Notes: generated by a model from the sequence alone, not told the origin. 64,000 nt of DNA from Flavobacteriales bacterium (GCA_025210295.1 JAOASC010000031.1:44350-108349); one strand, 5' to 3'; counted from the stretch's first letter, positions 1 through 64,000 are shown. Translations and numbers: made by a program.

Positions 1-588
1 AATAACAAAACACCAACTAAACAAAACAACTTTTTTAACATCACTTTTAGTGGACAGTTAAGGGCTGAACAAGATTTATCTATTTTTATAAAGGGGCTAA
101 CACTAGCGCTCAAGCAGATGCCTGAATTAAGTTCGTTATTAAAAGTCAATTTTATTGGGACCCAGTTATCTCCTAAAGAGGTATTATCTCCTTTAACGAA
201 TAGTGGTTTGGAAGCAATACTTAACATTACTCCTTTTCTTCCTAAAAAAGAAGCGATGAGCTATTTAAAAACTGCTCAACTTTTACTTCAAATTAGTTTT
301 AAAACCAAAAAGGGAATTGTTTCGAGTAAACTCATTCAATATTTAGGAATTCACAAACCCATTGCCTTAATTTCCAACAATGACGACATTATGGAAAGAA
401 TAATTACAGAAACAAATGCTGGGTATATTTTCAAATCTTCTGAAGAATTCTCTGATTTTATTATTAAAAGTGTAGTTTTATGGAAAAAGAATCAACACAT
501 CCCTTTCTCACCTGTTGAAGAAAACGTGCAATTTTATTCCTTTAAAAGTCAGGTTTCTATTTTTGAGAAAATGTTAAAAACACTATGA
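1..588 (+). CDS. Glycosyltransferase, C-terminal fragment (5' end lies outside the window)
   Basis: The reading frame of the 118..588 ORF stays open back to nt 1 with no stop. The C-terminal region resembles the end of GT1/GT4-type glycosyltransferases (acidic E..E stretch, 'NAGYIF'). It sits in a cluster of glycosyltransferases. Confidence 0.45.
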   Translation, partial: NNKTPTKQNNFFNITFSGQLRAEQDLSIFIKGLTLALKQMPELSSLLKVNFIGTQLSPKEVLSPLTNSGLEAILNITPFLPKKEAMSYLKTAQLLLQISFKTKKGIVSSKLIQYLGIHKPIALISNNDDIMERIITETNAGYIFKSSEEFSDFIIKSVVLWKKNQHIPFSPVEENVQFYSFKSQVSIFEKMLKTL

Positions 589-1139
589 AAATAGTTAGGA
601 AAATATCAGAATTTAAAGCTTCTATTCTAAACATTTATAGAATCACTAAATTGAAGCTTAAATATAGCAACCTTAAAATTGACTATCGCTCGACCATTGG
701 TAAAAACTGCTCTATTCATTGCGACAACAATAGTAAAATTACCTTAACTAAGGTGGTTATAGGTCATGGTGTTGTTCTTCATGCGAAACATAGCGCTACG
801 ATTAACTTAAACGATTGTTATATTGGTCATAATTCTGTTATTGTCTCGATCAACTCCATTACAATAGAACCACATGTAGAGGTAGCGGAAATGGTCGTAA
901 TAAGAGACCAAGACCATCAACACAACAATACTTCTACTCCAATAGCACAACAAGGCTATAATAGTGCTCCAATTTTAATTAAAAGAAACTCATGGATAGC
1001 CGCAAAGGCAACCATTTTAAGAGGGGTAACGATTAACGAAAATGCTGTAGTTGGAGCCCACTCCTTAGTTAACAAAAGTGTACCCAAAAACATGCGTTAT
1101 GCTGGCATCCCAGCTAAACCTATAAATAAAAAAGTTTAA
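585..1139 (+). CDS. Hexapeptide-repeat (LbH) sugar O-acetyltransferase, WcaF/Maa-like
   Basis: Left-handed beta-helix hexapeptide repeats are visible ('IGHGVVLHAK', 'IGHNSVIVSI', 'IAAKATILRGVTINENAVVGAHSLV'). The C-terminus is of the 'PAKPI'-type. The 4-nt start/stop overlap with its neighbours suggests an operon. Confidence 0.8.
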   Translation: MKIVRKISEFKASILNIYRITKLKLKYSNLKIDYRSTIGKNCSIHCDNNSKITLTKVVIGHGVVLHAKHSATINLNDCYIGHNSVIVSINSITIEPHVEVAEMVVIRDQDHQHNNTSTPIAQQGYNSAPILIKRNSWIAAKATILRGVTINENAVVGAHSLVNKSVPKNMRYAGIPAKPINKKV

Positions 1140-1903
1140 TGTTAGAAAAATTAAAAACAATAGGTTGGTTTATTTCAAAACCTAAATATATTCCGCAAGT
1201 ATTTCAGGTTTTAAAAAGACGAAAAAACAAAGAGCTTGAAAACAGTTCTGCTGAAGCTTTGTCTTGGTGTAAAACGAATGCTATTAGCCAATCTGAAGCC
1301 TTAAAAAAACTAGGTATTAACTCTGAAATTATTGAATTAAACACGTTGTTCCCAGAGCTTATCAACAAAGCTCAAGAAACGGCAAAAAACTGTCCTGTGA
1401 AAATGGGAGGAGAAGGAGCGACCTCTTTTCTATACACTCTAATAAAAGCAAGTAACTCACAAAAAATAATAGAAACAGGTGTTGCTTATGGCTGGTCTAC
1501 TCTAGCGATCTTACTTGCGATAAAAGAGAATAAAAACGCTTTTTTAATTAGTAATGATATGCCGTATATCAAAATGAATAATGATGACTATGTAGGCTGT
1601 GTTGTTCCCCATCAATTAAAAGACCAATGGAAACTGCAACGTGAAGCCGATATCAAAGGGATTCCTATGGCCCTAAATCACTTTAACCAACAGATTGACG
1701 CTTGCCATTACGACAGTGATAAAAGCTATACAGGAAGAATGTGGGCAAGTCCATTACTTTGGAAAGCACTAAAGGATGGAGGGCTATTTATTTCTGACGA
1801 CATTAATGACAACTTAGGGTTTAAACACTTTTGTGATTCGATAGATCAAACGCCTATTATTATTGAGCATTTAGGAAAATATGTAGGTATACTAAGAAAA
1901 TAA
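1139..1903 (+). CDS. Class I SAM-dependent methyltransferase (TylF/MycF-like O-methyltransferase)
   Basis: A Gly-rich motif-I-like segment ('IIETGVAYGWSTLAI') and the overall size fit macrocin-O-methyltransferase-type sugar O-MTs. It lies in a polysaccharide cluster. Confidence 0.45.
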   Translation: MLEKLKTIGWFISKPKYIPQVFQVLKRRKNKELENSSAEALSWCKTNAISQSEALKKLGINSEIIELNTLFPELINKAQETAKNCPVKMGGEGATSFLYTLIKASNSQKIIETGVAYGWSTLAILLAIKENKNAFLISNDMPYIKMNNDDYVGCVVPHQLKDQWKLQREADIKGIPMALNHFNQQIDACHYDSDKSYTGRMWASPLLWKALKDGGLFISDDINDNLGFKHFCDSIDQTPIIIEHLGKYVGILRK

Positions 1904-1908
1904 GCACG

Positions 1909-3015
1909 TTGAAAACCAAAGTAACATATATCCTTTCTAATATCGACAAAGCTATTGCCTTTGAATGGATTGCTGAACACATCAATAACGCTCAGTTTGA
2001 GATTTCTTTTATTTTACTCCACCACCAAGAACCTTACCTGTATCGTTGGCTTACTGCTCAATCTATTGCTACTTTTTATGTTCCGCATAATGGCAAAAAG
2101 AGTTTTCCCAAATCGTTTCTAAAAGTATACCAACTTTTAAAAGCCATCCAACCTCAACGAGTTCACACCCATTTATTTGACGCTAACTTAATTGGACTTA
2201 CGGCGGCAAAAGCATTAGGTATCAAAAAAAGAATATATACTAGGCACCACTCTACTTTTCACCACAACAATTTTCCTAAGGCTGTTAAATACGACAAACT
2301 AAGCAATTGGTTAGCCTCAGATATTGTTGCAATCTCAGAAAATGTTAGAGACGTTCTTGAAAACAAAGAACAGGTTCCCCCTCAGAAGATTCACCTCATC
2401 CACCACGGGTTTGATTTAAAGAGTTTTCAAAATGTTTCTAAAGAAGAGGTCCAAACCTTAAAAAACAACTATAACATTAATAATTCTCCTGTAATAGGAG
2501 TCATTTCAAGATATATCAACTGGAAAGGCATTCAGTACATCATTAAGGGATTTAAAGCACTTTTACAAGAGTATCCTGATGCTATTTTGGTATTAGCCAA
2601 TGCAAACGGCCCAGATAAGCAGGAAATCAAAGAAGCTCTAAAAACTATTCCTAAGGAAAACTATAGAGAAATTGTTTTTGAACCTAACTTATTTGCATTA
2701 TATCAACTTTTTGATTTGTACATCCATACGCCTATAGACCATCAGATAGAGGCTTTTGGGCAAACCTACATTGAAGCACTTGCCGCTGGAAAACCGTCTA
2801 TCTTTACGCTTTCAGGAGTTGCCAATGAATTTATAATCGACCAAAAAAATGCGATTGTTATTCCCTATAAAGACGATCAAGCAATTGTAAAAGCGATTAA
2901 ACAGCTTTTAACCCATAAAGACCTTACTTCAACATTAGTTGAAAACGGGCTAAAATCAGTAGAGAAATATAATTTACTTACTTTTGTTCAAAAATTGGAA
3001 CGTCTTTATCAATGA
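1909..3015 (+). CDS. Glycosyltransferase family 4 (GT-B, retaining)
   Basis: The C-terminal GT1/GT4 signature is present ('EAFGQTYIEALAAGKPSIFT', E-x7-E). The start is TTG. Confidence 0.75.
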   Translation: MKTKVTYILSNIDKAIAFEWIAEHINNAQFEISFILLHHQEPYLYRWLTAQSIATFYVPHNGKKSFPKSFLKVYQLLKAIQPQRVHTHLFDANLIGLTAAKALGIKKRIYTRHHSTFHHNNFPKAVKYDKLSNWLASDIVAISENVRDVLENKEQVPPQKIHLIHHGFDLKSFQNVSKEEVQTLKNNYNINNSPVIGVISRYINWKGIQYIIKGFKALLQEYPDAILVLANANGPDKQEIKEALKTIPKENYREIVFEPNLFALYQLFDLYIHTPIDHQIEAFGQTYIEALAAGKPSIFTLSGVANEFIIDQKNAIVIPYKDDQAIVKAIKQLLTHKDLTSTLVENGLKSVEKYNLLTFVQKLERLYQ

Positions 3016-3887
3016 AATTTTCAATAATAATACCAACATATAACAGAGCCAATTTTATTGAAAAAACGATACTATCAGCCCTCAACCAAAGCTATACAGA
3101 CTTTGAAGTTGTAGTGGTAGATGATGGGAGTACAGATCATACAGAAACGATCATAAAAAAAATCAACTCCAATAAAGTAAAGTATTATTTTAAAGAAAAT
3201 GGTGAACGTGGAGCTGCCAGAAACTATGGTGTACAATACGCTATTGGAGATTACATCACATTTTTAGACTCTGATGATTTACTACGCCCAAATTATTTAG
3301 AAGAAGCCAGTCAATTTATTCAGCAAAACAACCCTAATGTTTTCTTTCAATTATTTGATATCAAGAACCATAAGGGAAAACTAATAAAAAAAGCGATTAC
3401 GCCTCCTAAAGAGGTAAGCTCTGCTCTAATTCATGAAGGAAATATCTTTGCTTGCCAAGGCGCTTTTATCAAAAAAGAGACATTCAACCATTATTTATTT
3501 CAAGAAGATCGAAAATTAGCTGGGTCTGAAGATTATGAGCTTTGGCTTCGTATGAATGTCAACGAATCCATTCTATGTAACCCCGTCACAACTTCTACTC
3601 TTATAGAACACGACGACAGAAGTGTTCTTAACTATGATATTGAGCGTATTATTCAACGAAAAGAATTAATGCTACACTACTTATTTGACGATCCAAGAAC
3701 AGCGGCATTCTATAGCCCTTTTAAAAAAGTGCTTTACGCCAACTCTTATGCTTATATTTCGATTCATTTAATTTTAAGCAAAGCCAAAAAAACTGGATTT
3801 AAATATTACTTTAAAGCATTAAAACAGCGACCTTTGCTCTTTTTTTCTAGAAAAAGTTTAGCTATATTAAAACATCTCATTTCTTAA
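3012..3887 (+). CDS. Glycosyltransferase family 2
   Basis: The N-terminal GT-A motif is present ('FSIIIPTYNRANFIEKTILSALNQSY..FEVVVVDDGSTD', DxD 'DSDD'). Confidence 0.8.
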   Translation: MKFSIIIPTYNRANFIEKTILSALNQSYTDFEVVVVDDGSTDHTETIIKKINSNKVKYYFKENGERGAARNYGVQYAIGDYITFLDSDDLLRPNYLEEASQFIQQNNPNVFFQLFDIKNHKGKLIKKAITPPKEVSSALIHEGNIFACQGAFIKKETFNHYLFQEDRKLAGSEDYELWLRMNVNESILCNPVTTSTLIEHDDRSVLNYDIERIIQRKELMLHYLFDDPRTAAFYSPFKKVLYANSYAYISIHLILSKAKKTGFKYYFKALKQRPLLFFSRKSLAILKHLIS

Positions 3888-3895
3888 ACAATCAC

Positions 3896-5131
3896 TTGGT
3901 GAATCAACATAAAAACATATTATACCTTTCTTATGACGGCATGACTGATCCTTTGGGACAGTCGCAAGTGCTACCCTACATTATTGGGCTAACTAAAGAG
4001 GGGTATCATTTTACTTTAATTTCTTGTGAAAAAAAGGAACGCTACCAACAAAACCAATTCATTATAGAAAATATTTGTACTCAAAATAATATCGACTGGC
4101 AACCTATTTTCTATACCAAAAAGCCTCCTATTTTATCCACGATCTGGGACATTTATCAAATCAATAAAAAGACAAAACAACTTCATCAACAACAAAATTT
4201 TTCTTTAATCCATTGCAGAAGTTACATCACAGCATTAATCGGATTAGGGTTTAAACAAAAGCATGGGGTTAAGTTCTTATTTGATATGCGAGGTTTTTGG
4301 GCGGACGAAAGAGTGGATGGAAAAATATGGGATATTTCAAAACCGCACTACAAGAAAGTTTACAACTTTTTTAAGAGAAAAGAGCGATCATTTTTATCTG
4401 ATGCAGATGCTGTAGTTAGCTTAACGAATAATGGAAAGCAAGAAATGTTAGGGTGGAACATCCCCCAACTTAACAGCGATAAAATTAGCGTTATTCCCTG
4501 TGTAGCAGACTATAATCACTTCACAATAATTGATGAAACAACAGCCACCAAATCAGCTTTAGGAATTGCCCCATCTACAAAAGTAATGAGCTATATTGGC
4601 TCTTTAGGCACTTGGTATTTAGCAGATGAAATGGTACTCTTCTACAAGGAATTTAAAACTCAATACCCAGACTCAGTTTTTCTAGTTTTAACTCCAGAAC
4701 CTCCTGAAATCATCCATAACCTTGCGAAAAAGCACCATTTAAAACCCAGCGACTTTGTCATTCGCTTTAGCACCAGAAAGGAGCTTCCACAACTGGCTTC
4801 AATTGCTGACTTTAGCATCTTTTTTATAAAGAATTCATATTCTAAAAAGTCGAGTTCTCCAACAAAAATGGGGGAACTTCTCGCCATGGGGATTCCTGTT
4901 ATTTGTAACAACATTGGAGATGTAAAAACCATTACAGAACAAACAAATACAGGTTTTTGCCTTGAAGAACTAAATGCAGAGTCGTTTCGAGAGGTGATTG
5001 CTAAAATTGACACGCTGTTCCATAAAACTAAAAAAGAAATCAGAGAAAACTCTCAAGATTATTTTCTATTAGAAAAAGGCTTAGCCTCTTATTCTAAAAT
5101 TTATAAAACGGTTCTCAACAATGAAAAATAA
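3896..5131 (+). CDS. Glycosyltransferase family 4
   Basis: The N-terminus ('ILYLSYDGMTDPLGQSQVLPY') is typical of GT4 sugar transferases. The C-terminal region is of the 'ELLAMGIPVI' type. The start is TTG or GTG. Confidence 0.75.
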   Translation: MVNQHKNILYLSYDGMTDPLGQSQVLPYIIGLTKEGYHFTLISCEKKERYQQNQFIIENICTQNNIDWQPIFYTKKPPILSTIWDIYQINKKTKQLHQQQNFSLIHCRSYITALIGLGFKQKHGVKFLFDMRGFWADERVDGKIWDISKPHYKKVYNFFKRKERSFLSDADAVVSLTNNGKQEMLGWNIPQLNSDKISVIPCVADYNHFTIIDETTATKSALGIAPSTKVMSYIGSLGTWYLADEMVLFYKEFKTQYPDSVFLVLTPEPPEIIHNLAKKHHLKPSDFVIRFSTRKELPQLASIADFSIFFIKNSYSKKSSSPTKMGELLAMGIPVICNNIGDVKTITEQTNTGFCLEELNAESFREVIAKIDTLFHKTKKEIRENSQDYFLLEKGLASYSKIYKTVLNNEK

Positions 5132-6206
5132 AAAAATTTTATTTTTAAGTCCGTACCCCCTTGATAAAGCACCTAGCCAACGGTTAAAATACGAGCAATA
5201 TTACCAGCATATTGAGCGTAATGGTTTTACCATTACAACCCAATCTTTTGTTTCCTTAAAGTTTTGGAATATCATCTATCAAAAAGGGTTTTTATTTCAA
5301 AAAATCTTCTATACAATAATAGGGTATTTTAGTCGCCTACTTACACTTTTCTCACTTAGGAAATATGACATTGTCTATGTCCATTTATGGGTAACTCCAT
5401 TTGGTTTTCCAATATTTGAGTGGCTAGTTAGACGCTTTGCAAAAAAAATAGTTTACGACATTGATGACATGGTTTTTTTAGGACATTCAAGCGAAGCCAA
5501 TCAACTCTTGAAAAATCTAAAAGGAAAAAACAAAATGATTTACCTAATGCGCGTAGCTGACCATGTGATCACTTGTACCCCTACTTTAGATAATTTTGTT
5601 CGACAATTCAATGAAAAAACAACGGATATCTCTTCCACTATTGATACCGACAAGTATCAACCTAAAAAACACCAAGAAAAAACGACTATTACATTAGGTT
5701 GGAGTGGAAGTCATAGCACTTCTAAATATGTTAAACTACTTGAAAGTGTATTGGAAACGTTGCTTGAAAAAAACTACGCCTTTGAAGTTTTAGTTATTGG
5801 CGATGCTCAATTTACTTTTAAAAACCCTGGCATTAAACTCAAAGCTATTCCTTGGAATTTGAGCTCCGAGGTGGAGGATTTAAAAAACATAGACATTGGC
5901 TTATACCCACTACCCAATGAACAATGGGTTCTGGGAAAAAGTGGACTTAAAGCACTACAATACATGGCCTTAGGAATCCCAACAATAGCTACCAACATTG
6001 GTGCTAACTCTCGAATAATTCAAAGTGGAGTCAATGGCTTTCTTGTTAACAATGATGAAGAATGGGTGAATGCCATAACCTCCATCATCGACAATGTTGA
6101 AAAGAGAAATAAAATGGGGGAAAGAGCCACTCAAACAGTTGTAGAAAAATTCTCAATCAAATCGAACACTAAAACCTATTTAGAAGTTTTAAATGGTGTT
6201 TTATAA
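5121..6206 (+). CDS. Glycosyltransferase family 1/4
   Basis: The C-terminal motif is present ('GKSGLKALQYMALGIPTIATNIGANSRIIQSGVNGFLV'). Confidence 0.75.
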   Translation: MKNKKILFLSPYPLDKAPSQRLKYEQYYQHIERNGFTITTQSFVSLKFWNIIYQKGFLFQKIFYTIIGYFSRLLTLFSLRKYDIVYVHLWVTPFGFPIFEWLVRRFAKKIVYDIDDMVFLGHSSEANQLLKNLKGKNKMIYLMRVADHVITCTPTLDNFVRQFNEKTTDISSTIDTDKYQPKKHQEKTTITLGWSGSHSTSKYVKLLESVLETLLEKNYAFEVLVIGDAQFTFKNPGIKLKAIPWNLSSEVEDLKNIDIGLYPLPNEQWVLGKSGLKALQYMALGIPTIATNIGANSRIIQSGVNGFLVNNDEEWVNAITSIIDNVEKRNKMGERATQTVVEKFSIKSNTKTYLEVLNGVL

Positions 6207-7495
6207 ATAATCACTAAAGCAATTAAATAAAACAGTTCAGAGGGAATTTTATACCTTGACAATGCTCCAAAATTATATGAGCTTAATCCAACAATAAAAG
6301 CAAAAGGTAAAGCAAACGAAAGCAAAAAGAGCACTTCTTTGTTTTTAAACACATAGGCAAAAATTGTTAATCTCCTCTTAACCAAAACGACCACTGTAAA
6401 CCCCATAAACAATAAAGCTTCAAAAGCACCTAATAATGTTGCGATGTTTCTAATCTCCCAAGGATAAGGCCTAAAAAAAGTAACATTAATTGCTGCCGGA
6501 ACTTTCGACAACACTCCTAAGATGGTATAATCCATTTCCCCTAAAGAATAACCAGACTGATCTCTGGTATCTGCTAAGTGTCCATGCCAAGAATGAAACC
6601 CTTGTAAAGTACTTTGCCAATTGTTTAAACTATATTTCCCCGCACTATTGGAGTAAGATGACAAAATAAAAACTAATGCTCCAATCATCGACAAAAAGAG
6701 CAAGGGTGCGATCATATTTCTTAAGAAAGCACTTTTAATCTTAGACTTTATACTCGATTGTACCCAAATAAAAAATGCTGGATATAATAAATAAATCAAG
6801 TAAGACTTTAACATAAAAATTAGAAAACTGCTAAAGAATATATGAAACAAACTTTTTAGTAATTTTTGGTTATAGATAAACAAATTGGCAAAACCATAAA
6901 TCAACCAACCTATAGCCCCAATTGTTACGGTATCTTTTAACAAACCAGAACTCCATAAAGTCATCGTCGGCACACAATAAATCACTAAAAAAAATGGATA
7001 AGCTAATTTAGGGTAAAGCCTACAAAAAGTTAAAAAGGCATACCACAGTCCCAAAAAAGAAAGAAAGGAAAACAAAATGGTTATCACAAAATAGGATCCA
7101 CCTGCTAAAAAGTAAAACACACTGGTCAACTTAACAATAAACAAAACATCTGTTCCATTCAGGATATAATTATAATCGGGAGAAAAGTTATACTCTGCAG
7201 GGTTAAAACCGCTAAAATAAGCTCCAAAAGTAGAGGGGTTTAACACAGAGATATAGTTCGCCAAATCTTTTGCGGCATTATAAAACACAAAAGTATCTCC
7301 TCCTTTATAAATATAAACATGGTACAAGGCATATACAATACCTCCTCCTATTTTTATGGTTAACGCTGATAAAAAGTAACGGTATAATGGTTGGTCCTTT
7401 TTTTTCTTTTGGACATAAAGAATTGCACCTAAATAAATTGCAAATAGGTAAATGATCATCAAACAACCATCATATAACTCTAATTGAGGAATCAT
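6176..7495 (-). CDS. Polytopic membrane protein of the polysaccharide cluster (Wzy polymerase- or Wzx-like)
   Basis: The protein is 439 aa with about 10-12 hydrophobic helices and no soluble domains. It is convergent with the GT genes. Confidence 0.35.
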   Translation of the reverse strand: MIPQLELYDGCLMIIYLFAIYLGAILYVQKKKKDQPLYRYFLSALTIKIGGGIVYALYHVYIYKGGDTFVFYNAAKDLANYISVLNPSTFGAYFSGFNPAEYNFSPDYNYILNGTDVLFIVKLTSVFYFLAGGSYFVITILFSFLSFLGLWYAFLTFCRLYPKLAYPFFLVIYCVPTMTLWSSGLLKDTVTIGAIGWLIYGFANLFIYNQKLLKSLFHIFFSSFLIFMLKSYLIYLLYPAFFIWVQSSIKSKIKSAFLRNMIAPLLFLSMIGALVFILSSYSNSAGKYSLNNWQSTLQGFHSWHGHLADTRDQSGYSLGEMDYTILGVLSKVPAAINVTFFRPYPWEIRNIATLLGAFEALLFMGFTVVVLVKRRLTIFAYVFKNKEVLFLLSFALPFAFIVGLSSYNFGALSRYKIPSELFYLIALVIIYKTPFKTSK

Positions 7496-7549
7496 TTAAC
7501 TTTGTATCTCTATAATTATTTACCTTTGTTTTTTTAATCCAAAAAGAAA

Positions 7550-8125
7550 ATGAAACTAGTTTTTGCAACCAACAACGAGAACAAAATAAAAGAAATTAAG
7601 TCAGCTTTAGGTAATAAATTCGAAATTTTATCACTCAAAGACATTAATTGTAATGAAGAACTCCCAGAAACTCAAGAGACATTAGAAGGAAATGCACTAC
7701 AAAAAGCTAGATATGTATCGGACAACTACAACGTTAATTGTTTTGCCGATGATACTGGACTAATTATCGCTGCTTTAAATGGAGAACCAGGAGTTTATAG
7801 TGCTAGATATGCTGGCGAGGATAGAGACCCTCAAAAAAACATTGAAAAAGTCCTTTCTAAACTGGGAAACAATACCGATAGAGCTGCGTATTTTGAAACT
7901 TCAATCGCGCTGATTATTGACAAAGAGGAATACTTATTCTCTGGTAAAGCAAAAGGCGTTATCACTAAAAAAATCACAGGAGCAAAAGGATTTGGCTACG
8001 ATCCAATATTTCAGCCAGAAAACCTTGACAGGACATTTGCTGAATTAAATATGGAGGAAAAAAATAAAATTAGTCACCGCGGTAAAGCTTTTGACAAAAT
8101 GTGTACATTTTTACTTCAAAAATAA
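7550..8125 (+). CDS. rdgB: Non-canonical purine NTP pyrophosphatase (RdgB/HAM1 family)
   Basis: The N-terminus ('LVFATNNENKIKEIK') and the motifs 'FADDTGL' and 'GFGYDPIF' are diagnostic of Ham1/RdgB. Confidence 0.9.
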   Translation: MKLVFATNNENKIKEIKSALGNKFEILSLKDINCNEELPETQETLEGNALQKARYVSDNYNVNCFADDTGLIIAALNGEPGVYSARYAGEDRDPQKNIEKVLSKLGNNTDRAAYFETSIALIIDKEEYLFSGKAKGVITKKITGAKGFGYDPIFQPENLDRTFAELNMEEKNKISHRGKAFDKMCTFLLQK

Positions 8126-8140
8126 TCGACCTCATAATAA

Positions 8141-8176
8141 AAAAAGCCTGCTTGAAATCAAGCAGGCTTTTTTTAA
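8141..8176. terminator. Bidirectional rho-independent terminator between convergent rdgB and sppA
   Basis: A perfect 11-bp stem (AGCCTGCTTGA / TCAAGCAGGCT) is flanked by an A-run on one side and a T-run on the other. Confidence 0.6.
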
Positions 8177-8195
8177 TTAAAGTGACCTAGAATTA

Positions 8196-9977
8196 TTATT
8201 CTATAGTTATTTCAAAAGGTAAACGAGCTTGTACGCCTTCTACCATTGTTGCTTTTTCTACTGCCTGTAGATAATCGGCTAACTTTTTAGTCGCTGGACT
8301 ATAGATAGAAGCACTTGCATCTACATCAAACTGTTCTAATAATTCATTCAATTTATTATCCTCTGCTTTTGGATAAACGTCAATTTTAACGTCTTTTATT
8401 TCGGCTTTTTCAGCTGCATAAGCTACAGCCTCATCAATTCCTCCTAATTCATCTACTAAGCCAATTTTAATGGCATCTGTTCCTGCCCAAACTCTTCCTT
8501 GCCCAATACTATCTACTCCAGCAACATCCAATCCTGGTCTTCCATCGGCAACTTTCTGTTTAAAGTCCATGTATATGTCGTCTACACCTTCTTGAACAAT
8601 AGCATACTCTTCGTCAGTTAAACCTCTAGTTATCGTCATCATTGAAGGACGGTTAGTATATGCTCTATCAACTGTAATTCCTAACTTTTCTTCTAATGGT
8701 TTAGAGATATTTGGTAATACTCCGAATACTCCAATAGAACCTGTAATGGTGTTCGGTTGAGCAAAAATTCTATCTGATTGACAAGAAATATAGTATCCTC
8801 CTGAAGCTGCTACATCTCCCATCGATACCACTACTGGCATTTTCTCTTTTGCTAACACCATTTCTCTCCAAATCACATCCGAAGCTAAAGCACTTCCCCC
8901 TGGAGAGTTTACTCTTAATACTAACGCTTTAATATTTTCATCATTACGAGCATCTCTGATCGCTTTTGCGATGGTTTCTGAACCAATTTTGGTTGCTCCT
9001 CCTTTTCCACTTTCTATTCCTCCAACAGCATATACCACAGCAATATTTTTGTCTTCTCCTTTTAAAGCTCTTTTTTGCTTTTTAGCTGCTTTTGTACAAT
9101 ACTTTTGAAAAGATACCAAACTTAATTCTTTATCTTCTTTTGTTCCTGATTTCTCTTCCAATTGCGCTAACAATTCATCTTCATAGATCAACGCATCAAC
9201 TAATTTATACTCTTTTGCTGTTTCAGCAGAACGAACGTAAACAGAATCAGCTATTTCATTTAATGTTGCTTTACTAATTCCTCTAGTATCAGTAATTCCT
9301 TTCAACATTTGATTCCATAATGCATTCAAATAGGTCATTGTTTGCTCTCTGTTAGCATCACTCATGTGATCGTACATAAATGGCTCAACAGCACTTTTAA
9401 ATTTATTGTTGCTTCCTCTTATGATTTGCACATCTAACCCTAATTTATCAATTGCATTCTTAAAGAACATATACTCTGTCCCTAAACCTTGGAACTCCAC
9501 CATTCCCTCTGGATATAAATAAACACTATCGGCAGCAGTAGCTAAATAATAAGCCTTTTGCGTATAAGCTTCTCCATAAGCAATCACAAATTTTCCTGAC
9601 TCTTTAAAATCGATAATCGCATTACGAATCTCTTCAGTTGTAGCCATTCCTGCTGGTAAAGTAGCCACATTTAGAAAGATTCCTTTTATTTTATCATCTT
9701 CCTTTGCTTTTTCAAGTCCTAACTTAATTTCTCTTAATCCAAGTGCTTGATTAAAATTTAATTCTTGTTTGTTAAACTCAGCAAAAGAAACTTCACTAAT
9801 TGGGTTCTTAAACTCAACGTGTAAGACACTGTTTTCTTCTACTTTAAATTCGTCTTTAGGTTCAAATGCTCCAGAAACTGCTGATGCAATACCTACAATA
9901 AACACAATCACCAAAAATCCTCCTATTACAATGAGCGCTAGTGACGATGCGAAAAATGATCTCCAAAATGGTTTCAT
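8196..9977 (-). CDS. sppA: Signal peptide peptidase SppA, 67K type (protease IV)
   Basis: The protein has an N-terminal TM segment and two ClpP/crotonase-like S49 domains. Strings such as 'VVSMGDVAASGGYYIS' are typical of SppA. Confidence 0.9.
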   Translation of the reverse strand: MKPFWRSFFASSLALIVIGGFLVIVFIVGIASAVSGAFEPKDEFKVEENSVLHVEFKNPISEVSFAEFNKQELNFNQALGLREIKLGLEKAKEDDKIKGIFLNVATLPAGMATTEEIRNAIIDFKESGKFVIAYGEAYTQKAYYLATAADSVYLYPEGMVEFQGLGTEYMFFKNAIDKLGLDVQIIRGSNNKFKSAVEPFMYDHMSDANREQTMTYLNALWNQMLKGITDTRGISKATLNEIADSVYVRSAETAKEYKLVDALIYEDELLAQLEEKSGTKEDKELSLVSFQKYCTKAAKKQKRALKGEDKNIAVVYAVGGIESGKGGATKIGSETIAKAIRDARNDENIKALVLRVNSPGGSALASDVIWREMVLAKEKMPVVVSMGDVAASGGYYISCQSDRIFAQPNTITGSIGVFGVLPNISKPLEEKLGITVDRAYTNRPSMMTITRGLTDEEYAIVQEGVDDIYMDFKQKVADGRPGLDVAGVDSIGQGRVWAGTDAIKIGLVDELGGIDEAVAYAAEKAEIKDVKIDVYPKAEDNKLNELLEQFDVDASASIYSPATKKLADYLQAVEKATMVEGVQARLPFEITIE

Positions 9978-10275
9978 AATTATTTGTTTTTATTCGTTAT
10001 TAATTCTCTACTTTATAAAGTAATACAACTTTACCCTACAAAGGTAGAGTAAAGCTTTTCCAATAATGTTGATTTTACATGAACGGTTTTTTGCATCTAT
10101 AAATGGTTTATTTGCCAGTATAATGTCAAACACCATCTATTTTCAAAATCACCAACAACAAGATGAACACAAAAGGATATACTGCTATAGAACAATTAAA
10201 AGGATTATTTTTTACTCAAAATATTAATCTCATTCTATGTTGGTTTAGCGATATGACTTACCTTTGCATACGGAA

Positions 10276-10773
10276 ATGAAAAGAGCAGTATTATTATTAG
10301 GAAGCAATTTAGGCAACAGAGCTTATTACATAAGCAATGCTATTCAATTACTTGCTGAAAACAGTATTAATATCGTTCAACAATCTTCGGTTTATGAAAG
10401 CCCTGCTGATGGTTACGAATCTAGCAACACTTATTATAACATTGCACTAGAAATCACAACAGATCTTTCTGATTTAGAGTTACTCCAACTTTGCTTAGAT
10501 ACAGAACAAACGCTTTCAAGAACAAGATCATTGACTCAACGATATACTGATCGGACAATTGACATTGATATCATTTTAATTGAAAACAAAAGCATTCAAA
10601 ATCAACGTTTAACTGTCCCACATCCTAGAATGCATGAACGTTTATTTTGCTTAATTCCTTTAAATGAAATTGTTCCTCATTGGAATGTCACAACTTTTCA
10701 AAAAACGGTAAAAGAACTACTCCAACAGTTAACCAATAATAACGAAATTAATCAAGTAAATGTTGAACTATAA
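10276..10773 (+). CDS. folK: 2-amino-4-hydroxy-6-hydroxymethyldihydropteridine pyrophosphokinase (HPPK)
   Basis: The motifs 'AVLLLGSNLGN', 'RTIDIDIIL' and 'LTVPHPRMHERLFCLIPLNEI' are classic HPPK. The track ORF starts at an upstream TTG (10264). The ATG at 10276 is the likelier start. Confidence 0.9.
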   Translation: MKRAVLLLGSNLGNRAYYISNAIQLLAENSINIVQQSSVYESPADGYESSNTYYNIALEITTDLSDLELLQLCLDTEQTLSRTRSLTQRYTDRTIDIDIILIENKSIQNQRLTVPHPRMHERLFCLIPLNEIVPHWNVTTFQKTVKELLQQLTNNNEINQVNVEL

Positions 10774-11386
10774 ACATATCGTAATTGAAGGGAATATTGG
10801 GGCTGGAAAAACAACTTTAGCCAATTTCATCGCTAAAGAATTTGACAGTTCTTTGTTGTTAGAAGAATTTGAAGAAAATGATTTTTTGAAAGAGTTTTAT
10901 AATAATGAAGATTTTGTTCTACATGCTGAAGTACAATTCATATTAGACAGGAGCAAACAATTATTTCAATTTCACAAACAAAAACACCAAGCTATTGTAA
11001 CTGACTATATTCCCTCTAAAAGTTTGATTTTTTCCAAAATGAACTTATCGAAAAACGACTTTAACCTTGTAGAAAATTTAGTACAATCGCTTTTCAAGAC
11101 CTTACCTCAACCTGATATTATGCTTTTTTTAGAACGCCCCGTTCAACAGCTCAAAGAAAACATCTTAAAAAGAGGACGTGAGTATGAAACAAACATCTCT
11201 AATGCCTACTTACAAAAAGTAGAAGATGCCTATACCCACTTTTTAAAACAACAACAAGAATTTCCTGTTCTTTTAATTAATGCTGATGAAATTGACTTGT
11301 CTAACCCAACTATTTTAAAAGAAAAAATTGCTAAGCTTTTACAAGCCAATTTTGAAAACAGAGTAAAGAAAGTTAGCTTACTATAA
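10760..11386 (+). CDS. Deoxynucleoside kinase (dNK family)
   Basis: A P-loop ('IVIEGNIGAGKTTL') and an ERS-type segment ('LFLERPVQQLKENILKRGREYE') are present. Confidence 0.85.
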   Translation: MLNYKHIVIEGNIGAGKTTLANFIAKEFDSSLLLEEFEENDFLKEFYNNEDFVLHAEVQFILDRSKQLFQFHKQKHQAIVTDYIPSKSLIFSKMNLSKNDFNLVENLVQSLFKTLPQPDIMLFLERPVQQLKENILKRGREYETNISNAYLQKVEDAYTHFLKQQQEFPVLLINADEIDLSNPTILKEKIAKLLQANFENRVKKVSLL

Positions 11387-11418
11387 AGCTCCTTGTCTGA
11401 TTATTTGACTTAAAACAA

Positions 11419-14298
11419 CTATTTTACCCAAACTCTCAAGACCTTACTAAAGTTAGCATTGCCAACTCTAATTAAATAATACCCTACTGCTTCTTGACTT
11501 AAATCTAGGTTCCATTTATTTTGAGCATCAAATTCAGCTGCTTCTATTTTTTGACCTATCGAATTATGAACTTCAAGCTTTACTTCTTCACCTTGTAAGT
11601 GCTTCACGGTGATCTCAAACTGATTATTTGTTTTACTAAGTGCTTCAACAGCAACGTTTTTATATTTTTCATCAATTCCGGTAAAAGGAATAATATTCAC
11701 AAAATAATCTTCTGTTTCCCCGTACGAAACATCTGAACATCCATCTATGACATCTGCTTTCCAATTGGTTCGTATTCGCATTAAGTGCTCACCTAAATTG
11801 GCATTAGCGGGAATAGCTAATGCAACACTATGAATAGAGGTTCCAAAATTTGTATTCGTAATTAATCGCTCAGAGGTTTCGAATTCAAAGTTATCATTAA
11901 AATCAATCCAAACAGTTCCTCTTTGATTTGAATAACCTGATTGTAACTTTAAGTTATAGCTGGCTCCATTTTCTAGGTTTACAGCTCCTAAATGTGTATA
12001 ATCTCCATATCCATTGCCCGAACAGGCTGTATTATTTTCCAATGTTTCTAATTCAACTTTAATTAACCCGTCTCCTGAAGAACAGTTAGCTTCTGGCATA
12101 CATATTTCATGTTCCACCAAATGGATTGTGGTATCATTCAACAAATCTAAATCTCCAGGCAATCCAGTATAGGATAAAATGGTATAACTTCCTAGTTGAC
12201 TTAAATTTGCTGTAGTTGTAAACGAATAAGTTGTTGTTGCACCAGGTGCTAGCGTCCCATTATATACCTCATTAACAACACTCCCTTGGTTAATTTGATA
12301 ATGAATAGGAAAATTGGACTGTGATGCTAAACCAAAGTTTTCAAGAGCAACAGTTACTGTTTCATTAGCTCCTAATGTTGGATCAGAAGCAGGCGATATA
12401 ATCGTTGTCACTCCCACATCATTTTGTCCTATATGTTCTAGTTGATAAGAAATTGTATCATTATGACGTGCCTGATCATTAACCAAATCGGTATAAGCCA
12501 CAATAGTGTATGCTCCTATATTAGAAAAGTCGCCTGTTGCATTAAAAGTATAAGAAGTACTGCTTCCTGCAGCTAAAGTACCTGCATAAGTTTCTGTAAT
12601 TAGACTCCCTCCGTCTATTTGATAGGAAACAGGAAAATTGGACTGAGGATTGAGCCCATAGTTATTAATCGTAACGGTAACTTGTTCACTTCCAGACAAT
12701 CCTCCACTAGACGGACTTGTTACGGCAGATATACCAATATCATCATCTGAATCATTGGCAATTTTAAAAGATGCTATTCTTGTTTTCCAACCATTTGAAA
12801 TGTATTCTCCAGTAAACCAAAAAGTAGCATCATCGGTAGGGTCAATTGTCATTTGCGCATAATCTCCAAAGCGATTAACCCCTGTTTGTGAAGAAGTCCC
12901 ATTAACGATAACTCCCTCATTTAATGTCATCTGTCCTAAAGGATCGGTTGCATACCTACCTGTATACCTTAATGACGGGAAAGTTGTTGCTCCAGATACA
13001 GCGTATGCCAAACCGATATTCCCTTGGTAATCCATTGCTATACTTCCCATCCATCTATTTTCTGTATCTGGACTAAAGGTACCCTCTTGATGAAGTGTCC
13101 AGGGGCCAGTTCCTGATTGCCTTAGTTCATACCAACGAATTCCTGCTAGGTTAGCTCCATTCACATCTACCGTATGGTTTAAGACAATCGCATTGTAATT
13201 ATTAAAAGATCGATAATGCCCCATATACATTAAAGCTCCAGGTACAGCATCTATTTTTGAACTTGTCCCGGGCTGAGTAATATCGTTCCAATTGGCATCA
13301 AATTCACTATCAAATGGAGTTACATTTAATACTTGAGGAGCGGAAATAGAAGAGTTAGTTGGTGTAGCCCAATCTACACTTACTTCCCATATTTTTAAAT
13401 TATCGGTCCCTCCTGCCCAAGCATCATCCTGAAAATAAAACAGATAATTAGGTGTTCCTACTGCTGGAAGTGTAGAGCTCGCCGTAGCAGGTAAAACACT
13501 AAAAAAACCAGGTGTAGATAAAGATGGGATTGTAAAACCTATTATTTGAGCTGAAGGATCTCCTAATAACATTTTATCCCGCTCCATCACAAAAGTATTT
13601 TCTCCAGATTTATTTGCTGTTAAATAATACCCGTCGGACCAAATTGAATACTTAGGATAATCTGGAAATGAACCTAAATCAAACTCATATAAATAATAAG
13701 CACCTAATGGATCTGCCGTTTGAGAAACTGCAACAAAAACTTCTCCCATAGGATAACCTTTAAACTGGCTTAAAAACCATCGATCAGCATATTTATCGTA
13801 CATCACAATAGGATCTCCAGCATTACCTCCACCAAGCAAAGACCCTAAAGTGGCTGGTGCTGATAACGCATTTCCATTTTTATCAAAAACGCGATACACG
13901 GCATTTACCATTTGAACATAATGGTCAGTTCCTACAGCTCCACTGGGATCTGGGGGAACAGCTCCTCCACTTTGCGCATTTCCGAGCCCTTCCCAATTCA
14001 TAATAGGAGCTTTATTGGGGTGAGATGATTTTTGATTACCAACTAGTGGGTCTCCTCCTTTGGGGAGTGCATGTTCTGAATTAGTAAACTTGTTTCTCCT
14101 CATTTTATTTCGAACCACATGTGTCTTACCGTCTTCATTTAATGGCAAGATCGGCTCATCAAAAACTGGGGTTACCACACTCATTTTCTTCGCTTTTATC
14201 ACAAAACTAAATGAGCTGTCTATTGCTTTATCATGCTGAGCACTCACAAAAGCACTCAATAAAATAAATAGAATTGCTAGGTTGTTTTTAACTTTCAT
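11419..14298 (-). CDS. T9SS-secreted large protein with two CARDB-like domains, a GEVED domain and a type-A Por C-terminal sorting domain
   Basis: A signal peptide is present. Two paralogous segments of about 80 aa ('VTVTINNYGLNPQSNFPVSYQIDGGS..' and 'VTVALENFGLASQSNFPIHYQINQGS..') look like CARDB domains. The GEVED motif ('CSDVSYGETEDYFVNI') is present. The C-terminus ('YYLIRVGNANFSKVLRVWVK') is a type-A CTD. Confidence 0.75.
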   Translation of the reverse strand: MKVKNNLAILFILLSAFVSAQHDKAIDSSFSFVIKAKKMSVVTPVFDEPILPLNEDGKTHVVRNKMRRNKFTNSEHALPKGGDPLVGNQKSSHPNKAPIMNWEGLGNAQSGGAVPPDPSGAVGTDHYVQMVNAVYRVFDKNGNALSAPATLGSLLGGGNAGDPIVMYDKYADRWFLSQFKGYPMGEVFVAVSQTADPLGAYYLYEFDLGSFPDYPKYSIWSDGYYLTANKSGENTFVMERDKMLLGDPSAQIIGFTIPSLSTPGFFSVLPATASSTLPAVGTPNYLFYFQDDAWAGGTDNLKIWEVSVDWATPTNSSISAPQVLNVTPFDSEFDANWNDITQPGTSSKIDAVPGALMYMGHYRSFNNYNAIVLNHTVDVNGANLAGIRWYELRQSGTGPWTLHQEGTFSPDTENRWMGSIAMDYQGNIGLAYAVSGATTFPSLRYTGRYATDPLGQMTLNEGVIVNGTSSQTGVNRFGDYAQMTIDPTDDATFWFTGEYISNGWKTRIASFKIANDSDDDIGISAVTSPSSGGLSGSEQVTVTINNYGLNPQSNFPVSYQIDGGSLITETYAGTLAAGSSTSYTFNATGDFSNIGAYTIVAYTDLVNDQARHNDTISYQLEHIGQNDVGVTTIISPASDPTLGANETVTVALENFGLASQSNFPIHYQINQGSVVNEVYNGTLAPGATTTYSFTTTANLSQLGSYTILSYTGLPGDLDLLNDTTIHLVEHEICMPEANCSSGDGLIKVELETLENNTACSGNGYGDYTHLGAVNLENGASYNLKLQSGYSNQRGTVWIDFNDNFEFETSERLITNTNFGTSIHSVALAIPANANLGEHLMRIRTNWKADVIDGCSDVSYGETEDYFVNIIPFTGIDEKYKNVAVEALSKTNNQFEITVKHLQGEEVKLEVHNSIGQKIEAAEFDAQNKWNLDLSQEAVGYYLIRVGNANFSKVLRVWVK

Positions 14299-14434
14299 TT
14301 TTTCGTCTTTTACTAGTCTTAACTTCAGTATTTATACTTAAAATTTATGTGAATATACAAAATACAGATTTTGGACATCGATTATAAAATAAGTATTATT
14401 GTAATCCTATATTATAATAATAGTTGCCTAACAA

Positions 14435-16369
14435 ATGAAGTTATTTTGTCTCATACTACTTGCAATATTAATCCCTACCTCTTACTTGGGGCAAAACTTA
14501 ATCCCTAAGCAAAAGAAAAAGAAGTGGGGGTTTGTTGACAAAAATGATGAGTGGGTAATCAAACCAAAATTTCATGAAGTCAAGAAATTTAGTGAGGGCT
14601 ATGCTTGTGTAAGAGTTAAAAACAAGTGGGGCTATATTGATCGCTATGGAAAAAAAATAACCCCACTCAAATATTCAGCAGCTATCCCTTTTGCAAATGG
14701 TTTAGCCGCAGTCAGATCTTCCGCTCCTCTTCCCGGCAATACAAGGGCCAACAACAATCAATACAAATGGGGCTATATTGATATTACGGGGACTATTGTA
14801 ATTCCTTTAAGCTTTAGATTTGCTCATTCATTCGACTCAAAAGGCAGAGCTTTAGTTGAATTGTTTAAATTAAAAAAAGGAGAAACTTTTTGGATTGATA
14901 AATCAGGGCAAGCAATATCACCTCCATTTATTGAAAAAATTAAAGTTGGTAAACATTATAAAATCATTAACCAACGAAATGGAAAAGAAAAAGTATACCG
15001 CTACATAAAAGAAACTGGAACACCGATTACTGAATGGTATTTAAATGACTTTGCCTTAACAGGTGATTTAATCAAAGTTTGGTTACCGTCTAATCCAGAA
15101 AATGACACCATTGAAACCAATGCTTTTAAGGGAAACAGTAAAAAGAAGTTATGCGCTTATATGGATCAAAACGGAACTATCTTGAGTGATTGGTATTCAG
15201 AAATTAAGTCGTTTAAGAATGGGTATGCTCCTGTGAGGCACCATCACCTTTATGGTTTTATTGATCGTTCGTTTAACTTAACTCAAAAACCTCTATATAG
15301 AGAAATTAGTTTAATTAACGACAGCACTTACAAAGCGCAAATTGAATATGGAAAATCGGTATTACTTAATATAAAAGGAGTAGAAAAAAGCCTCTACTGC
15401 CATGAGTTTGAACTATACGCTGATGATTTCTTCTTAGGGGTTCACCAATTAAAATCAAGCTATAGAAACGAAACGAAATATGCTGTTTTTTCGGCGTATG
15501 GAAAACAGATTACAGGATGGTACAATAAAGTTAACGATATACACAACAACATTATTCGAGTGGAAGATGATCGCCCTCAATACATTGATAATAAACTTAA
15601 ATACATTGCTAAATACAATTATGTGAGCCTCACTTCTGGAGAATTAATTTCTGACTGGAGACCAGCATCCCATATCAAATGGCAAAATAAGCCACCAAAA
15701 GATAGTCTGTTAAGCTACTTATTTATGACTAATCCTATCATTGAATTAGACCATCATTTCTTTGAAAAAATGTTTGTTAAGGAATTCGATCTCGATCACC
15801 GAGGCAAAAAAATCACATTTAGTGGAGGAGATTTCCATAACGGAATGGCATTGGTTGCGCTCACTACTGTTGAAAAAGAAACACAACATCACAAAATTAC
15901 CACTACCTCTAATTGTAGTAAATATGGTTATATAGATTGGAATGGTGATTTGATTATCCCATATAAGTATGAAGAAGCAGGAGCTTTTAGAGATGAATAT
16001 GCCGTTATTCGAAAAAATGGAAAATATGGAGCAATTAATAGTAAAGGGAAAAAAGTTATTCCTGAAAAATATAATCTATTGGGAGCTTATGGTAGTGGTT
16101 TATTTCCTTTTCTAGACAAAGAGGGAAAATGGGGCTATATTAACAGATCCAACAGAATTCAAATCAATCCAATATTTGATAATGCGCAGCCATTTTCTTA
16201 CGGATATGCCTCTGTAAAAAAAGGAAGATATTGGGGGTTGATTGATGTAATGGGTAAAGAAATTATGCCATTTAATTATCAAAAACCTATCGTAGTTATT
16301 TCTCCTAAAAAGGTAAAATACTTAGAGAGTGGAGTTGGGTATATTGAAAAAAACATTAATGAATTATAA
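14435..16369 (+). CDS. Secreted WG-repeat (KWG) protein
   Basis: A signal peptide is followed by more than 10 repeats of the 'KWGYIDxxGkxvIpxkY' type. Confidence 0.7.
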   Translation: MKLFCLILLAILIPTSYLGQNLIPKQKKKKWGFVDKNDEWVIKPKFHEVKKFSEGYACVRVKNKWGYIDRYGKKITPLKYSAAIPFANGLAAVRSSAPLPGNTRANNNQYKWGYIDITGTIVIPLSFRFAHSFDSKGRALVELFKLKKGETFWIDKSGQAISPPFIEKIKVGKHYKIINQRNGKEKVYRYIKETGTPITEWYLNDFALTGDLIKVWLPSNPENDTIETNAFKGNSKKKLCAYMDQNGTILSDWYSEIKSFKNGYAPVRHHHLYGFIDRSFNLTQKPLYREISLINDSTYKAQIEYGKSVLLNIKGVEKSLYCHEFELYADDFFLGVHQLKSSYRNETKYAVFSAYGKQITGWYNKVNDIHNNIIRVEDDRPQYIDNKLKYIAKYNYVSLTSGELISDWRPASHIKWQNKPPKDSLLSYLFMTNPIIELDHHFFEKMFVKEFDLDHRGKKITFSGGDFHNGMALVALTTVEKETQHHKITTTSNCSKYGYIDWNGDLIIPYKYEEAGAFRDEYAVIRKNGKYGAINSKGKKVIPEKYNLLGAYGSGLFPFLDKEGKWGYINRSNRIQINPIFDNAQPFSYGYASVKKGRYWGLIDVMGKEIMPFNYQKPIVVISPKKVKYLESGVGYIEKNINEL

Positions 16370-16373
16370 CGCA

Positions 16374-16412
16374 TAAAAAAAGCAGTATACAAGGTATACT
16401 GCTTTTTTATTT
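16374..16412. terminator. Bidirectional rho-independent terminator between the WG-repeat gene and nrdA(i)
   Basis: A perfect 10-bp stem (AGCAGTATAC / GTATACTGCT) has an A-run upstream and 'TTTTTTATTTT' downstream. Confidence 0.6.
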
Positions 16413-16427
16413 TCTTGTTGCTATTGG

Positions 16428-18188
16428 TTATCCCTCACAGCTTAGACACTCTTTCTTTTGTTTAAATTTTTGAGCGGCATTCATACTGTGTTGGTAATAC
16501 ATTGATTTTAACCCTAATTTCCAAGCAGTCACATAAATACTATTTACTTCTTTAATTGGCATATCAGGATGAACCATAATGTTAACTGATTGTCCTTGAT
16601 CAATAAACTCTTGTCTACTAGAAGCTTGATATACGATCACTTTTTGATCTATTTCAGAATACGTTTTAAAAACATTTCTCTCATGCTCAGACAAGAAAGT
16701 TAAATGACTAACAGACCCATCGTTATCACGAATACTCTTCCATACATCATCTGTATTTCTTCCTTTTTCTTCAAGAAGTGTTACCAAAAATGGATTCTTA
16801 ATTGTTGTCTTTATTTTAGCAATATCTTTCACATAATTATTCGACCAAATTGGTTCAATTCCTTGTGAAACTTGCCCTAAAATAAAAGCAGAAGATGTTG
16901 TAGGAGCAATTGCATTCAATGTTGCGTTACGTCTTCCATAACCTTTCATCACCTTTGGCTCTCCATAAAGTTTTGCCAATTCTTCAGATGCCTTATAAGA
17001 CTTCTCTTTGATTGTTTTAAAAATCTCATTGTTTAAATAGTAAGCCTCTTGATCATCAAAAGCGATCATTTTAGATTGCAATAAAGAGTGCCATCCTAAT
17101 GCTCCTAAACCTAATGCTCTATTGTCTTTAGCAAAGTTATAGGCTTTTTCCATAAACCTGAATGTTAACTGATCATCCTTATCACTAGAATCTCTGAAAA
17201 CCTCTAACTTTTGGATAAACTCTTCCATTACCGCATCCAAAAAGTAAGTCAATGTTTCTACTGCATCTGTATCTTTCCATTTATCGTAATGCAATAAGTT
17301 AATTGATGAAAGACAGCAAACAAAAGACCATTCCTCATTAGTTGGTAACATGATTTCAGTACATAAGTTACTTCCGTAAATCTCTAAATTTTTATCTTTA
17401 TAGACATCAACAGTTCCATTATTAGCATGATCTTTAAAGAAGATATATGGATATCCTATCTCTCCTCTTCTTTGTAAAACTTTTGCCCAGATATTTCTCT
17501 TCTCAGCATCTCCATCAATCATTTCTTGCATCCACTGATCACCTACAGTAACACCATGTGTCAACTCTTGAATAGGGTTTCCTTCTGTTCCGATTTCTAA
17601 GAACTCTTCGATATCCTCATGATCGATCGGTAAATACGGAGCAAAACGTCCTCTTCTTACAGAACCTTGACTAACTACATCAACCATCTTTTCAAACAGT
17701 TGCATAATATGAACTGATCCAGAAGAAACACCATTATTTTTTACTTCAGCTCCTCTTGGTCTCAATTTTCCAAAGTAACCAGATGTTCCTCCTCCTAATT
17801 TAGACATCATTCCTACTTCTGACTGACTATAAAGGATATCTCCCATATCATCAGCAACATGAGATCCAAAACAACTAATTGGTAACCCTCTCTTTTTTCC
17901 AAAGTTAGACCAAACTGGAGATGCTAAAGAATAATACCCCTCTTCCATGTAATGGTAAAATTTCTTCGCAAAACCATCTATCTTCAAAATGTTTTCTGCA
18001 TTTTGAGCGATCTCCATGATTCTTTCTTCAGGTGAAACCCCTTCAGTTAAATAACCAGAACTCAAAAACTTACGGCTGTTCTCTGTCAACCAAGCTATAT
18101 TCTTTAATTCGCTATTATTACTTATACCTTCTTTTCTTGCCTGAACTAATTGCTCATAGCTAGATGTCTTCGTCGTTTCGTTGTTCAT
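16428..18188 (-). CDS. nrdA: Ribonucleoside-diphosphate reductase alpha subunit, short form lacking the ATP-cone (NrdAi-like)
   Basis: The catalytic motif 'GSNLCTEIMLP' and a C-terminal 'CLSCEG' are present. At 586 aa there is no N-terminal ATP-cone. The gene lies immediately downstream of a beta-subunit gene that carries one. Confidence 0.85.
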   Translation of the reverse strand: MNNETTKTSSYEQLVQARKEGISNNSELKNIAWLTENSRKFLSSGYLTEGVSPEERIMEIAQNAENILKIDGFAKKFYHYMEEGYYSLASPVWSNFGKKRGLPISCFGSHVADDMGDILYSQSEVGMMSKLGGGTSGYFGKLRPRGAEVKNNGVSSGSVHIMQLFEKMVDVVSQGSVRRGRFAPYLPIDHEDIEEFLEIGTEGNPIQELTHGVTVGDQWMQEMIDGDAEKRNIWAKVLQRRGEIGYPYIFFKDHANNGTVDVYKDKNLEIYGSNLCTEIMLPTNEEWSFVCCLSSINLLHYDKWKDTDAVETLTYFLDAVMEEFIQKLEVFRDSSDKDDQLTFRFMEKAYNFAKDNRALGLGALGWHSLLQSKMIAFDDQEAYYLNNEIFKTIKEKSYKASEELAKLYGEPKVMKGYGRRNATLNAIAPTTSSAFILGQVSQGIEPIWSNNYVKDIAKIKTTIKNPFLVTLLEEKGRNTDDVWKSIRDNDGSVSHLTFLSEHERNVFKTYSEIDQKVIVYQASSRQEFIDQGQSVNIMVHPDMPIKEVNSIYVTAWKLGLKSMYYQHSMNAAQKFKQKKECLSCEG

Positions 18189-18191
18189 ATA

Positions 18192-19466
18192 TTAAAATAA
18201 ATCGTCTCCAGTTATACTTTTTGTTCTTTTACTATAGTTAATTGACCTTTTCACAAAAAAGTCCCCATGTTTAGTTGCAATGATTTCGTCATCAAACCAC
18301 TCTGTCTCTGCAACAAGGTCTTTATCTACCTCAAATATTTTTTCAATTCCTATACTCTCTAATGAATTATTAAACCTGTTTTTAATAAACTCATTAATCA
18401 CATTTTTAGGTAAGAAATCTAACTCTCCTTTCTCAAAAATCCAATCCACAATCTTACTTTCAGATTCAAAAGCTTCTTTACACATCTCTTGAACCATTTG
18501 GCTGTGTTGCTCATCAAACCAAGATGGATTTTCCCTCTTTATAATATTGATGATATCAATTCCAAAGTCTCCATGTATTTGTTCCTCTTTTGATGTTGCT
18601 TCTACAACATTTGAAATCCCTTTAAATAAGTTTCTATGCTTATTAAAAGACATGATTATCAAAAACTGCGAGAATAAAGAAACATGTTCGATAAACAATG
18701 AGAATAGCAAAATAGATTCAGCATATTCCTTGTTATCATCACTCTTAGCGTTTTTCAATGCACTTTCTAAGTACTGTACCCGTTTCATAATAACGGGCTT
18801 TTTCTTTAAGTTTTTAAACTCATTATTCAACCCTAATATCTCTAACAAGTGAGAATAAGCGTCCTGATGTCTAACTTCACTTTCTGCAAAAGTTGCTCCC
18901 ACTGAACCAATTTCAGGCTTTGGCATTTTCTGGTAAATATCTCCCCAGAATGTTTTAACCGCTACTTCTATTTGTGAGATTGCCAACATGGTGTTTTTCA
19001 ACGCATTTTTTTCAGTCTCTGTTAATGCTGTTTTATAATCTTGAATATCACTAGTAAAGTTAAACTCTGTATGAATCCAGTAAGAATGTCTTATTGCATC
19101 AACATACTCATTCAGTTCTGGGTATTCGTAAGGTTTAAGGTTAATACGCTTCTCAAAAATATTAGACTGACGGTTTCTTGCCTGTTCTACACGATATAGA
19201 ATATAAGCCTTAGCAACATTATGAAATGGGCTATCCATTAACTTATCCTCAACAATATCCTGTATTTGTTCTACCGTTGGTGTATACGAGTTATCGCTTA
19301 ATTTTCTTTCAAGCAATACGCCTAATACAATTTGAGCAATCCCCTCGGCATCTTCTCTTGACCCCTCTCCGACAGATTGCATCGCTTTATCGATAGCTTC
19401 TGTTATATTGGCAATTGAGAATGGTACAATCTCGTTATCTCTCTTTATTATCTGTGTAATTTGCAT
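18192..19466 (-). CDS. nrdB: Ribonucleotide reductase beta subunit (ferritin-like R2) with an N-terminal ATP-cone fusion (NrdBi-like)
   Basis: The first 95 aa or so ('IIKRDNEIVPFSIANITEAIDKA...') match the ATP-cone pattern. The remainder is R2-like, with metal ligands of the 'FAESEVRHQDAY' and 'LFSLFIEHVSLFSQF' type. Confidence 0.8.
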   Translation of the reverse strand: MQITQIIKRDNEIVPFSIANITEAIDKAMQSVGEGSREDAEGIAQIVLGVLLERKLSDNSYTPTVEQIQDIVEDKLMDSPFHNVAKAYILYRVEQARNRQSNIFEKRINLKPYEYPELNEYVDAIRHSYWIHTEFNFTSDIQDYKTALTETEKNALKNTMLAISQIEVAVKTFWGDIYQKMPKPEIGSVGATFAESEVRHQDAYSHLLEILGLNNEFKNLKKKPVIMKRVQYLESALKNAKSDDNKEYAESILLFSLFIEHVSLFSQFLIIMSFNKHRNLFKGISNVVEATSKEEQIHGDFGIDIINIIKRENPSWFDEQHSQMVQEMCKEAFESESKIVDWIFEKGELDFLPKNVINEFIKNRFNNSLESIGIEKIFEVDKDLVAETEWFDDEIIATKHGDFFVKRSINYSKRTKSITGDDLF

Positions 19467-20331
19467 AGTAGGTAGATACTAATATTATATAAAATCCTTG
19501 TGAAAAATCGTGAATACAAATTAAGAGAATTTCAACCTAAAAGTAAAGGGTGATTCATAAAAGATATGAGAATGTTTTTAACAATTTGTTGGTTAGAAAA
19601 AAGAACATTTAACAAAGCCTTAAAAAATATTTCACACGGTCTTAACAAGTGATAAAATAGCTAAAAGCGTCCTTGATCAAGTATCAATGTTAACAAAAGG
19701 CACAAACAAAACAAAAAACAACACAACGCATTGATAGACAGTATTTTAAACCAGCAAAAAACATACTATTAACAAAGAAAAAATTACTTCAACATTGCTG
19801 TTAATAACTAATTATTGGTATAACTTTTTTTTCTCTTGTCATATTCCTTATTTTTTACTAAACAGTCCTAATATAAAAGCCTAAAAAACGATTACATCAC
19901 TTCCTCTAAACATTCATTTTAAGTATTTTATTTTTAGGTATTAAAAACAACAAAATATTATTTTATTTTTTAGTTACAATTCAAAAAAATCATCTTAAAA
20001 AAACTTGATTTTCGGAAAAAAAATTACTGGTTTAATTTTTATCTACATTTTGGTGTGAAAAAACAAAATAGCCAGCGATAACAATCATCATTTTTCTTTC
20101 TTAAATTTATTAACGCAAAGATAATCAACTCCTTAACAAGAACGCTCTAAACAACCTGTCTTAGAAGAAAAGAAAGCTGAACACTCTTGTTAATAACATA
20201 AAAATAATGTGAACTCTTTTGCCTTGACTTATGGAAGTTTTTTTTGAATTTTTGTAGCCCTTAAATGACGAAAAACACCCCATCTATTAAACGAGACAGA
20301 ATTAATAAACAAATATTAAAGACGATAAAAT
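19467..20331. promoter_or_regulatory. 865-bp AT-rich divergent control region between the two RNR operons
   Basis: No ORF is present. The region is A-rich with TTAACAAG-like repeats (19641, 20133), an inverted copy TCTTGTTAA near 20185, and TTGTTAATAAC motifs. Its function was not determined. Confidence 0.3.
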
Positions 20332-21381
20332 ATGGACAATCCAACAACAAAGCCAACGGAAAAATTAGAGAACATTAATCTAGATAACATTTTACCAGAA
20401 AACACTGTTATTGAAGAACCCATATTAAAAGATAATCCTGAACGATTTGTTTTATTCCCAATCCAACACGATGACATCTGGCAAATGTACAAAACACAAC
20501 AAGCCATGATTTGGACAGCTGAAGAGCTAGATTTAGCTTCTGATTTGGTTGATTGGAATGAAAAACTCAACGATAATGAACGTTATTTTATCAAGCATGT
20601 TCTTGCGTTCTTTGCTGCATCTGATGGTATTGTAAATGAAAATTTAGCAGAAAACTTTTTAAGTGAAGTACAATATACTGAGGCTAAATTTTTCTACGGT
20701 TTCCAAGTTATGATGGAAAATGTTCACTCAGAGACGTATTCGTTATTAATCGACACTTACATCAAGGATGCTAAGGAAAAAGATTATCTATTCAACGCAA
20801 TTGAGACTTTCCCTCCTGTAAAAACAAAAGCTGAGTGGGCATTAAGATGGATTGATAATGGATCTTTTGCAGAGCGATTAATTGCCTTTGCTGCTGTTGA
20901 GGGAATCTTCTTTTCAGGGTCATTTTGCGCCATATTCTGGTTAAAGAAAAGAGGATTAATGCCAGGATTAACTTTCTCAAATGAGTTAATTTCAAGAGAT
21001 GAAGGTTTACATTGTGATTTCGCTTGTTTATTATACAATAACCACTTAAAAAATCAATTACCAAAAGCACAAGTAAAAGAAATTATTACTTCTGCAGTAG
21101 AAATTGAAAAAGAGTTTGTTACAGAATCATTACCTGTTCGTTTAATAGGAATGAATGCAGACTTAATGAACCAATATATAGAATTTGTTGCGGACCGTTT
21201 ATTAGTAGAATTGGAATGTGAAAAAGTATACAATGCTACTAATCCTTTTGACTTTATGGATATGATTAACCTACAAGGAAAAACTAATTTCTTTGAGAAA
21301 AGAGTGGGTGAGTACCAAAAAGCAGGAGTTAAAAATGGAGCAGGAGAAAACAATGCATTTAGTTTAGATGCAGACTTTTAA
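20332..21381 (+). CDS. nrdB: Ribonucleoside-diphosphate reductase beta subunit, canonical class Ia, eukaryote-like
   Basis: A ferritin-like R2 fold is indicated ('[13 protein letters not shown]', '[10 protein letters not shown]', '[17 protein letters not shown]', C-terminal tail 'FSLDADF'). Confidence 0.9.
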
Positions 21382-21409
21382 TTATTTATTTTTTTAAACC
21401 CAGAACTAG

Positions 21410-23767
21410 ATGTACGTATTAAAAAGAGATGGACGAAAAGAAGTTGTAAAATTTGATAAAATTACAGCTCGAATAAAAAAGATGTGCTACGGCCTTAACC
21501 CATTAGTAGTTCCTGAAAAAGTAGCGATGAGAGTCATTGAAGGCCTGTATGATGGTGTTTCGACAAGTGAACTAGACAATTTAGCTGCCGAAGTCGCTGC
21601 AACGAATACAATTACGCATCCTGATTACGCATTGCTTGCATCGCGAATTGCAGTATCTAACTTGCATAAAAACACCCATAAATCATTCTCTGCAACCATA
21701 GATGACTTATACAATTATATAGACCCTAAAACTGGAGAAAACGCTTCTTTAATTGCTGAAGATGTCTATCAAATTATTCAAGAAAACAAAGAAATTTTAG
21801 ACTCCACAATTATTTACGACAGAGACTTTAGATATGACTTCTTTGGGTTTAAAACATTAGAACGCTCTTACTTACTAAAAATAAATGGTAAAGTTGTTGA
21901 ACGTCCTCAACAAATGCTAATGCGTGTTTCTGTAGGGATTCACAAAAATGATATTGATGCGGTTATAGAAACCTACAACTACTTAAGTGAAGGATGGTTT
22001 ACGCATGCAACGCCAACATTATTTAATTCTGGGACACCCAAACCTCAAATGTCTTCTTGCTTTTTATTAAAAACAAAAGATGACAGTATTGAAGGTATTT
22101 ATGACACACTAAAACAAACTGCTCAAATTTCTCAATCTGCAGGTGGAATTGGTATTTCAATTCACGATATTAGAGCAACAGGCTCTTACATCAAAGGAAC
22201 GAATGGAACTTCCAATGGAATTGTCCCAATGTTAAGAGTATTTAACGATACAGCAAGATATGTAGATCAAGGAGGCGGAAAAAGAAAAGGTTCTTTTGCA
22301 GTATACCTTGAGCCTTGGCATGCTGATGTTTTTGACTTTCTAGATTTAAAGAAAAACACAGGTAAAGAAGAAGCTAGAGCAAGAGATCTATTTTATGCAC
22401 TATGGATCCCAGACTTATTCATGAAACGTGTTGAAGCAAACGAAGACTGGACCTTAATGTGCCCACATGAATGTCCTGGACTTTCTGATGTTCATAGTGA
22501 AGAATTTGAAGCGCTATACACCAAATACGAACAAGAAGGAAAAGGTCGTAAAACAATCAAAGCACAAGATCTATGGTTTAAGATTTGTGAATCGCAAATC
22601 GAAACAGGAACACCTTATATGCTCTATAAGGACGCTGCCAACTCAAAATCCAATCAGAAAAACCTTGGTACGATTAAGTCCTCAAACCTATGTACTGAAA
22701 TTATTGAATATACTGACAAAGATGAAGTTGCTGTATGTAACTTAGCTTCGATAGCTTTACCAAAGTTTGTAAAAGACGGTACATTTGATTTTGAAAAATT
22801 GTTTGAAGTTTCTTATAGAGCGGCTAAAAATCTTGATAAAGTTATCGATGAAAATTTCTACCCTGTACCTGAGGCGAGAAACTCAAACATGCGTCACAGA
22901 CCTATTGGACTAGGTGTCCAAGGATTAGCTGATGCCTTTATCTTAATGCGTTTTCCTTTTGACTCTGCAGAAGCTAAACAATTGAACAAAGACATTTTTG
23001 AGACCATTTATTACGCAGCCGTAACTGCTTCAAAAGATTTAGCAAAAGAAAATGGTCCTTATCAAACATTTAAAGGCTCTCCTATTTCTGAAGGTATTTT
23101 CCAGTTCGACATGTGGGGAGTAACCCCTTCTAATAGATGGGAATGGGATATTTTAAGAGAAGAAGTAAAAGAGCATGGTGTTAGAAACTCTTTATTATTA
23201 GCACCTATGCCTACAGCTTCAACAGCTCAAATCTTAGGGAATAATGAATGTTTTGAACCTTACACTTCGAATGTATATACTAGACGAGTACTTTCTGGAG
23301 AGTTTATTATCGTAAACAAACATTTATTAAGAGACTTAGTAAAACTGGGATTATGGAACGATAGTTTGAAGAATAAATTAATGGCTGCTAATGGCTCTGT
23401 TCAAAACATTGACGAAATTCCTCAAAACATAAAAGATTTATATAAAACAACTTGGGAAATTTCTCAAAAAGTATTGATCGACATGGCTGCTGATAGAGGA
23501 GCGTACATTGACCAATCACAATCGTTAAACATCTTTATGGAAAATGCTAATTTTGCTAAATTAACATCAATGCACTTCTATGGTTGGAAAGCAGGTTTAA
23601 AAACTGGTATGTACTACTTAAGAACAAAAGCTGCAACTGATGCAATTAAATTTACACTAGATAAGTCAGCTATAGAGGCTCCAAAAGCAAAAACAGAAGA
23701 GGAAAGACAAGCTGAAATCGCTTGTTCATTAGATGATCCAGATAACTGCGAAATGTGTAGTGGATGA
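21410..23767 (+). CDS. nrdA: Ribonucleoside-diphosphate reductase alpha subunit, class Ia, with an N-terminal ATP-cone
   Basis: The ATP-cone is present ('[20 protein letters not shown]'). The active site 'SSNLCTEI' and a C-terminal redox Cys pair ('CEMCSG') are present. Confidence 0.9.
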
Positions 23768-23794
23768 TCAAACAAACTTAACCAATCAACACAA

Positions 23795-23828
23795 GGCATA
23801 GTATTTAAATACTGTGCCTTTTTTTTGC
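23795..23828 (+). terminator. Rho-independent terminator after nrdA
   Basis: The stem GGCATAGTATTT/AAATACTGTGCC has one mismatch and is followed by T8. The track ORF 23814 begins with a GTG inside this hairpin and is therefore spurious at its 5' end. Confidence 0.6.
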
Positions 23829-23861
23829 TTGCATGGCACAATTCTTGAATTGTCTCTCCTC

Positions 23862-25370
23862 ATGGAAAAAACTTTACTTTTAAACATCATTTTACTCATT
23901 AGTTTTAGCGGTTTTACTCAAAACAACCGTTTTCTAAATTCAATAGATAATCTAAAGTTTAGCCCTAAGGAAGTTGTCGTTAGAAATACGAATACAACCT
24001 TAGTGAAACTCAATTATCAACTAAAAATGTATGAAGGAAAACCAAAGAGTCTTAACCTTTCAAAAATGTTGAACTTCCATGCAAATGGCGCTGCACAGGA
24101 GGTTACTGCTTCTAGAAAACAACTCTTAATCAAAGTAAAACAGAACACTAAAATCAAAGACACCATTATTCTAAAGTATGCTTTTAAAAAAAGAGATGAT
24201 ATTCAATTTACAGATACCATTATCACTTTGAATTTTGATAAAATCCGTCAAAAAACATTAAATGAAATTGTAGTGGTAGAACCTATAATCAATGAGAACA
24301 AAGTTTCGATAATTAACTACCAAAAAATAGATTTTCTGTTAACTTTTAAAAATGGAAAACAAAGTTATCTATCTGAATATAGCGACATTTTATACCGTTC
24401 AGACTTCGATATCAGAGCAGATGGTCCTATAGAATACGCTTCTGGTTCTGTAAAAGGCAAATACCATGCTTTTATTGAAGGAGATGGTTACATCACGGTT
24501 TCTCTAAAAAACAACCCTGCGATTCAAACTACTAAAGCAGTAAAAATTAATCATAACGTGAAATACGTTTTAGACTTTGATAAAAGCTATATAGGTAGAA
24601 GAGGTAGGAGTGGCGATGATGGAACTGATGGACGAAATGGAAACACCTATAAAGAAGTCGTGAGCGAAAACTACAATATCTACAACAACATTTCTCATAA
24701 TTCTATCGATGGGGAAAGTGGGAGAACAGGAGAAAATGGCAGAAGAGGTGCCCAAGGAGCTAATGCCTCTGAAGTCAATGTTTTTGTCAACATCGTGACT
24801 AACACAGAGGACCAACAAGCCTTACAAGTGAAAACCCAAAAAGGGAGCAGTTATTACACTAGATACCTTCCATTAAACAGCGACTTCTCAAGGCTTAAAA
24901 TATACAACAGAGGTGGTGATGGAGGTCGCGGTGGTCATGGTGGTGACGGCGGCGATGGTGGTGACGGAAAAGCATTTACAATCATTGTAGAAAAAGAGAA
25001 GGAAGATCCTAATGACCGAAATAAAACAGTTGTAGAAAAGTCTTTTTACTATTACGAAGGAAATGGTGGTAATGGTGGCCACGGTGGTAATGGAGGTAAC
25101 GGCGGAGACGGTGGCGATGGAGGTAATGTAAATATCTATTATGACCAAGCTTCTTCTGCTTATCTAGACCGCATTACAATTATTAACACTGGAGGCGATG
25201 GAGGTAGTCCTGGTTACGCAGGTGATGGAGGTGATGGAGGATGTAGAAAACGTCTATATGGCGAGGAAGTGATGAATAAAGGTAGAGATGGAAGAGATGG
25301 TGAAGATGGGGAGAGAGGTTATTCAGGAAGTAGAGGAAGAAAAGGAAATGTTAATTATATTCTACAATAG
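23862..25370 (+). CDS. Secreted protein with short collagen-like Gly-X-Y and Gly-Gly-X triplet runs
   Basis: A signal peptide ('MEKTLLLNIILLISFSGFTQ') is present. The C-terminal half contains 'GRRGRSGDDGTDGRNGN', 'GESGRTGENGRRGAQGAN', 'GGDGGRGGHGGDGGDGGDG', 'GGNGGNGGHGGNGGNGGDGGDGG' and 'GRDGRDGEDGERGYSGSRGRKGN'. There is no T9SS CTD. Confidence 0.6.
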   Translation: MEKTLLLNIILLISFSGFTQNNRFLNSIDNLKFSPKEVVVRNTNTTLVKLNYQLKMYEGKPKSLNLSKMLNFHANGAAQEVTASRKQLLIKVKQNTKIKDTIILKYAFKKRDDIQFTDTIITLNFDKIRQKTLNEIVVVEPIINENKVSIINYQKIDFLLTFKNGKQSYLSEYSDILYRSDFDIRADGPIEYASGSVKGKYHAFIEGDGYITVSLKNNPAIQTTKAVKINHNVKYVLDFDKSYIGRRGRSGDDGTDGRNGNTYKEVVSENYNIYNNISHNSIDGESGRTGENGRRGAQGANASEVNVFVNIVTNTEDQQALQVKTQKGSSYYTRYLPLNSDFSRLKIYNRGGDGGRGGHGGDGGDGGDGKAFTIIVEKEKEDPNDRNKTVVEKSFYYYEGNGGNGGHGGNGGNGGDGGDGGNVNIYYDQASSAYLDRITIINTGGDGGSPGYAGDGGDGGCRKRLYGEEVMNKGRDGRDGEDGERGYSGSRGRKGNVNYILQ

Positions 25371-25439
25371 AAATGTATTTCTTTTCTTTGTGTAACAAAA
25401 AGACATTAATCTCGTTATAGTTACAACACACCAAACGAT

Positions 25440-25592
25440 ATGAAACGATACCTTATACCTATTCTTATTTGCTTGTTTGTAATTAGCCTTTCTTCTTGTA
25501 GGTTATTTAAAGGTAAAAACAAATGTGGCACATGCCCTTCATGGAAAGCGGATGTTCAACAAATTGATACACCTCAACAAGCTAAGGTTTAG
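25440..25592 (+). CDS. Small putative lipoprotein (50 aa) with a CxxC pair, not in the ORF track
   Basis: The ATG opens 'MKRYLIPILICLFVISLSSC', a signal peptide with lipobox LSSC. Then follows 'RLFKGKNKCGTCPSWKADVQQIDTPQQAKV'. This is my own translation. It lies in a gap between annotated ORFs. Confidence 0.35.
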   Translation: MKRYLIPILICLFVISLSSCRLFKGKNKCGTCPSWKADVQQIDTPQQAKV

Positions 25593-25607
25593 TTTACAGA
25601 CTACTAA

Positions 25608-26204
25608 ATGAATAAAAACCTTGAAATCATTGAGCAGTTTCTTCCTGCAAATACAGGTAACTATGTTTTAGATTTACTCAAAAAATATCCTGTAAAATTT
25701 AAGATTGTTAAACCACGTAAAAGTAAATTAGGAGATTTTAAAGCATCTCCACAAACTGGTAATTGCCAAATAACAATCAACAATAACCTTGAACCTCTCA
25801 ATTTTCTGATTACAACATTGCATGAAATTGCTCACCTGTATAACTGGAAAGAATATGGTAGAAATATCGCCCCACACGGAAAAGAATGGAAACAACAATA
25901 CATTGCGCTATTTCAACCTATTTTAAATAATCAAATATTTTCTGAACAAGAATTAAGTATTTTAAGACAGCACCTCTCTAACCCTAAAGCTTCGAGTAGT
26001 GCCGATAAATCTTTGTCTAATCATTTTAAAAAACCCAATACCAAACACGTTAACGATTTACAGGCTAATCAGCTTTTTGAACTTAATGGAAAAATCTTTA
26101 GAATTGAGAAAAAACTGAGAACTCGCTACCTCTGTACTGAATTAAACAGCCAGAGAAAGTACTATGTTAACGGCCTAGCAATTGTTCAATTAATTAAACA
26201 ATAA
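25608..26204 (+). CDS. SprT-like zinc-metallopeptidase domain protein
   Basis: The HExxH motif is in SprT context ('ITTLHEIAHLYNWKEYGRNIAPHGKEWK'). Confidence 0.7.
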   Translation: MNKNLEIIEQFLPANTGNYVLDLLKKYPVKFKIVKPRKSKLGDFKASPQTGNCQITINNNLEPLNFLITTLHEIAHLYNWKEYGRNIAPHGKEWKQQYIALFQPILNNQIFSEQELSILRQHLSNPKASSSADKSLSNHFKKPNTKHVNDLQANQLFELNGKIFRIEKKLRTRYLCTELNSQRKYYVNGLAIVQLIKQ

Positions 26205-26296
26205 AGCAACTAACTTTCCGATTTAACGTTACTCTTTTACTATAAAAACGCTAAATTTGCATAATTTAACGTCAAACGAAGAGATTAAAAGATAAC

Positions 26297-28717
26297 ATGA
26301 GGAATCGATTACTGGGCATATTTCTTATTAGTATGATTAATTTTTCAGCATGGGCTTGTAGTCCTTATGCTGTTCCTACGCTGACCAATCAACAAATTGT
26401 TGGAACAGATTTAGTTCTAAATTGGACCAGTAACATTCCTTGGTCGTGTACCTATAAAATTACTACCGAAATTTCTTGTTTAAGCGGAACTCGATTATTG
26501 CCTTTACAAATCTCAGCCCCTATTTTTAAATCATCTGCCGCTCCTCAGGCCTACCCACAAGCACAAGTTATCGATATTAGCTCACTATGCAAAGGAGAGG
26601 TTTACCGTTTCCGAGCAAAAGATGGCGGAAGTGGCTGGACTCAATTTTATGAATTTACCATTGGCGATGCTTTTGAGGTCAATGTAACACCGGTAGATCC
26701 TATACTTTGTATTGGAGATTGTATTGATTTAACAGCTACGACACCAGACGCATGTAACCAAGTCTTTTATACTTGGAGTAACGGCTTAGGCTCAAGCTCA
26801 ACAATATCTGTTTGCCCTACAACTACTACTACCTATTCGGTAACTGCATTAACCAATGGACTTTGTGGTCCTATTACAAGCACTGTTGATGTGACTGTAG
26901 AAGTTGTTGAATACCCTATTGGAGGTACAGCAAGCTCTTTTCCTGAGCACGTATGCGAAGGTGATCCATCCAGAATTAATTTAGTAGACTATCACGGTGA
27001 CATCCAATGGCAAAGTGCACTTTCCAGCACAGGTCCTTGGACTGATCTTGTAGGAGAAACAGCCGACATTCACATTCCCTCCTCCACTATGGTTGACATA
27101 TATTACAGAGCAGAACTTACCAACTACTGTGGATTAGAATACTCAACTGTGGCTGTTGTATATGCAGAACCCTACCCACAAATGCAATTCAACATACAAG
27201 ATGGTTGTATTTATGACCCTGTTCAATTCCAGAATCAAACCACAATAGCCACAGGAAACATTATCAATTGGGTATGGGATTTTGGAGACTTTTCTTCTGG
27301 ATTTTCCGAACATGAATCGCATTTATATGACCGTCCAGGAACCTATGACATCAAACTCACAGCAACATCCGACTATGATTGCATAAGCGAAACTACAGGA
27401 CAAGTTACAGTAAACCCAAGTCCAATTGCTAACTTTGCGACGAGTAATGATTGCCAATATAATGAGATTAATTTTATTGATCAGTCTTATGTCGATAACC
27501 CAGATGATATTGTGACAACTATTTACGACTTTGGTGATCAATCAGCTTATGTTTCTGAAAACAACCCTGCTCACCTATATAACCAGCCTGGGAATTATAA
27601 CATTACCATGATTGTAACGACCAACAATGGTTGTACAGATAACATCACTTTACCGGTGGAGATTTATCCTATCCCAATTGCTTCTTTTTCTGCTGATCAA
27701 CAATGTGAAAATGAAGCGCCAACAAGCTTCACCAACCTTTCCTCAATAAGCTCCGGACAAATTGCTTTATACGATTGGAACTTTGCAGATGGAAACACTT
27801 CTACTTTCCCCAACCCGACCAACAATTACAGTTCAGATGGAATATACAATACTCAACTCATTGTACACTCTAATCACAACTGTACAGATACCATAGAAAT
27901 CCCTGTAACTGTACTTAAAAAGCCTACCACCTATTTAATGGCCGATATTCCTGAAAGTTGCTCTCCTTTATGCGTAAACTTCACTGATTTTTCGCTACCT
28001 AATGCAACCAATATAGTCAATAGACATTGGACATTTGGAAACGGAGAAGAGTCGTTTGATCAAAACCCTAGTAGCTGTTTTTACAACGAAAGTAACACTG
28101 ATGACATTACCTTTGATGTACAACTGATTACACGGAACGATTTAGGATGCTCAGATACTTTATTACTAACAGATTATCTTGAGGTCTTTCATAATCCTAT
28201 AGCTCAATTTAAACCTGATCCTGAAGAAAAAAACATGTATCACCCAGAAATAGAATTTTTGAATTATTCTACAGGAGCAATCAATTATATTTGGGACTTT
28301 GGAGATGGAAACACTTCATTCGATTACGAACCAGTAAACAGCTATCCTGATACGGGACTTTACACCATAGAACTAGTTGCCTTAACCAACAGAAATTGCA
28401 AGGATACAACGTATGAAAACATTAGAATTTTACCTACTGTAAACCTTTATATGCCAAGTGCTTTTACCCCAAATGGCGACGGCGTAAATGATTTCGCAAT
28501 CTTAAAAAGCTATGGAATTGTGGACCAAGGATACAACTACTATGTTTTCGATAGATGGGGAACTCTAATTTTTTACACCAACGACATCACCAAAGGTTGG
28601 GACGGGACCTACAAAGGTGAAGTAGCCCAGCAAGACGCCTATTTATACCGAATTGAATGTATAGATATTTTTGGAGAATCCCATTCTAAAAGAGGGCACA
28701 TTAACCTATTAAAATAG
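26297..28717 (+). CDS. T9SS cargo with PKD-like domains and a gliding-motility-associated (type-B) C-terminal domain
   Basis: A signal peptide is present. PKD-type repeats are repeated ('WDFGDFSSG', 'YDFGDQSAY', 'WNFADGNTS', 'WDFGDGNTS'). The C-terminus ('LYMPSAFTPNGDGVNDFAIL...KGWDGTYKGEVAQQDAYLYRIECIDIFG') matches the T9SS type-B CTD. Confidence 0.8.
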   Translation: MRNRLLGIFLISMINFSAWACSPYAVPTLTNQQIVGTDLVLNWTSNIPWSCTYKITTEISCLSGTRLLPLQISAPIFKSSAAPQAYPQAQVIDISSLCKGEVYRFRAKDGGSGWTQFYEFTIGDAFEVNVTPVDPILCIGDCIDLTATTPDACNQVFYTWSNGLGSSSTISVCPTTTTTYSVTALTNGLCGPITSTVDVTVEVVEYPIGGTASSFPEHVCEGDPSRINLVDYHGDIQWQSALSSTGPWTDLVGETADIHIPSSTMVDIYYRAELTNYCGLEYSTVAVVYAEPYPQMQFNIQDGCIYDPVQFQNQTTIATGNIINWVWDFGDFSSGFSEHESHLYDRPGTYDIKLTATSDYDCISETTGQVTVNPSPIANFATSNDCQYNEINFIDQSYVDNPDDIVTTIYDFGDQSAYVSENNPAHLYNQPGNYNITMIVTTNNGCTDNITLPVEIYPIPIASFSADQQCENEAPTSFTNLSSISSGQIALYDWNFADGNTSTFPNPTNNYSSDGIYNTQLIVHSNHNCTDTIEIPVTVLKKPTTYLMADIPESCSPLCVNFTDFSLPNATNIVNRHWTFGNGEESFDQNPSSCFYNESNTDDITFDVQLITRNDLGCSDTLLLTDYLEVFHNPIAQFKPDPEEKNMYHPEIEFLNYSTGAINYIWDFGDGNTSFDYEPVNSYPDTGLYTIELVALTNRNCKDTTYENIRILPTVNLYMPSAFTPNGDGVNDFAILKSYGIVDQGYNYYVFDRWGTLIFYTNDITKGWDGTYKGEVAQQDAYLYRIECIDIFGESHSKRGHINLLK

Positions 28718-28722
28718 AATTG

Positions 28723-31083
28723 ATGCGATTATTATATTTACTATTTGGATTATTTTGGTTTCAGGCAATCATTGGCCAATGCCCACAAACTGCTATTGCC
28801 AATGTGACCGAACCTACATGCGCAGGAAATAACGGAAGCATAGAAGTTATAGCAACAGGAGGTACTGCTCCCTATGAATACAATATTGACGGAGGGCCAA
28901 ATCAAACCTCTAATCTATTCAGTAATTTAGGTTTTGGAGGGTACACCATCCAGGTAATTGATGCCTCTGGTTGTGTTTACACGCTACAATCTGTAGTAAA
29001 CTATAAGCCTGTTTCAATACAAACATTAACCTTATCTCCCACCTGTAAAGATTACTTAGCTGGATCAGTAAACATTATGGCGCAAGATGGAGACCACACC
29101 TATGAATACAGTATAGATGGCGGAACTACATGGCAAAGCTCCACTCCTGTTCAAGGCTTGGATTCTGGTTATTATAATTTAGTTATCAGAGATGGAGTAG
29201 GATGTATGGACGACTCTGTGATTCATATAGGTTACTCCTCTATCGATCCGATCATTACAACTACCAATGAATTATGTGATGGAACTATGGGAACCATTAA
29301 TGTTAGTTTTCCAAACGCAGGAAGCTACGACTACACCATAGATGGAGGTTTAACCACTCAAACCACAGCCACCAATACCTATACCGTAACTGGAGGTTCC
29401 TACTCTTTTCAGGTAACCAACGCCGTAGGATGTTTAGAAACTGTTCCTGTTTTTGTCGATGCAGATTCTATTCACGGCTCTATTACTAATCATACCAACG
29501 AAACTTGCAACTATATGAATGGAGCTTTCAATGTCGCCATCACTGACGCTATTCCTCCTGTTGAATACAGTATTGATAATGGAGCTACTTTTGGAGCATT
29601 GAATACGTTTTCCGACTTAGACAATGACTTGTATTTTGTTGTAGCTCGTGACAGTAGAGGGTGCCTTTATGAAAACCCTGTAGAAATCATTAATAATGGA
29701 GGTGTAGAACTAAGCTTATCCAACGATACTGCTGCAATCTGTTTAGGAGAGGTAGCTACTATTTTATCATCAACGTCTGCACCTAATTGCACCTATCAAT
29801 GGAGCAACGGGCAAGGAACTGATACCTTAATTCAGGTTTCTCCTCCTCAAAACTCCAACTATGAATTGGTTGTTACTGATCCTACCGGCTGTACGGACAC
29901 CGCTAATGTAGCCATTATTGTTCATCCTATTCCTACCGTTAACCTCTCTTTACCCTCCATCGATTTATGCCCATACGACTCCATCCTTCTAACGGCTTCT
30001 GGAGCTACCAACTATGTATGGAACACTGGAGATACCACAGCAAATCTTTATGTAAAACAACCGGTAACTGGTGCTTATATTAAAGTAATAGGCTCTTCTT
30101 TTGGATGCAGTAACACCGACTCTACCCTCGTCAATATTGGGGGAGTAAACGCCTCAATATCACAAAATCAAAACATCTGTCTGGGAGACAATATCAATCT
30201 TTTTGTTAATGCCACTGGAACCAACCTTACCTATCAATGGAGCGCTGGATCTAGCAATACATTCTATCAAAACGTTTCGCCTACATCTACAACCAACTAC
30301 CAAGTCATTGTTACAGACTATCTTGGCTGTAAGGACACTGTTAGTTCAACTGTTTTTGTTGACCTTACAACCAATTTAGAAGCTATACCAAGTACGATCA
30401 ATGGCTGTACTGGTGACGAAGTCACTTTATCTGCCAATGGAGCCAATAATTACATCTGGAACAATGAAGATTCAACGACTTCAATTACATTCAACTTAGC
30501 GCAAAGCACAACTGTTGAACTTGTTGGTTATAACGGTGCATGTAGTGAGGTTATTTCTATCCCTGTAATTGTAAGACCTACACCTAGCGTTATGGCCTCT
30601 TCTAACACTACGAGTATTAATACTGGGGATCAAATTACTTTTGATAACACTGGTTCTAATGCTACTTACACCGAATGGAATTTTGGAGATGGTTCTACTT
30701 CTATTCTTGACCACCCAGTACATACCTTTAACTTTCCTGGAGCATATCATGTTATACTAACTGGATTTATTGGTGAATGTACAGCAACTGATACTTTATT
30801 GGTTTATGTTGGCTTTGCTGGCGTGGAAGAATTAGCCTATAAAATTCAAATGGGACCTAACCCAACCAACGGTCTTTTTAATGCTTCTATCTTTTTACAA
30901 CAAAATGCATCGTTAACAGTCGACATTTATTCTATCACAGGAGAAAAAATCTTTTCAGAGAACATTCAAGACGCTCATGAAATGACCATTTCTCATGATT
31001 TTAGCGGTTACTCAAAAGGTATTTACATTTTAGATTTTGGAATTGATGGGACACATCTTATTAAAAAATTAATTGTCAATTAA
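28723..31083 (+). CDS. T9SS cargo with tandem SprB-type repeats and a type-A Por C-terminal sorting domain
   Basis: A signal peptide is present. Repeats of the form 'C..G.I.V.A.GG..PYEY.IDGG...Q....F..L..G.Y...V.D..GC' recur. The C-terminal roughly 80 aa ('MGPNPTNGLF...IYILDFGIDGTHLIKKLIVN') form the T9SS CTD. The track start is TTG at 28720. The ATG is at 28723. Confidence 0.8.
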   Translation: MRLLYLLFGLFWFQAIIGQCPQTAIANVTEPTCAGNNGSIEVIATGGTAPYEYNIDGGPNQTSNLFSNLGFGGYTIQVIDASGCVYTLQSVVNYKPVSIQTLTLSPTCKDYLAGSVNIMAQDGDHTYEYSIDGGTTWQSSTPVQGLDSGYYNLVIRDGVGCMDDSVIHIGYSSIDPIITTTNELCDGTMGTINVSFPNAGSYDYTIDGGLTTQTTATNTYTVTGGSYSFQVTNAVGCLETVPVFVDADSIHGSITNHTNETCNYMNGAFNVAITDAIPPVEYSIDNGATFGALNTFSDLDNDLYFVVARDSRGCLYENPVEIINNGGVELSLSNDTAAICLGEVATILSSTSAPNCTYQWSNGQGTDTLIQVSPPQNSNYELVVTDPTGCTDTANVAIIVHPIPTVNLSLPSIDLCPYDSILLTASGATNYVWNTGDTTANLYVKQPVTGAYIKVIGSSFGCSNTDSTLVNIGGVNASISQNQNICLGDNINLFVNATGTNLTYQWSAGSSNTFYQNVSPTSTTNYQVIVTDYLGCKDTVSSTVFVDLTTNLEAIPSTINGCTGDEVTLSANGANNYIWNNEDSTTSITFNLAQSTTVELVGYNGACSEVISIPVIVRPTPSVMASSNTTSINTGDQITFDNTGSNATYTEWNFGDGSTSILDHPVHTFNFPGAYHVILTGFIGECTATDTLLVYVGFAGVEELAYKIQMGPNPTNGLFNASIFLQQNASLTVDIYSITGEKIFSENIQDAHEMTISHDFSGYSKGIYILDFGIDGTHLIKKLIVN

Positions 31084-34000
31084 TGCCTATACTTAAAAGC
31101 ATCGTTTTTTGTTTTTTGTTACTCTTCTTTTTGAAGAGTAATCATGCCCAAAACGCTTTTTTTATCCCTAATCAAGGGCAGGTCACTAATCAAAATAACA
31201 GCCCAGTTGACGATGTATTATACACATTGGTCACCCCACATTACAATGTTAATTTTTACATTAACCATTTCGCTTACGAAATCTTTTCTCCACACCAAAA
31301 TGGAGTTCAAATTAATAGAGTGGAGATTTGGCCTCAAACCCTTTCTTCAAACCTTTCAATCTTACCTTCTAAAGCCACAAATAGAACGCATAATTTTTAC
31401 CAAGCCAATAAGCATACAGAAACAATAAAAGAGTTTGAAAAATTGACTTATAAAAACGTTTGGAATGGTATAGATATTGAATTTTTTATCGCAGATCAGC
31501 AACTAAAATATAATTACATTGTAGCTCCTCAGGCCCCCAACACTATTACACTCGAAGTAAAAGGAGCACAACCCAACACCCTTAATCAAGAAATCTCTTA
31601 TTTAAACCAAGGAAAAACACTATTAAATGAACGTTTTCCCACTTGTTATTGGGAGGGTGAAAATGACAACTTATTAGCAGATCTTAACATCATTAGTCAA
31701 AACACCAAGATACAACTGCGCTACCCTGCTCAAAGAACCAAAACCTTAATCATAGACCCAATAGCATACAGTGAACAAACCACTTCATATTACGGTGGTA
31801 TTCACCAAGATTTTGCTGAGGATATTGTATTAAATCACCATCATGAAATCTTATTGACTGGATACACACTAAGTCTAAACAACATTGCTACAACTGGTGC
31901 GCATCAACAGTTTATTGATAATGTAGACAGTTATATCGCAAAGTTTGACTCTTCTGGAAATCGTTTGTGGGCAACTTACTTCGGAGGAAATGACTTTGAA
32001 CGCTCATACGCCCTAGCAATTGACGACAATGATAATATTATTTTATCTGGCAACACCATGAGCATTAATGGTATTGCTACCCCTGGTGCTTACCAAAACT
32101 CCCTGCAAAGCGTAGATGATAATTTCATCGCTAAATTTACGACTAATGGTACGTTAAGCTGGGCCACTTATTTTGGCGGTAACAATCATGATTTTATTAG
32201 CGCTATTGCCACTGACCATCAAAACAACATTTATTTTACAGGCCATACAGCAAGCAACAATTACCCCCTAACACCTGATGCTCATTACGCTACTTTTTCG
32301 AACACTGAAGTCGCTTATTTTACGAAAATATCTGGTACTGGACAGTTGCTACACAGTTCTTTTCTTGGAAATGGAGAAGGAAAAGGAAATGCAATAGAAA
32401 TCTATAATAACGTCATTTATATTGCTGGTGCTACAAGAGCTCTCACCAACATCAGCTTTTTGAACAGTCATCAAAACACCATAGGTGGCGATTGGGATGG
32501 TTTTCTAATGAAACTTAGTGCTTCCAATTACCAACCTTTGTTTGGAACTTATTACGGAGGAATCTCAGAAGATAAATTCAACGGCATGGCTATTTCTGAA
32601 GGAAATATTTACCTAGCGGGATACACCAACAGTTCAGCTGGAATTGCCAACAATAATGCTTACCAAGCTTTAAAAGCAAGTTATGAAGACGGTATGCTTG
32701 TTGCTTTCGATACGCTTGGTAACCATTTATGGGGCAGTTATTACGGTGGAAATGGAACCGACTACCTCAACGATTTAAGCATTGAAAACGACAATATTTG
32801 GGTTGTTGGAGCTTCTACAAGCAATAACTTATCTGTTGATTCTTCTTCTTTTCAACAACAAACCAATGGTGGTTACGATATTTTATTAACCAACTTTACA
32901 ACCAATGGAACGCATCAATGGACTTCCTATAAAGGTGGAAGTTCGGATGACTATGCAAACGCTATTGCTATCAATTCCTCTTCAAGTTTCTTCTATTGTG
33001 GAAATACAGGAAGTAACAACAATTTTACGACAACAAATGCTCACCAAGTTTATTATGGAGGAAATGCTTTTGATGGTTTTTTATCTAAAATTTGCCAACC
33101 TCAATATCCCACTTATTTATCTGAATTAAATGACACCATTAGCTTTTGTATGGGTGATTCTGTTACCATTAATAGCATTAACAGTTTTTCCAATTATTTA
33201 TGGAGCAACGGCAATACTCAAGCTAACATCACCATTAAAAGCCCTGGTGATTATTTTTTACAAACAGTTGATAATTATGGTTGTCCTGGCCGTTCAGACA
33301 CCTTAACTGTTATTGTGTTTTCTGACACAGTTACTATCCAAAACAGCTCTGAATTTCTGTGTGAAAATGATTCTGTATTATTGGCTCTTCCTATAGGTTA
33401 CTCTGGTCATTATTGGAACAACAGTTCCAACTTAGACAGTCTATATATTCAGCAAACGGGGGACTATTGGGCAACTGTTGTGGACAATAACGGCTGTGAA
33501 TTTATATCTGATACTGTGACTATTGGTTCATCTGTTCAAGCTTATTCTATCAACATATTGGGAAGTCCAATTATTTGCTCTGGTAATGAAGTTATTTTAT
33601 ACATTAACTCCTCTGGATTAGCCAATTACAGCTGGAGCAACAATGCACAAACGCCTTCTGTTAACATCAATACTCCGGGTGATTACTGGCTAACGGGAAC
33701 CAATATCGAAGGCTGCCCTATTTATTCCGATTCGGTAACAGTTGTTGTCTCTAATTTTCAAAATCAAAACGTGAGTCTTAACCTTTCTGACTCTGTAGAA
33801 ATTTGTGAGGGTAATGGAGTGCAAATTAATGTCAACGAGCCTTTTGTTAGTTACGAATGGCAAAACGGCTCTACAAATAGTCTTTTTAATGCCACTCAAG
33901 AAGGATTGGTTTATGTTTCTGTTGTTGACACGAATGGCTGTACTTCAAGATCAGACACTGTAACTATAAGTTATTTTGACACTCAAGAAATTCATGTAAA

Positions 34001-34871
34001 TTATCATGAGCCGCTCACCATTTGTGAAGGTGATAGCCTTTATGTATCTACCAACGATAGCCTTTCTCAAATTGAATGGTACAATGGCTCTTCAACACAA
34101 GGGAATTGGGTGGATGACAGCTTAGTTTATTATACAGCTTATGACCTCAATAATTGCCTACTCTACTCCGATACCGTTTCAATTTCTACCCACGCTCGTT
34201 TTACTCCTTCGATAAGTGTTTTGGAAAATCCTTATTTCTGCAATAATGCACCAGTACTTCTTCTTGCAGCTTCTGATTCGAGTACTTGGAACACCAACAC
34301 AATGAATGATTCTATCTTCATCTCTAACGATGGGGCTTATTTTTACACGTTATTAGACACAACTGGTTGTATTTGGAACTCTGATACACTAACCATTGAT
34401 TTTATCGCTCCAAAACCATCAAACATTGTTTTAGACCAGCAAGAGCTTTGCATTGGAAACTCTGTTATACTGCAACAAGCTAACAATGGTGATTTTATTA
34501 CTTTTTATTGGAATGATTCTATCTATTCAGAATCTTTTAGTTTGGTTTTAGATTCTGCTCAAACAATATATGTCTCACTGGAAGATCTTCATTATTGTCA
34601 TGTTGAAGACAGCATTGATGTAATAGCTGAAAAATGCTATAGTAACACTTTAATCTATCCTAATCCTGCTAAGGACTTTCTTAAGATAGAAAGTCCTAAT
34701 AAAATTCAACACTATACACTATACAATAGTTTAGGAAGCTTGGTTGATAAGCAAAACATCAACCTCAATACTTTTTCGATTGCTCTTCACACATTCGAAA
34801 CAGGAATTTATTTTATTGAACTGCATTCCTCTATAGGTCGAGAAACGTATAAGTTTGAAGTGATTCGATAA
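31083..34871 (+). CDS. T9SS cargo (1262 aa) with SBBP beta-propeller repeats, Ig-like repeats and a type-A CTD
   Basis: SBBP-like segments are present ('SGNRLWATYFGGNDFERSYALAIDDNDNIILSGNT', 'WATYFGGNNHDFISAIATDHQNNIYFTGHT', 'GNHLWGSYYGG'). About 8 repeated beta-rich modules follow. The C-terminus is 'LIYPNPAKDFLKIE...GIYFIELHS'. The start ATG overlaps the upstream stop (TAATG). Confidence 0.75.
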   Translation: MPILKSIVFCFLLLFFLKSNHAQNAFFIPNQGQVTNQNNSPVDDVLYTLVTPHYNVNFYINHFAYEIFSPHQNGVQINRVEIWPQTLSSNLSILPSKATNRTHNFYQANKHTETIKEFEKLTYKNVWNGIDIEFFIADQQLKYNYIVAPQAPNTITLEVKGAQPNTLNQEISYLNQGKTLLNERFPTCYWEGENDNLLADLNIISQNTKIQLRYPAQRTKTLIIDPIAYSEQTTSYYGGIHQDFAEDIVLNHHHEILLTGYTLSLNNIATTGAHQQFIDNVDSYIAKFDSSGNRLWATYFGGNDFERSYALAIDDNDNIILSGNTMSINGIATPGAYQNSLQSVDDNFIAKFTTNGTLSWATYFGGNNHDFISAIATDHQNNIYFTGHTASNNYPLTPDAHYATFSNTEVAYFTKISGTGQLLHSSFLGNGEGKGNAIEIYNNVIYIAGATRALTNISFLNSHQNTIGGDWDGFLMKLSASNYQPLFGTYYGGISEDKFNGMAISEGNIYLAGYTNSSAGIANNNAYQALKASYEDGMLVAFDTLGNHLWGSYYGGNGTDYLNDLSIENDNIWVVGASTSNNLSVDSSSFQQQTNGGYDILLTNFTTNGTHQWTSYKGGSSDDYANAIAINSSSSFFYCGNTGSNNNFTTTNAHQVYYGGNAFDGFLSKICQPQYPTYLSELNDTISFCMGDSVTINSINSFSNYLWSNGNTQANITIKSPGDYFLQTVDNYGCPGRSDTLTVIVFSDTVTIQNSSEFLCENDSVLLALPIGYSGHYWNNSSNLDSLYIQQTGDYWATVVDNNGCEFISDTVTIGSSVQAYSINILGSPIICSGNEVILYINSSGLANYSWSNNAQTPSVNINTPGDYWLTGTNIEGCPIYSDSVTVVVSNFQNQNVSLNLSDSVEICEGNGVQINVNEPFVSYEWQNGSTNSLFNATQEGLVYVSVVDTNGCTSRSDTVTISYFDTQEIHVNYHEPLTICEGDSLYVSTNDSLSQIEWYNGSSTQGNWVDDSLVYYTAYDLNNCLLYSDTVSISTHARFTPSISVLENPYFCNNAPVLLLAASDSSTWNTNTMNDSIFISNDGAYFYTLLDTTGCIWNSDTLTIDFIAPKPSNIVLDQQELCIGNSVILQQANNGDFITFYWNDSIYSESFSLVLDSAQTIYVSLEDLHYCHVEDSIDVIAEKCYSNTLIYPNPAKDFLKIESPNKIQHYTLYNSLGSLVDKQNINLNTFSIALHTFETGIYFIELHSSIGRETYKFEVIR

Positions 34872-34909
34872 GGTTTTCTAAAGCCTTTTAGTTAGACGGC
34901 AGCTATTAG

Positions 34910-35473
34910 CTAAACATTAATTGTTTTTTCCCGCTTCTTTTTAATCTGCGCTCTTCTTTTTAAAGCTTTTTGTTGTGCCTCTCTTACAAAGTCTTTTAAT
35001 TCAATAGATGCGTTATTCTGAGCTATTACCTTCAAGACTTCTATACCTTTGCTATAATTCTGAATATAATATTTTGGCATCTTGTTGTAGGCTGTAGAAT
35101 AAAAATTGAAACAATAGGTATGTCTTGTCCAACTTCCTCCAGACCTACTAGCTATACCTCCTCCCATTTGAGCAACTGAACTTAATGTTATTTTGTTTAT
35201 TGTATCCAACGGGTATTTTCTCCATATTTTTAAGACGATAAATTGAGACAGAATTTGAAGTTCGCCATCCTTTATGCGAATTGCACTCTGATGTACGAAT
35301 AGTCCTATTGAAACCAATAAAACAATACTTCCTAGGTATAAATTTAGAGCAGCCAATCCAAAAGAGGAAAAAAAAAGAAGAACAGCCCACCCTATATATG
35401 CTTTTGTATAGCGCTTATACACTTTTTCTAAGTTATTTATGCTTTTACTTTCTATATTTTGCTGGTATTTCAT
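34910..35473 (-). CDS. Hypothetical 2-TM membrane protein, last gene of the flotillin/AAA+ module
   Basis: Two hydrophobic helices ('AVLLFFSSFGLAALNLYLGSIVLLVSIGLFV') precede a soluble domain with a basic tail. The track ORF starts at a TTG (35542) that overlaps the upstream gene. The ATG at 35473 is the likelier start. Confidence 0.4.
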   Translation of the reverse strand: MKYQQNIESKSINNLEKVYKRYTKAYIGWAVLLFFSSFGLAALNLYLGSIVLLVSIGLFVHQSAIRIKDGELQILSQFIVLKIWRKYPLDTINKITLSSVAQMGGGIASRSGGSWTRHTYCFNFYSTAYNKMPKYYIQNYSKGIEVLKVIAQNNASIELKDFVREAQQKALKRRAQIKKKREKTINV

Positions 35474-36056
35474 CTTCCATAAAGTCCGGAACAAAAAAAG
35501 GTGGAGCTGGCGGACCTTTATGAGGTCGCTGTATTTCTTCAAATCTGAAATTGGACATTACACGATAAAACCATTTTCTTAATTCACCAGGGGTCGTCAT
35601 CAATTTAGGACGCTTTAAACTCACGGAGTTATCATCAGGATTTAATTCCAATTCTCCTGTAAAAACAAAATAATACTTAGCAAGATTATTAGGATTGGGA
35701 TCTTCTTGAAACATTGAAAAACCACAATTAAAACTAAACTTATAAGCGGTTGCAGTATATCTTATTTTTTGGAGTGCCAGGTAAGGAAAAAATTTGGGAT
35801 ACAAATTTGCATGTTGTGTCATTCTATTTACCCACTCTTTTCTTTCATCTTTTGACATGCTAGCAGTGTCTATGTCTATAAATGAAAAATCATTTTGTTG
35901 AAGTAGTTGAAACAAGCTATCGGCATAATTTAATACTAAACTTTTCTGCGATGGATTTAAAACTATGGCTTCATTTGAAGTTTCACTTTGTTGAGCGACT
36001 AGCATTAAACTCCATAAATTCAAGAGCAACGTCAGTCTTAAAATCTTTTTTCTCAT
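35445..36056 (-). CDS. Secreted or periplasmic hypothetical protein
   Basis: The signal peptide is clear ('MRKKILRLTLLLNLWSLMLVAQQ'). No recognisable domain is present. The gene is 27 nt downstream of the giant ATPase gene. Confidence 0.5.
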   Translation of the reverse strand: MRKKILRLTLLLNLWSLMLVAQQSETSNEAIVLNPSQKSLVLNYADSLFQLLQQNDFSFIDIDTASMSKDERKEWVNRMTQHANLYPKFFPYLALQKIRYTATAYKFSFNCGFSMFQEDPNPNNLAKYYFVFTGELELNPDDNSVSLKRPKLMTTPGELRKWFYRVMSNFRFEEIQRPHKGPPAPPFFVPDFMEDEIPAKYRK

Positions 36057-36083
36057 CTATAACTCTTTTTCAACCTACGCAAC

Positions 36084-39000
36084 TCAACTGCTTGCTTTCC
36101 CAATCACATTTGCGATTACTCCAAGCCCCTTGGTAATTTCTTCCATTTGCAACAAAACTTGAGCGGTTTGATTATCTTCTCCTAGACCACTCATCTTTTG
36201 GGACTTTTGATATACCTCTTTTATTACTTGCCAACGTTGAGCTTCCTCTGGAGAAAGCATCCCTTGCAATTCTTTAAATTTTAGCATATTTGCCTCTGCT
36301 CCAGTTGTTAACGTCTGGGATTCATTTTCATAATGCGATAAAATAACGGTCTGCAATTCTTTATCGTTCATGATAGGAACTAGTTTTTCTACAATTTTAT
36401 TCATATCTCTATACGAACCTTGTAGTTTAAACGGAGGCTCTGTTCTGTATTTATCTTCCTGACCTGCCGAAGCAATGTATTGCGCATTGACTTTTGTAAG
36501 TGTATCTCTTACCTGAATTACTTTTTCTAATAAGGCTGTATACTCTTTTATTTCTTGTCCCGAATGATTCCCCTCAAACGCGATCCCTTCTTGCGATCCT
36601 GTTTCTACTACTTTCAAAAAGGCGTAAACATCTTTAAAACTTTTGGCTACCAATCGTTGTAACACAGGATTAGATGTTAAACTATTTTCTATATAACTTA
36701 AATTAAACACGGCTGCTTTTCCTCCTGTAATATCTCCCAAGTTGTATATATCAGCACGATTGGAAAGCATATCGGGAATTTGAAATTTATCGCCACTTTC
36801 TGTATAAGGATTTCCAGCCATAACAATGGCTACTTTTTTCCCTCTTAAGTCATAGGTTTTACTCTTTCCTTTGTAAACTCCCTCTATTTTACGCTGCGCA
36901 TCACATAAAGAAATAAACTTTTGTAAAAACTCTGGATTACAATGCTGAATATCATCTAAATAGATCATAACATTGTCTCCCATTTCGAATGCTAAATTGA
37001 GTTTTTCGATCTCTTCTTTTGCACTTGCGTTAGGCGCCTCAGCTGGATCTAAAGAAGTAACTTGATGTCCGATAGTTGGCCCATTAATTTTCATAAACAC
37101 TAAACCTAAACGATTGGCGATATACTCCATTAATGTTGTTTTCCCGTAACCAGGAGGAGAAATTAACAATAACATCCCCATAAGGTCTGTTCGTTTATTC
37201 TCTCCAGCCGCTCCCATTTGCTTCGCAAGGTTATCTCCTATTAATGGGAAATACACTTCATCTATCAGTTTATTACGGACAAACGACGTCATTACTTTGG
37301 CCTTAAATTCATGTAAACGAAGCTCGTCTTTAAATGCGTGAATGATCTCTTTTTTTAGGGTTTGGTATTGCTCAAACTTTGGAACACTTACCGTTTTAAA
37401 ATCATACATTTTTGCATAAAAGCGATTGTAGTCAAAATCATAATCTGCATCAACGACAGTATGATTTCCTTGAAAACCGGTTAATTTCTGCCCTGTTTTT
37501 ACTTTAATCACCTTTGGCTTATCTTGATCTGAAGATATTACTGAAATTGCAACCTCTTCTACATAAGCTTTTAAGTGCATATTCTTTGGAGTCGCTTCTA
37601 AATATGCATTTAACCAATTTTGCATTAACAAAATCTGACTGACTGCAGATGCATCAACAGAATTTAAAGATTGATTGAATATTTTCTTTGCATTTACTTT
37701 AGTTAAATAGAGGTTAAACTGATCGTACAGTTCTAGCGCTTCCTGACTCAGGATAAATTGATCTCCTCGACACACTTCTTCAAACAGATAATTTGCAGCA
37801 TCAGTTATATTTGCCGCTGTATAGAGGTTGGTTTCCATCACAAAAGACTCCATCAGTTGAACCAGAGTTGTTTTTAGCTGTTTAAATTCATTGGTTTCGG
37901 GGAAAACTTCTATGACAACTCCTGCTGCTTTTAATCGAGCATTTAGCGCTTCTTTTTGTGGTACATCAATATATTTTTCCCAGAAAAACTTTGCGCAAGC
38001 TCTTTCATAACTGCTATACACCAATAAATCAGCATGTTTAGCTATAGTTAACGCTGTTTTAAGAATCAAATGAGCATCTACATCATGAATTCCTTTGGCA
38101 TAGCCTTCCTCATATTTACTAGCCATTAGCTGCTGCACAATAGCCAATTGCTCTTTTTCTTCAAGCATTAAAAATTCAGTTTCAGAAACGGGCTCCTTGA
38201 TGGCTAGTTTCTGTAGAATTTGATAGGCTAAATACTCCGCTCTATATACCTGTTTATTTTCTGAAATATAAGCTTGATCCCAAACGGATTCTGTTGCTAA
38301 AAACTCTGGATTAGTTACAGGCTCAAAATAATTCGTTCCTGTTAAATGAAAACACATTTCCCCATTTTTTAAAACAATGGTTAAATCCAACGGTTGGGTA
38401 TTGACCGAAAATTGATGCTTCCCCATCTGAATAATATCTTTCCCATCAACAAACAGCTCAGTTTTATCTTTTAGCTGTCGGAGCGCATCTTCTTTTACGG
38501 TTTTAAACTGACTTTGTACATCATCGGCCTTAACAGCATCTTTTAATTCGATTAATTGCGCTATAATATCACGGATTTTTCCAACCATGATATCAGAAGC
38601 AAAATAGCCATTTATTTCGACTGGTGTTTTAAAATTGGCTACCCTATTTTTAATCCCTTTTAGTATTCTCTCCGCCGATTGTTGTAGTGTAGTAGCGCGT
38701 TTATTACGACTTTCAATTAAAGCAATTTTTCGCGATTCAAAGGCGTTGTATACTTCTTCACGTTTCTCTCCTACCAGGGTAATAAACTCATCAAACTCCG
38801 AAAACTTACCCTCTAGCTCTTCGAGTTGCACCATGAGTTTGGTTAAATACTCATCACATTTTTCAGGAGTTTCAGAAATATCCAAAAAGTTAACCACACT
38901 TTGACTAATTAACTTAATTTGACTATTGAACTCTGCCTTTCCTTCTCGTCCTAATAATACTTTACGTTTTTTCTTAAGTGCTGCATTGATTTGGTTAAAC

Positions 39001-40967
39001 TGTGCATAAATATCAGAAATAGCGTCGATAATCTTAGTTGTTTGCGTAGCATCCTCAATTTTTAAATTACTAACAATCTCTATCAACAATTCCAACTCAG
39101 CAGAAACCGCTAAAACTTTATTTTCTAATTCATTAGCATCTACAACTTTCTCTAATTGACCAATTGTTGTTTTTAAACCGTCTACCTTAACTAAATAGGG
39201 AGCAAGCGATTTCTCGTCTAACAAAAACTGAACACAACGCTGTGATATATCTTCTTGATGTTGGGCTATTTGCTGATCTAATTCCTCTACTAAATCAACT
39301 TCAACATAACGTAATTCTTTTAATTGTATAATACTTCCTCTAACGCCTCTTATCTCTCCCAAAACCTCAACAAAATGATCAATTAAATCGAAGTTTTTAA
39401 TTTTAATCGCACGCAATAAGTTTGCTACAATTTCTTGTGTTCTTTGTGTTTCTTCTAGTGTATGTTGTTTTACTTTTACAACTTTATCAAACTCATCAAT
39501 AGCTGAGGAAGCTGATTCTTTAATCGCTACTAAAGGCTCATGAATATCGGCTACTGTTATGCTATCAATCCAATGATAAGTATCCAAGACATCGTTGGCT
39601 CCCTTTACAATATCTAGGTATAAATTGGCGTAAGAATCTTCTTTGTAAATCAAACGAATCACCTCATTACATTCTGACATTGCTTTAACAATATCTTTAT
39701 TTCCTATCTTTTGTAATTCAGAATCGTTTTTTTCTGCTGGAACGAAACTATGATCTAAAAATGGTGTTTGCCAAATTTGAACCGCGTGATGCTTTTTTTG
39801 TTCATCATCATTCTTAAAGAAACACATTTCTCCATTGTCAAAAATAGAATAACCGTGGCAAATAATAGGGGTTTCTACTTTCTGTTCAATAATGTTGTAA
39901 CTTAACAAGATATATACTCCTGACACTTCATTGTAAAACACATAAAGAAAATCCTCACCATTGGGTGATGCAATTCTTTTTTCGAAAATCATATTTTCTA
40001 ATTGATTTTCGAACAGTTTATATTCCCCTGATTGCAGGTAGTAACCTTTAGAAAAAATCAGTCCATGGTCGTCTGGTAGTAACACTCCTGATTTTTCTAA
40101 TGCATCTATCCGTGTAACCGTTTTGATTTTATTGTTAAAAACCAAATAGCGGAACTCTTTTTCTTGATAGGGTTGTATTTTTAAAACAACTAGATTTCCA
40201 ACTACAGCGTAGTAAACTAAAGCATCGTCTAAGGTTTGGTCTTTATTCGCTACTGGCTCTGTATAAATGCCTTTTCCTGAAGCGGTATTGTCTTCAATTT
40301 TTATTGTTAAATCCCCTCCTACTGTTTCAACAAAAACAAGATCTTCGATAGAAATATGTGGATGTTCTCCGCTTACATGCTGGTCTCTTGTTGTTTTGAT
40401 CCATTGAAACTCATGTTGTTCAGGATATGCAAGTTCGTATTCAGAACGGTTATCAACATAAATTAATTGTTGGCCTTTAACATTCCATTTAAATGCCTTA
40501 ACATCGTTTACAGAATTTCCTACTTGAAAGACAAAATACAGGAAAGGACCTTGTTCTACAAACTTTAAAAACTCTGCATTTTTATAATACTTATAAAGAT
40601 TATGAAAATCTGTTTGAAACGCTTCGTCGTTAATTAAATCATACGCAATTGGAGTAAAGTTATGATCGGCATACGCATACAGACTAAAAACATCACTGAT
40701 CTTAATTTCAGTTCGAAGGCCTATATGTACATTGTACCCAAAAATAAAGGCGTCTCCAACTGGAACCATATCACGAGGTAAACAATTGTTTTCTGTAGTA
40801 ATTCGCTCAGTAGAGACTAATGCTGTTTCTATGGCTCCAAAAACATTTTTACGTTCAACATTTAACGCGTGTAATTGCTCTTGTAATTGCTTTCCATGTT
40901 TAGATAAACGATCCCTAATGATTTCGTAAGTACCGCCCTCCAATTGTATTTCTTCGTTACGCTCCAT
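36084..40967 (-). CDS. Giant (1627 aa) protein with an N-terminal beta-rich region, a long central coiled-coil or helical region and a C-terminal MoxR/AAA_5-like AAA+ ATPase domain
   Basis: Walker A 'LISPPGYGKTTL' (around nt 37117-37151), Walker B 'VMIYLDDIQH' and a sensor-1 region 'VAIVMAGNPYTESGDKFQIPDMLSNRADIY' resemble the MoxR/dynein-related AAA_5 clade. The central 400 aa or so are heptad-rich. Confidence 0.7.
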   Translation of the reverse strand: MERNEEIQLEGGTYEIIRDRLSKHGKQLQEQLHALNVERKNVFGAIETALVSTERITTENNCLPRDMVPVGDAFIFGYNVHIGLRTEIKISDVFSLYAYADHNFTPIAYDLINDEAFQTDFHNLYKYYKNAEFLKFVEQGPFLYFVFQVGNSVNDVKAFKWNVKGQQLIYVDNRSEYELAYPEQHEFQWIKTTRDQHVSGEHPHISIEDLVFVETVGGDLTIKIEDNTASGKGIYTEPVANKDQTLDDALVYYAVVGNLVVLKIQPYQEKEFRYLVFNNKIKTVTRIDALEKSGVLLPDDHGLIFSKGYYLQSGEYKLFENQLENMIFEKRIASPNGEDFLYVFYNEVSGVYILLSYNIIEQKVETPIICHGYSIFDNGEMCFFKNDDEQKKHHAVQIWQTPFLDHSFVPAEKNDSELQKIGNKDIVKAMSECNEVIRLIYKEDSYANLYLDIVKGANDVLDTYHWIDSITVADIHEPLVAIKESASSAIDEFDKVVKVKQHTLEETQRTQEIVANLLRAIKIKNFDLIDHFVEVLGEIRGVRGSIIQLKELRYVEVDLVEELDQQIAQHQEDISQRCVQFLLDEKSLAPYLVKVDGLKTTIGQLEKVVDANELENKVLAVSAELELLIEIVSNLKIEDATQTTKIIDAISDIYAQFNQINAALKKKRKVLLGREGKAEFNSQIKLISQSVVNFLDISETPEKCDEYLTKLMVQLEELEGKFSEFDEFITLVGEKREEVYNAFESRKIALIESRNKRATTLQQSAERILKGIKNRVANFKTPVEINGYFASDIMVGKIRDIIAQLIELKDAVKADDVQSQFKTVKEDALRQLKDKTELFVDGKDIIQMGKHQFSVNTQPLDLTIVLKNGEMCFHLTGTNYFEPVTNPEFLATESVWDQAYISENKQVYRAEYLAYQILQKLAIKEPVSETEFLMLEEKEQLAIVQQLMASKYEEGYAKGIHDVDAHLILKTALTIAKHADLLVYSSYERACAKFFWEKYIDVPQKEALNARLKAAGVVIEVFPETNEFKQLKTTLVQLMESFVMETNLYTAANITDAANYLFEEVCRGDQFILSQEALELYDQFNLYLTKVNAKKIFNQSLNSVDASAVSQILLMQNWLNAYLEATPKNMHLKAYVEEVAISVISSDQDKPKVIKVKTGQKLTGFQGNHTVVDADYDFDYNRFYAKMYDFKTVSVPKFEQYQTLKKEIIHAFKDELRLHEFKAKVMTSFVRNKLIDEVYFPLIGDNLAKQMGAAGENKRTDLMGMLLLISPPGYGKTTLMEYIANRLGLVFMKINGPTIGHQVTSLDPAEAPNASAKEEIEKLNLAFEMGDNVMIYLDDIQHCNPEFLQKFISLCDAQRKIEGVYKGKSKTYDLRGKKVAIVMAGNPYTESGDKFQIPDMLSNRADIYNLGDITGGKAAVFNLSYIENSLTSNPVLQRLVAKSFKDVYAFLKVVETGSQEGIAFEGNHSGQEIKEYTALLEKVIQVRDTLTKVNAQYIASAGQEDKYRTEPPFKLQGSYRDMNKIVEKLVPIMNDKELQTVILSHYENESQTLTTGAEANMLKFKELQGMLSPEEAQRWQVIKEVYQKSQKMSGLGEDNQTAQVLLQMEEITKGLGVIANVIGKASS

Positions 40968-41109
40968 GGCTTTATCTTGCTTGGTCTGCTCCTCTTTAGT
41001 CCAGTTAAGTATTCAGGAACAGTTCCTATTTTCTTTCTCCTGTTTATTAACACACGATGAACTCCATTAAAAACATAGAAAAAGGTATTGATTTTCTCTT
41101 GATGAATAA

Positions 41110-41131
41110 CCCAGCAGTATCAACTGCTGGG
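41110..41131 (-). terminator. Perfect 8-bp hairpin (CCCAGCAG-tatcaa-CTGCTGGG) between the flotillin stop and the giant ATPase gene. It may be an attenuator or a partial terminator
   Basis: It lies 24 nt downstream of the flotillin stop on the transcribed strand, in a 187-bp gap. The following U-tract is weak. Confidence 0.3.
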
Positions 41132-41154
41132 CTGAATAAATTATTTGATGATTT

Positions 41155-43299
41155 TTACATCAAATCCTTGGCATTGGTATCTCCTAAACCTGTTTTAGCA
41201 ACAAATTCAATTAACTGTGATAACAATCCTTTATCTTTTGACGATTGTGAGTCGTTCATTAACTTAAACAATAAAGAAGAAACGGTAAAGTTTTTAATAT
41301 CCTCTGATCCTAATCCAGATTGAGCAATTAATCCTTTTATCTTATCTACAACAGTACTCCCATCTTCTGTATTCATCAATTGATTTTTTACCTCATTAAT
41401 GACAGTACTTTTATCTGAGTATTGATCGATAGCTTTGGCATTTGAAATCGCTCCCATAATCTTATCAAAGAATACTGGCTCTCCACCAACGATATCGATA
41501 TTTGCTGATTTTAAAGCACTTGACAACACTTCTGCTTGAGCAGCTGCAATATCTTTTTGGATATTAATTTGTGCTAATTCTATTTCTTTTTCTTTAGCTA
41601 ATTTCAACTTAAACTCTTCATGCTCTTTACCTACACCATCAAGTTTTTTCATAGCTGCAGCTTTCTCCTCAATTCCTTTTGCTTCTGCTTCAAACTTTTT
41701 AGTCATTACATTCGCTTCTGTTAAGCCTTTTTCTTCCTGCGCTTTAGCTTTAGCTTTGATAACGTCAGCCTCTGCAACACCGATATTTGTATTCGCTTTG
41801 GCTTGAGCCATTGACTTCATCTCAATTCCTTTCGCTTCTGCTTCTGCTGTTGCTTCAATCACAGCTGCCTGCGCATTTCCTTGTTCTTCGGTTCCTTCTG
41901 CTTTAGCTTTCATCACTTTAGCTTCCGACAATCCAATTGCTGCTTTTTGAGTAGCTTCGGCATCTGCTAAAATTTTAATTGCTTCTGCTTCTTGATTAGC
42001 TGCTTGCATTTTAGCTTCTGCATCTATAATACGTTTCTTTGCTTCATATTCGGCTGCTTGTTGTGATGCTTCGGCTGCTTTTATTTGTTGAACTAATTGC
42101 TCTTGAGCTAATTTTTCAGCATTGGTAATTGCAACCGATTTTAAACGATCTGCTTCTGCAAATGCTTTGGTATCTTTTATTTTTTCTTCTTCATCAACAA
42201 CTGTCTTTTCAATTGCAACACGTTCTCTAATCGTTTCTTGAATGTTTTTACGTTCTACCTCTATTGCTTTTTCTTTTTCAATTTGAGCTAAGGTCACAAT
42301 ACGTTCTCTTTCGTTCATTTCAAGCGCTCTATCTTTTTCTACACGCTCGGCCTCCACAGCCATTGTTCGCTCTTTATTCTTTTCTGCTACAACAATTTGT
42401 CTGTTTTTATTCTCCTCTGCAACTTGAACTTCTTCGTCGGTAGCTATTCTAGCTTTTTCAGCTTTAAGACGCTCTTCTTGATTAACCTTTTCTATTTCAG
42501 CTGATTCTCTAGCTTTGATATTGGCAATTTCACGTGCTTGCTTCTCTTCTTTTTCAGCCAATTGACGTTCCATTTCCAAAATAGCTTCTCGTGTTTCTAC
42601 ATTTTGCTGTGTGATGATTTTTTCCTCATCTCTTTGGATTTGATTAGCTAAAATCTTTTGTTTAGCTGTTAACTCTGTAATTTTCTTAATCCCTTCAGAA
42701 TCTAAAATATTATTTGGACTTAGTGCATTGATATTTGTTTGCTCTAAATAATCAATTGCTGCATCATCTAATCGGTAACCGTTTAAATCTGTTCCAATAA
42801 TATCGATAATGGCTAATTTAAATTTTTCACGTTCGTTGTATAAATCAACAAAATCGATCTGCTTTCCTACGGTTTTTAAAGCTTCAGAAAACTTTGCTTC
42901 AAACAGTTCTATTATTGCTTGTTTTGATGCTGCTCTAGCACATCCAACTGATTGTGCAACCTTTATCACATCTTCTATTGATTTATTTACGCGAACAAAA
43001 AAAGCTACTTTAATATCAGCACGCATATTATCGGCACAAATTAAACCATCCGAACCACTACGTTCAATGACAATGTTCTTTAAGGAAATATCCATGATCT
43101 CTAATTTGTGTAAAACGGGGATCACTAAAATACCTCCAAACGAAACCTTGGTTCCGCCAACACCTGTTCGCACTAAAGCTTGCCCTTGTGCAGCTTTTTT
43201 ATAAAACCTAGAAATAATTGCAAAAGTCCCTAATAAGACTACTGCGATAACAATTGTAACAACTACAAAAACGTTTCCAAATAACTCTGATGTATCCAT
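41155..43299 (-). CDS. Flotillin-family protein (SPFH/band-7 domain plus long Ala/Glu-rich flotillin repeats), YqiK/FloT-like
   Basis: An N-terminal TM segment and an SPFH domain ('VRTGVGGTKVSFGGILVIPVLHKLEIMDISL') are followed by about 350 aa of EA-rich coiled coil ('AEAKGIE...'). Confidence 0.85.
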   Translation of the reverse strand: MDTSELFGNVFVVVTIVIAVVLLGTFAIISRFYKKAAQGQALVRTGVGGTKVSFGGILVIPVLHKLEIMDISLKNIVIERSGSDGLICADNMRADIKVAFFVRVNKSIEDVIKVAQSVGCARAASKQAIIELFEAKFSEALKTVGKQIDFVDLYNEREKFKLAIIDIIGTDLNGYRLDDAAIDYLEQTNINALSPNNILDSEGIKKITELTAKQKILANQIQRDEEKIITQQNVETREAILEMERQLAEKEEKQAREIANIKARESAEIEKVNQEERLKAEKARIATDEEVQVAEENKNRQIVVAEKNKERTMAVEAERVEKDRALEMNERERIVTLAQIEKEKAIEVERKNIQETIRERVAIEKTVVDEEEKIKDTKAFAEADRLKSVAITNAEKLAQEQLVQQIKAAEASQQAAEYEAKKRIIDAEAKMQAANQEAEAIKILADAEATQKAAIGLSEAKVMKAKAEGTEEQGNAQAAVIEATAEAEAKGIEMKSMAQAKANTNIGVAEADVIKAKAKAQEEKGLTEANVMTKKFEAEAKGIEEKAAAMKKLDGVGKEHEEFKLKLAKEKEIELAQINIQKDIAAAQAEVLSSALKSANIDIVGGEPVFFDKIMGAISNAKAIDQYSDKSTVINEVKNQLMNTEDGSTVVDKIKGLIAQSGLGSEDIKNFTVSSLLFKLMNDSQSSKDKGLLSQLIEFVAKTGLGDTNAKDLM

Positions 43300-43322
43300 G
43301 TTTTTTATCTATTTATTTTTTA

Positions 43323-43976
43323 TTAATGATTATACTTTTCTACGAGGAAATAATCCTCTTCTTTAATGTGGTCTAAGACCAAAACTTTATCTCCTTTTTT
43401 TACAGACGCTGCACTTTCGTGTGTTTTAATAAAAATGGTAAAGAATGACTCTCCAACCATTACATCTGCTTGTCCTTTTTGAGTTGAACTAGCCCCTAAT
43501 CGAACCTCTCCAATAGCGCCAATAAGATCATCTTCATCACTTTCTTTTTCTAATACTGCAAATAGTTTTACAAAAGGTGTTGTAAAGATTTTTGCAACAA
43601 ATAAACTCACAATAAAGATGGGAACTAACAAGGCTAAACTGAGGAGGAATGAAGTATTTCCTAAAATGTGATTAGACATTACCGACAACACCCACATTGG
43701 TATAGCCAAAAAAGTTAAAAACACCATAAAAGGAATTTTACCCAAATTAAAAAAGGCTAATATTTTATTTAAGGCAAATAAATTTGAGGCTGAATTCCCT
43801 TCTACTTCAATATCTGCATCCACATCTATGTCAGCGTCTATCTCTACATCAAAGTCTAAAAAATCGGTATCAACTGCTCCGATCAAGACAATCAACCAAT
43901 AGAACAGTACCAACACAAAAAGGGTTGTCGGGATAAAATTTACTCCCGAAAAAACAATATTTATTAATTCGTTCAT
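43323..43976 (-). CDS. YqiJ/NfeD-like membrane protein (DUF1449-type) paired with flotillin
   Basis: The protein has an N-terminal TM segment, an Asp-rich acidic loop ('DTDFLDFDVEIDADIDVDADIEVEG'), further TM helices and a C-terminal soluble beta domain. It lies directly upstream of the flotillin gene, as in yqiJ-yqiK. Confidence 0.6.
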   Translation of the reverse strand: MNELINIVFSGVNFIPTTLFVLVLFYWLIVLIGAVDTDFLDFDVEIDADIDVDADIEVEGNSASNLFALNKILAFFNLGKIPFMVFLTFLAIPMWVLSVMSNHILGNTSFLLSLALLVPIFIVSLFVAKIFTTPFVKLFAVLEKESDEDDLIGAIGEVRLGASSTQKGQADVMVGESFFTIFIKTHESAASVKKGDKVLVLDHIKEEDYFLVEKYNH

Positions 43977-43984
43977 TGTTCTTT

Positions 43985-44380
43985 TTATTGATGTGAGAAA
44001 TTAATCAAATCAGAAGCGTGCTCTGACAATAACAGACTCAAAGAATTTATACTTCCTTCAAGTTCGTTAAGATCTAAATTCTCCAATTGCAAGGTATCTC
44101 TAAAAATAACTTTGGTTCCTGTTTCATCTAATGTAAACGCTCCATGAATAATTGTTCTATTTTTTTCTAATAAAAACTTCAATGCCTCGATATTTGAAGC
44201 ATCTATTTCAAATAAAAATTGTTCTAAAATCAATATGGGGTTGGCACATCCAATCACTAAATTTTGCAATCCAAACTCTGGTTGATTGATTACAAAAACT
44301 TCGTCATCTGCATTTTCAAAGGTAATGTTATGCTCCAACTCTATTAAGTAGTTTTTTATCTTTTCGAAATGTGTCTTCAT
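43985..44380 (-). CDS. YbjN-domain protein (131 aa), paralog A
   Basis: Size and motifs ('PILILEQFLFE', 'RDTLQLENLDLNELEGSINSLSLL') fit YbjN. It is clearly paralogous to 50097..50492. Confidence 0.6.
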   Translation of the reverse strand: MKTHFEKIKNYLIELEHNITFENADDEVFVINQPEFGLQNLVIGCANPILILEQFLFEIDASNIEALKFLLEKNRTIIHGAFTLDETGTKVIFRDTLQLENLDLNELEGSINSLSLLLSEHASDLINFSHQ

Positions 44381-44521
44381 TGGTTTATTTTTATCTTTTT
44401 TCTTGTTTATAAATGTAATCTTTTTTTGTTTTGTTTTAGCTTTTTTTCATCATTTCTACTCTGCGGTTTGATTTTATTAATTTTTGTGCTTTTTCTCATT
44501 TTTTTCATCCCCCGACATCAA

Positions 44522-46117
44522 TCAATAAATTTTCCAATTTCCTTTTTTGTAGTAGGTATACAACACTGGGTTAAACAAGGTATTGACTGCTGTATTTGTA
44601 GTATCCACCATCGGCTTCCCAAACAATGTTATTGCTTTTGAAGCATCATTATTCAACCATTCTAAATCAAGTTTATCATAATCAAAATTAATCATCTTTT
44701 GTTTTAGCGCTGTTGAAGAATACTGTTTACTTCCCATAATCCAACCCCACTCTCCCATGGTTAAAATTTGACTATGCAATGGCAATGTATTAAACCCACC
44801 TGCTCGCATGCTTTTTTCAACACAATAAAATGCTTTACTAGCATAATAAGGGCTCCCCGCCTGAGTTATTATCGCTCCACTTTTTGTTAATCGTTGACTA
44901 CATAAGAAGTAAAATTCTCTGGTATATAATTTATTCAAATCTACATTGTTAGGATCTGGTAAATCAATAATAATAACATCATACAATATTTTATTATGTT
45001 CTAAAAACTGAAAAGCATCTTCGTGTTTAATCGTTACTTTTTGATGGTTTAAAGCTCCCTTATTCATCTCAAGAAACAACTCATTTTCCTTAGCCAGCTC
45101 TGTCATTTTCGGGTCTAAATCAACTAACGTTATCTCTTCTATGTCTTTATAGTTTAACAATTCTCGCACTGCACATCCATCTCCTCCTCCTAATACTAAT
45201 ACTCTTTTTTTGTTTTCTACAACATTAACTACTGGATGCACCAAAGGCTCATGATACATATATTCATCAAAAGAGGATAATTGTAAATTTCCATTAATAA
45301 ACAACGAGTAATTATCCTGCCATTGAGTCATGACTATTTTTTGATATTGTGTTTCTGTTTGGAACACTATTTTATCTCGATATTTTTTTTGATCTCCATA
45401 CAACACTATTGGTTTAGCAAAATACAATCCTACAAAAATTACAACTCCAACAACCATAAACCAAACCGTTAATATTTTTCTATATTTTTCACTGATTACT
45501 TTTCTTAGGTATAAAAAAGTAAACAATGCTACTGTAAAATTTAACAGTCCTAAGACAAAAGGAGTATATGTTAATCCTAAAAAAGGCATACCTACAAAAG
45601 CAAAAAACAATCCACCGACTAAGCTCCCATAATAATCTTTTTCTAAAACTGAAGCTACATTTACTTTTAGCTCTTCAAACTCCTCATTTAATCTTGTTAC
45701 TAAAGGAATTTCTAAGCCTATTAATAACCCCACAACAATAGACAAGGCGTAAATAAATACTGGAGAATATCTCCCATAGGTAATGTATACAGCTAACGCA
45801 CAAAAAGAAACTAAAAAGGAAAGAATCAGTTCTAAGTAAATAAACTTAACCAACAACTCTTTTTCTATCAACTTGCTTAACCGACTTCCAAATCCCATTG
45901 CAAAAAGCATGGTGGACACAATTAAAGCAAATTGAACTACAGCATTCCCAATAAAATAAGAAGCTAACGTTGATAAGACATATTCTGCTACAATACCACT
46001 TATTCCTGTAGCAAACAATGCTATTTTAAGAACTGCCGACTTTCGTTTATTTGTTTGATCTACTACGCTCAATTTATTTTCTTTTTTTAAAGCGTCCAAT
46101 CCAATAATATAGAGCAT
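44522..46117 (-). CDS. speE: Polyamine aminopropyltransferase (spermidine synthase family) fused to an N-terminal polytopic membrane domain
   Basis: About 220 aa of TM helices are followed by the spermidine synthase core ('VLVLGGGDGCAVRELL', 'ITLVDLDPKM', 'DVIIIDLPDP'). Confidence 0.85.
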   Translation of the reverse strand: MLYIIGLDALKKENKLSVVDQTNKRKSAVLKIALFATGISGIVAEYVLSTLASYFIGNAVVQFALIVSTMLFAMGFGSRLSKLIEKELLVKFIYLELILSFLVSFCALAVYITYGRYSPVFIYALSIVVGLLIGLEIPLVTRLNEEFEELKVNVASVLEKDYYGSLVGGLFFAFVGMPFLGLTYTPFVLGLLNFTVALFTFLYLRKVISEKYRKILTVWFMVVGVVIFVGLYFAKPIVLYGDQKKYRDKIVFQTETQYQKIVMTQWQDNYSLFINGNLQLSSFDEYMYHEPLVHPVVNVVENKKRVLVLGGGDGCAVRELLNYKDIEEITLVDLDPKMTELAKENELFLEMNKGALNHQKVTIKHEDAFQFLEHNKILYDVIIIDLPDPNNVDLNKLYTREFYFLCSQRLTKSGAIITQAGSPYYASKAFYCVEKSMRAGGFNTLPLHSQILTMGEWGWIMGSKQYSSTALKQKMINFDYDKLDLEWLNNDASKAITLFGKPMVDTTNTAVNTLFNPVLYTYYKKGNWKIY

Positions 46118-46965
46118 CCTACATAAGCAAACGCTTCTACTAATCCTGCTCCAACATTAGGCTTCTCCTGATTCACCAATTCATCTGTTAGTTTTTGCCC
46201 TGGCAACAGCAACTTATCTGCCACCACCCTTACAACTGGTAAAATGGCTAATGCAATAACAGAGTTATACAAAATAGAATAAGCCGAAACCTCCCAAGAA
46301 ATAAAATCTCCTTGAATCCCATGTCTTATCAAATTTGCGATCGATATAATTACCCCAGAATAGGCTATTCCAACAGCAAAGTTATTTTTCTTAATCTCAT
46401 CTAATAGGCTAAAATTTAATATTGCATTATATACAAAAGTTGAAAGTACAAACATTAGCATTCCTACTCCCCAAAAAATTATTGTACTTAAAAACCCATT
46501 GATCACATCATGGTGACTATCTCCCGATACTGCACCATATATAATTAATCCAGTAGCAACAGAAATTGCAGCCTCTAAAACTCCTACCCCAACATTCTGA
46601 TCTTCAACTAATTCATGCTTTAGATTCATCCTTCTAAGAATCAAGAAGTCATTCAATACAATACTCAAGTTAAGTAATATAATACTAATCAAAGCATACA
46701 AAGAAAAATCAGTTAGATCGTCTACCAAATTACCTGTTGTTCCTCCAGTAAGTGCACCTCCCAACGCGATCACAATACCCGACAAGTACCCAACATTGGC
46801 AAAAGCAAAAGCAAAATTATCTTGTTCTACCAATTCATGGTTCATATCAATTTCTTTATGCAATAATTGATAAACTTTCCTGCTAACAACTAAAAAAAAT
46901 AAACTTAAAATTGTATAAGCAAATGTTGCAAAATAACTATCGGGATTTGTAAAAAATTCGTTCAT
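46087..46965 (-). CDS. Membrane protein with two DUF350-like repeats
   Basis: Two hydrophobic modules of about 130 aa each contain 'NVGYLSGIVIALGGALTG' / 'AVGIAYSGVIISIANLI' and 'HELVEQDN' / 'HELVEDQN'. The gene overlaps the speE start by 31 nt. Confidence 0.6.
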   Translation of the reverse strand: MNEFFTNPDSYFATFAYTILSLFFLVVSRKVYQLLHKEIDMNHELVEQDNFAFAFANVGYLSGIVIALGGALTGGTTGNLVDDLTDFSLYALISIILLNLSIVLNDFLILRRMNLKHELVEDQNVGVGVLEAAISVATGLIIYGAVSGDSHHDVINGFLSTIIFWGVGMLMFVLSTFVYNAILNFSLLDEIKKNNFAVGIAYSGVIISIANLIRHGIQGDFISWEVSAYSILYNSVIALAILPVVRVVADKLLLPGQKLTDELVNQEKPNVGAGLVEAFAYVGCSILLDWTL

Positions 46966-46967
46966 AA

Positions 46968-47480
46968 TTAATTTCCTGGTAATAATTTATCTATTGCAAA
47001 TGGGTTGATCTTTTTTCCTAAATGCGCTTCAAACTCAAATTTACTCCATCGTTCAATACATATAAACTCGTCTTTTTCATTCCAATACATCCAAGAAGTT
47101 AATTCTGACCAGCCTTCTGCCCCTTCTTTTTGATACTCTCCAAAAGCTTCCTCATCTAATTTATACACCTCGCTGTTATAGATTAAGTTTTCAGGAACGG
47201 AGGCATAAGTTAAAACTTCATCTTTAAAACGAGGTGCCACCTTAAGGATTTCAGCTGGCACTGTCATATACAATACACCATCATCAGCCACCTCTAAAAA
47301 AAGCACCGAACTACCATCGCTGAGTTTATACTCTCTAGATTTAAAATTGTTTTCCCATAGGTAGTGGTAAACCTCTTGTACTACCCAGTTTTTCATATCA
47401 TACTCCAAAGTAGCCCCAATAGTTAAATTATGAAGTGTTGCCTCAACCGGCTCCTCTTTTTTCTTAAAAAATCCAAACAT
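46968..47480 (-). CDS. DUF4178-like soluble protein
   Basis: The N-terminal 'L.IGATLEYDMKNWVVQEVYHY.WENNFKSREYKL' is paralogous to the N-terminus of the next gene. Confidence 0.5.
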   Translation of the reverse strand: MFGFFKKKEEPVEATLHNLTIGATLEYDMKNWVVQEVYHYLWENNFKSREYKLSDGSSVLFLEVADDGVLYMTVPAEILKVAPRFKDEVLTYASVPENLIYNSEVYKLDEEAFGEYQKEGAEGWSELTSWMYWNEKDEFICIERWSKFEFEAHLGKKINPFAIDKLLPGN

Positions 47481-47523
47481 TTTAATTTTATTTTTTGTTC
47501 AAACAAGCTCTTTTCAATGACTT

Positions 47524-48276
47524 TTACTTTCCAAAGCCACCACCTCCACCGCGGAATCCACCGCCGCCACCTCCAGACCAGCCACCTCCACCAACATGAT
47601 GGTATCTACCAGAGTTTCCTGTATGAATATATGTTCCATTACAACCTCTAGACATGATGACGATGAAAACAACCAAAATAATCATAAAAAGGATAATCTT
47701 AACAGGTGTTGGATTATCATCCCCTCCTCCTTTGTAGGTCGAATTGTAACCGTGTTTACGTTGTAATTTTCTTTCTCTAGCTCTATTCGGATCTCCCGGT
47801 GTAACGTTGCTTATTTCTAACTCTTGTACCTTATGACCATGACAAGCTTCTATATCTCCATCCCAATTTTCTACTGAAATAAATTCTTCTCCTTGACTAT
47901 CGTAATAATCCCATAAATAAAATGACTCCCAATAATTATCTTCATCATTTCTCGCTTCGGAATTAAATTTTTCATTAAAGGAATATGTTTTGCCTTGATA
48001 TCCAATTGTTGGTATAGGATCTGCATAAGGTATAAAATCAGATGATTTCAGCGGTATATCAATCTCTTTACTAAAAAGTATTTTTAATACACCATCATCC
48101 TCTACCTCTAAATACCCTTCTTCATCTCCAGCATATATTTTATATTCTTTGCTGGTAAAATTATTCCCCCATTTGTAATGATATACCTCTTCTACAATCC
48201 ATGTTTTTAGATTGTAATCAAACGTATAGCCTACTTTAAGCTCTGTTAATTTTGGTTCGAAAGATGAATCACTCAT
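47524..48276 (-). CDS. DUF4178-like domain protein with a TM anchor and a C-terminal poly-Gly tail
   Basis: The segment 'LKVGYTFDYNLKTWIVEEVYHYKWGNNFTSKEYKI' is paralogous to the preceding gene. It is followed by a TM helix ('IILFMIILVVFIVIM') and the tail 'GGGGWSGGGGGGFRGGGGGFGK'. Confidence 0.5.
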   Translation of the reverse strand: MSDSSFEPKLTELKVGYTFDYNLKTWIVEEVYHYKWGNNFTSKEYKIYAGDEEGYLEVEDDGVLKILFSKEIDIPLKSSDFIPYADPIPTIGYQGKTYSFNEKFNSEARNDEDNYWESFYLWDYYDSQGEEFISVENWDGDIEACHGHKVQELEISNVTPGDPNRARERKLQRKHGYNSTYKGGGDDNPTPVKIILFMIILVVFIVIMSRGCNGTYIHTGNSGRYHHVGGGGWSGGGGGGFRGGGGGFGK

Positions 48277-48277
48277 A

Positions 48278-48652
48278 TTATTTGTTAAAACTTGGGGTTA
48301 ATTGATTAATTGTTCCTCTTTTTACTTCTTTTAACTCCATTATCTCTGCTTCAAATATCGTTTTAATATACGCTAATGCCTCTGTTAATTCATAAGATTC
48401 ATTACATGTAAAAAAATCTAATGCTACATACTTGTATTCTGGCCAAGTATGAATGGCTATATGACTTTCTTTAATCACAATAACCCCACTTACCCCAATT
48501 GGGTTAAAATGATGTATTGTTGTATTCACAACAGATAAACTGGCGATTTTCGCAGCTTCTAATAACGTTTTTTCTACAAGAGCTGTGTCATTGATTTTTT
48601 TAGCATCACAACCATGTAATTCAATTAATGTATGAAAACCAAGCGTCTGCAT
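48278..48652 (-). CDS. speD: S-adenosylmethionine decarboxylase proenzyme (pyruvoyl-dependent, SpeH/SpeD class 1)
   Basis: The processing and active-site motif 'VIKESHIAIHTWPE' is present, with self-cleavage at the E-S bond. The 124-aa size fits the family. Confidence 0.8.
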   Translation of the reverse strand: MQTLGFHTLIELHGCDAKKINDTALVEKTLLEAAKIASLSVVNTTIHHFNPIGVSGVIVIKESHIAIHTWPEYKYVALDFFTCNESYELTEALAYIKTIFEAEIMELKEVKRGTINQLTPSFNK

Positions 48653-49186
48653 TTATCTTCTCTTTGAAATTCGTTGGGGAGAATATTTCACTAAAGGTTT
48701 CCCAGTATATTTTGCCACCACTTTACCTAATTCTAAAGCTTCTTCGTAGTCATCAAACTGACTTATTAATAACCTTCCTAAATGTTTTGGAGTTAGAAAA
48801 ACAAGATCGTGTTTATAGATATAATCTCCTCCTGTTTCGTAATAACTTTCGGTGTTATCATCATAACTGTCATCATAACTATACCTTTTAGAAATGATAC
48901 TTATATCCCTGTATTTCACCAAATCATTCTCCTTAGTATATGTTACACCAAAGACATTTAATTGATTTTTAAACGTTTTCTCTTTATAGTTAATTATTAT
49001 CATTTCTTTTGCAAACAGCATTATTGAACCTGCTACAAATAAAAAAGTTCCAAAGAGAAGAGAGACCCAATTACCTCCACCAAAAAAACTTAAAACTACT
49101 GCAAAACCACCAGTAACTAAAAAAGCTGCACCTGTTACCCTATGAGAAATACCAAAACTATATCCTTTATCTATTTTTTTTATCAT
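48653..49186 (-). CDS. Hypothetical membrane protein (2 N-terminal TM helices plus a cytoplasmic domain) between pspA and speD
   Basis: The hydrophobic N-terminus is 'GAAFLVTGGFAVVLSFFGGGNWVSLLFGTFLFVAGSIMLFA'. There is no known motif. The track start at 49189 is TTG. The ATG is at 49186. Confidence 0.4.
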   Translation of the reverse strand: MIKKIDKGYSFGISHRVTGAAFLVTGGFAVVLSFFGGGNWVSLLFGTFLFVAGSIMLFAKEMIIINYKEKTFKNQLNVFGVTYTKENDLVKYRDISIISKRYSYDDSYDDNTESYYETGGDYIYKHDLVFLTPKHLGRLLISQFDDYEEALELGKVVAKYTGKPLVKYSPQRISKRR

Positions 49187-49369
49187 CAACCTTTAAGTAA
49201 CTCCAAATGCTTTTAACAATTCGGCTCATCATTTTAAAAAACGGAAAAATAATTTTATCGAAAAAAAATCCGGAAAAAGATGAACAACAATATCTAAAAA
49301 CAGCTCCAGCAACATTTTATAAAAAGTCTAACAAACCATAGCGTTTGTTAGACTTCTAGTTATTAGAAA

Positions 49370-50068
49370 TTACATTCCCATTTTTTTCTTCAACTCTGCT
49401 AATGCATCAGCAGAATCTGCATCAACATTATCTAGAGCGGCATCAATTTCTTCATCTACGCTTTTAGATTGCTCAGCAATATCTCCATAAGCTTCTGCTA
49501 ACGCTTCTTCTTCGGCAACTTTGTCTTTCATTTTTTCTAACATTGCTATTGTTCCTGTAGAATCTACTTGAGACAATTGCTTGTTGATCTTCTTCGTTGC
49601 TTTACTTACTTTCATACGAGCTTTTAATGTTTTCAACTCATTCTCGTATTTACTAATATTTGATTTTACTTTGTTGATATTCGCTTCTAATTGCGCTATT
49701 GATTGATCAAACTTTTGAACTTCTGCTTGCGCTCTAGCTCCATTTTCTTTTGCTTGTTGCACTCTTTTTAACGCTTCAGTAGCCAAACGATCTGCTTCAG
49801 CAGCATCCATTTTCCCTTCTTTTGCATTATTTAAAAGCGTCATCGCTTTTTTCTCAAAATCCTCAACTTGAAATTTAGATTTATTCAAATCAGCATTTGA
49901 ACGAATTCTTAACGCTTTAACTTCAGCTAAAGCTTTTAGAGAAGCATCTAAATCTTTCTTTAGATCTCTAATTCCTTGTTCTGTTAATTTTATTGGGTCC
50001 TCTAACTTATCTACCAAGTTATGTGCCTCTGATTGTCCTATTTTAAAAAGTCTTCTAAATATACTCAT
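49370..50068 (-). CDS. pspA: PspA/IM30 (phage shock protein A / Vipp1 / YjfJ) family protein
   Basis: The N-terminus 'MSIFRRLFKIGQSEAHNLVDKLEDPIKLTEQGIRDLKKDL' is typical of PspA/IM30. The rest is coiled-coil over 232 aa. Confidence 0.85.
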   Translation of the reverse strand: MSIFRRLFKIGQSEAHNLVDKLEDPIKLTEQGIRDLKKDLDASLKALAEVKALRIRSNADLNKSKFQVEDFEKKAMTLLNNAKEGKMDAAEADRLATEALKRVQQAKENGARAQAEVQKFDQSIAQLEANINKVKSNISKYENELKTLKARMKVSKATKKINKQLSQVDSTGTIAMLEKMKDKVAEEEALAEAYGDIAEQSKSVDEEIDAALDNVDADSADALAELKKKMGM

Positions 50069-50096
50069 GATTGTCTTTTTTTACGTATTCAAATTA

Positions 50097-50492
50097 TTAC
50101 TTCGAGAACTCTATCAATTCTCTATTATATTCTGTCATCAATAAACTCAATGAGTTGATTGATCCCTCTATTTCATTTCGATCTAAATTTTCGATTTGTA
50201 AGGTATCTCTAAACGAAACTTTGTTCTCGTGCAAAACAAAAGCCCCGTGTACAATATCTCTATTCTTTGTCAACAAACTTTTGTATAACTCAGGTGTTTC
50301 ATTCTTTACCTCAAAAAGAAATTGCTCCATAATTAATATTGGATCTTCACAGTCTAATACTAAATTAAAAATACCTTCTTCCTCTCTTTCTATTACAAAT
50401 AGTCCATTTTCTTCGTCTTCCACTTTTATTACATAGTTTAAATCAACTAAATAAGCTTTAATTTTTTGGAAGTGATTTTGTTGTGTTTCCAT
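50097..50492 (-). CDS. YbjN-domain protein (131 aa), paralog B, first gene of the pspA operon
   Basis: It is the same length as 43985..44380, with shared blocks ('PILIMEQFLFE', 'RDTLQIENLDRNEIEGSINSLSLL'). Confidence 0.6.
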   Translation of the reverse strand: METQQNHFQKIKAYLVDLNYVIKVEDEENGLFVIEREEEGIFNLVLDCEDPILIMEQFLFEVKNETPELYKSLLTKNRDIVHGAFVLHENKVSFRDTLQIENLDRNEIEGSINSLSLLMTEYNRELIEFSK

Positions 50493-50606
50493 AAGTCGTA
50501 ATTAAATTTTTTATAAATCTACAAACAACTAATTAATTTAGCAAGAAAAAACTAATATTTTTTGCATTTATTTTGTTTGACCACATTTTTTACTAACTTT
50601 GTTGGC

Positions 50607-51344
50607 ATGTCGACAATAGGAATTAACATCAAAAAAATAAGAAGTGTCAAAGGACTTAATCAAACTGCTTTTGCCAACCTTTTTGGATTAACACGTGCCA
50701 ACATTGGTTCTTATGAAGAATTAAGGGCTGAACCAAAAATTGATACAATCATCAAGATAGCCACACATTATAAAATACCTATTGATAAATTAGTTAGAAA
50801 AGAGTTAACGGTTAACGAAATTTCAAATTTTGATATCTTTTCTAAAGTTCCATCATATCATACAGAAAAACAACCCAAAGGAATCAAACTGGTCAACCAA
50901 AATGATTTAAAAGACTATCCTAAACTAAAAAAAGACACTAAATACCTAAGTAACCTTCAATCGATAAACCTACCTATTCAACATATAAAAGCTAAAAATA
51001 TTATCATTTTTAATGAGGGGAACACTTTATTCTCAGGAAAAGACAGTTTCTATCACGGTGATTTTCTTTATCTTGAGGCTATAGAAAACAAAACCTCAAG
51101 CTTTTTGGGAGTTATCGTTGATGCTGAACAATTTCACAAAGGGCTCATTACTATTCACAAAAATAAAATCTCTATACAACCTTTAAACAACAATAACGAT
51201 AAAAGGGAAATTTTATATACCGATCAACTTGAGATTTGGGAAATAAAAGGAAAGTTTACTACAGAAATTTCGCACGAAAATACACTTGTTACACAATTGA
51301 AAAATATCGAAGAGCGATTAAGAAAAATCGAACAAGAAAAATAA
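50607..51344 (+). CDS. XRE-family helix-turn-helix transcriptional regulator, divergent from the pspA operon
   Basis: The N-terminal HTH is 'IKKIRSVKGLNQTAFANLFGLTRANIGSYE'. The C-terminal roughly 170 aa are an unknown domain. The track start at 50562 is an upstream TTG. The ATG is at 50607. Confidence 0.65.
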   Translation: MSTIGINIKKIRSVKGLNQTAFANLFGLTRANIGSYEELRAEPKIDTIIKIATHYKIPIDKLVRKELTVNEISNFDIFSKVPSYHTEKQPKGIKLVNQNDLKDYPKLKKDTKYLSNLQSINLPIQHIKAKNIIIFNEGNTLFSGKDSFYHGDFLYLEAIENKTSSFLGVIVDAEQFHKGLITIHKNKISIQPLNNNNDKREILYTDQLEIWEIKGKFTTEISHENTLVTQLKNIEERLRKIEQEK

Positions 51345-51471
51345 CAACTATAATCCCTTTATAAAGCCCTCAATCTTAAAAGCTAATTTTATTAGCATAC
51401 ATTCGTTTTTTTTAATTATTCATAGAAATTCGAATCTTCTTTTATATATTTAGCTAAGAAAAAATAAGTTT

Positions 51472-52275
51472 ATGGGATTTTATATTGGCGGTATAATACT
51501 GTTAGTTGTAGCAGTAATATTTTTCATCATCCAAAAGAAAAGAAGCGGCAAACTTCATCATATAGAGTACAATGATACAACAAGCATTAATCAAATTGTA
51601 GAAAATCACAACGAAATGTCTGGCTCTTTTGGCCCTGGATCATTTAGTCTTTATAGTGAGGTAAAAGGGATTGCTACAGCAAACACCCCTATAAAAACTG
51701 AGTTCTCACATCAAGAATGTGTATATTACAAATCTACTGTGACCCGAGAATATGAAGTATTAGAAAAAACAAAAGATGCCAGTGGCAAATCCTCAAAAAG
51801 ATGGGTAAGAAAGTCTGAAGTTGTTGCTAACAATGAAAATAAGTCTCATGATTTTATGATTAGAGATAATTCTGGGGAAATACTACTCAATACTGAAGGC
51901 TCGGAATTACATGCAAAAAAGACGTTTTCAAAATTTGAAGAGGGAGACGACGCTCCTAAGGGAGGATTAAACATTTCAATTGGTAGTTTTTCAATTTCCT
52001 CTGGTTCTAATTATAGAACAATTGGTTATAAATATGAAGAGTACGCTATACCAACAAAAACCCCACTTTATGTAATAGGTGATGCCAACGATCGATCAGG
52101 TCGATTGCAAATATCAAAACCGACAGATAAGAGACCTTTTATCGTTTCCACCAAATCTGAAGATGAAATAACAAAACAGCTAAGCTCATCAGCCAAATGG
52201 ATGTTTTACGGAGCTATAGGATGCGCTGTTGCGGCAGGCACATTAATTGTTATTGGAGTGATTAAAAGCTTTTAA
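51472..52275 (+). CDS. Membrane protein with N- and C-terminal TM anchors, possibly a GIDE-domain family member
   Basis: An N-terminal TM segment plus a 'KKR' stop-transfer is followed by a beta-rich middle with 'ECVYYKS' and a C-terminal TM segment 'MFYGAIGCAVAAGTLIVIGVI'. Confidence 0.35.
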   Translation: MGFYIGGIILLVVAVIFFIIQKKRSGKLHHIEYNDTTSINQIVENHNEMSGSFGPGSFSLYSEVKGIATANTPIKTEFSHQECVYYKSTVTREYEVLEKTKDASGKSSKRWVRKSEVVANNENKSHDFMIRDNSGEILLNTEGSELHAKKTFSKFEEGDDAPKGGLNISIGSFSISSGSNYRTIGYKYEEYAIPTKTPLYVIGDANDRSGRLQISKPTDKRPFIVSTKSEDEITKQLSSSAKWMFYGAIGCAVAAGTLIVIGVIKSF

Positions 52276-52276
52276 A

Positions 52277-53089
52277 TTACTCTGACAAAACCACAATAGG
52301 TACAGGAGAATGCATTGTTAACTTTCTCGAAATGCTTTTGTGGAACAATCTTTCAAAAAAGTTTCTTTTACGAGAGACAACTACTAAGAGATTGATATTG
52401 TTCGCCACAATATAATCCAAGATTTCTGCTTCATAGTCAGTATTTTCCAGAAACTTAAAGGTATGTTCAAAACCAGTAAATATATCATCTACATCAGCGG
52501 CATGCTCTACAAATTTAGTTGGATCAACTTTAGATAAATCTTCCGAGACATTGATTAAATGAAATGCTCCATTTAGCAACCTTGCAAGTTCTTTGACCGA
52601 CTCAAAAACCCCTATGTTTTTTAAATTTTGTAAGTCTGTAGAAACCGCTATCTTTAACTTATCTTCAAAACGACAATCATATGGTATAGCAATTAACGGA
52701 ATGTTTATTTCTTGAATTAATGTCGCGGTATTACTTCCAACAAAAGTCTCTTTTAGCCCAGAAGCTCCTGTTGTCCCCATAATCACTAAATCAACATTAT
52801 AATTTTTTGAACAGTGACTAACTGAAGCTGTTAAATCTCCATTATAGTCAACAGTTTCAATTTTAGCTGCTGGAAACTTTTCTAAGGCCTCGGCTTTTAC
52901 TTTCTCCAATCCACTTACACTATCTTCTCTCAATACATCTGTCAAGTCGATCATCACAGATGAGTTTGGCACAGCATAAGCATTCAACAGAATAATTTCT
53001 GCTTCAAGCTTTTCTGAAAGATTTATAGCATATTCTAACGCATTAAATGCTGCTTTAGAAAAATCAGTTGGAACAAGAATTTTTTTCAT
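52277..53089 (-). CDS. Universal stress protein, tandem UspA domains
   Basis: The N-terminus 'MKKILVPTDFSKAAFNALEYAI' and the repeated 'DLVIMGTTGASG' / 'LLVVVSRKRN' with C-terminal 'HSPVPIVVL' fit a tandem Usp protein. Confidence 0.8.
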   Translation of the reverse strand: MKKILVPTDFSKAAFNALEYAINLSEKLEAEIILLNAYAVPNSSVMIDLTDVLREDSVSGLEKVKAEALEKFPAAKIETVDYNGDLTASVSHCSKNYNVDLVIMGTTGASGLKETFVGSNTATLIQEINIPLIAIPYDCRFEDKLKIAVSTDLQNLKNIGVFESVKELARLLNGAFHLINVSEDLSKVDPTKFVEHAADVDDIFTGFEHTFKFLENTDYEAEILDYIVANNINLLVVVSRKRNFFERLFHKSISRKLTMHSPVPIVVLSE

Positions 53090-53248
53090 TTATTATTAAT
53101 TTTAATAAAATGTTGTATGTATTTTTGTTTTGAAGAATCAATATCTTACTTGAACTATAACACAGTAAACAAAGATAACAACATAGATAGCAAAAATAAT
53201 TTGAGAAGCGACAGAGATTTATATGACTTTTGTCAGTATTAAAAAAAT

Positions 53249-53947
53249 ATGGAACATCCATCAGACATATTTTCGTCTTTAAGACCTGATAATACTTTAC
53301 ATTGGCTTTCTTTTGTAATTTTTTTATCGGTTGCTATTCTCGCCTATTCAAAACAAAGAAATAACTCCATTCAAATAGCATTAAAAAGCTTTTTTAACAT
53401 TCGTTTTTTCAAGCAATCCTTAAGAGAAGAAACAAATTCTAGCATTTACTCAGGAAGAGTTCTACTGGTTAACGCTTTCATTACCATCAGTATCACTTTG
53501 TTTTATTTCTTATCAGATTTTTCTTCCTTTTCTGGAACAACCTATTTCTTTTTTCTCTTTTTATTTCTATTAACACTACTCTGGTATATCATTAACACAA
53601 TGATTAAATATGTTATCTCTAAAATAAGTGGACTTAAAGTAATAGAAAATGAGTCCATTCGGTACAATCAATACTTCTTTCAGGTATTGGGTATCTTTTT
53701 ATTACCAGGTATAATTGGTTTATATTTTTTTCCTCATCAGCTGATGGGTTACAACTTTCAAGATATAGCTGAAAAATATATCATTGTTGCTACTTTGCTA
53801 TTGCTAGCAAATAAGTTAATACAAAGTATATTTCAAAGCTTTGAAATAAAAATTTCATGGTTTTATATTTTTTTGTACATTTGCACCCTTGAAATTTTGC
53901 CGTTATGTATTGGTTTTCAACTCATAATTAATCAAAACCCTATATAA
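53249..53947 (+). CDS. DUF4271-like polytopic membrane protein (the conserved Bacteroidota partner of hemD)
   Basis: There are about 6 TM helices. It lies directly upstream of uroporphyrinogen-III synthase, as is typical in Flavobacteriia. Confidence 0.5.
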   Translation: MEHPSDIFSSLRPDNTLHWLSFVIFLSVAILAYSKQRNNSIQIALKSFFNIRFFKQSLREETNSSIYSGRVLLVNAFITISITLFYFLSDFSSFSGTTYFFFLFLFLLTLLWYIINTMIKYVISKISGLKVIENESIRYNQYFFQVLGIFLLPGIIGLYFFPHQLMGYNFQDIAEKYIIVATLLLLANKLIQSIFQSFEIKISWFYIFLYICTLEILPLCIGFQLIINQNPI

Positions 53948-53984
53948 CTACAACTTTTCAGGGAAGAATAAAACAGAAATTACT

Positions 53985-54728
53985 ATGCCAATAAAATCTA
54001 TTTTAGTCTCTCAGCCTCAACCGAAAGCAGGTAAGAACCCTTTTGAAAGTTTAGCTCAAAAAAACAACTTGAAAGTTGATTTTAGATCTTTTATTCACGT
54101 AGAGGGAGTTGAAGAACAAGAGTTTAGGAAATCGAGAATTTCTTTGAGTGATTACACTGCTGTTATATTAACTTCAAGAAATGCCGTTGATCATTATTTT
54201 AGAATGGCTAAAGAGACAAGGTTTAATGTGCCTGACGATATGAAATACTTTTGTATTTCTGAAGCAGTAGCCTATTACCTTCAGAACTACATTGTATACA
54301 GAAAAAGAAAAATCTTTGTTGGAAAACAACGAATTACTGACCTTATTGATGTTTTGAAAAAACAGAAAAAGGAGAAGTTTATCGTTCCATGTTCTGATAT
54401 TCAACGTTCAATTATTCCAGAACAGTTAGAAAAAGCTGGGTTAGATTTCCAAAACGCTGTATTGTTTAAAACCGTATGTAGCGATTTATCTGACTTAGAA
54501 GATGTTAAATACGACATGTTAGTCTTCTACAGTCCATCAGGAATTGAGTCTTTATTTAAAAACTTTCCTGATTTTGTTCAAAATGATACTAAAATAGCTG
54601 TTTTTGGTCCAACAACACAAAAAGCTGTTGAAGCCGCTGGACTTCGAATAGATGTAAGTGCTCCTCAACCTGGTACTCCATCGATGACAATGGCCATTGA
54701 AAAATACATTAAAGAACAAGGGAAATAG
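53985..54728 (+). CDS. hemD: Uroporphyrinogen-III synthase
   Basis: The N-terminus ('ILVSQPQPKAGKNPFESLAQKNNLKVDFRSFI') and the two-lobed HemD size fit this family. Confidence 0.7.
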   Translation: MPIKSILVSQPQPKAGKNPFESLAQKNNLKVDFRSFIHVEGVEEQEFRKSRISLSDYTAVILTSRNAVDHYFRMAKETRFNVPDDMKYFCISEAVAYYLQNYIVYRKRKIFVGKQRITDLIDVLKKQKKEKFIVPCSDIQRSIIPEQLEKAGLDFQNAVLFKTVCSDLSDLEDVKYDMLVFYSPSGIESLFKNFPDFVQNDTKIAVFGPTTQKAVEAAGLRIDVSAPQPGTPSMTMAIEKYIKEQGK

Positions 54729-54794
54729 ACTATTTATTACTAAATAAACAAAACAAAAGGTCGATTTTAATATCGGCCTTTTTACTTTTGTAGT

Positions 54795-55181
54795 ATGAAG
54801 CAAGGTTTAAGTAGAGCGCATAGTCTTAAAAACAAATTAACCATCACTCGTATTTTTAGCAAAAAAGATGGTTTTATCACCTATCCTATCCGGATAAGCT
54901 ATACAGAAACAAATTCAGCTCTTCCAGTACAGGTTTTATTTTCAGTTCCTAAAAGGAAATTTAAAAAAGCTACTGACAGGAACCGTATTAAACGTTTAAT
55001 GCGTGAGGCTTATCGATTAAACCAATCCGAGTTTTTAGAGGGCCTACAATCAAAAAATAAAACGATAGCTTTGTATATTGGTTATGTTGGAAAGGAAATA
55101 CCTAGTTATTCTGTGATTGAAAAAAAAATAAAACTATCTTTAGTTCGTTTATTAAAGGAACTAGAAACCAAAGAGCAATGA
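54795..55181 (+). CDS. rnpA: Ribonuclease P protein component
   Basis: The motif 'ATDRNRIKRLMREAYR' is the RnpA signature, in a 128-aa protein. Confidence 0.85.
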   Translation: MKQGLSRAHSLKNKLTITRIFSKKDGFITYPIRISYTETNSALPVQVLFSVPKRKFKKATDRNRIKRLMREAYRLNQSEFLEGLQSKNKTIALYIGYVGKEIPSYSVIEKKIKLSLVRLLKELETKEQ

Positions 55182-56851
55182 AACTCAAACATCTACTTAT
55201 TTTATTAACGGTCGGTATTGTATTGTCAAGTGGTACAACCTATACGTTATCCTATTATTTTGACGATAAAGATGATGACAATTATTTCGAGATCACAAAA
55301 AATCTCAGAACAATGTCTGCTGTATATAATGTTATCAATACTTATTACGTTGATGAACCACAACCAGGAAAAATGATGAAAACAGGTATAGATGCGATGT
55401 TAAAATCATTGGACCCATACACTGTTTATATCCCTGAAAGTCAGATAGAAGATTACCGTTATATGACCACTGGTCAATACGGAGGAATTGGCTCATTAAT
55501 CCAAAAACAAGGAGATCATATTGTTATTTCAGAACCTTACGAAGGCTTTCCTGCTCAAAAAGGAGGCTTAAAAGCTGGTGACATTCTTATTGAGGTAGAC
55601 GGAGTTTCTGTTGAGGGAAAAGAAACCAGTGATATGAGTAAAATTTTAAAAGGAGGGGCTGGAACAGCATTAACCATCAAATTTAAAAGAGGAGAGGAAA
55701 CCAAAGAAATTACTCTAAAAAGAGAAGAAGTAAAAATTGCTGAAGTTCCTTACTTTGGAATGATAGATGACGAAGTGGGGTATGTAAAACTAACATCATT
55801 TACCAATACAGCGAGTAAAAATATAGGAAAAGCATTAAGAACGCTTAAGGATAGTTTAGGGATGAAAAAAGTAATCCTCGATTTAAGAGGAAATGGTGGA
55901 GGTTTATTGCATGAAGCTGTTAATATCGTAAATTTTTGGGTACCCAAAGGCCAATTAGTTGTCGAAACCAAAGGGAGGTTAGAGACCATGAATCGTTCTT
56001 ATAAAACTCAAAACAATGCTTTTGATGAAAATATGCCAATTGCTGTACTAATTAACGATCGTTCTGCCTCTGCCAGTGAAATTGTTTCTGGTAGTATTCA
56101 AGATTTAGATCGAGGAATTGTAATTGGAGAACGCAGCTATGGAAAAGGACTAGTACAACAAACAAAAGACATCAATTTCGGTAGCAAAGTTAAGGTTACT
56201 ATAGCTAAATACTACACCCCTAGCGGTAGATGCATACAAAAACTAGATTACTCCCACAGAGATGGAAAAGGTAAGGTTCACGAAGTTTCGGATAGTTTAA
56301 TTCATTCTTTTAAAACGAAGAATGGGCGAACAGTAAAAGATGGTAGAGGTATAGACCCTGATGTTGTTATTGAAGAAGAAATATACAATAAACTAACAGC
56401 TGTTTTGGTCACCAAAAATATGCTTTTTGAATATGCTACTCAATATGAACGCGCTCATCCTTCTATAGCTTCGAGCAAAAAATTTGAATTAACAGCTGAT
56501 GAATATCAAGACTTTATAGCATTCATTAAAAACCAAGAAGACATCAGTTATACCACAGATTCACAGGAGTTATTAGAGCAGCTAAAAGAGGTTGCCAAAG
56601 ACGAGAAATATTTCAATGAATCTGAAAGTGAATTTAAGCTGTTGTTAGAAAAGTTAACACCGAATTTAGAAAACGATTTAATACGCTATCAGGAAGAAAT
56701 TAAAGAGTTGTTAGAAAATGAAATTGTATCTCGTTATTACTTTCAAAAAGGAAGGGTAGAGGCTTCTTTAAAGCATGACACATACATTGACAAAGCTTTA
56801 GATATTTTGAATAACAACGAAAGGTATGAGCAAATACTTACCGTTCAATAG
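55178..56851 (+). CDS. S41 carboxyl-terminal processing protease with a PDZ domain
   Basis: The PDZ segment is 'GLKAGDILIEVDGVSV'. The S41 catalytic region is 'INDRSASASEIVSGSIQDLDRGIVIGERSYGKGLVQ' with the Ser-Lys dyad context. Confidence 0.85.
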   Translation: MKLKHLLILLTVGIVLSSGTTYTLSYYFDDKDDDNYFEITKNLRTMSAVYNVINTYYVDEPQPGKMMKTGIDAMLKSLDPYTVYIPESQIEDYRYMTTGQYGGIGSLIQKQGDHIVISEPYEGFPAQKGGLKAGDILIEVDGVSVEGKETSDMSKILKGGAGTALTIKFKRGEETKEITLKREEVKIAEVPYFGMIDDEVGYVKLTSFTNTASKNIGKALRTLKDSLGMKKVILDLRGNGGGLLHEAVNIVNFWVPKGQLVVETKGRLETMNRSYKTQNNAFDENMPIAVLINDRSASASEIVSGSIQDLDRGIVIGERSYGKGLVQQTKDINFGSKVKVTIAKYYTPSGRCIQKLDYSHRDGKGKVHEVSDSLIHSFKTKNGRTVKDGRGIDPDVVIEEEIYNKLTAVLVTKNMLFEYATQYERAHPSIASSKKFELTADEYQDFIAFIKNQEDISYTTDSQELLEQLKEVAKDEKYFNESESEFKLLLEKLTPNLENDLIRYQEEIKELLENEIVSRYYFQKGRVEASLKHDTYIDKALDILNNNERYEQILTVQ

Positions 56852-56869
56852 AGGCAACCTCTAAGTTCC

Positions 56870-58465
56870 ATGGGATTTAAACAAAGTCAAATTTTAACGC
56901 TTTTTAAGCTTTACCAAAAAAACTTTTTCCACTATAATTACACGTTTTTTTGTATTGCTTTAGTTGTTGGACTTTCAACTAGTGAAATCATTATGAGTGT
57001 GGCTAGTATAAGCCTTGCTATTAATTGGTTGTTAGAAGGACAGTTTAAAAAGAAGTATGCACTTGTAAAACAACGCAAACAACTTCCTAGTCTTTTGATT
57101 ATTGGTTATTTTTCTTTAACCATCTGGCTCATTAATACTTCCAATTTTGAATATGCGTTTAACGACTTAAAAGTGAAACTTCCTTTGCTCGTTTTCCCTT
57201 TGGTTTTAGGCTCTATAACGCTTTCTTTTCAACAAATTCAAGCTATTTTTAAGTTTTTTGTTTTAGGTCTTTTATTTAGTACACTCATTAGTTTTCTGGT
57301 TTATCTTGAAATAATTCCTATAAAAAAAGACCTTTCTGACATTAGAAATATCTCCATTTTTATCTCACACATTAGGTTAAGCTTGTTGATTTGTCTTGCT
57401 ATTGTACTCCTTATTAAACCTACTAAAGGAAACTACATATTCCCACCCATACTAACTATCGGATTTTCATTATGGTTCATTCTATTTTTGTTTATTCTAC
57501 AAGCCTTTACAGGGTTATTTATATTAGGGGTTCTTTCCATCGTTTTTTTGGCTTACTTAATTTTTAAATCGAAAAACAAACTATTAAAATTATTTGTAAC
57601 CATCTCTTTTATTGGGATAGGAGCTTTCTTTACGCATAAAGTTTATACGATATACAACAATAACTTTGTAGCTCCCCCAATCATTGTTTCACAACTAGAT
57701 TACGCTTCTAAAACTGGAGAAGTATATCAATATAAAGTAGAAGATGATTGGCTTGAAAATGGAAATCGAGTCTGGTTATACATTGCCCCAAAAGAGTTAG
57801 CAAAAGCGTGGAATGCCAGAAGCACTATTCCTTTTGACTCAACAGATCATAAAGGACAACCAATGTGGGGGACACTCTATCGCTATTTAACTTCAAAAAA
57901 CCTTAGAAAAGATCAGGAAGGCTTAGAAAAGTTAAGTCATGACGAAATCAGAGCTATTGAGCAAGGAACTACAAACTGTTGTGAAAAACTGAATGGTTTT
58001 GATAAAAAGATTAAAGATGTAATTTTTGAATTTGAGAGGTATAGAAATGGACAAAACCCTAATGGGCACTCATTTATTCAAAGAATTATTTATTTAAGAG
58101 CTAGCGTTGAGCTTTTTAAACATAATTTCTGGTTTGGAGTTGGCTTAGGAGATGTTCATGATGAATTCTTAACCTATTATGAGGAAAACAATTCTTTATT
58201 GAAAGGAAAAAACAGAAAAAGAGTCCATAATCAATACATGAGTTTTGCTGTAGGCTTGGGGGTTTTTGGACTAATTATTTGGTTATTTATCTTGTATTTT
58301 CCAATTGTAAAGAAACCTAGAAATAAAAACATTTATTTACTATTCATACTCATCATTTCTTTAAGCTTTCTTACCGACAACACATTAGAGCGACAAGCAG
58401 GGGTGATGTTTTTTGCTTTTTTTAATAGTTTATTCCTTTTTCAACCTTTCAAATCTCAAGCATAA
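56870..58465 (+). CDS. O-antigen ligase / Wzy_C-family polytopic membrane protein
   Basis: The protein has more than 10 TM helices and a large loop with 'RAS.ELFKHNFWFGVGLGD', consistent with O-antigen-ligase-like proteins. Confidence 0.5.
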   Translation: MGFKQSQILTLFKLYQKNFFHYNYTFFCIALVVGLSTSEIIMSVASISLAINWLLEGQFKKKYALVKQRKQLPSLLIIGYFSLTIWLINTSNFEYAFNDLKVKLPLLVFPLVLGSITLSFQQIQAIFKFFVLGLLFSTLISFLVYLEIIPIKKDLSDIRNISIFISHIRLSLLICLAIVLLIKPTKGNYIFPPILTIGFSLWFILFLFILQAFTGLFILGVLSIVFLAYLIFKSKNKLLKLFVTISFIGIGAFFTHKVYTIYNNNFVAPPIIVSQLDYASKTGEVYQYKVEDDWLENGNRVWLYIAPKELAKAWNARSTIPFDSTDHKGQPMWGTLYRYLTSKNLRKDQEGLEKLSHDEIRAIEQGTTNCCEKLNGFDKKIKDVIFEFERYRNGQNPNGHSFIQRIIYLRASVELFKHNFWFGVGLGDVHDEFLTYYEENNSLLKGKNRKRVHNQYMSFAVGLGVFGLIIWLFILYFPIVKKPRNKNIYLLFILIISLSFLTDNTLERQAGVMFFAFFNSLFLFQPFKSQA

Positions 58466-58520
58466 AAACTTGTTTTTTAGCACTTTAATTGTATATTGCA
58501 TACTCTAAAATTTTGATTGA

Positions 58521-60110
58521 ATGAAACAGCTTTACTTTTTGACTTTATTGATATCCCTATCATTTACAGGAACTGCTCAGGTAACTTGGAGTGATGATGT
58601 AGCAGAAATAATCTATAATAATTGTGCTGTTTGCCATAATCCTACAGGGATTGCTCCATTTAGTTTAGTTAATTATCAAGATGCTTTTAATTATCGACTC
58701 GCGATTTCCCCAGCTGTTGCCAATGGAGAGATGCCTCCATGGACTGCCGACACAAGCTACCAACGTTATGCACATGAACGTATTTTAACTACGGCTGAAC
58801 GTACAACAATATTAGATTGGATTGCTCAAGGTGCTCCCGAGGGTAATGCGGCCAATACTCCTCCTCCCCCGGTATTTAGCAATGAGGGATTCTTGACGCA
58901 AAATCCAGATTTAGAACTGCAAATACCAACCTATACCAGCAAAGCTACATTTGTTCACGATGATTACGTCTGTTTTTCTATTCCAACAGGACTTACAGCT
59001 GATAAAAAAATAAAAGCTTTTGAAATCATCCCTGGAAACCCATCGATTGTTCATCATACACTGATTTACATTGACAACGATGGCACTTATCCTACTGATA
59101 CAACTAGTGGTTTTTGTAATGGCCCAGATCCAGATCCACAAGCTTCAAACTCTAGTCTACTTGGAGGCTATACACCAGGTTCATTACCAACTGTTTTTCC
59201 TGGTCAAGGAAACACTAATTTTGGTTATACAATACCTGCTGGTTCTAACATTGTATTTGCAATGCATTATCCAGCTGGTTCTGCTGGAATGCAAGATAGC
59301 ACCAAAATAAAAATTTATTTTTATGATGATAATGTTAGTATCAGGGAGGTTACAAGTTTACCAGCAATTGCTAATACTAATTTTACTATTCAAGCCAATT
59401 CAATAGATACTGTTACTTCAGATTCAGACCCCAACGATTTGCCTATAGACATTTCGGTATTAAGTGTATTCCCACACATGCACTTATTAGGAAAAAGTAT
59501 TGAAGCTTTTGCTACCACTCCCAACAACGACACTGTAAAGTTTGCACGTATCAATGAATGGGATTTTGATTGGCAAGAGTTCTTGTTTTTCGAATACATC
59601 AAAAAAGTACCTGCCAACTCTTCTTTGCATGGAAGAGGGACCTACGATAATACTACCAACAATCATCACAACCCCAATAATCCACCTATAGATGTTAGCT
59701 ATGGACTTAATACTTCTGATGAGATGTTTTTAGTTTATTTTCATTTTACATTTTATTATCCTGGAGATGAAAACTTAAACCTAGATAGTCTAACATACGA
59801 CTTTTACTCTGTTGATATCCAAGAACATAACAAGACCTCAAACGTTAAAGTTTACCCTAATCCATCTAATGCTATTACCTCCATAGAGCTTGATAATCAT
59901 AAAGCTTCAACAACTAGCCTATACATTTATGACATGAGAGGTCAACTGGTTTCGAAACTATTGGATAAAGCAATTCTTCCTAGTGGAAAAAATACAATAA
60001 CATGGAATGGAGAAGATACTTCGAAAAAGCTGGTAACTCCGGGTATATACTTTTATTCCCTAATCAACAATGGAGAATTAAGTTCTGGTAAAATAATTCG
60101 AGTAAAGTAA
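58521..60110 (+). CDS. T9SS-exported fusion of a cytochrome c domain, a copper type-II ascorbate-dependent (PHM/DBM-like) monooxygenase fold and a type-A CTD
   Basis: A signal peptide is present. The haem-binding motif is 'NNCAVCHNP' (CxxCH). Candidate CuH ligands are 'VHHTLIY' and candidate CuM ligands are 'FPHMHLLGKS' together with 'DEMFLVYFHF'. The C-terminus is 'VKVYPNPSNAITSIELD...GIYFYSLINNG'. Confidence 0.55.
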   Translation: MKQLYFLTLLISLSFTGTAQVTWSDDVAEIIYNNCAVCHNPTGIAPFSLVNYQDAFNYRLAISPAVANGEMPPWTADTSYQRYAHERILTTAERTTILDWIAQGAPEGNAANTPPPPVFSNEGFLTQNPDLELQIPTYTSKATFVHDDYVCFSIPTGLTADKKIKAFEIIPGNPSIVHHTLIYIDNDGTYPTDTTSGFCNGPDPDPQASNSSLLGGYTPGSLPTVFPGQGNTNFGYTIPAGSNIVFAMHYPAGSAGMQDSTKIKIYFYDDNVSIREVTSLPAIANTNFTIQANSIDTVTSDSDPNDLPIDISVLSVFPHMHLLGKSIEAFATTPNNDTVKFARINEWDFDWQEFLFFEYIKKVPANSSLHGRGTYDNTTNNHHNPNNPPIDVSYGLNTSDEMFLVYFHFTFYYPGDENLNLDSLTYDFYSVDIQEHNKTSNVKVYPNPSNAITSIELDNHKASTTSLYIYDMRGQLVSKLLDKAILPSGKNTITWNGEDTSKKLVTPGIYFYSLINNGELSSGKIIRVK

Positions 60111-60168
60111 CTCTATTTTTGGCATTAAATTTGTTTTTTGATTTCATAGAAACTAAAAAACTATTGCT

Positions 60169-60984
60169 ATGAAACTTTTAACAACCTTTGCTATATCACT
60201 ACTAACATTAGGTAGTATTAGCGCTTCGGATGGTGTTTATAACCAACAATTAGAAGCTTCTGCCTTTAAATACAGAACTATTAAAAACACAGCCTTTCAA
60301 GCTGGTGAAAAGCTAACATACCGCTTACACTATGGAGTGATTGATGCTGCACAAGCAACTTTAGAAGTCAAGAAAGTGGACCGTAAGATTAGTGGAAGAA
60401 GTCTATATCGAGTAATTGGTAAAGGAAAAAGTATTGGTTCTTTTAATTGGTTTTTTAAAGTGGACGACCGCTATGAAAGTTATATTGATGAACAAGGAAT
60501 TTTCCCTTGGGTATTTATTAGAAGAGTAAATGAAGGGGGGTACAAAATCAACCAAGATTATACTTTTATTCAAAGTAAGGGTAAAGTAAAAGAAGGAGAA
60601 AAAGAGTATAAAGCTCCTACAAACGTTCAAGATATGATTTCTTCTTATTACTATGCTAGAACACTAGATTTTTCTAACGCAAAAAAAGGAGACATCTTTG
60701 AATTTGATTCATTTGTTGATGGTGAAGTATATCCGCTAAAAATCAAATTCTTAGGTCGTGAAAAAGTAAAAATTAGAAAGGGAAAATATAACGCTTTAAA
60801 ATTCTCTCCTGTTGTACAAGTTGATCGTATCTTTAAAAATGAAGATGACTTGCAAGTCTGGATTTCTGATGATGCAAACAAAATACCATTACTTGCAAAA
60901 GCAAAGATTTTATTTGGATCTATAAAAATGGAATTAACGGCTTATGAAGGTCTTAAAAATGAGCTTTCGAAGATCGAAAAATAA
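60169..60984 (+). CDS. DUF3108-like secreted protein
   Basis: A signal peptide and the 'GEKLTYRLHYGVIDAAQATLEV' beta-rich fold are typical of DUF3108. Confidence 0.5.
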   Translation: MKLLTTFAISLLTLGSISASDGVYNQQLEASAFKYRTIKNTAFQAGEKLTYRLHYGVIDAAQATLEVKKVDRKISGRSLYRVIGKGKSIGSFNWFFKVDDRYESYIDEQGIFPWVFIRRVNEGGYKINQDYTFIQSKGKVKEGEKEYKAPTNVQDMISSYYYARTLDFSNAKKGDIFEFDSFVDGEVYPLKIKFLGREKVKIRKGKYNALKFSPVVQVDRIFKNEDDLQVWISDDANKIPLLAKAKILFGSIKMELTAYEGLKNELSKIEK

Positions 60985-61014
60985 AAAAAGCTCCTTTAAA
61001 AGGAGCTTTTTTGT
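60983..61014. terminator. Bidirectional terminator between the DUF3108 gene and the dihaem cytochrome gene
   Basis: The sequence is 'AAAAAAAGCTCCTTTTAAAAGGAGCTTTTTT', a perfect palindromic stem with A-run and T-run flanks. Confidence 0.55.
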
Positions 61015-61959
61015 TTACTTATCAAATTGAATACTCCATATTCCTCTAATCTGATTTGCCTCATAACCAATTGCTTCATCATTAGGGTATAAAGATTTTA
61101 TTCGATTATAGGTCGAATGTTTTAAATCTTGCCCTTGCTCTCCGTGGCATTGTAAACACATTGCATTCGTTTTAATTGGAAAATAGAAATTTACCTTTTC
61201 TCCATTTTCTTCAACTATGGGTTTAAACTCCTCTTGGTTGGCTAACATTTTCTTAAAAGAAACGATATGTGCTAATTCTTTAGTATTTGCTTTATTATTA
61301 GGGTTTCTTGCTTTATCAGACACTCGTTTAATCGTTGCATTATTGACAATGGCCATACTGTCTGTAATTGAAATTGCTCTCGTATTACAAAACGAAACAG
61401 CGCCCTCTGTTCCTTTTGACTGAATAGCTCCCATTAGATTTTTACCCAACTGAGACTTTGTAGAAAATGCATATTTCATCCCTATTTCTGCATAGGTAAG
61501 TGGTTGCTGTTCTTTGCCCTCTTTATCTCCATCATGATGCTTCTTATAATGTTCATCAAACCATTCAGGTTTTTCAATTTCATGGGAATATAGATAATCT
61601 GCTATGTGAAGAATTGTTTCTTTAGGATAATCGACTTTGGCCATTATTCCAAACTTTTTAATTGCTCCAGGCATTTTAGAATGTTCCTCAACAGGATTAT
61701 TAATCCATTTTAAAATAGCTGTTTGAAAATCTTCTTTAGCCATCCCCTCTTGCAAATAATGCTTCTTTACGGCTATCATTGGTGGCGCAATTCTCGCATT
61801 TTCTCCTGCAGTTGGACTGTGACATGCATTACAATTTAATGCCATTAACTCTTTCCCTGGATGTTCTTCTTGCTTCACATTGGTGATTTGCTCATTGGGT
61901 TCAGCTCCACAACTACTCAACAAGAGTATTGAAGAAATGCTATATAAATACTTTCTCAT
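61015..61959 (-). CDS. Dihaem c-type cytochrome lipoprotein
   Basis: A lipoprotein signal ('LLLSSCG') is present. Two CxxCH motifs are present ('CNACHSP', 'CLQCHGE'). Confidence 0.6.
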   Translation of the reverse strand: MRKYLYSISSILLLSSCGAEPNEQITNVKQEEHPGKELMALNCNACHSPTAGENARIAPPMIAVKKHYLQEGMAKEDFQTAILKWINNPVEEHSKMPGAIKKFGIMAKVDYPKETILHIADYLYSHEIEKPEWFDEHYKKHHDGDKEGKEQQPLTYAEIGMKYAFSTKSQLGKNLMGAIQSKGTEGAVSFCNTRAISITDSMAIVNNATIKRVSDKARNPNNKANTKELAHIVSFKKMLANQEEFKPIVEENGEKVNFYFPIKTNAMCLQCHGEQGQDLKHSTYNRIKSLYPNDEAIGYEANQIRGIWSIQFDK

Positions 61960-62109
61960 CTTTTTTATTTTCTAGTACCACCGTGTCCAGCAGCAACAAC
62001 AATTAATATTTTAATGTTTAAATAAAAGAACTTAAACAATTGAATCAACGGATTATGCATCATAAAACGTTGAAAACTAGTGATTTTTCTTGCCATAATC
62101 TTTACTTTT

Positions 62110-63564
62110 TTATTCTGGAATAAGCCACCAAAAAGGCTTCATTTTAGCTTTATATAAAAACGCATAATGTAAAGAAAGTTTTACCCAGTGTCCAGCTAAT
62201 CCTAAATCTCCGATTGTTTTAGAAATTTGTCTCCCTGTCTCTGGGTATTTATTGTAATCGGGAACAATAGGGTTGGTGGTAATGGTAACCCCTCTACCTT
62301 TTAACATTCCATATCCAGTTGAAGCAATACAAGCAGCTCCCATATTTCCCATTGAACCCAAGTGGTGTATATGCTCTGTTCCTGTTTTCACCATCTCTAC
62401 AATATTATCTGCTACTAACTTTGCCGTAATACCCGAAGGCATACCTGTTCTTGGTGGTGCCGGAAATATTGGTGTTCCATTCTTACTCTTTCTTGGTTTA
62501 GAAATAGTATGCGGAGGCGCAAAAGCAATCCCAGGTGCAAAAATATTTTTATAAGAAGGGTTTTGGTATGTTTCTGGCCAATCTTGAACCGACCAATCTT
62601 CATAAGGCTTGGGAGTATAATCAGCATCTACTAACATAAAACCATTGAATAGTTTACTTGTGATGTCCTCTCCTTTCTTATCAAAAGCTTTGAACCCATG
62701 ACCAGAAAATGCAGGAATAAGCATGGCTAAATCATAAGATTCGGACTTAAACTCTCCGTCTAATGTTTCGTAATAAGCAACACCATCCTCTATCTTATTC
62801 ACTCCTGCTTGAGTAATCCATTGAATACCTCTATCCTCAAAAACCATTTCTATCAGCTCTTTGGAAGGCATTAACTTTCCTCCCATTTTTACTGTAACCC
62901 CATCTATCCCAAAATCTCCTAACTCATATTCATTCGATATCCAAGTGATTTCCGCTTGATCTCTTACTTGATGCCTTTTTAACTCTTGCTCTACATTCAT
63001 GATATACTCAAATGCAGCTCCTTGACAAGTTGATTTGGCATGCCCAGTACCTATTAATATTTTTGCTTTTTGGCCTTTTTTCATTTTTTGAATCAATGCT
63101 TCTAATTCTTTCCAAGCGTGCAAAGCATGATCATAAGTACAAACAGACACTGTTTTATTTTTCCCTGGAAGTAATCCTTCTGTGGCTTCAAAATTTAATT
63201 TAGGTCCTGTGGCATTAATTAAATAATCATAATCGACTTTAACTTGCTCTCCTTTGCGTTCTCCAGCAACATATTCTGCCAAAACATAACCTTTTTCTAC
63301 TTCTGGGTCTCCTTCTGGGTGAAAGGTTATTGCTTTTGCTTGAATATAATTAATTCCTTTTTTTTGGTACAATGGCGCCAATGGAAAGATGGTCTGTTTT
63401 TCTGTCATACGACCTATTCCAATCCAAATATTGGACGGAACCCACTGATAGTTACTATTCGGGGAAACCATAACGACCTCATGTTCTTTCCCCAAATCTT
63501 TCCTTAAATAAGATACTGCTGTATGCCCTGAAATACCTGCACCAACTACAACTATTTTTGCCAT
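62110..63564 (-). CDS. FAD/NAD(P)-dependent disulfide-oxidoreductase-family flavoprotein, sulfide:quinone oxidoreductase or flavocytochrome-c sulfide dehydrogenase-like
   Basis: A Rossmann dinucleotide motif 'KIVVVGAGISGHTA' sits at the ATG start. The track start 63609 is an upstream TTG. The second nucleotide-binding region is 'KILIGTGHAKSTCQGAAFE'. It lies adjacent to the dihaem cytochrome c. Confidence 0.55.
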   Translation of the reverse strand: MAKIVVVGAGISGHTAVSYLRKDLGKEHEVVMVSPNSNYQWVPSNIWIGIGRMTEKQTIFPLAPLYQKKGINYIQAKAITFHPEGDPEVEKGYVLAEYVAGERKGEQVKVDYDYLINATGPKLNFEATEGLLPGKNKTVSVCTYDHALHAWKELEALIQKMKKGQKAKILIGTGHAKSTCQGAAFEYIMNVEQELKRHQVRDQAEITWISNEYELGDFGIDGVTVKMGGKLMPSKELIEMVFEDRGIQWITQAGVNKIEDGVAYYETLDGEFKSESYDLAMLIPAFSGHGFKAFDKKGEDITSKLFNGFMLVDADYTPKPYEDWSVQDWPETYQNPSYKNIFAPGIAFAPPHTISKPRKSKNGTPIFPAPPRTGMPSGITAKLVADNIVEMVKTGTEHIHHLGSMGNMGAACIASTGYGMLKGRGVTITTNPIVPDYNKYPETGRQISKTIGDLGLAGHWVKLSLHYAFLYKAKMKPFWWLIPE

Positions 63565-63765
63565 AATCTTTGTTTTTAAATCATTGAATGCTACGTTACA
63601 AAATGACAATTTTTTGACTCAATAATCAGTAACATTTGTTTCTTAAGCTTTTTTGTAAGACAAAAAAATGCATGTTCGGTTTGAACCAATGTAGGAAAGG
63701 AGTGTATAAGTCATCAGATTTTAAAAAATTCTTATTAACTTTACATTTATCAAATACACGAAAAG

Positions 63766-64000
63766 TATGGAACCAAAGAAAAGCAGCAAAGCTAATATGG
63801 AAGGATTCCTTACAAAGATGGGATATACCGCTTTGGGAGGAGTAATTGCTATGGCTGTTGTACTATGTACAATTGAATATCGTCGTGCTGAAGCTGAAAT
63901 GAAAAAACTAGATTCAGCCAAGCTTTTAGAAGATGAGGAGATTGAGGTGATTGACCTAAGTAATGCACCACCTCCGCCACCGCCACCTCCGCCACCACCA
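63766..64000 (+). CDS. TonB-like energy transducer, N-terminal fragment running off the window end
   Basis: My own translation is 'MEPKKSSKANMEGFLTKMGYTALGGVIAMAVVLCTIEYRRAEAEMKKL...SNAPPPPPPPPPPP'. This is a TM anchor followed by a poly-Pro spacer. There is no stop before nt 64000. Confidence 0.4.

Follow-up and report, generated by a model that had tools for sequence, protein, structure and literature searches.

A 12-gene array joins PspA- and flotillin-linked operon types around a membrane aminopropyltransferase in a Flavobacteriales-like bacterium

The window, a 64,000-nucleotide stretch of DNA, contains an array of 12 co-oriented minus-strand genes spanning 14.4 kb (36084–50492). It lies on a metagenomic contig of 577 kb that comes from an uncultured Flavobacteriales-like bacterium. 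A preliminary description recognized the upstream two-thirds (44522–50492) as a set of eight genes. All eight open reading frames lie where it placed them, and its family assignments, including DUF350, DUF4178, PspA and YbjN, hold in Pfam and NCBIfam searches. However, the array does not end there: four further minus-strand genes, a CesT_Tir_1 paralog and YqiJ-like, flotillin-like and AAA+ genes, follow downstream of 44522, and both this half and a conserved Gly-Lys tail had been missed. Nor are all the gaps 30 nt or less as described, since pspA is 180 nt from the adjacent 2-TM gene and the two DUF4178 genes are 43 nt apart. Gaps of 141 and 187 nt precede the second CesT/Tir gene and the AAA+ gene, respectively.

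The array opens with a CesT/Tir-like (YbjN-like) chaperone gene (50097–50492; CesT_Tir_1 169.6 bits, YbjN 32.1 bits) followed by a PspA/IM30 (ESCRT-III-like) gene (49370–50068), whose product matches PspA_IM30 over its full length (148 bits). This protein does not reach equivalog level for E. coli PspA (TIGR02977, 48.6 bits; cut-off 243). Directly past the pspA stop codon, within the 180-nt gap, the minus strand carries a 13-bp hairpin and T-run (49324–49355) with a folding ΔG of −21.5 kcal/mol (z = −4.4 versus shuffled sequences). It is kept in an independent MAG (L002) with one compensatory change from A-U to G-C, and is likely an intrinsic terminator or attenuator, or an mRNA-stabilizing stem. 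A hairpin in this position suggests that transcription of pspA may be partly independent of that of the aminopropylation genes. On the plus strand, a divergent gene (50562–51344) encodes an XRE-family HTH protein (HTH_3 30.9 bits; also HTH_19). Homologues occupy the same divergent position upstream of CesT-PspA in L002, L061, L072 and nine metagenome loci, which makes it, by position, a candidate regulator of the array.

Next is an orphan 2-TM protein (48653–49189) whose C-terminal domain is soluble; it shows two hydrophobic segments and has no family match in Pfam, NCBIfam or PADLOC. Its only relatives are in L002 at ~50% identity (49% by tblastn, 52% by pairwise alignment), so it is restricted to this lineage; kinship with the lipoprotein family discussed below was ruled out (hhalign probability 0.7%). 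The following gene (48278–48652) encodes a class 1b pyruvoyl AdoMet decarboxylase, SpeD (AdoMet_dc 129.6 bits), in which the pyruvoyl motif reported earlier, with its ES cleavage site, is confirmed (KESHIAIHTWPE). SpeD also reaches the class 1b equivalog TIGR03330 (133.1 bits; cut-off 75.65). Two DUF4178 genes come next: DUF4178a (47524–48276; 71.9 bits) and the soluble DUF4178b (46968–47480; 69.5 bits), which is 34% identical to it. They are followed by a tandem-DUF350 protein of the YjfL family (46087–46965; 178.5 bits, two repeats), a polytopic membrane protein with ~8 TM helices by hydropathy.

The last gene of this part (44522–46117) encodes a fusion protein of the PRK03612 family, in which an MFS-like 7-TM domain precedes an aminopropyltransferase domain (Spermine_synth 127.2 bits, residues 286–467). 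Judging from homologues, its true start is probably a TTG at 46072, 15 codons inside the listed open reading frame. The protein matches NF002956/PRK03612 over its full length (556.8 bits; cut-off 472) but falls under the canonical speE cut-off (TIGR00417, 150.5 versus 249.55 bits). The aminopropyltransferase catalytic motifs are invariant across 83 homologues, with every catalytic residue kept in the window enzyme, and the catalytic domain is nearest in fold to the broad-range polyamine aminopropyltransferases 1uir, 6qmm and 2e5w. The membrane part consists of ~245 N-terminal residues of helices. Earlier described as anchoring the synthase in the membrane, it has an MFS-like fold and invariant buried charges, which make it more than a mere anchor.

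The downstream half begins with the second CesT/Tir-like chaperone gene (43985–44380; CesT_Tir_1 174 bits), its product 56% identical to the first copy. A YqiJ/NfeD-like membrane protein follows (43323–43976), with a weak YqiJ_N match under the cut-off (E = 0.0057); in L002, L069 and L074 its homologues directly precede the flotillin-like gene, matching a published operon type. The flotillin-like protein itself (41155–43299; 714 residues) combines an N-terminal TM helix (residues 11–29 by hydropathy), an SPFH/Band_7 domain and a long coiled coil. The Band_7 score of 32.6 bits (cut-off 23.6) comes from the N-terminal 260 residues scanned alone, whereas the full-length protein gave no match. The final gene (36084–40967) encodes a 1627-residue ATPase with DUF3686, DUF7902 and AAA+ regions (635.6, 89.1 and 35.6 bits), and an AAA+ gene is also found downstream of the flotillin gene in L002, L063, L069, L074 and five metagenome loci.

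The arrangement is not due to chance: L002 has the entire 12-gene array, and parts of it are found again in dozens of genomes and metagenome contigs. Most L002 proteins are 85–98% identical to those of the window; the 2-TM protein (49%) and the XRE regulator (66%) are less alike. In a census around the enzyme covering 80 genome loci and ~75 metagenome loci, the genome loci contained a Gly-Lys lipoprotein (69), DUF4178 (~66), SpeD (~50), a K+ channel (40), DUF350 (33), PspA/CesT (15) and flotillin/AAA+ (4). The metagenome loci show the same pattern, with DUF350 in most. PspA adjoins the module in 15 of the 80 genome loci, which span Flavobacteriales, Cytophagales, Bacteroidales and Neomarinimicrobiota, and in 18 of the ~75 metagenome loci. 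The neighborhood, PspA/CesT with SpeD, membrane SpeE, DUF350 and DUF4178, is thus kept outside this genome, as the literature also indicates for other phyla. At 38 Flavobacteriaceae loci, neither a PspA nor a flotillin gene lies within 10 kb of the module, and no DUF350 gene was detectable in that span; PspA is therefore a facultative companion of the module, and not every locus has DUF350. The same core is joined alternately to a flotillin module (L063, L069, L074) or a PspA module (L037, L055 and others), and on a 68% G+C contig a Band_7-SHOCT gene stands beside it.

In related genome loci, the lipoprotein that adjoins the enzyme has the C-terminus ...RSRSGGFGK-COOH. Of 72 tail copies, 71 keep the final Gly-Lys, with Arg and aromatic residues just before the terminal Lys, and in a reverse DNA-pattern scan of metagenomes ~75 of 80 tail-motif matches lay beside a membrane aminopropyltransferase and DUF350. 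The window has no separate lipoprotein gene. The tail motif is instead found on DUF4178a, which consists of a cytoplasmic DUF4178 domain, one TM helix (~residues 190–208) and an extracytoplasmic Gly-rich tail ending in ...SGRYHHVGGGGWSGGGGGGFRGGGGGFGK-COOH. This architecture recurs in 10 close clusters; 19 less closely related representatives also have it, and all of these end in Gly-Lys. One such fusion is on a 68% G+C contig. From comparison with these relatives, the terminal Lys might conceivably be the aminopropyl acceptor of the enzyme, a speculative and doubtful proposal. Diatom silaffins, in which Lys ε-amines of Ser/Lys/Gly-rich peptides bear aminopropyl units (PMC3820600), offer a precedent for protein-lysine aminopropylation, by analogy only, the modification here being hypothetical.

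We favor, with a probability of about 0.7, an envelope-maintenance array that joins two PspA-linked operon types, and in which the membrane enzyme aminopropylates an acceptor other than putrescine rather than serving an ordinary spermidine pathway. The first type comprises the CesT/Tir-PspA dyad, AdoMet decarboxylase, both DUF4178 proteins, the 8-TM DUF350 protein and the MFS-like-fused aminopropyltransferase; the second comprises the other CesT/Tir gene with the YqiJ-like, flotillin-like and giant AAA+ genes. SpeD, given its equivalog-level match, would supply decarboxylated AdoMet, with which the PRK03612-type enzyme would aminopropylate its non-putrescine acceptor at the membrane, as published experiments on other family members suggest. 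Co-occurrence and gene fusions show DUF4178 and the Gly-Lys-ended extracytoplasmic tail to be recurrent partners of the enzyme, together with DUF350 within PspA- and flotillin-linked arrays. PspA/CesT and flotillin/YqiJ/AAA+ may be interchangeable membrane-remodeling or scaffolding accessories that sense or buffer the membrane effects of aminopropylation.

The acceptor could instead be a head-group amine of a membrane lipid (phosphatidylethanolamine or an amino lipid), with the MFS-like domain binding or flipping the lipid by analogy with MprF, and PspA and flotillin answering the change in surface charge. We consider this rather unlikely. It would suit the fusion of the catalytic domain to a polytopic domain whose intramembrane charges are conserved and whose MFS structural neighbors include several carriers of lipids or amines (SPNS2, FLVCR, VMAT2), as well as the link to the membrane-state proteins PspA, flotillin and DUF350; Popp et al. 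(PMC11237479) likewise propose ‘aminopropylation of other substrates’ that change membrane structure. However, it gives the conserved Gly-Lys tail and DUF4178 no role. Moreover, if the 7-TM, N-in topology is correct, the catalytic domain would lie on the opposite side from the decarboxylated AdoMet supply, a problem shared by the tail hypothesis.

SpeD and membrane SpeE had been presented as a complete polyamine branch, but a genuine one, making spermidine or a longer or branched polyamine locally, possibly exported by the MFS-like domain, and stabilizing a PspA-repaired membrane, seems improbable. The catalytic residues and the equivalog-level SpeD agree with it, the DL-x-DP motif is similar to the one in thermospermine and Thermus enzymes, and polycation transport would fit an MFS-like domain in which acidic residues are buried. 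Because the closest folds are broad-substrate polyamine aminopropyltransferases, the acceptor may be a free polyamine other than putrescine. On the other hand, flavobacteria typically contain homospermidine, not spermidine, the enzyme fails the canonical speE cut-off, and the near-obligatory adjacent protein with its invariant Gly-Lys end is left unexplained. No other polyamine gene was found among 20 further open reading frames of the window. The claim of a complete branch is probably wrong, since bacterial members of the fusion family are reported, in a passage of PMC12803844 citing Li et al. 2019, to take no part in spermidine or spermine synthesis, a result obtained on other family members and known through secondary citations.

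The terminal Lys might also be a covalent peptidoglycan-attachment site, or a sorting or binding motif, with the aminopropyltransferase acting elsewhere, to which we give only a small chance. E. coli Braun's lipoprotein (Lpp) ends in ...YRK, and L,D-transpeptidases join that Lys to peptidoglycan, a precedent, again only by analogy, for a lipoprotein that depends functionally on its terminal Lys. The invariance of the Lys and the Arg and aromatic residues upstream of it would fit, but no L,D-transpeptidase gene was noticed in the arrays, and a general anchoring signal should not be almost confined to aminopropyltransferase and DUF350 surroundings. Finally, it is very unlikely that pspA adjoins SpeD/SpeE incidentally, as two or three unrelated transcription units side by side: the strong hairpin, the longer gaps and the absence of PspA from the module in most Flavobacteriaceae would be compatible with this, but the recurrence of CesT-PspA beside the module in four groups and in metagenomes, the Band_7-SHOCT neighbor, the shared orientation of all 12 genes and the association published for Proteobacteria (PMC11237479) argue against it.

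The coupling of PspA to polyamine enzymes, earlier called poorly understood, is not new. It had already been published by Popp et al. (2024, mSystems; PMC11237479, section 19), whose account covers both operon types as well as the likeness to yjf and refers to Li et al. 2019. Their ‘second major group’ (for example, AAN56744–AAN56747) contains CesT/Tir-PspA, a 7TM-fused spermidine-synthase-like protein, 8TM YjfL/DUF350, DUF4178 and the Ctha_1186 lipoprotein. The window shares the dyad, the 7-TM-fused enzyme, 8-TM DUF350 and DUF4178, in the same orientation and general order, but lacks the lipoprotein gene and carries the Gly-Lys tail on a second, TM-anchored DUF4178 paralog. It also has SpeD and the orphan 2-TM gene inserted after pspA, and runs on into the flotillin module. 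That module has the published order of CesT/Tir paralog, YqiJ-like, TM-Band_7-coiled-coil and giant AAA+ genes; it differs in lying downstream of the aminopropylation module and in having a CesT copy of its own without a further pspA, the only pspA, which heads the array, being shared. The text of Popp et al. was not found to describe the two groups as one array.

Compared with the polyamine aminopropyltransferases of T. thermophilus (1uir), Synechococcus (6qmm), P. horikoshii (2e5w) and E. coli (SpeE, 3o4f), the window enzyme has the additional MFS-like N-terminal region, and differs from canonical members in its sub-threshold TIGR00417 score and in belonging to a family reported not to make spermidine or spermine. 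Clusters of an MFS-SpdSyn-like fusion, class 1b AdoMet decarboxylase and DUF350 were reportedly described in 2019 by Li, Kurihara, Kim, Liang and Michael, and the acceptor substrate was apparently not identified. From what is related of these clusters, the window resembles them in all three components; the accounts given in citing texts do not mention a Gly-Lys tail protein.

The parallel drawn earlier with E. coli yjfIJKLMC holds at the family level, through PspA-family YjfJ, CesT-like YjfI and DUF350 YjfL. Pairwise similarity to the window is marginal (YjfJ-PspA, E = 4e-4; YjfL-DUF350, E = 2e-3), with no match between YjfI and CesT. A lipoprotein with an S/R/G-rich tail is also shared: YjfM of yjfIJKLMC and YgiB of tolC-ygiBC have such a tail, with RGG[FY]G, and each is encoded directly upstream of the gene for a polyamine-handling enzyme. 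However, their tails end in Gly-Gly rather than Gly-Lys, the enzyme (YjfC/YgiC) is an ATP-grasp peptide–spermidine ligase rather than an aminopropyltransferase, and SpeD, DUF4178 and flotillin genes are absent. The cluster is published; Popp et al. and Li et al. treat as separate the two operon types united in the window. What is new here is the conserved Gly-Lys-ended tail on a partner protein beside the enzyme.

The array occupies the minus strand from 36084 to 50492 and comprises 12 genes. The preliminary description had ended it at 44522 after eight. Exactly those eight ORFs are present (44522-50492), and the family assignments given to them (DUF350, DUF4178, PspA, YbjN, AdoMet_dc and SpeE) lie above curated thresholds in Pfam and NCBIfam profile matching, but four further co-oriented genes follow beyond 44522 and therefore belong to the unit. 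Five of the seven junctions among the first eight genes are no wider than the 30 nt proposed, whereas the gap between pspA and the gene for a two-transmembrane (2-TM) protein measures 180 nt and that between the two DUF4178 genes 43 nt. A divergent XRE-family regulator lies upstream of the array and keeps this position in the window's relatives, which are Flavobacteriales.

The operon is headed by a CesT/Tir chaperone 1 gene (CesT_Tir_1, 169.6 bits; it also matches YbjN), followed after 28 nt by pspA. The PspA product matches PspA_IM30 at 148 bits; unlike the E. coli PspA equivalog, it scores 48.6 versus 242.95 bits with TIGR02977 and 31.5 versus 336 with NF007974, and is best regarded as a member of the PspA/IM30 superfamily only. 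Beyond the 2-TM gene, speD encodes an AdoMet_dc protein that exceeds the cut-off of the class 1b equivalog (TIGR03330, 133.1 versus 75.65 bits) and carries the processing motif KESHIAIHTWPE. Next come DUF4178a (47524-48276; 71.9 bits), which continues into a TM helix and a Gly-rich tail, and its soluble paralog DUF4178b (46968-47480; 69.5 bits), which share 34% identity. A protein with two DUF350 repeats (178.5 bits) and about eight hydrophobic segments precedes SpeE, the 531-residue fusion enzyme (44522-46117), of which the spermine/spermidine-synthase domain forms the C-terminal half. By comparison with homologues, the likely start codon of SpeE is the TTG at 46072; it is then separated from the DUF350 stop by 14 nt of A-rich spacer in place of an overlap of 31 nt.

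The remaining four genes encode another CesT_Tir_1 paralog (56% identity with the first copy), a YqiJ/NfeD-like membrane protein, a flotillin-like protein of 714 residues and an AAA+ ATPase of 1627 residues (DUF3686, 635.6 bits; DUF7902, 89.1 bits; AAA, 35.6 bits). The YqiJ_N match is weak (E = 0.0057; 17.3 bits against a cut-off of 23), and the place of this gene beside the flotillin gene is conserved in relatives. The flotillin-like protein consists of a TM helix at residues 11-29, an SPFH/Band_7 domain and a long coiled coil. Band_7 is recognized in its N-terminal 260 residues (32.6 bits, cut-off 23.6) only when the coiled coil is left out, and no flotillin-specific Pfam model matches. PADLOC, applied to nine array proteins and an upstream GIDE-domain protein, found no specific defense system and yielded generic matches alone, a coiled coil for PspA and a methyltransferase fold for SpeE.

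Several neighboring genes deserve mention. The GIDE-domain membrane protein (51472-52275, plus strand; 116.7 bits) lies upstream of the XRE regulator, as it also does in L002, a metagenome-assembled genome (MAG) locus; a tandem universal stress protein (52277-53089, minus strand; Usp, 111.4 bits) is likewise found upstream of the regulator, and the two genes may extend the array into a wider stress island. After the AAA+ gene, two small, overlapping, family-less ORFs on the minus strand (35445-36056 and 34910-35542), which have no homologue in the 80 comparison loci, may form the end of the array. Convergent on its end is a gene for a 1262-residue type IX secretion substrate (31083-34871, plus strand; DUF7948, SBBP and Por_Secre_tail domains). 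Farther away are two ribonucleotide reductase gene pairs (16428-19466, minus strand; 20332-23767, plus strand). The small subunit at 18192-19466, adjoining a 586-residue large subunit, bears an N-terminal ATP-cone (79 bits), an arrangement known in some Flavobacteriia.

Directly 3′ of the pspA stop codon is a 13-bp hairpin followed by a T-run, with a folding energy of -21.5 kcal/mol (z = -4.4). The nearest relative has it too, and there a single compensatory substitution turns an A-U pair into G-C. The hairpin probably terminates or attenuates transcription or stabilizes the pspA message, and expression of the downstream genes may therefore differ in level from that of pspA; sigma-70 promoter scanning is uninformative in Bacteroidota. 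The 2-TM gene (48653-49189), which belongs to no family, is about 50% identical to its counterpart at L002:5206-5751, compared with 85-98% for most flanking genes, and the 180-nt region upstream of it retains 91% DNA identity. The gene is a local hot spot of divergence or replacement. A Pfam scan of the C-terminal domain of the 2-TM protein returned no match, and the idea that it is a diverged lipoprotein domain was rejected (hhalign probability 0.7%).

The fusion enzyme matches NF002956/PRK03612 over its full length (556.8 bits, cut-off 472) and, unlike canonical SpeE, misses the cut-off of TIGR00417 (150.5 versus 249.55 bits). The dcAdoMet-binding and catalytic motifs of aminopropyltransferases are all invariant in 83 homologues, and the catalytic site is intact. 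The view that the operon holds a complete aminopropyl-polyamine branch is probably wrong, as the enzyme is of the PRK03612 type; from the literature we infer that it makes neither spermidine nor spermine. No other polyamine gene is found among 20 further ORFs of the window. In L072, from a Cyclobacteriaceae MAG, a second, divergent SpeE-like gene of membrane type (16947-18757, minus strand; 490 aa; PRK03612, 257 bits, below the cut-off) lies some 5 kb beyond the downstream side of the main module, together with a short gene resembling speD; considered as a canonical pathway beside the module, the two proved to be another divergent membrane-type pair and are uninformative.

That the synthase is fused to a membrane domain holds, but mere anchoring does not fit the features of that domain. 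It has an MFS-like fold, its TM2-TM3 loop contains the motif-A-like sequence MGxGSRLS, and the intramembrane charges E45, E96, E136, R142 and D161 are conserved even in a 31%-identical homologue on a contig of 68% G+C. With this loop and these charges the domain is functional and resembles a transporter, and it is no simple anchor. Over 83 sequences, the K+R counts are 4.4, 2.0, 2.9 and 3.8 for the N-terminus and loops 2-3, 4-5 and 6-7 inside, and 0, 0.2 and 0 for loops 1-2, 3-4 and 5-6 outside. These counts fit two models about equally: seven TM helices with the catalytic domain out, or residues 166-204 spanning once with the catalytic domain in; AF2/DSSP draws residues 154-207 as a single helix at low confidence. 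A seven-span protein would place the catalytic domain outside the cytoplasm, which is uncertain because the segment after TM7 is also K/R-rich and the TM5/TM6 region is modeled at low confidence.

The neighborhood is conserved beyond this genome. A one-genome-per-species scan gave 80 loci encoding proteins related to the fusion enzyme (52-85% identity). Almost all of the loci come from Bacteroidota and two from Neomarinimicrobiota, and the window proteins were mapped onto them by tblastn and HMMs. The full 12-gene array recurs in L002 alone, with most proteins at 85-98% identity (2-TM protein, 49%; XRE regulator, 66%). About 38 Flavobacteriaceae loci share the most frequent arrangement, namely SpeD, K+ channel, DUF4178, lipoprotein and SpeE; the K+ channel gene is missing in a few of them, and within 10 kb they have neither PspA nor flotillin nor a detectable DUF350 gene. 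In 15 loci from Cytophagales, Bacteroidales, Flavobacteriales and Neomarinimicrobiota, CesT-PspA is combined with DUF4178, lipoprotein, DUF350 and SpeE, while SpeD and the K+ channel may be present or missing, and in three loci (L063, L069 and L074) YqiJ-flotillin-AAA+ stands upstream of the same core, taking the place of PspA. The core is the fusion enzyme, the lipoprotein and DUF4178, often with SpeD; DUF350 is added in the PspA- or flotillin-linked arrays, and PspA/CesT and flotillin/AAA+ are alternative accessories.

About 40 of the 80 loci (L006-L046, for example L015:7952-8755) have the K+ channel gene, of voltage-gated type (Ion_trans, 127 bits), between SpeD and DUF4178, and it follows SpeD in many metagenome loci; the window has none. 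Between DUF350 and SpeE, the otherwise syntenic arrays of close relatives hold an extra gene (L002:8292-9992, L001, L004:1355-3037 and L005:3019-4689) for a polytopic membrane protein of 556-566 residues that belongs to no Pfam or NCBIfam family. It is absent from L003 and from the window, where the junction is at 46072-46087, and the ATG at 46117, which extends the SpeE ORF of the window, corresponds to its start position in L002.

Comparison of the relatives exposes a short, almost invariant C-terminal tail. A lipoprotein of about 250 residues, which has no Pfam or NCBIfam family, is encoded immediately before DUF350 or SpeE in 69 of the 80 loci. Its tail is disordered and rich in Ser, Arg, Gly and Tyr, with the end ...SSSRY-x-SSSS-TRSRSGG[FYITSV]GK-COOH; 71 of 72 copies finish in Gly-Lys, the exception being a broken ORF. 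Among 1913 ORFs of at least 80 residues in the 80 loci, ends of the form G[GSA]?[FYW]G[KR] are confined to ORFs at the lipoprotein position: the lipoprotein genes and, in L001 and L002, the homologues of DUF4178a. Neither these two loci, the nearest relatives of the window, nor the window itself (by tblastn and HMM) contains a separate lipoprotein gene. In all three, DUF4178a continues past its TM helix into ...SGRYHH-Gly-rich-FRGGGGGFGK-COOH, which has RY and RGGFGK-end motifs in common with the lipoprotein tail. In L051 (6416-9837), three tandem paralogous tail lipoproteins with SFSSGGK, SFSRGGK and SYSSGGK ends lie upstream of one fusion enzyme.

In the reverse direction, all JGI metagenome contigs were scanned for DNA encoding RSRSGGFGK followed by TAA. 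Of 83 matching stretches 80 were analyzed, and about 75 were the lipoprotein beside DUF350 or the fusion enzyme; the enzyme lay within 4 kb in 49 of these, the remainder being mostly contigs too short to tell. Four or five were apparent chance matches, about the number estimated for the information content of the pattern. The Gly-Lys tail motif is essentially exclusive to the neighborhood of the fusion enzyme.

A library-wide search with DUF4178a yielded 195 DUF4178 representatives, of which 148 were examined. A C-terminally extended DUF4178 ending in Gly-Lys was found in 19 of them (20 with the lineage of the window); the sole other extended forms with the lipoprotein domain, P0152 and P0209, are truncated. 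In twelve, DUF4178, a TM helix and the lipoprotein domain are fused (E ≤ 1e-25 with the lipoprotein HMM); ten of these are complete and have the Gly-Lys end. About ten have the short DUF4178-TM-tail form seen in the window. One of these short forms is encoded on the 68% G+C contig, where genes for DUF350, the fusion enzyme and a Band_7-SHOCT protein adjoin it, and another sits before a tandem DUF350 gene. The tail is mobile: it occurs on a lipoprotein, on a DUF4178-TM-lipoprotein fusion and in a DUF4178-TM-tail form while keeping its Gly-Lys ending and its association with the neighborhood. Such Rosetta-stone fusions tie the cytoplasmic DUF4178, which has no informative structural neighbor, to an extracytoplasmic tail protein, and they show that the conserved element is the tail and not the scaffold. 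In every form, prediction places the tail outside the cytoplasmic membrane, by way of a lipobox or a single N-in TM helix.

In thousands of bacterial genomes, reportedly including pathogens, genes are found for an AdoMet decarboxylase and for a membrane-fused 'spermidine synthase', which apparently produce no polyamines. The tail is a concrete candidate substrate for this enzyme family, whose target has been open since 2019. SpeD probably supplies dcAdoMet and the fusion enzyme probably aminopropylates a non-putrescine acceptor at the membrane, and PspA/CesT and flotillin/YqiJ/AAA+ would sense or buffer the consequences of the modification. We propose that this acceptor would be a protein and not a small amine, namely the epsilon-amine of the invariant C-terminal lysine on the S/R/G-rich extracytoplasmic tail, whose four-carbon arm could mimic putrescine. 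The carrier would be the neighboring lipoprotein in most relatives and the DUF4178a-TM-tail chimera in the window. If the enzyme has seven TM helices and begins on the cytoplasmic side, its catalytic domain would lie in the periplasm, and the MFS-like domain, perhaps dimeric, would carry dcAdoMet made by SpeD across the membrane, giving a tail tipped with a spermidine-like group at the outer face. The tail lysine as acceptor, modified at the outer face, is a speculative reading, and we put its probability at about one in four; aminopropylation of protein lysines has a precedent in the silaffins of diatoms (PMC3820600).

An acceptor at the membrane might instead be a lipid head group, aminopropylated in the manner of MprF; the Gly-Lys tail encoded beside the enzyme is no part of that reading, which seems to us rather unlikely. 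A transporter-like domain would also suit a free-polyamine synthase coupled to an exporter, and the enzyme scores below the canonical SpeE model; this possibility is a poor one. Equally doubtful is a role for the terminal lysine as a peptidoglycan anchor, as in Braun's lipoprotein, which would account for the lysine and leave the adjoining transferase aside. Incidental adjacency of the genes is very improbable, given that CesT-PspA recurs next to the module in 15 of the 80 loci and in 18 metagenome loci.

Lysine aminopropylation of the tail would possibly follow a logic common to the E. coli ligases YgiC and YjfC, which are named 'peptide--spermidine ligase' in RefSeq. This naming reportedly follows Pederick et al. 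2023. The physiological substrate of the ligase is stated as unknown (PMC11762307). In E. coli K-12, the DUF1190 lipoprotein genes yjfM (L081:8388-9026) and ygiB (L083:2245-2916) each lie directly upstream of the ligase gene, yjfC or ygiC. Like the lipoproteins beside the fusion enzyme, YjfM (ending ...TVSRGGYGRSSSARGHWGG) and YgiB have S/R/G-rich tails with an RGG[FY]G motif, but they end in Gly-Gly instead of Gly-Lys. Since the lipoprotein HMM has no significant match to YjfM or DUF4178a, the resemblance of these tails is a short-motif argument and not one of homology. A ligase joining spermidine to the peptide carboxylate would yield a polyamine-tipped tail, as would a transferase adding an aminopropyl group to the putrescine-like four-carbon amine of a lysine; the tipped Gly-Lys tail would then be chemically convergent with the possible Gly-Gly-end products of the YgiB-YgiC and YjfM-YjfC pairs. 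Such a common product would explain why the ligase seems 'replaced' by SpeD and SpeE. If the tail lysine is the acceptor, this would be a new bacterial post-translational modification, and the long-sought substrates of both enzyme families would be identified.

The preliminary description had likened the operon to E. coli yjfIJKLMC and proposed a coupling of PspA to polyamine chemistry. Both ideas are correct but not new, as they follow from the operon types of Popp et al. 2024 (mSystems, PMC11237479), who cite Li et al.; the interpretation in that description is right in part, was anticipated by two publications and is probably mistaken about the product. The yjf type, with an ATP-grasp ligase, is their group 3, and the K+ channel occurs in yjf-type operons as well (PMC11237479). 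The window and yjfIJKLMC have only PspA and DUF350 in common, at family level: direct comparison of E. coli Yjf and window proteins gives marginal similarity only, and none of the 12 array proteins matches the ATP-grasp glutathionylspermidine-synthetase-like ligase, DUF2491 or DUF1190. In one published variant Band-7/SHOCT replaces the CesT-PspA dyad (PMC11237479), and the L167 locus, on the 68% G+C contig, is like it, with a Band_7-SHOCT gene (8918-9904, minus strand) convergent to the DUF350, TM-SpeE and DUF4178-TM-GGK genes.

Group 2 combines CesT/Tir-PspA with a 7-TM-fused spermidine-synthase-like protein, an 8-TM YjfL/DUF350 protein, DUF4178 and a novel lipoprotein, and group 1 combines it with a TM-Band-7-flotillin protein, a novel AAA+ ATPase and YqiJ (PMC11237479). 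The window adds little to this published picture of gene neighborhoods, and its main value is comparative, in that it helps to expose the candidate substrate. It resembles group 2 in the CesT/Tir-PspA dyad at its head, the 7-TM-fused synthase-like domain, the 8-TM DUF350 protein and DUF4178 (here two paralogs), and the MFS-SpdSyn/AdoMetDC cluster of Li et al. 2019 in encoding a class 1b AdoMetDC with the fusion protein. With group 1 it has in common the TM-plus-Band_7 protein and a large AAA+ ATPase with an N-terminal non-ATPase region. The locus is thus a composite in which groups 1 and 2 are concatenated behind a single pspA; unlike group 2 it has no separate lipoprotein gene of the Ctha_1186 type, and the tail motif alone is kept, carried on a second DUF4178 protein, DUF4178a.
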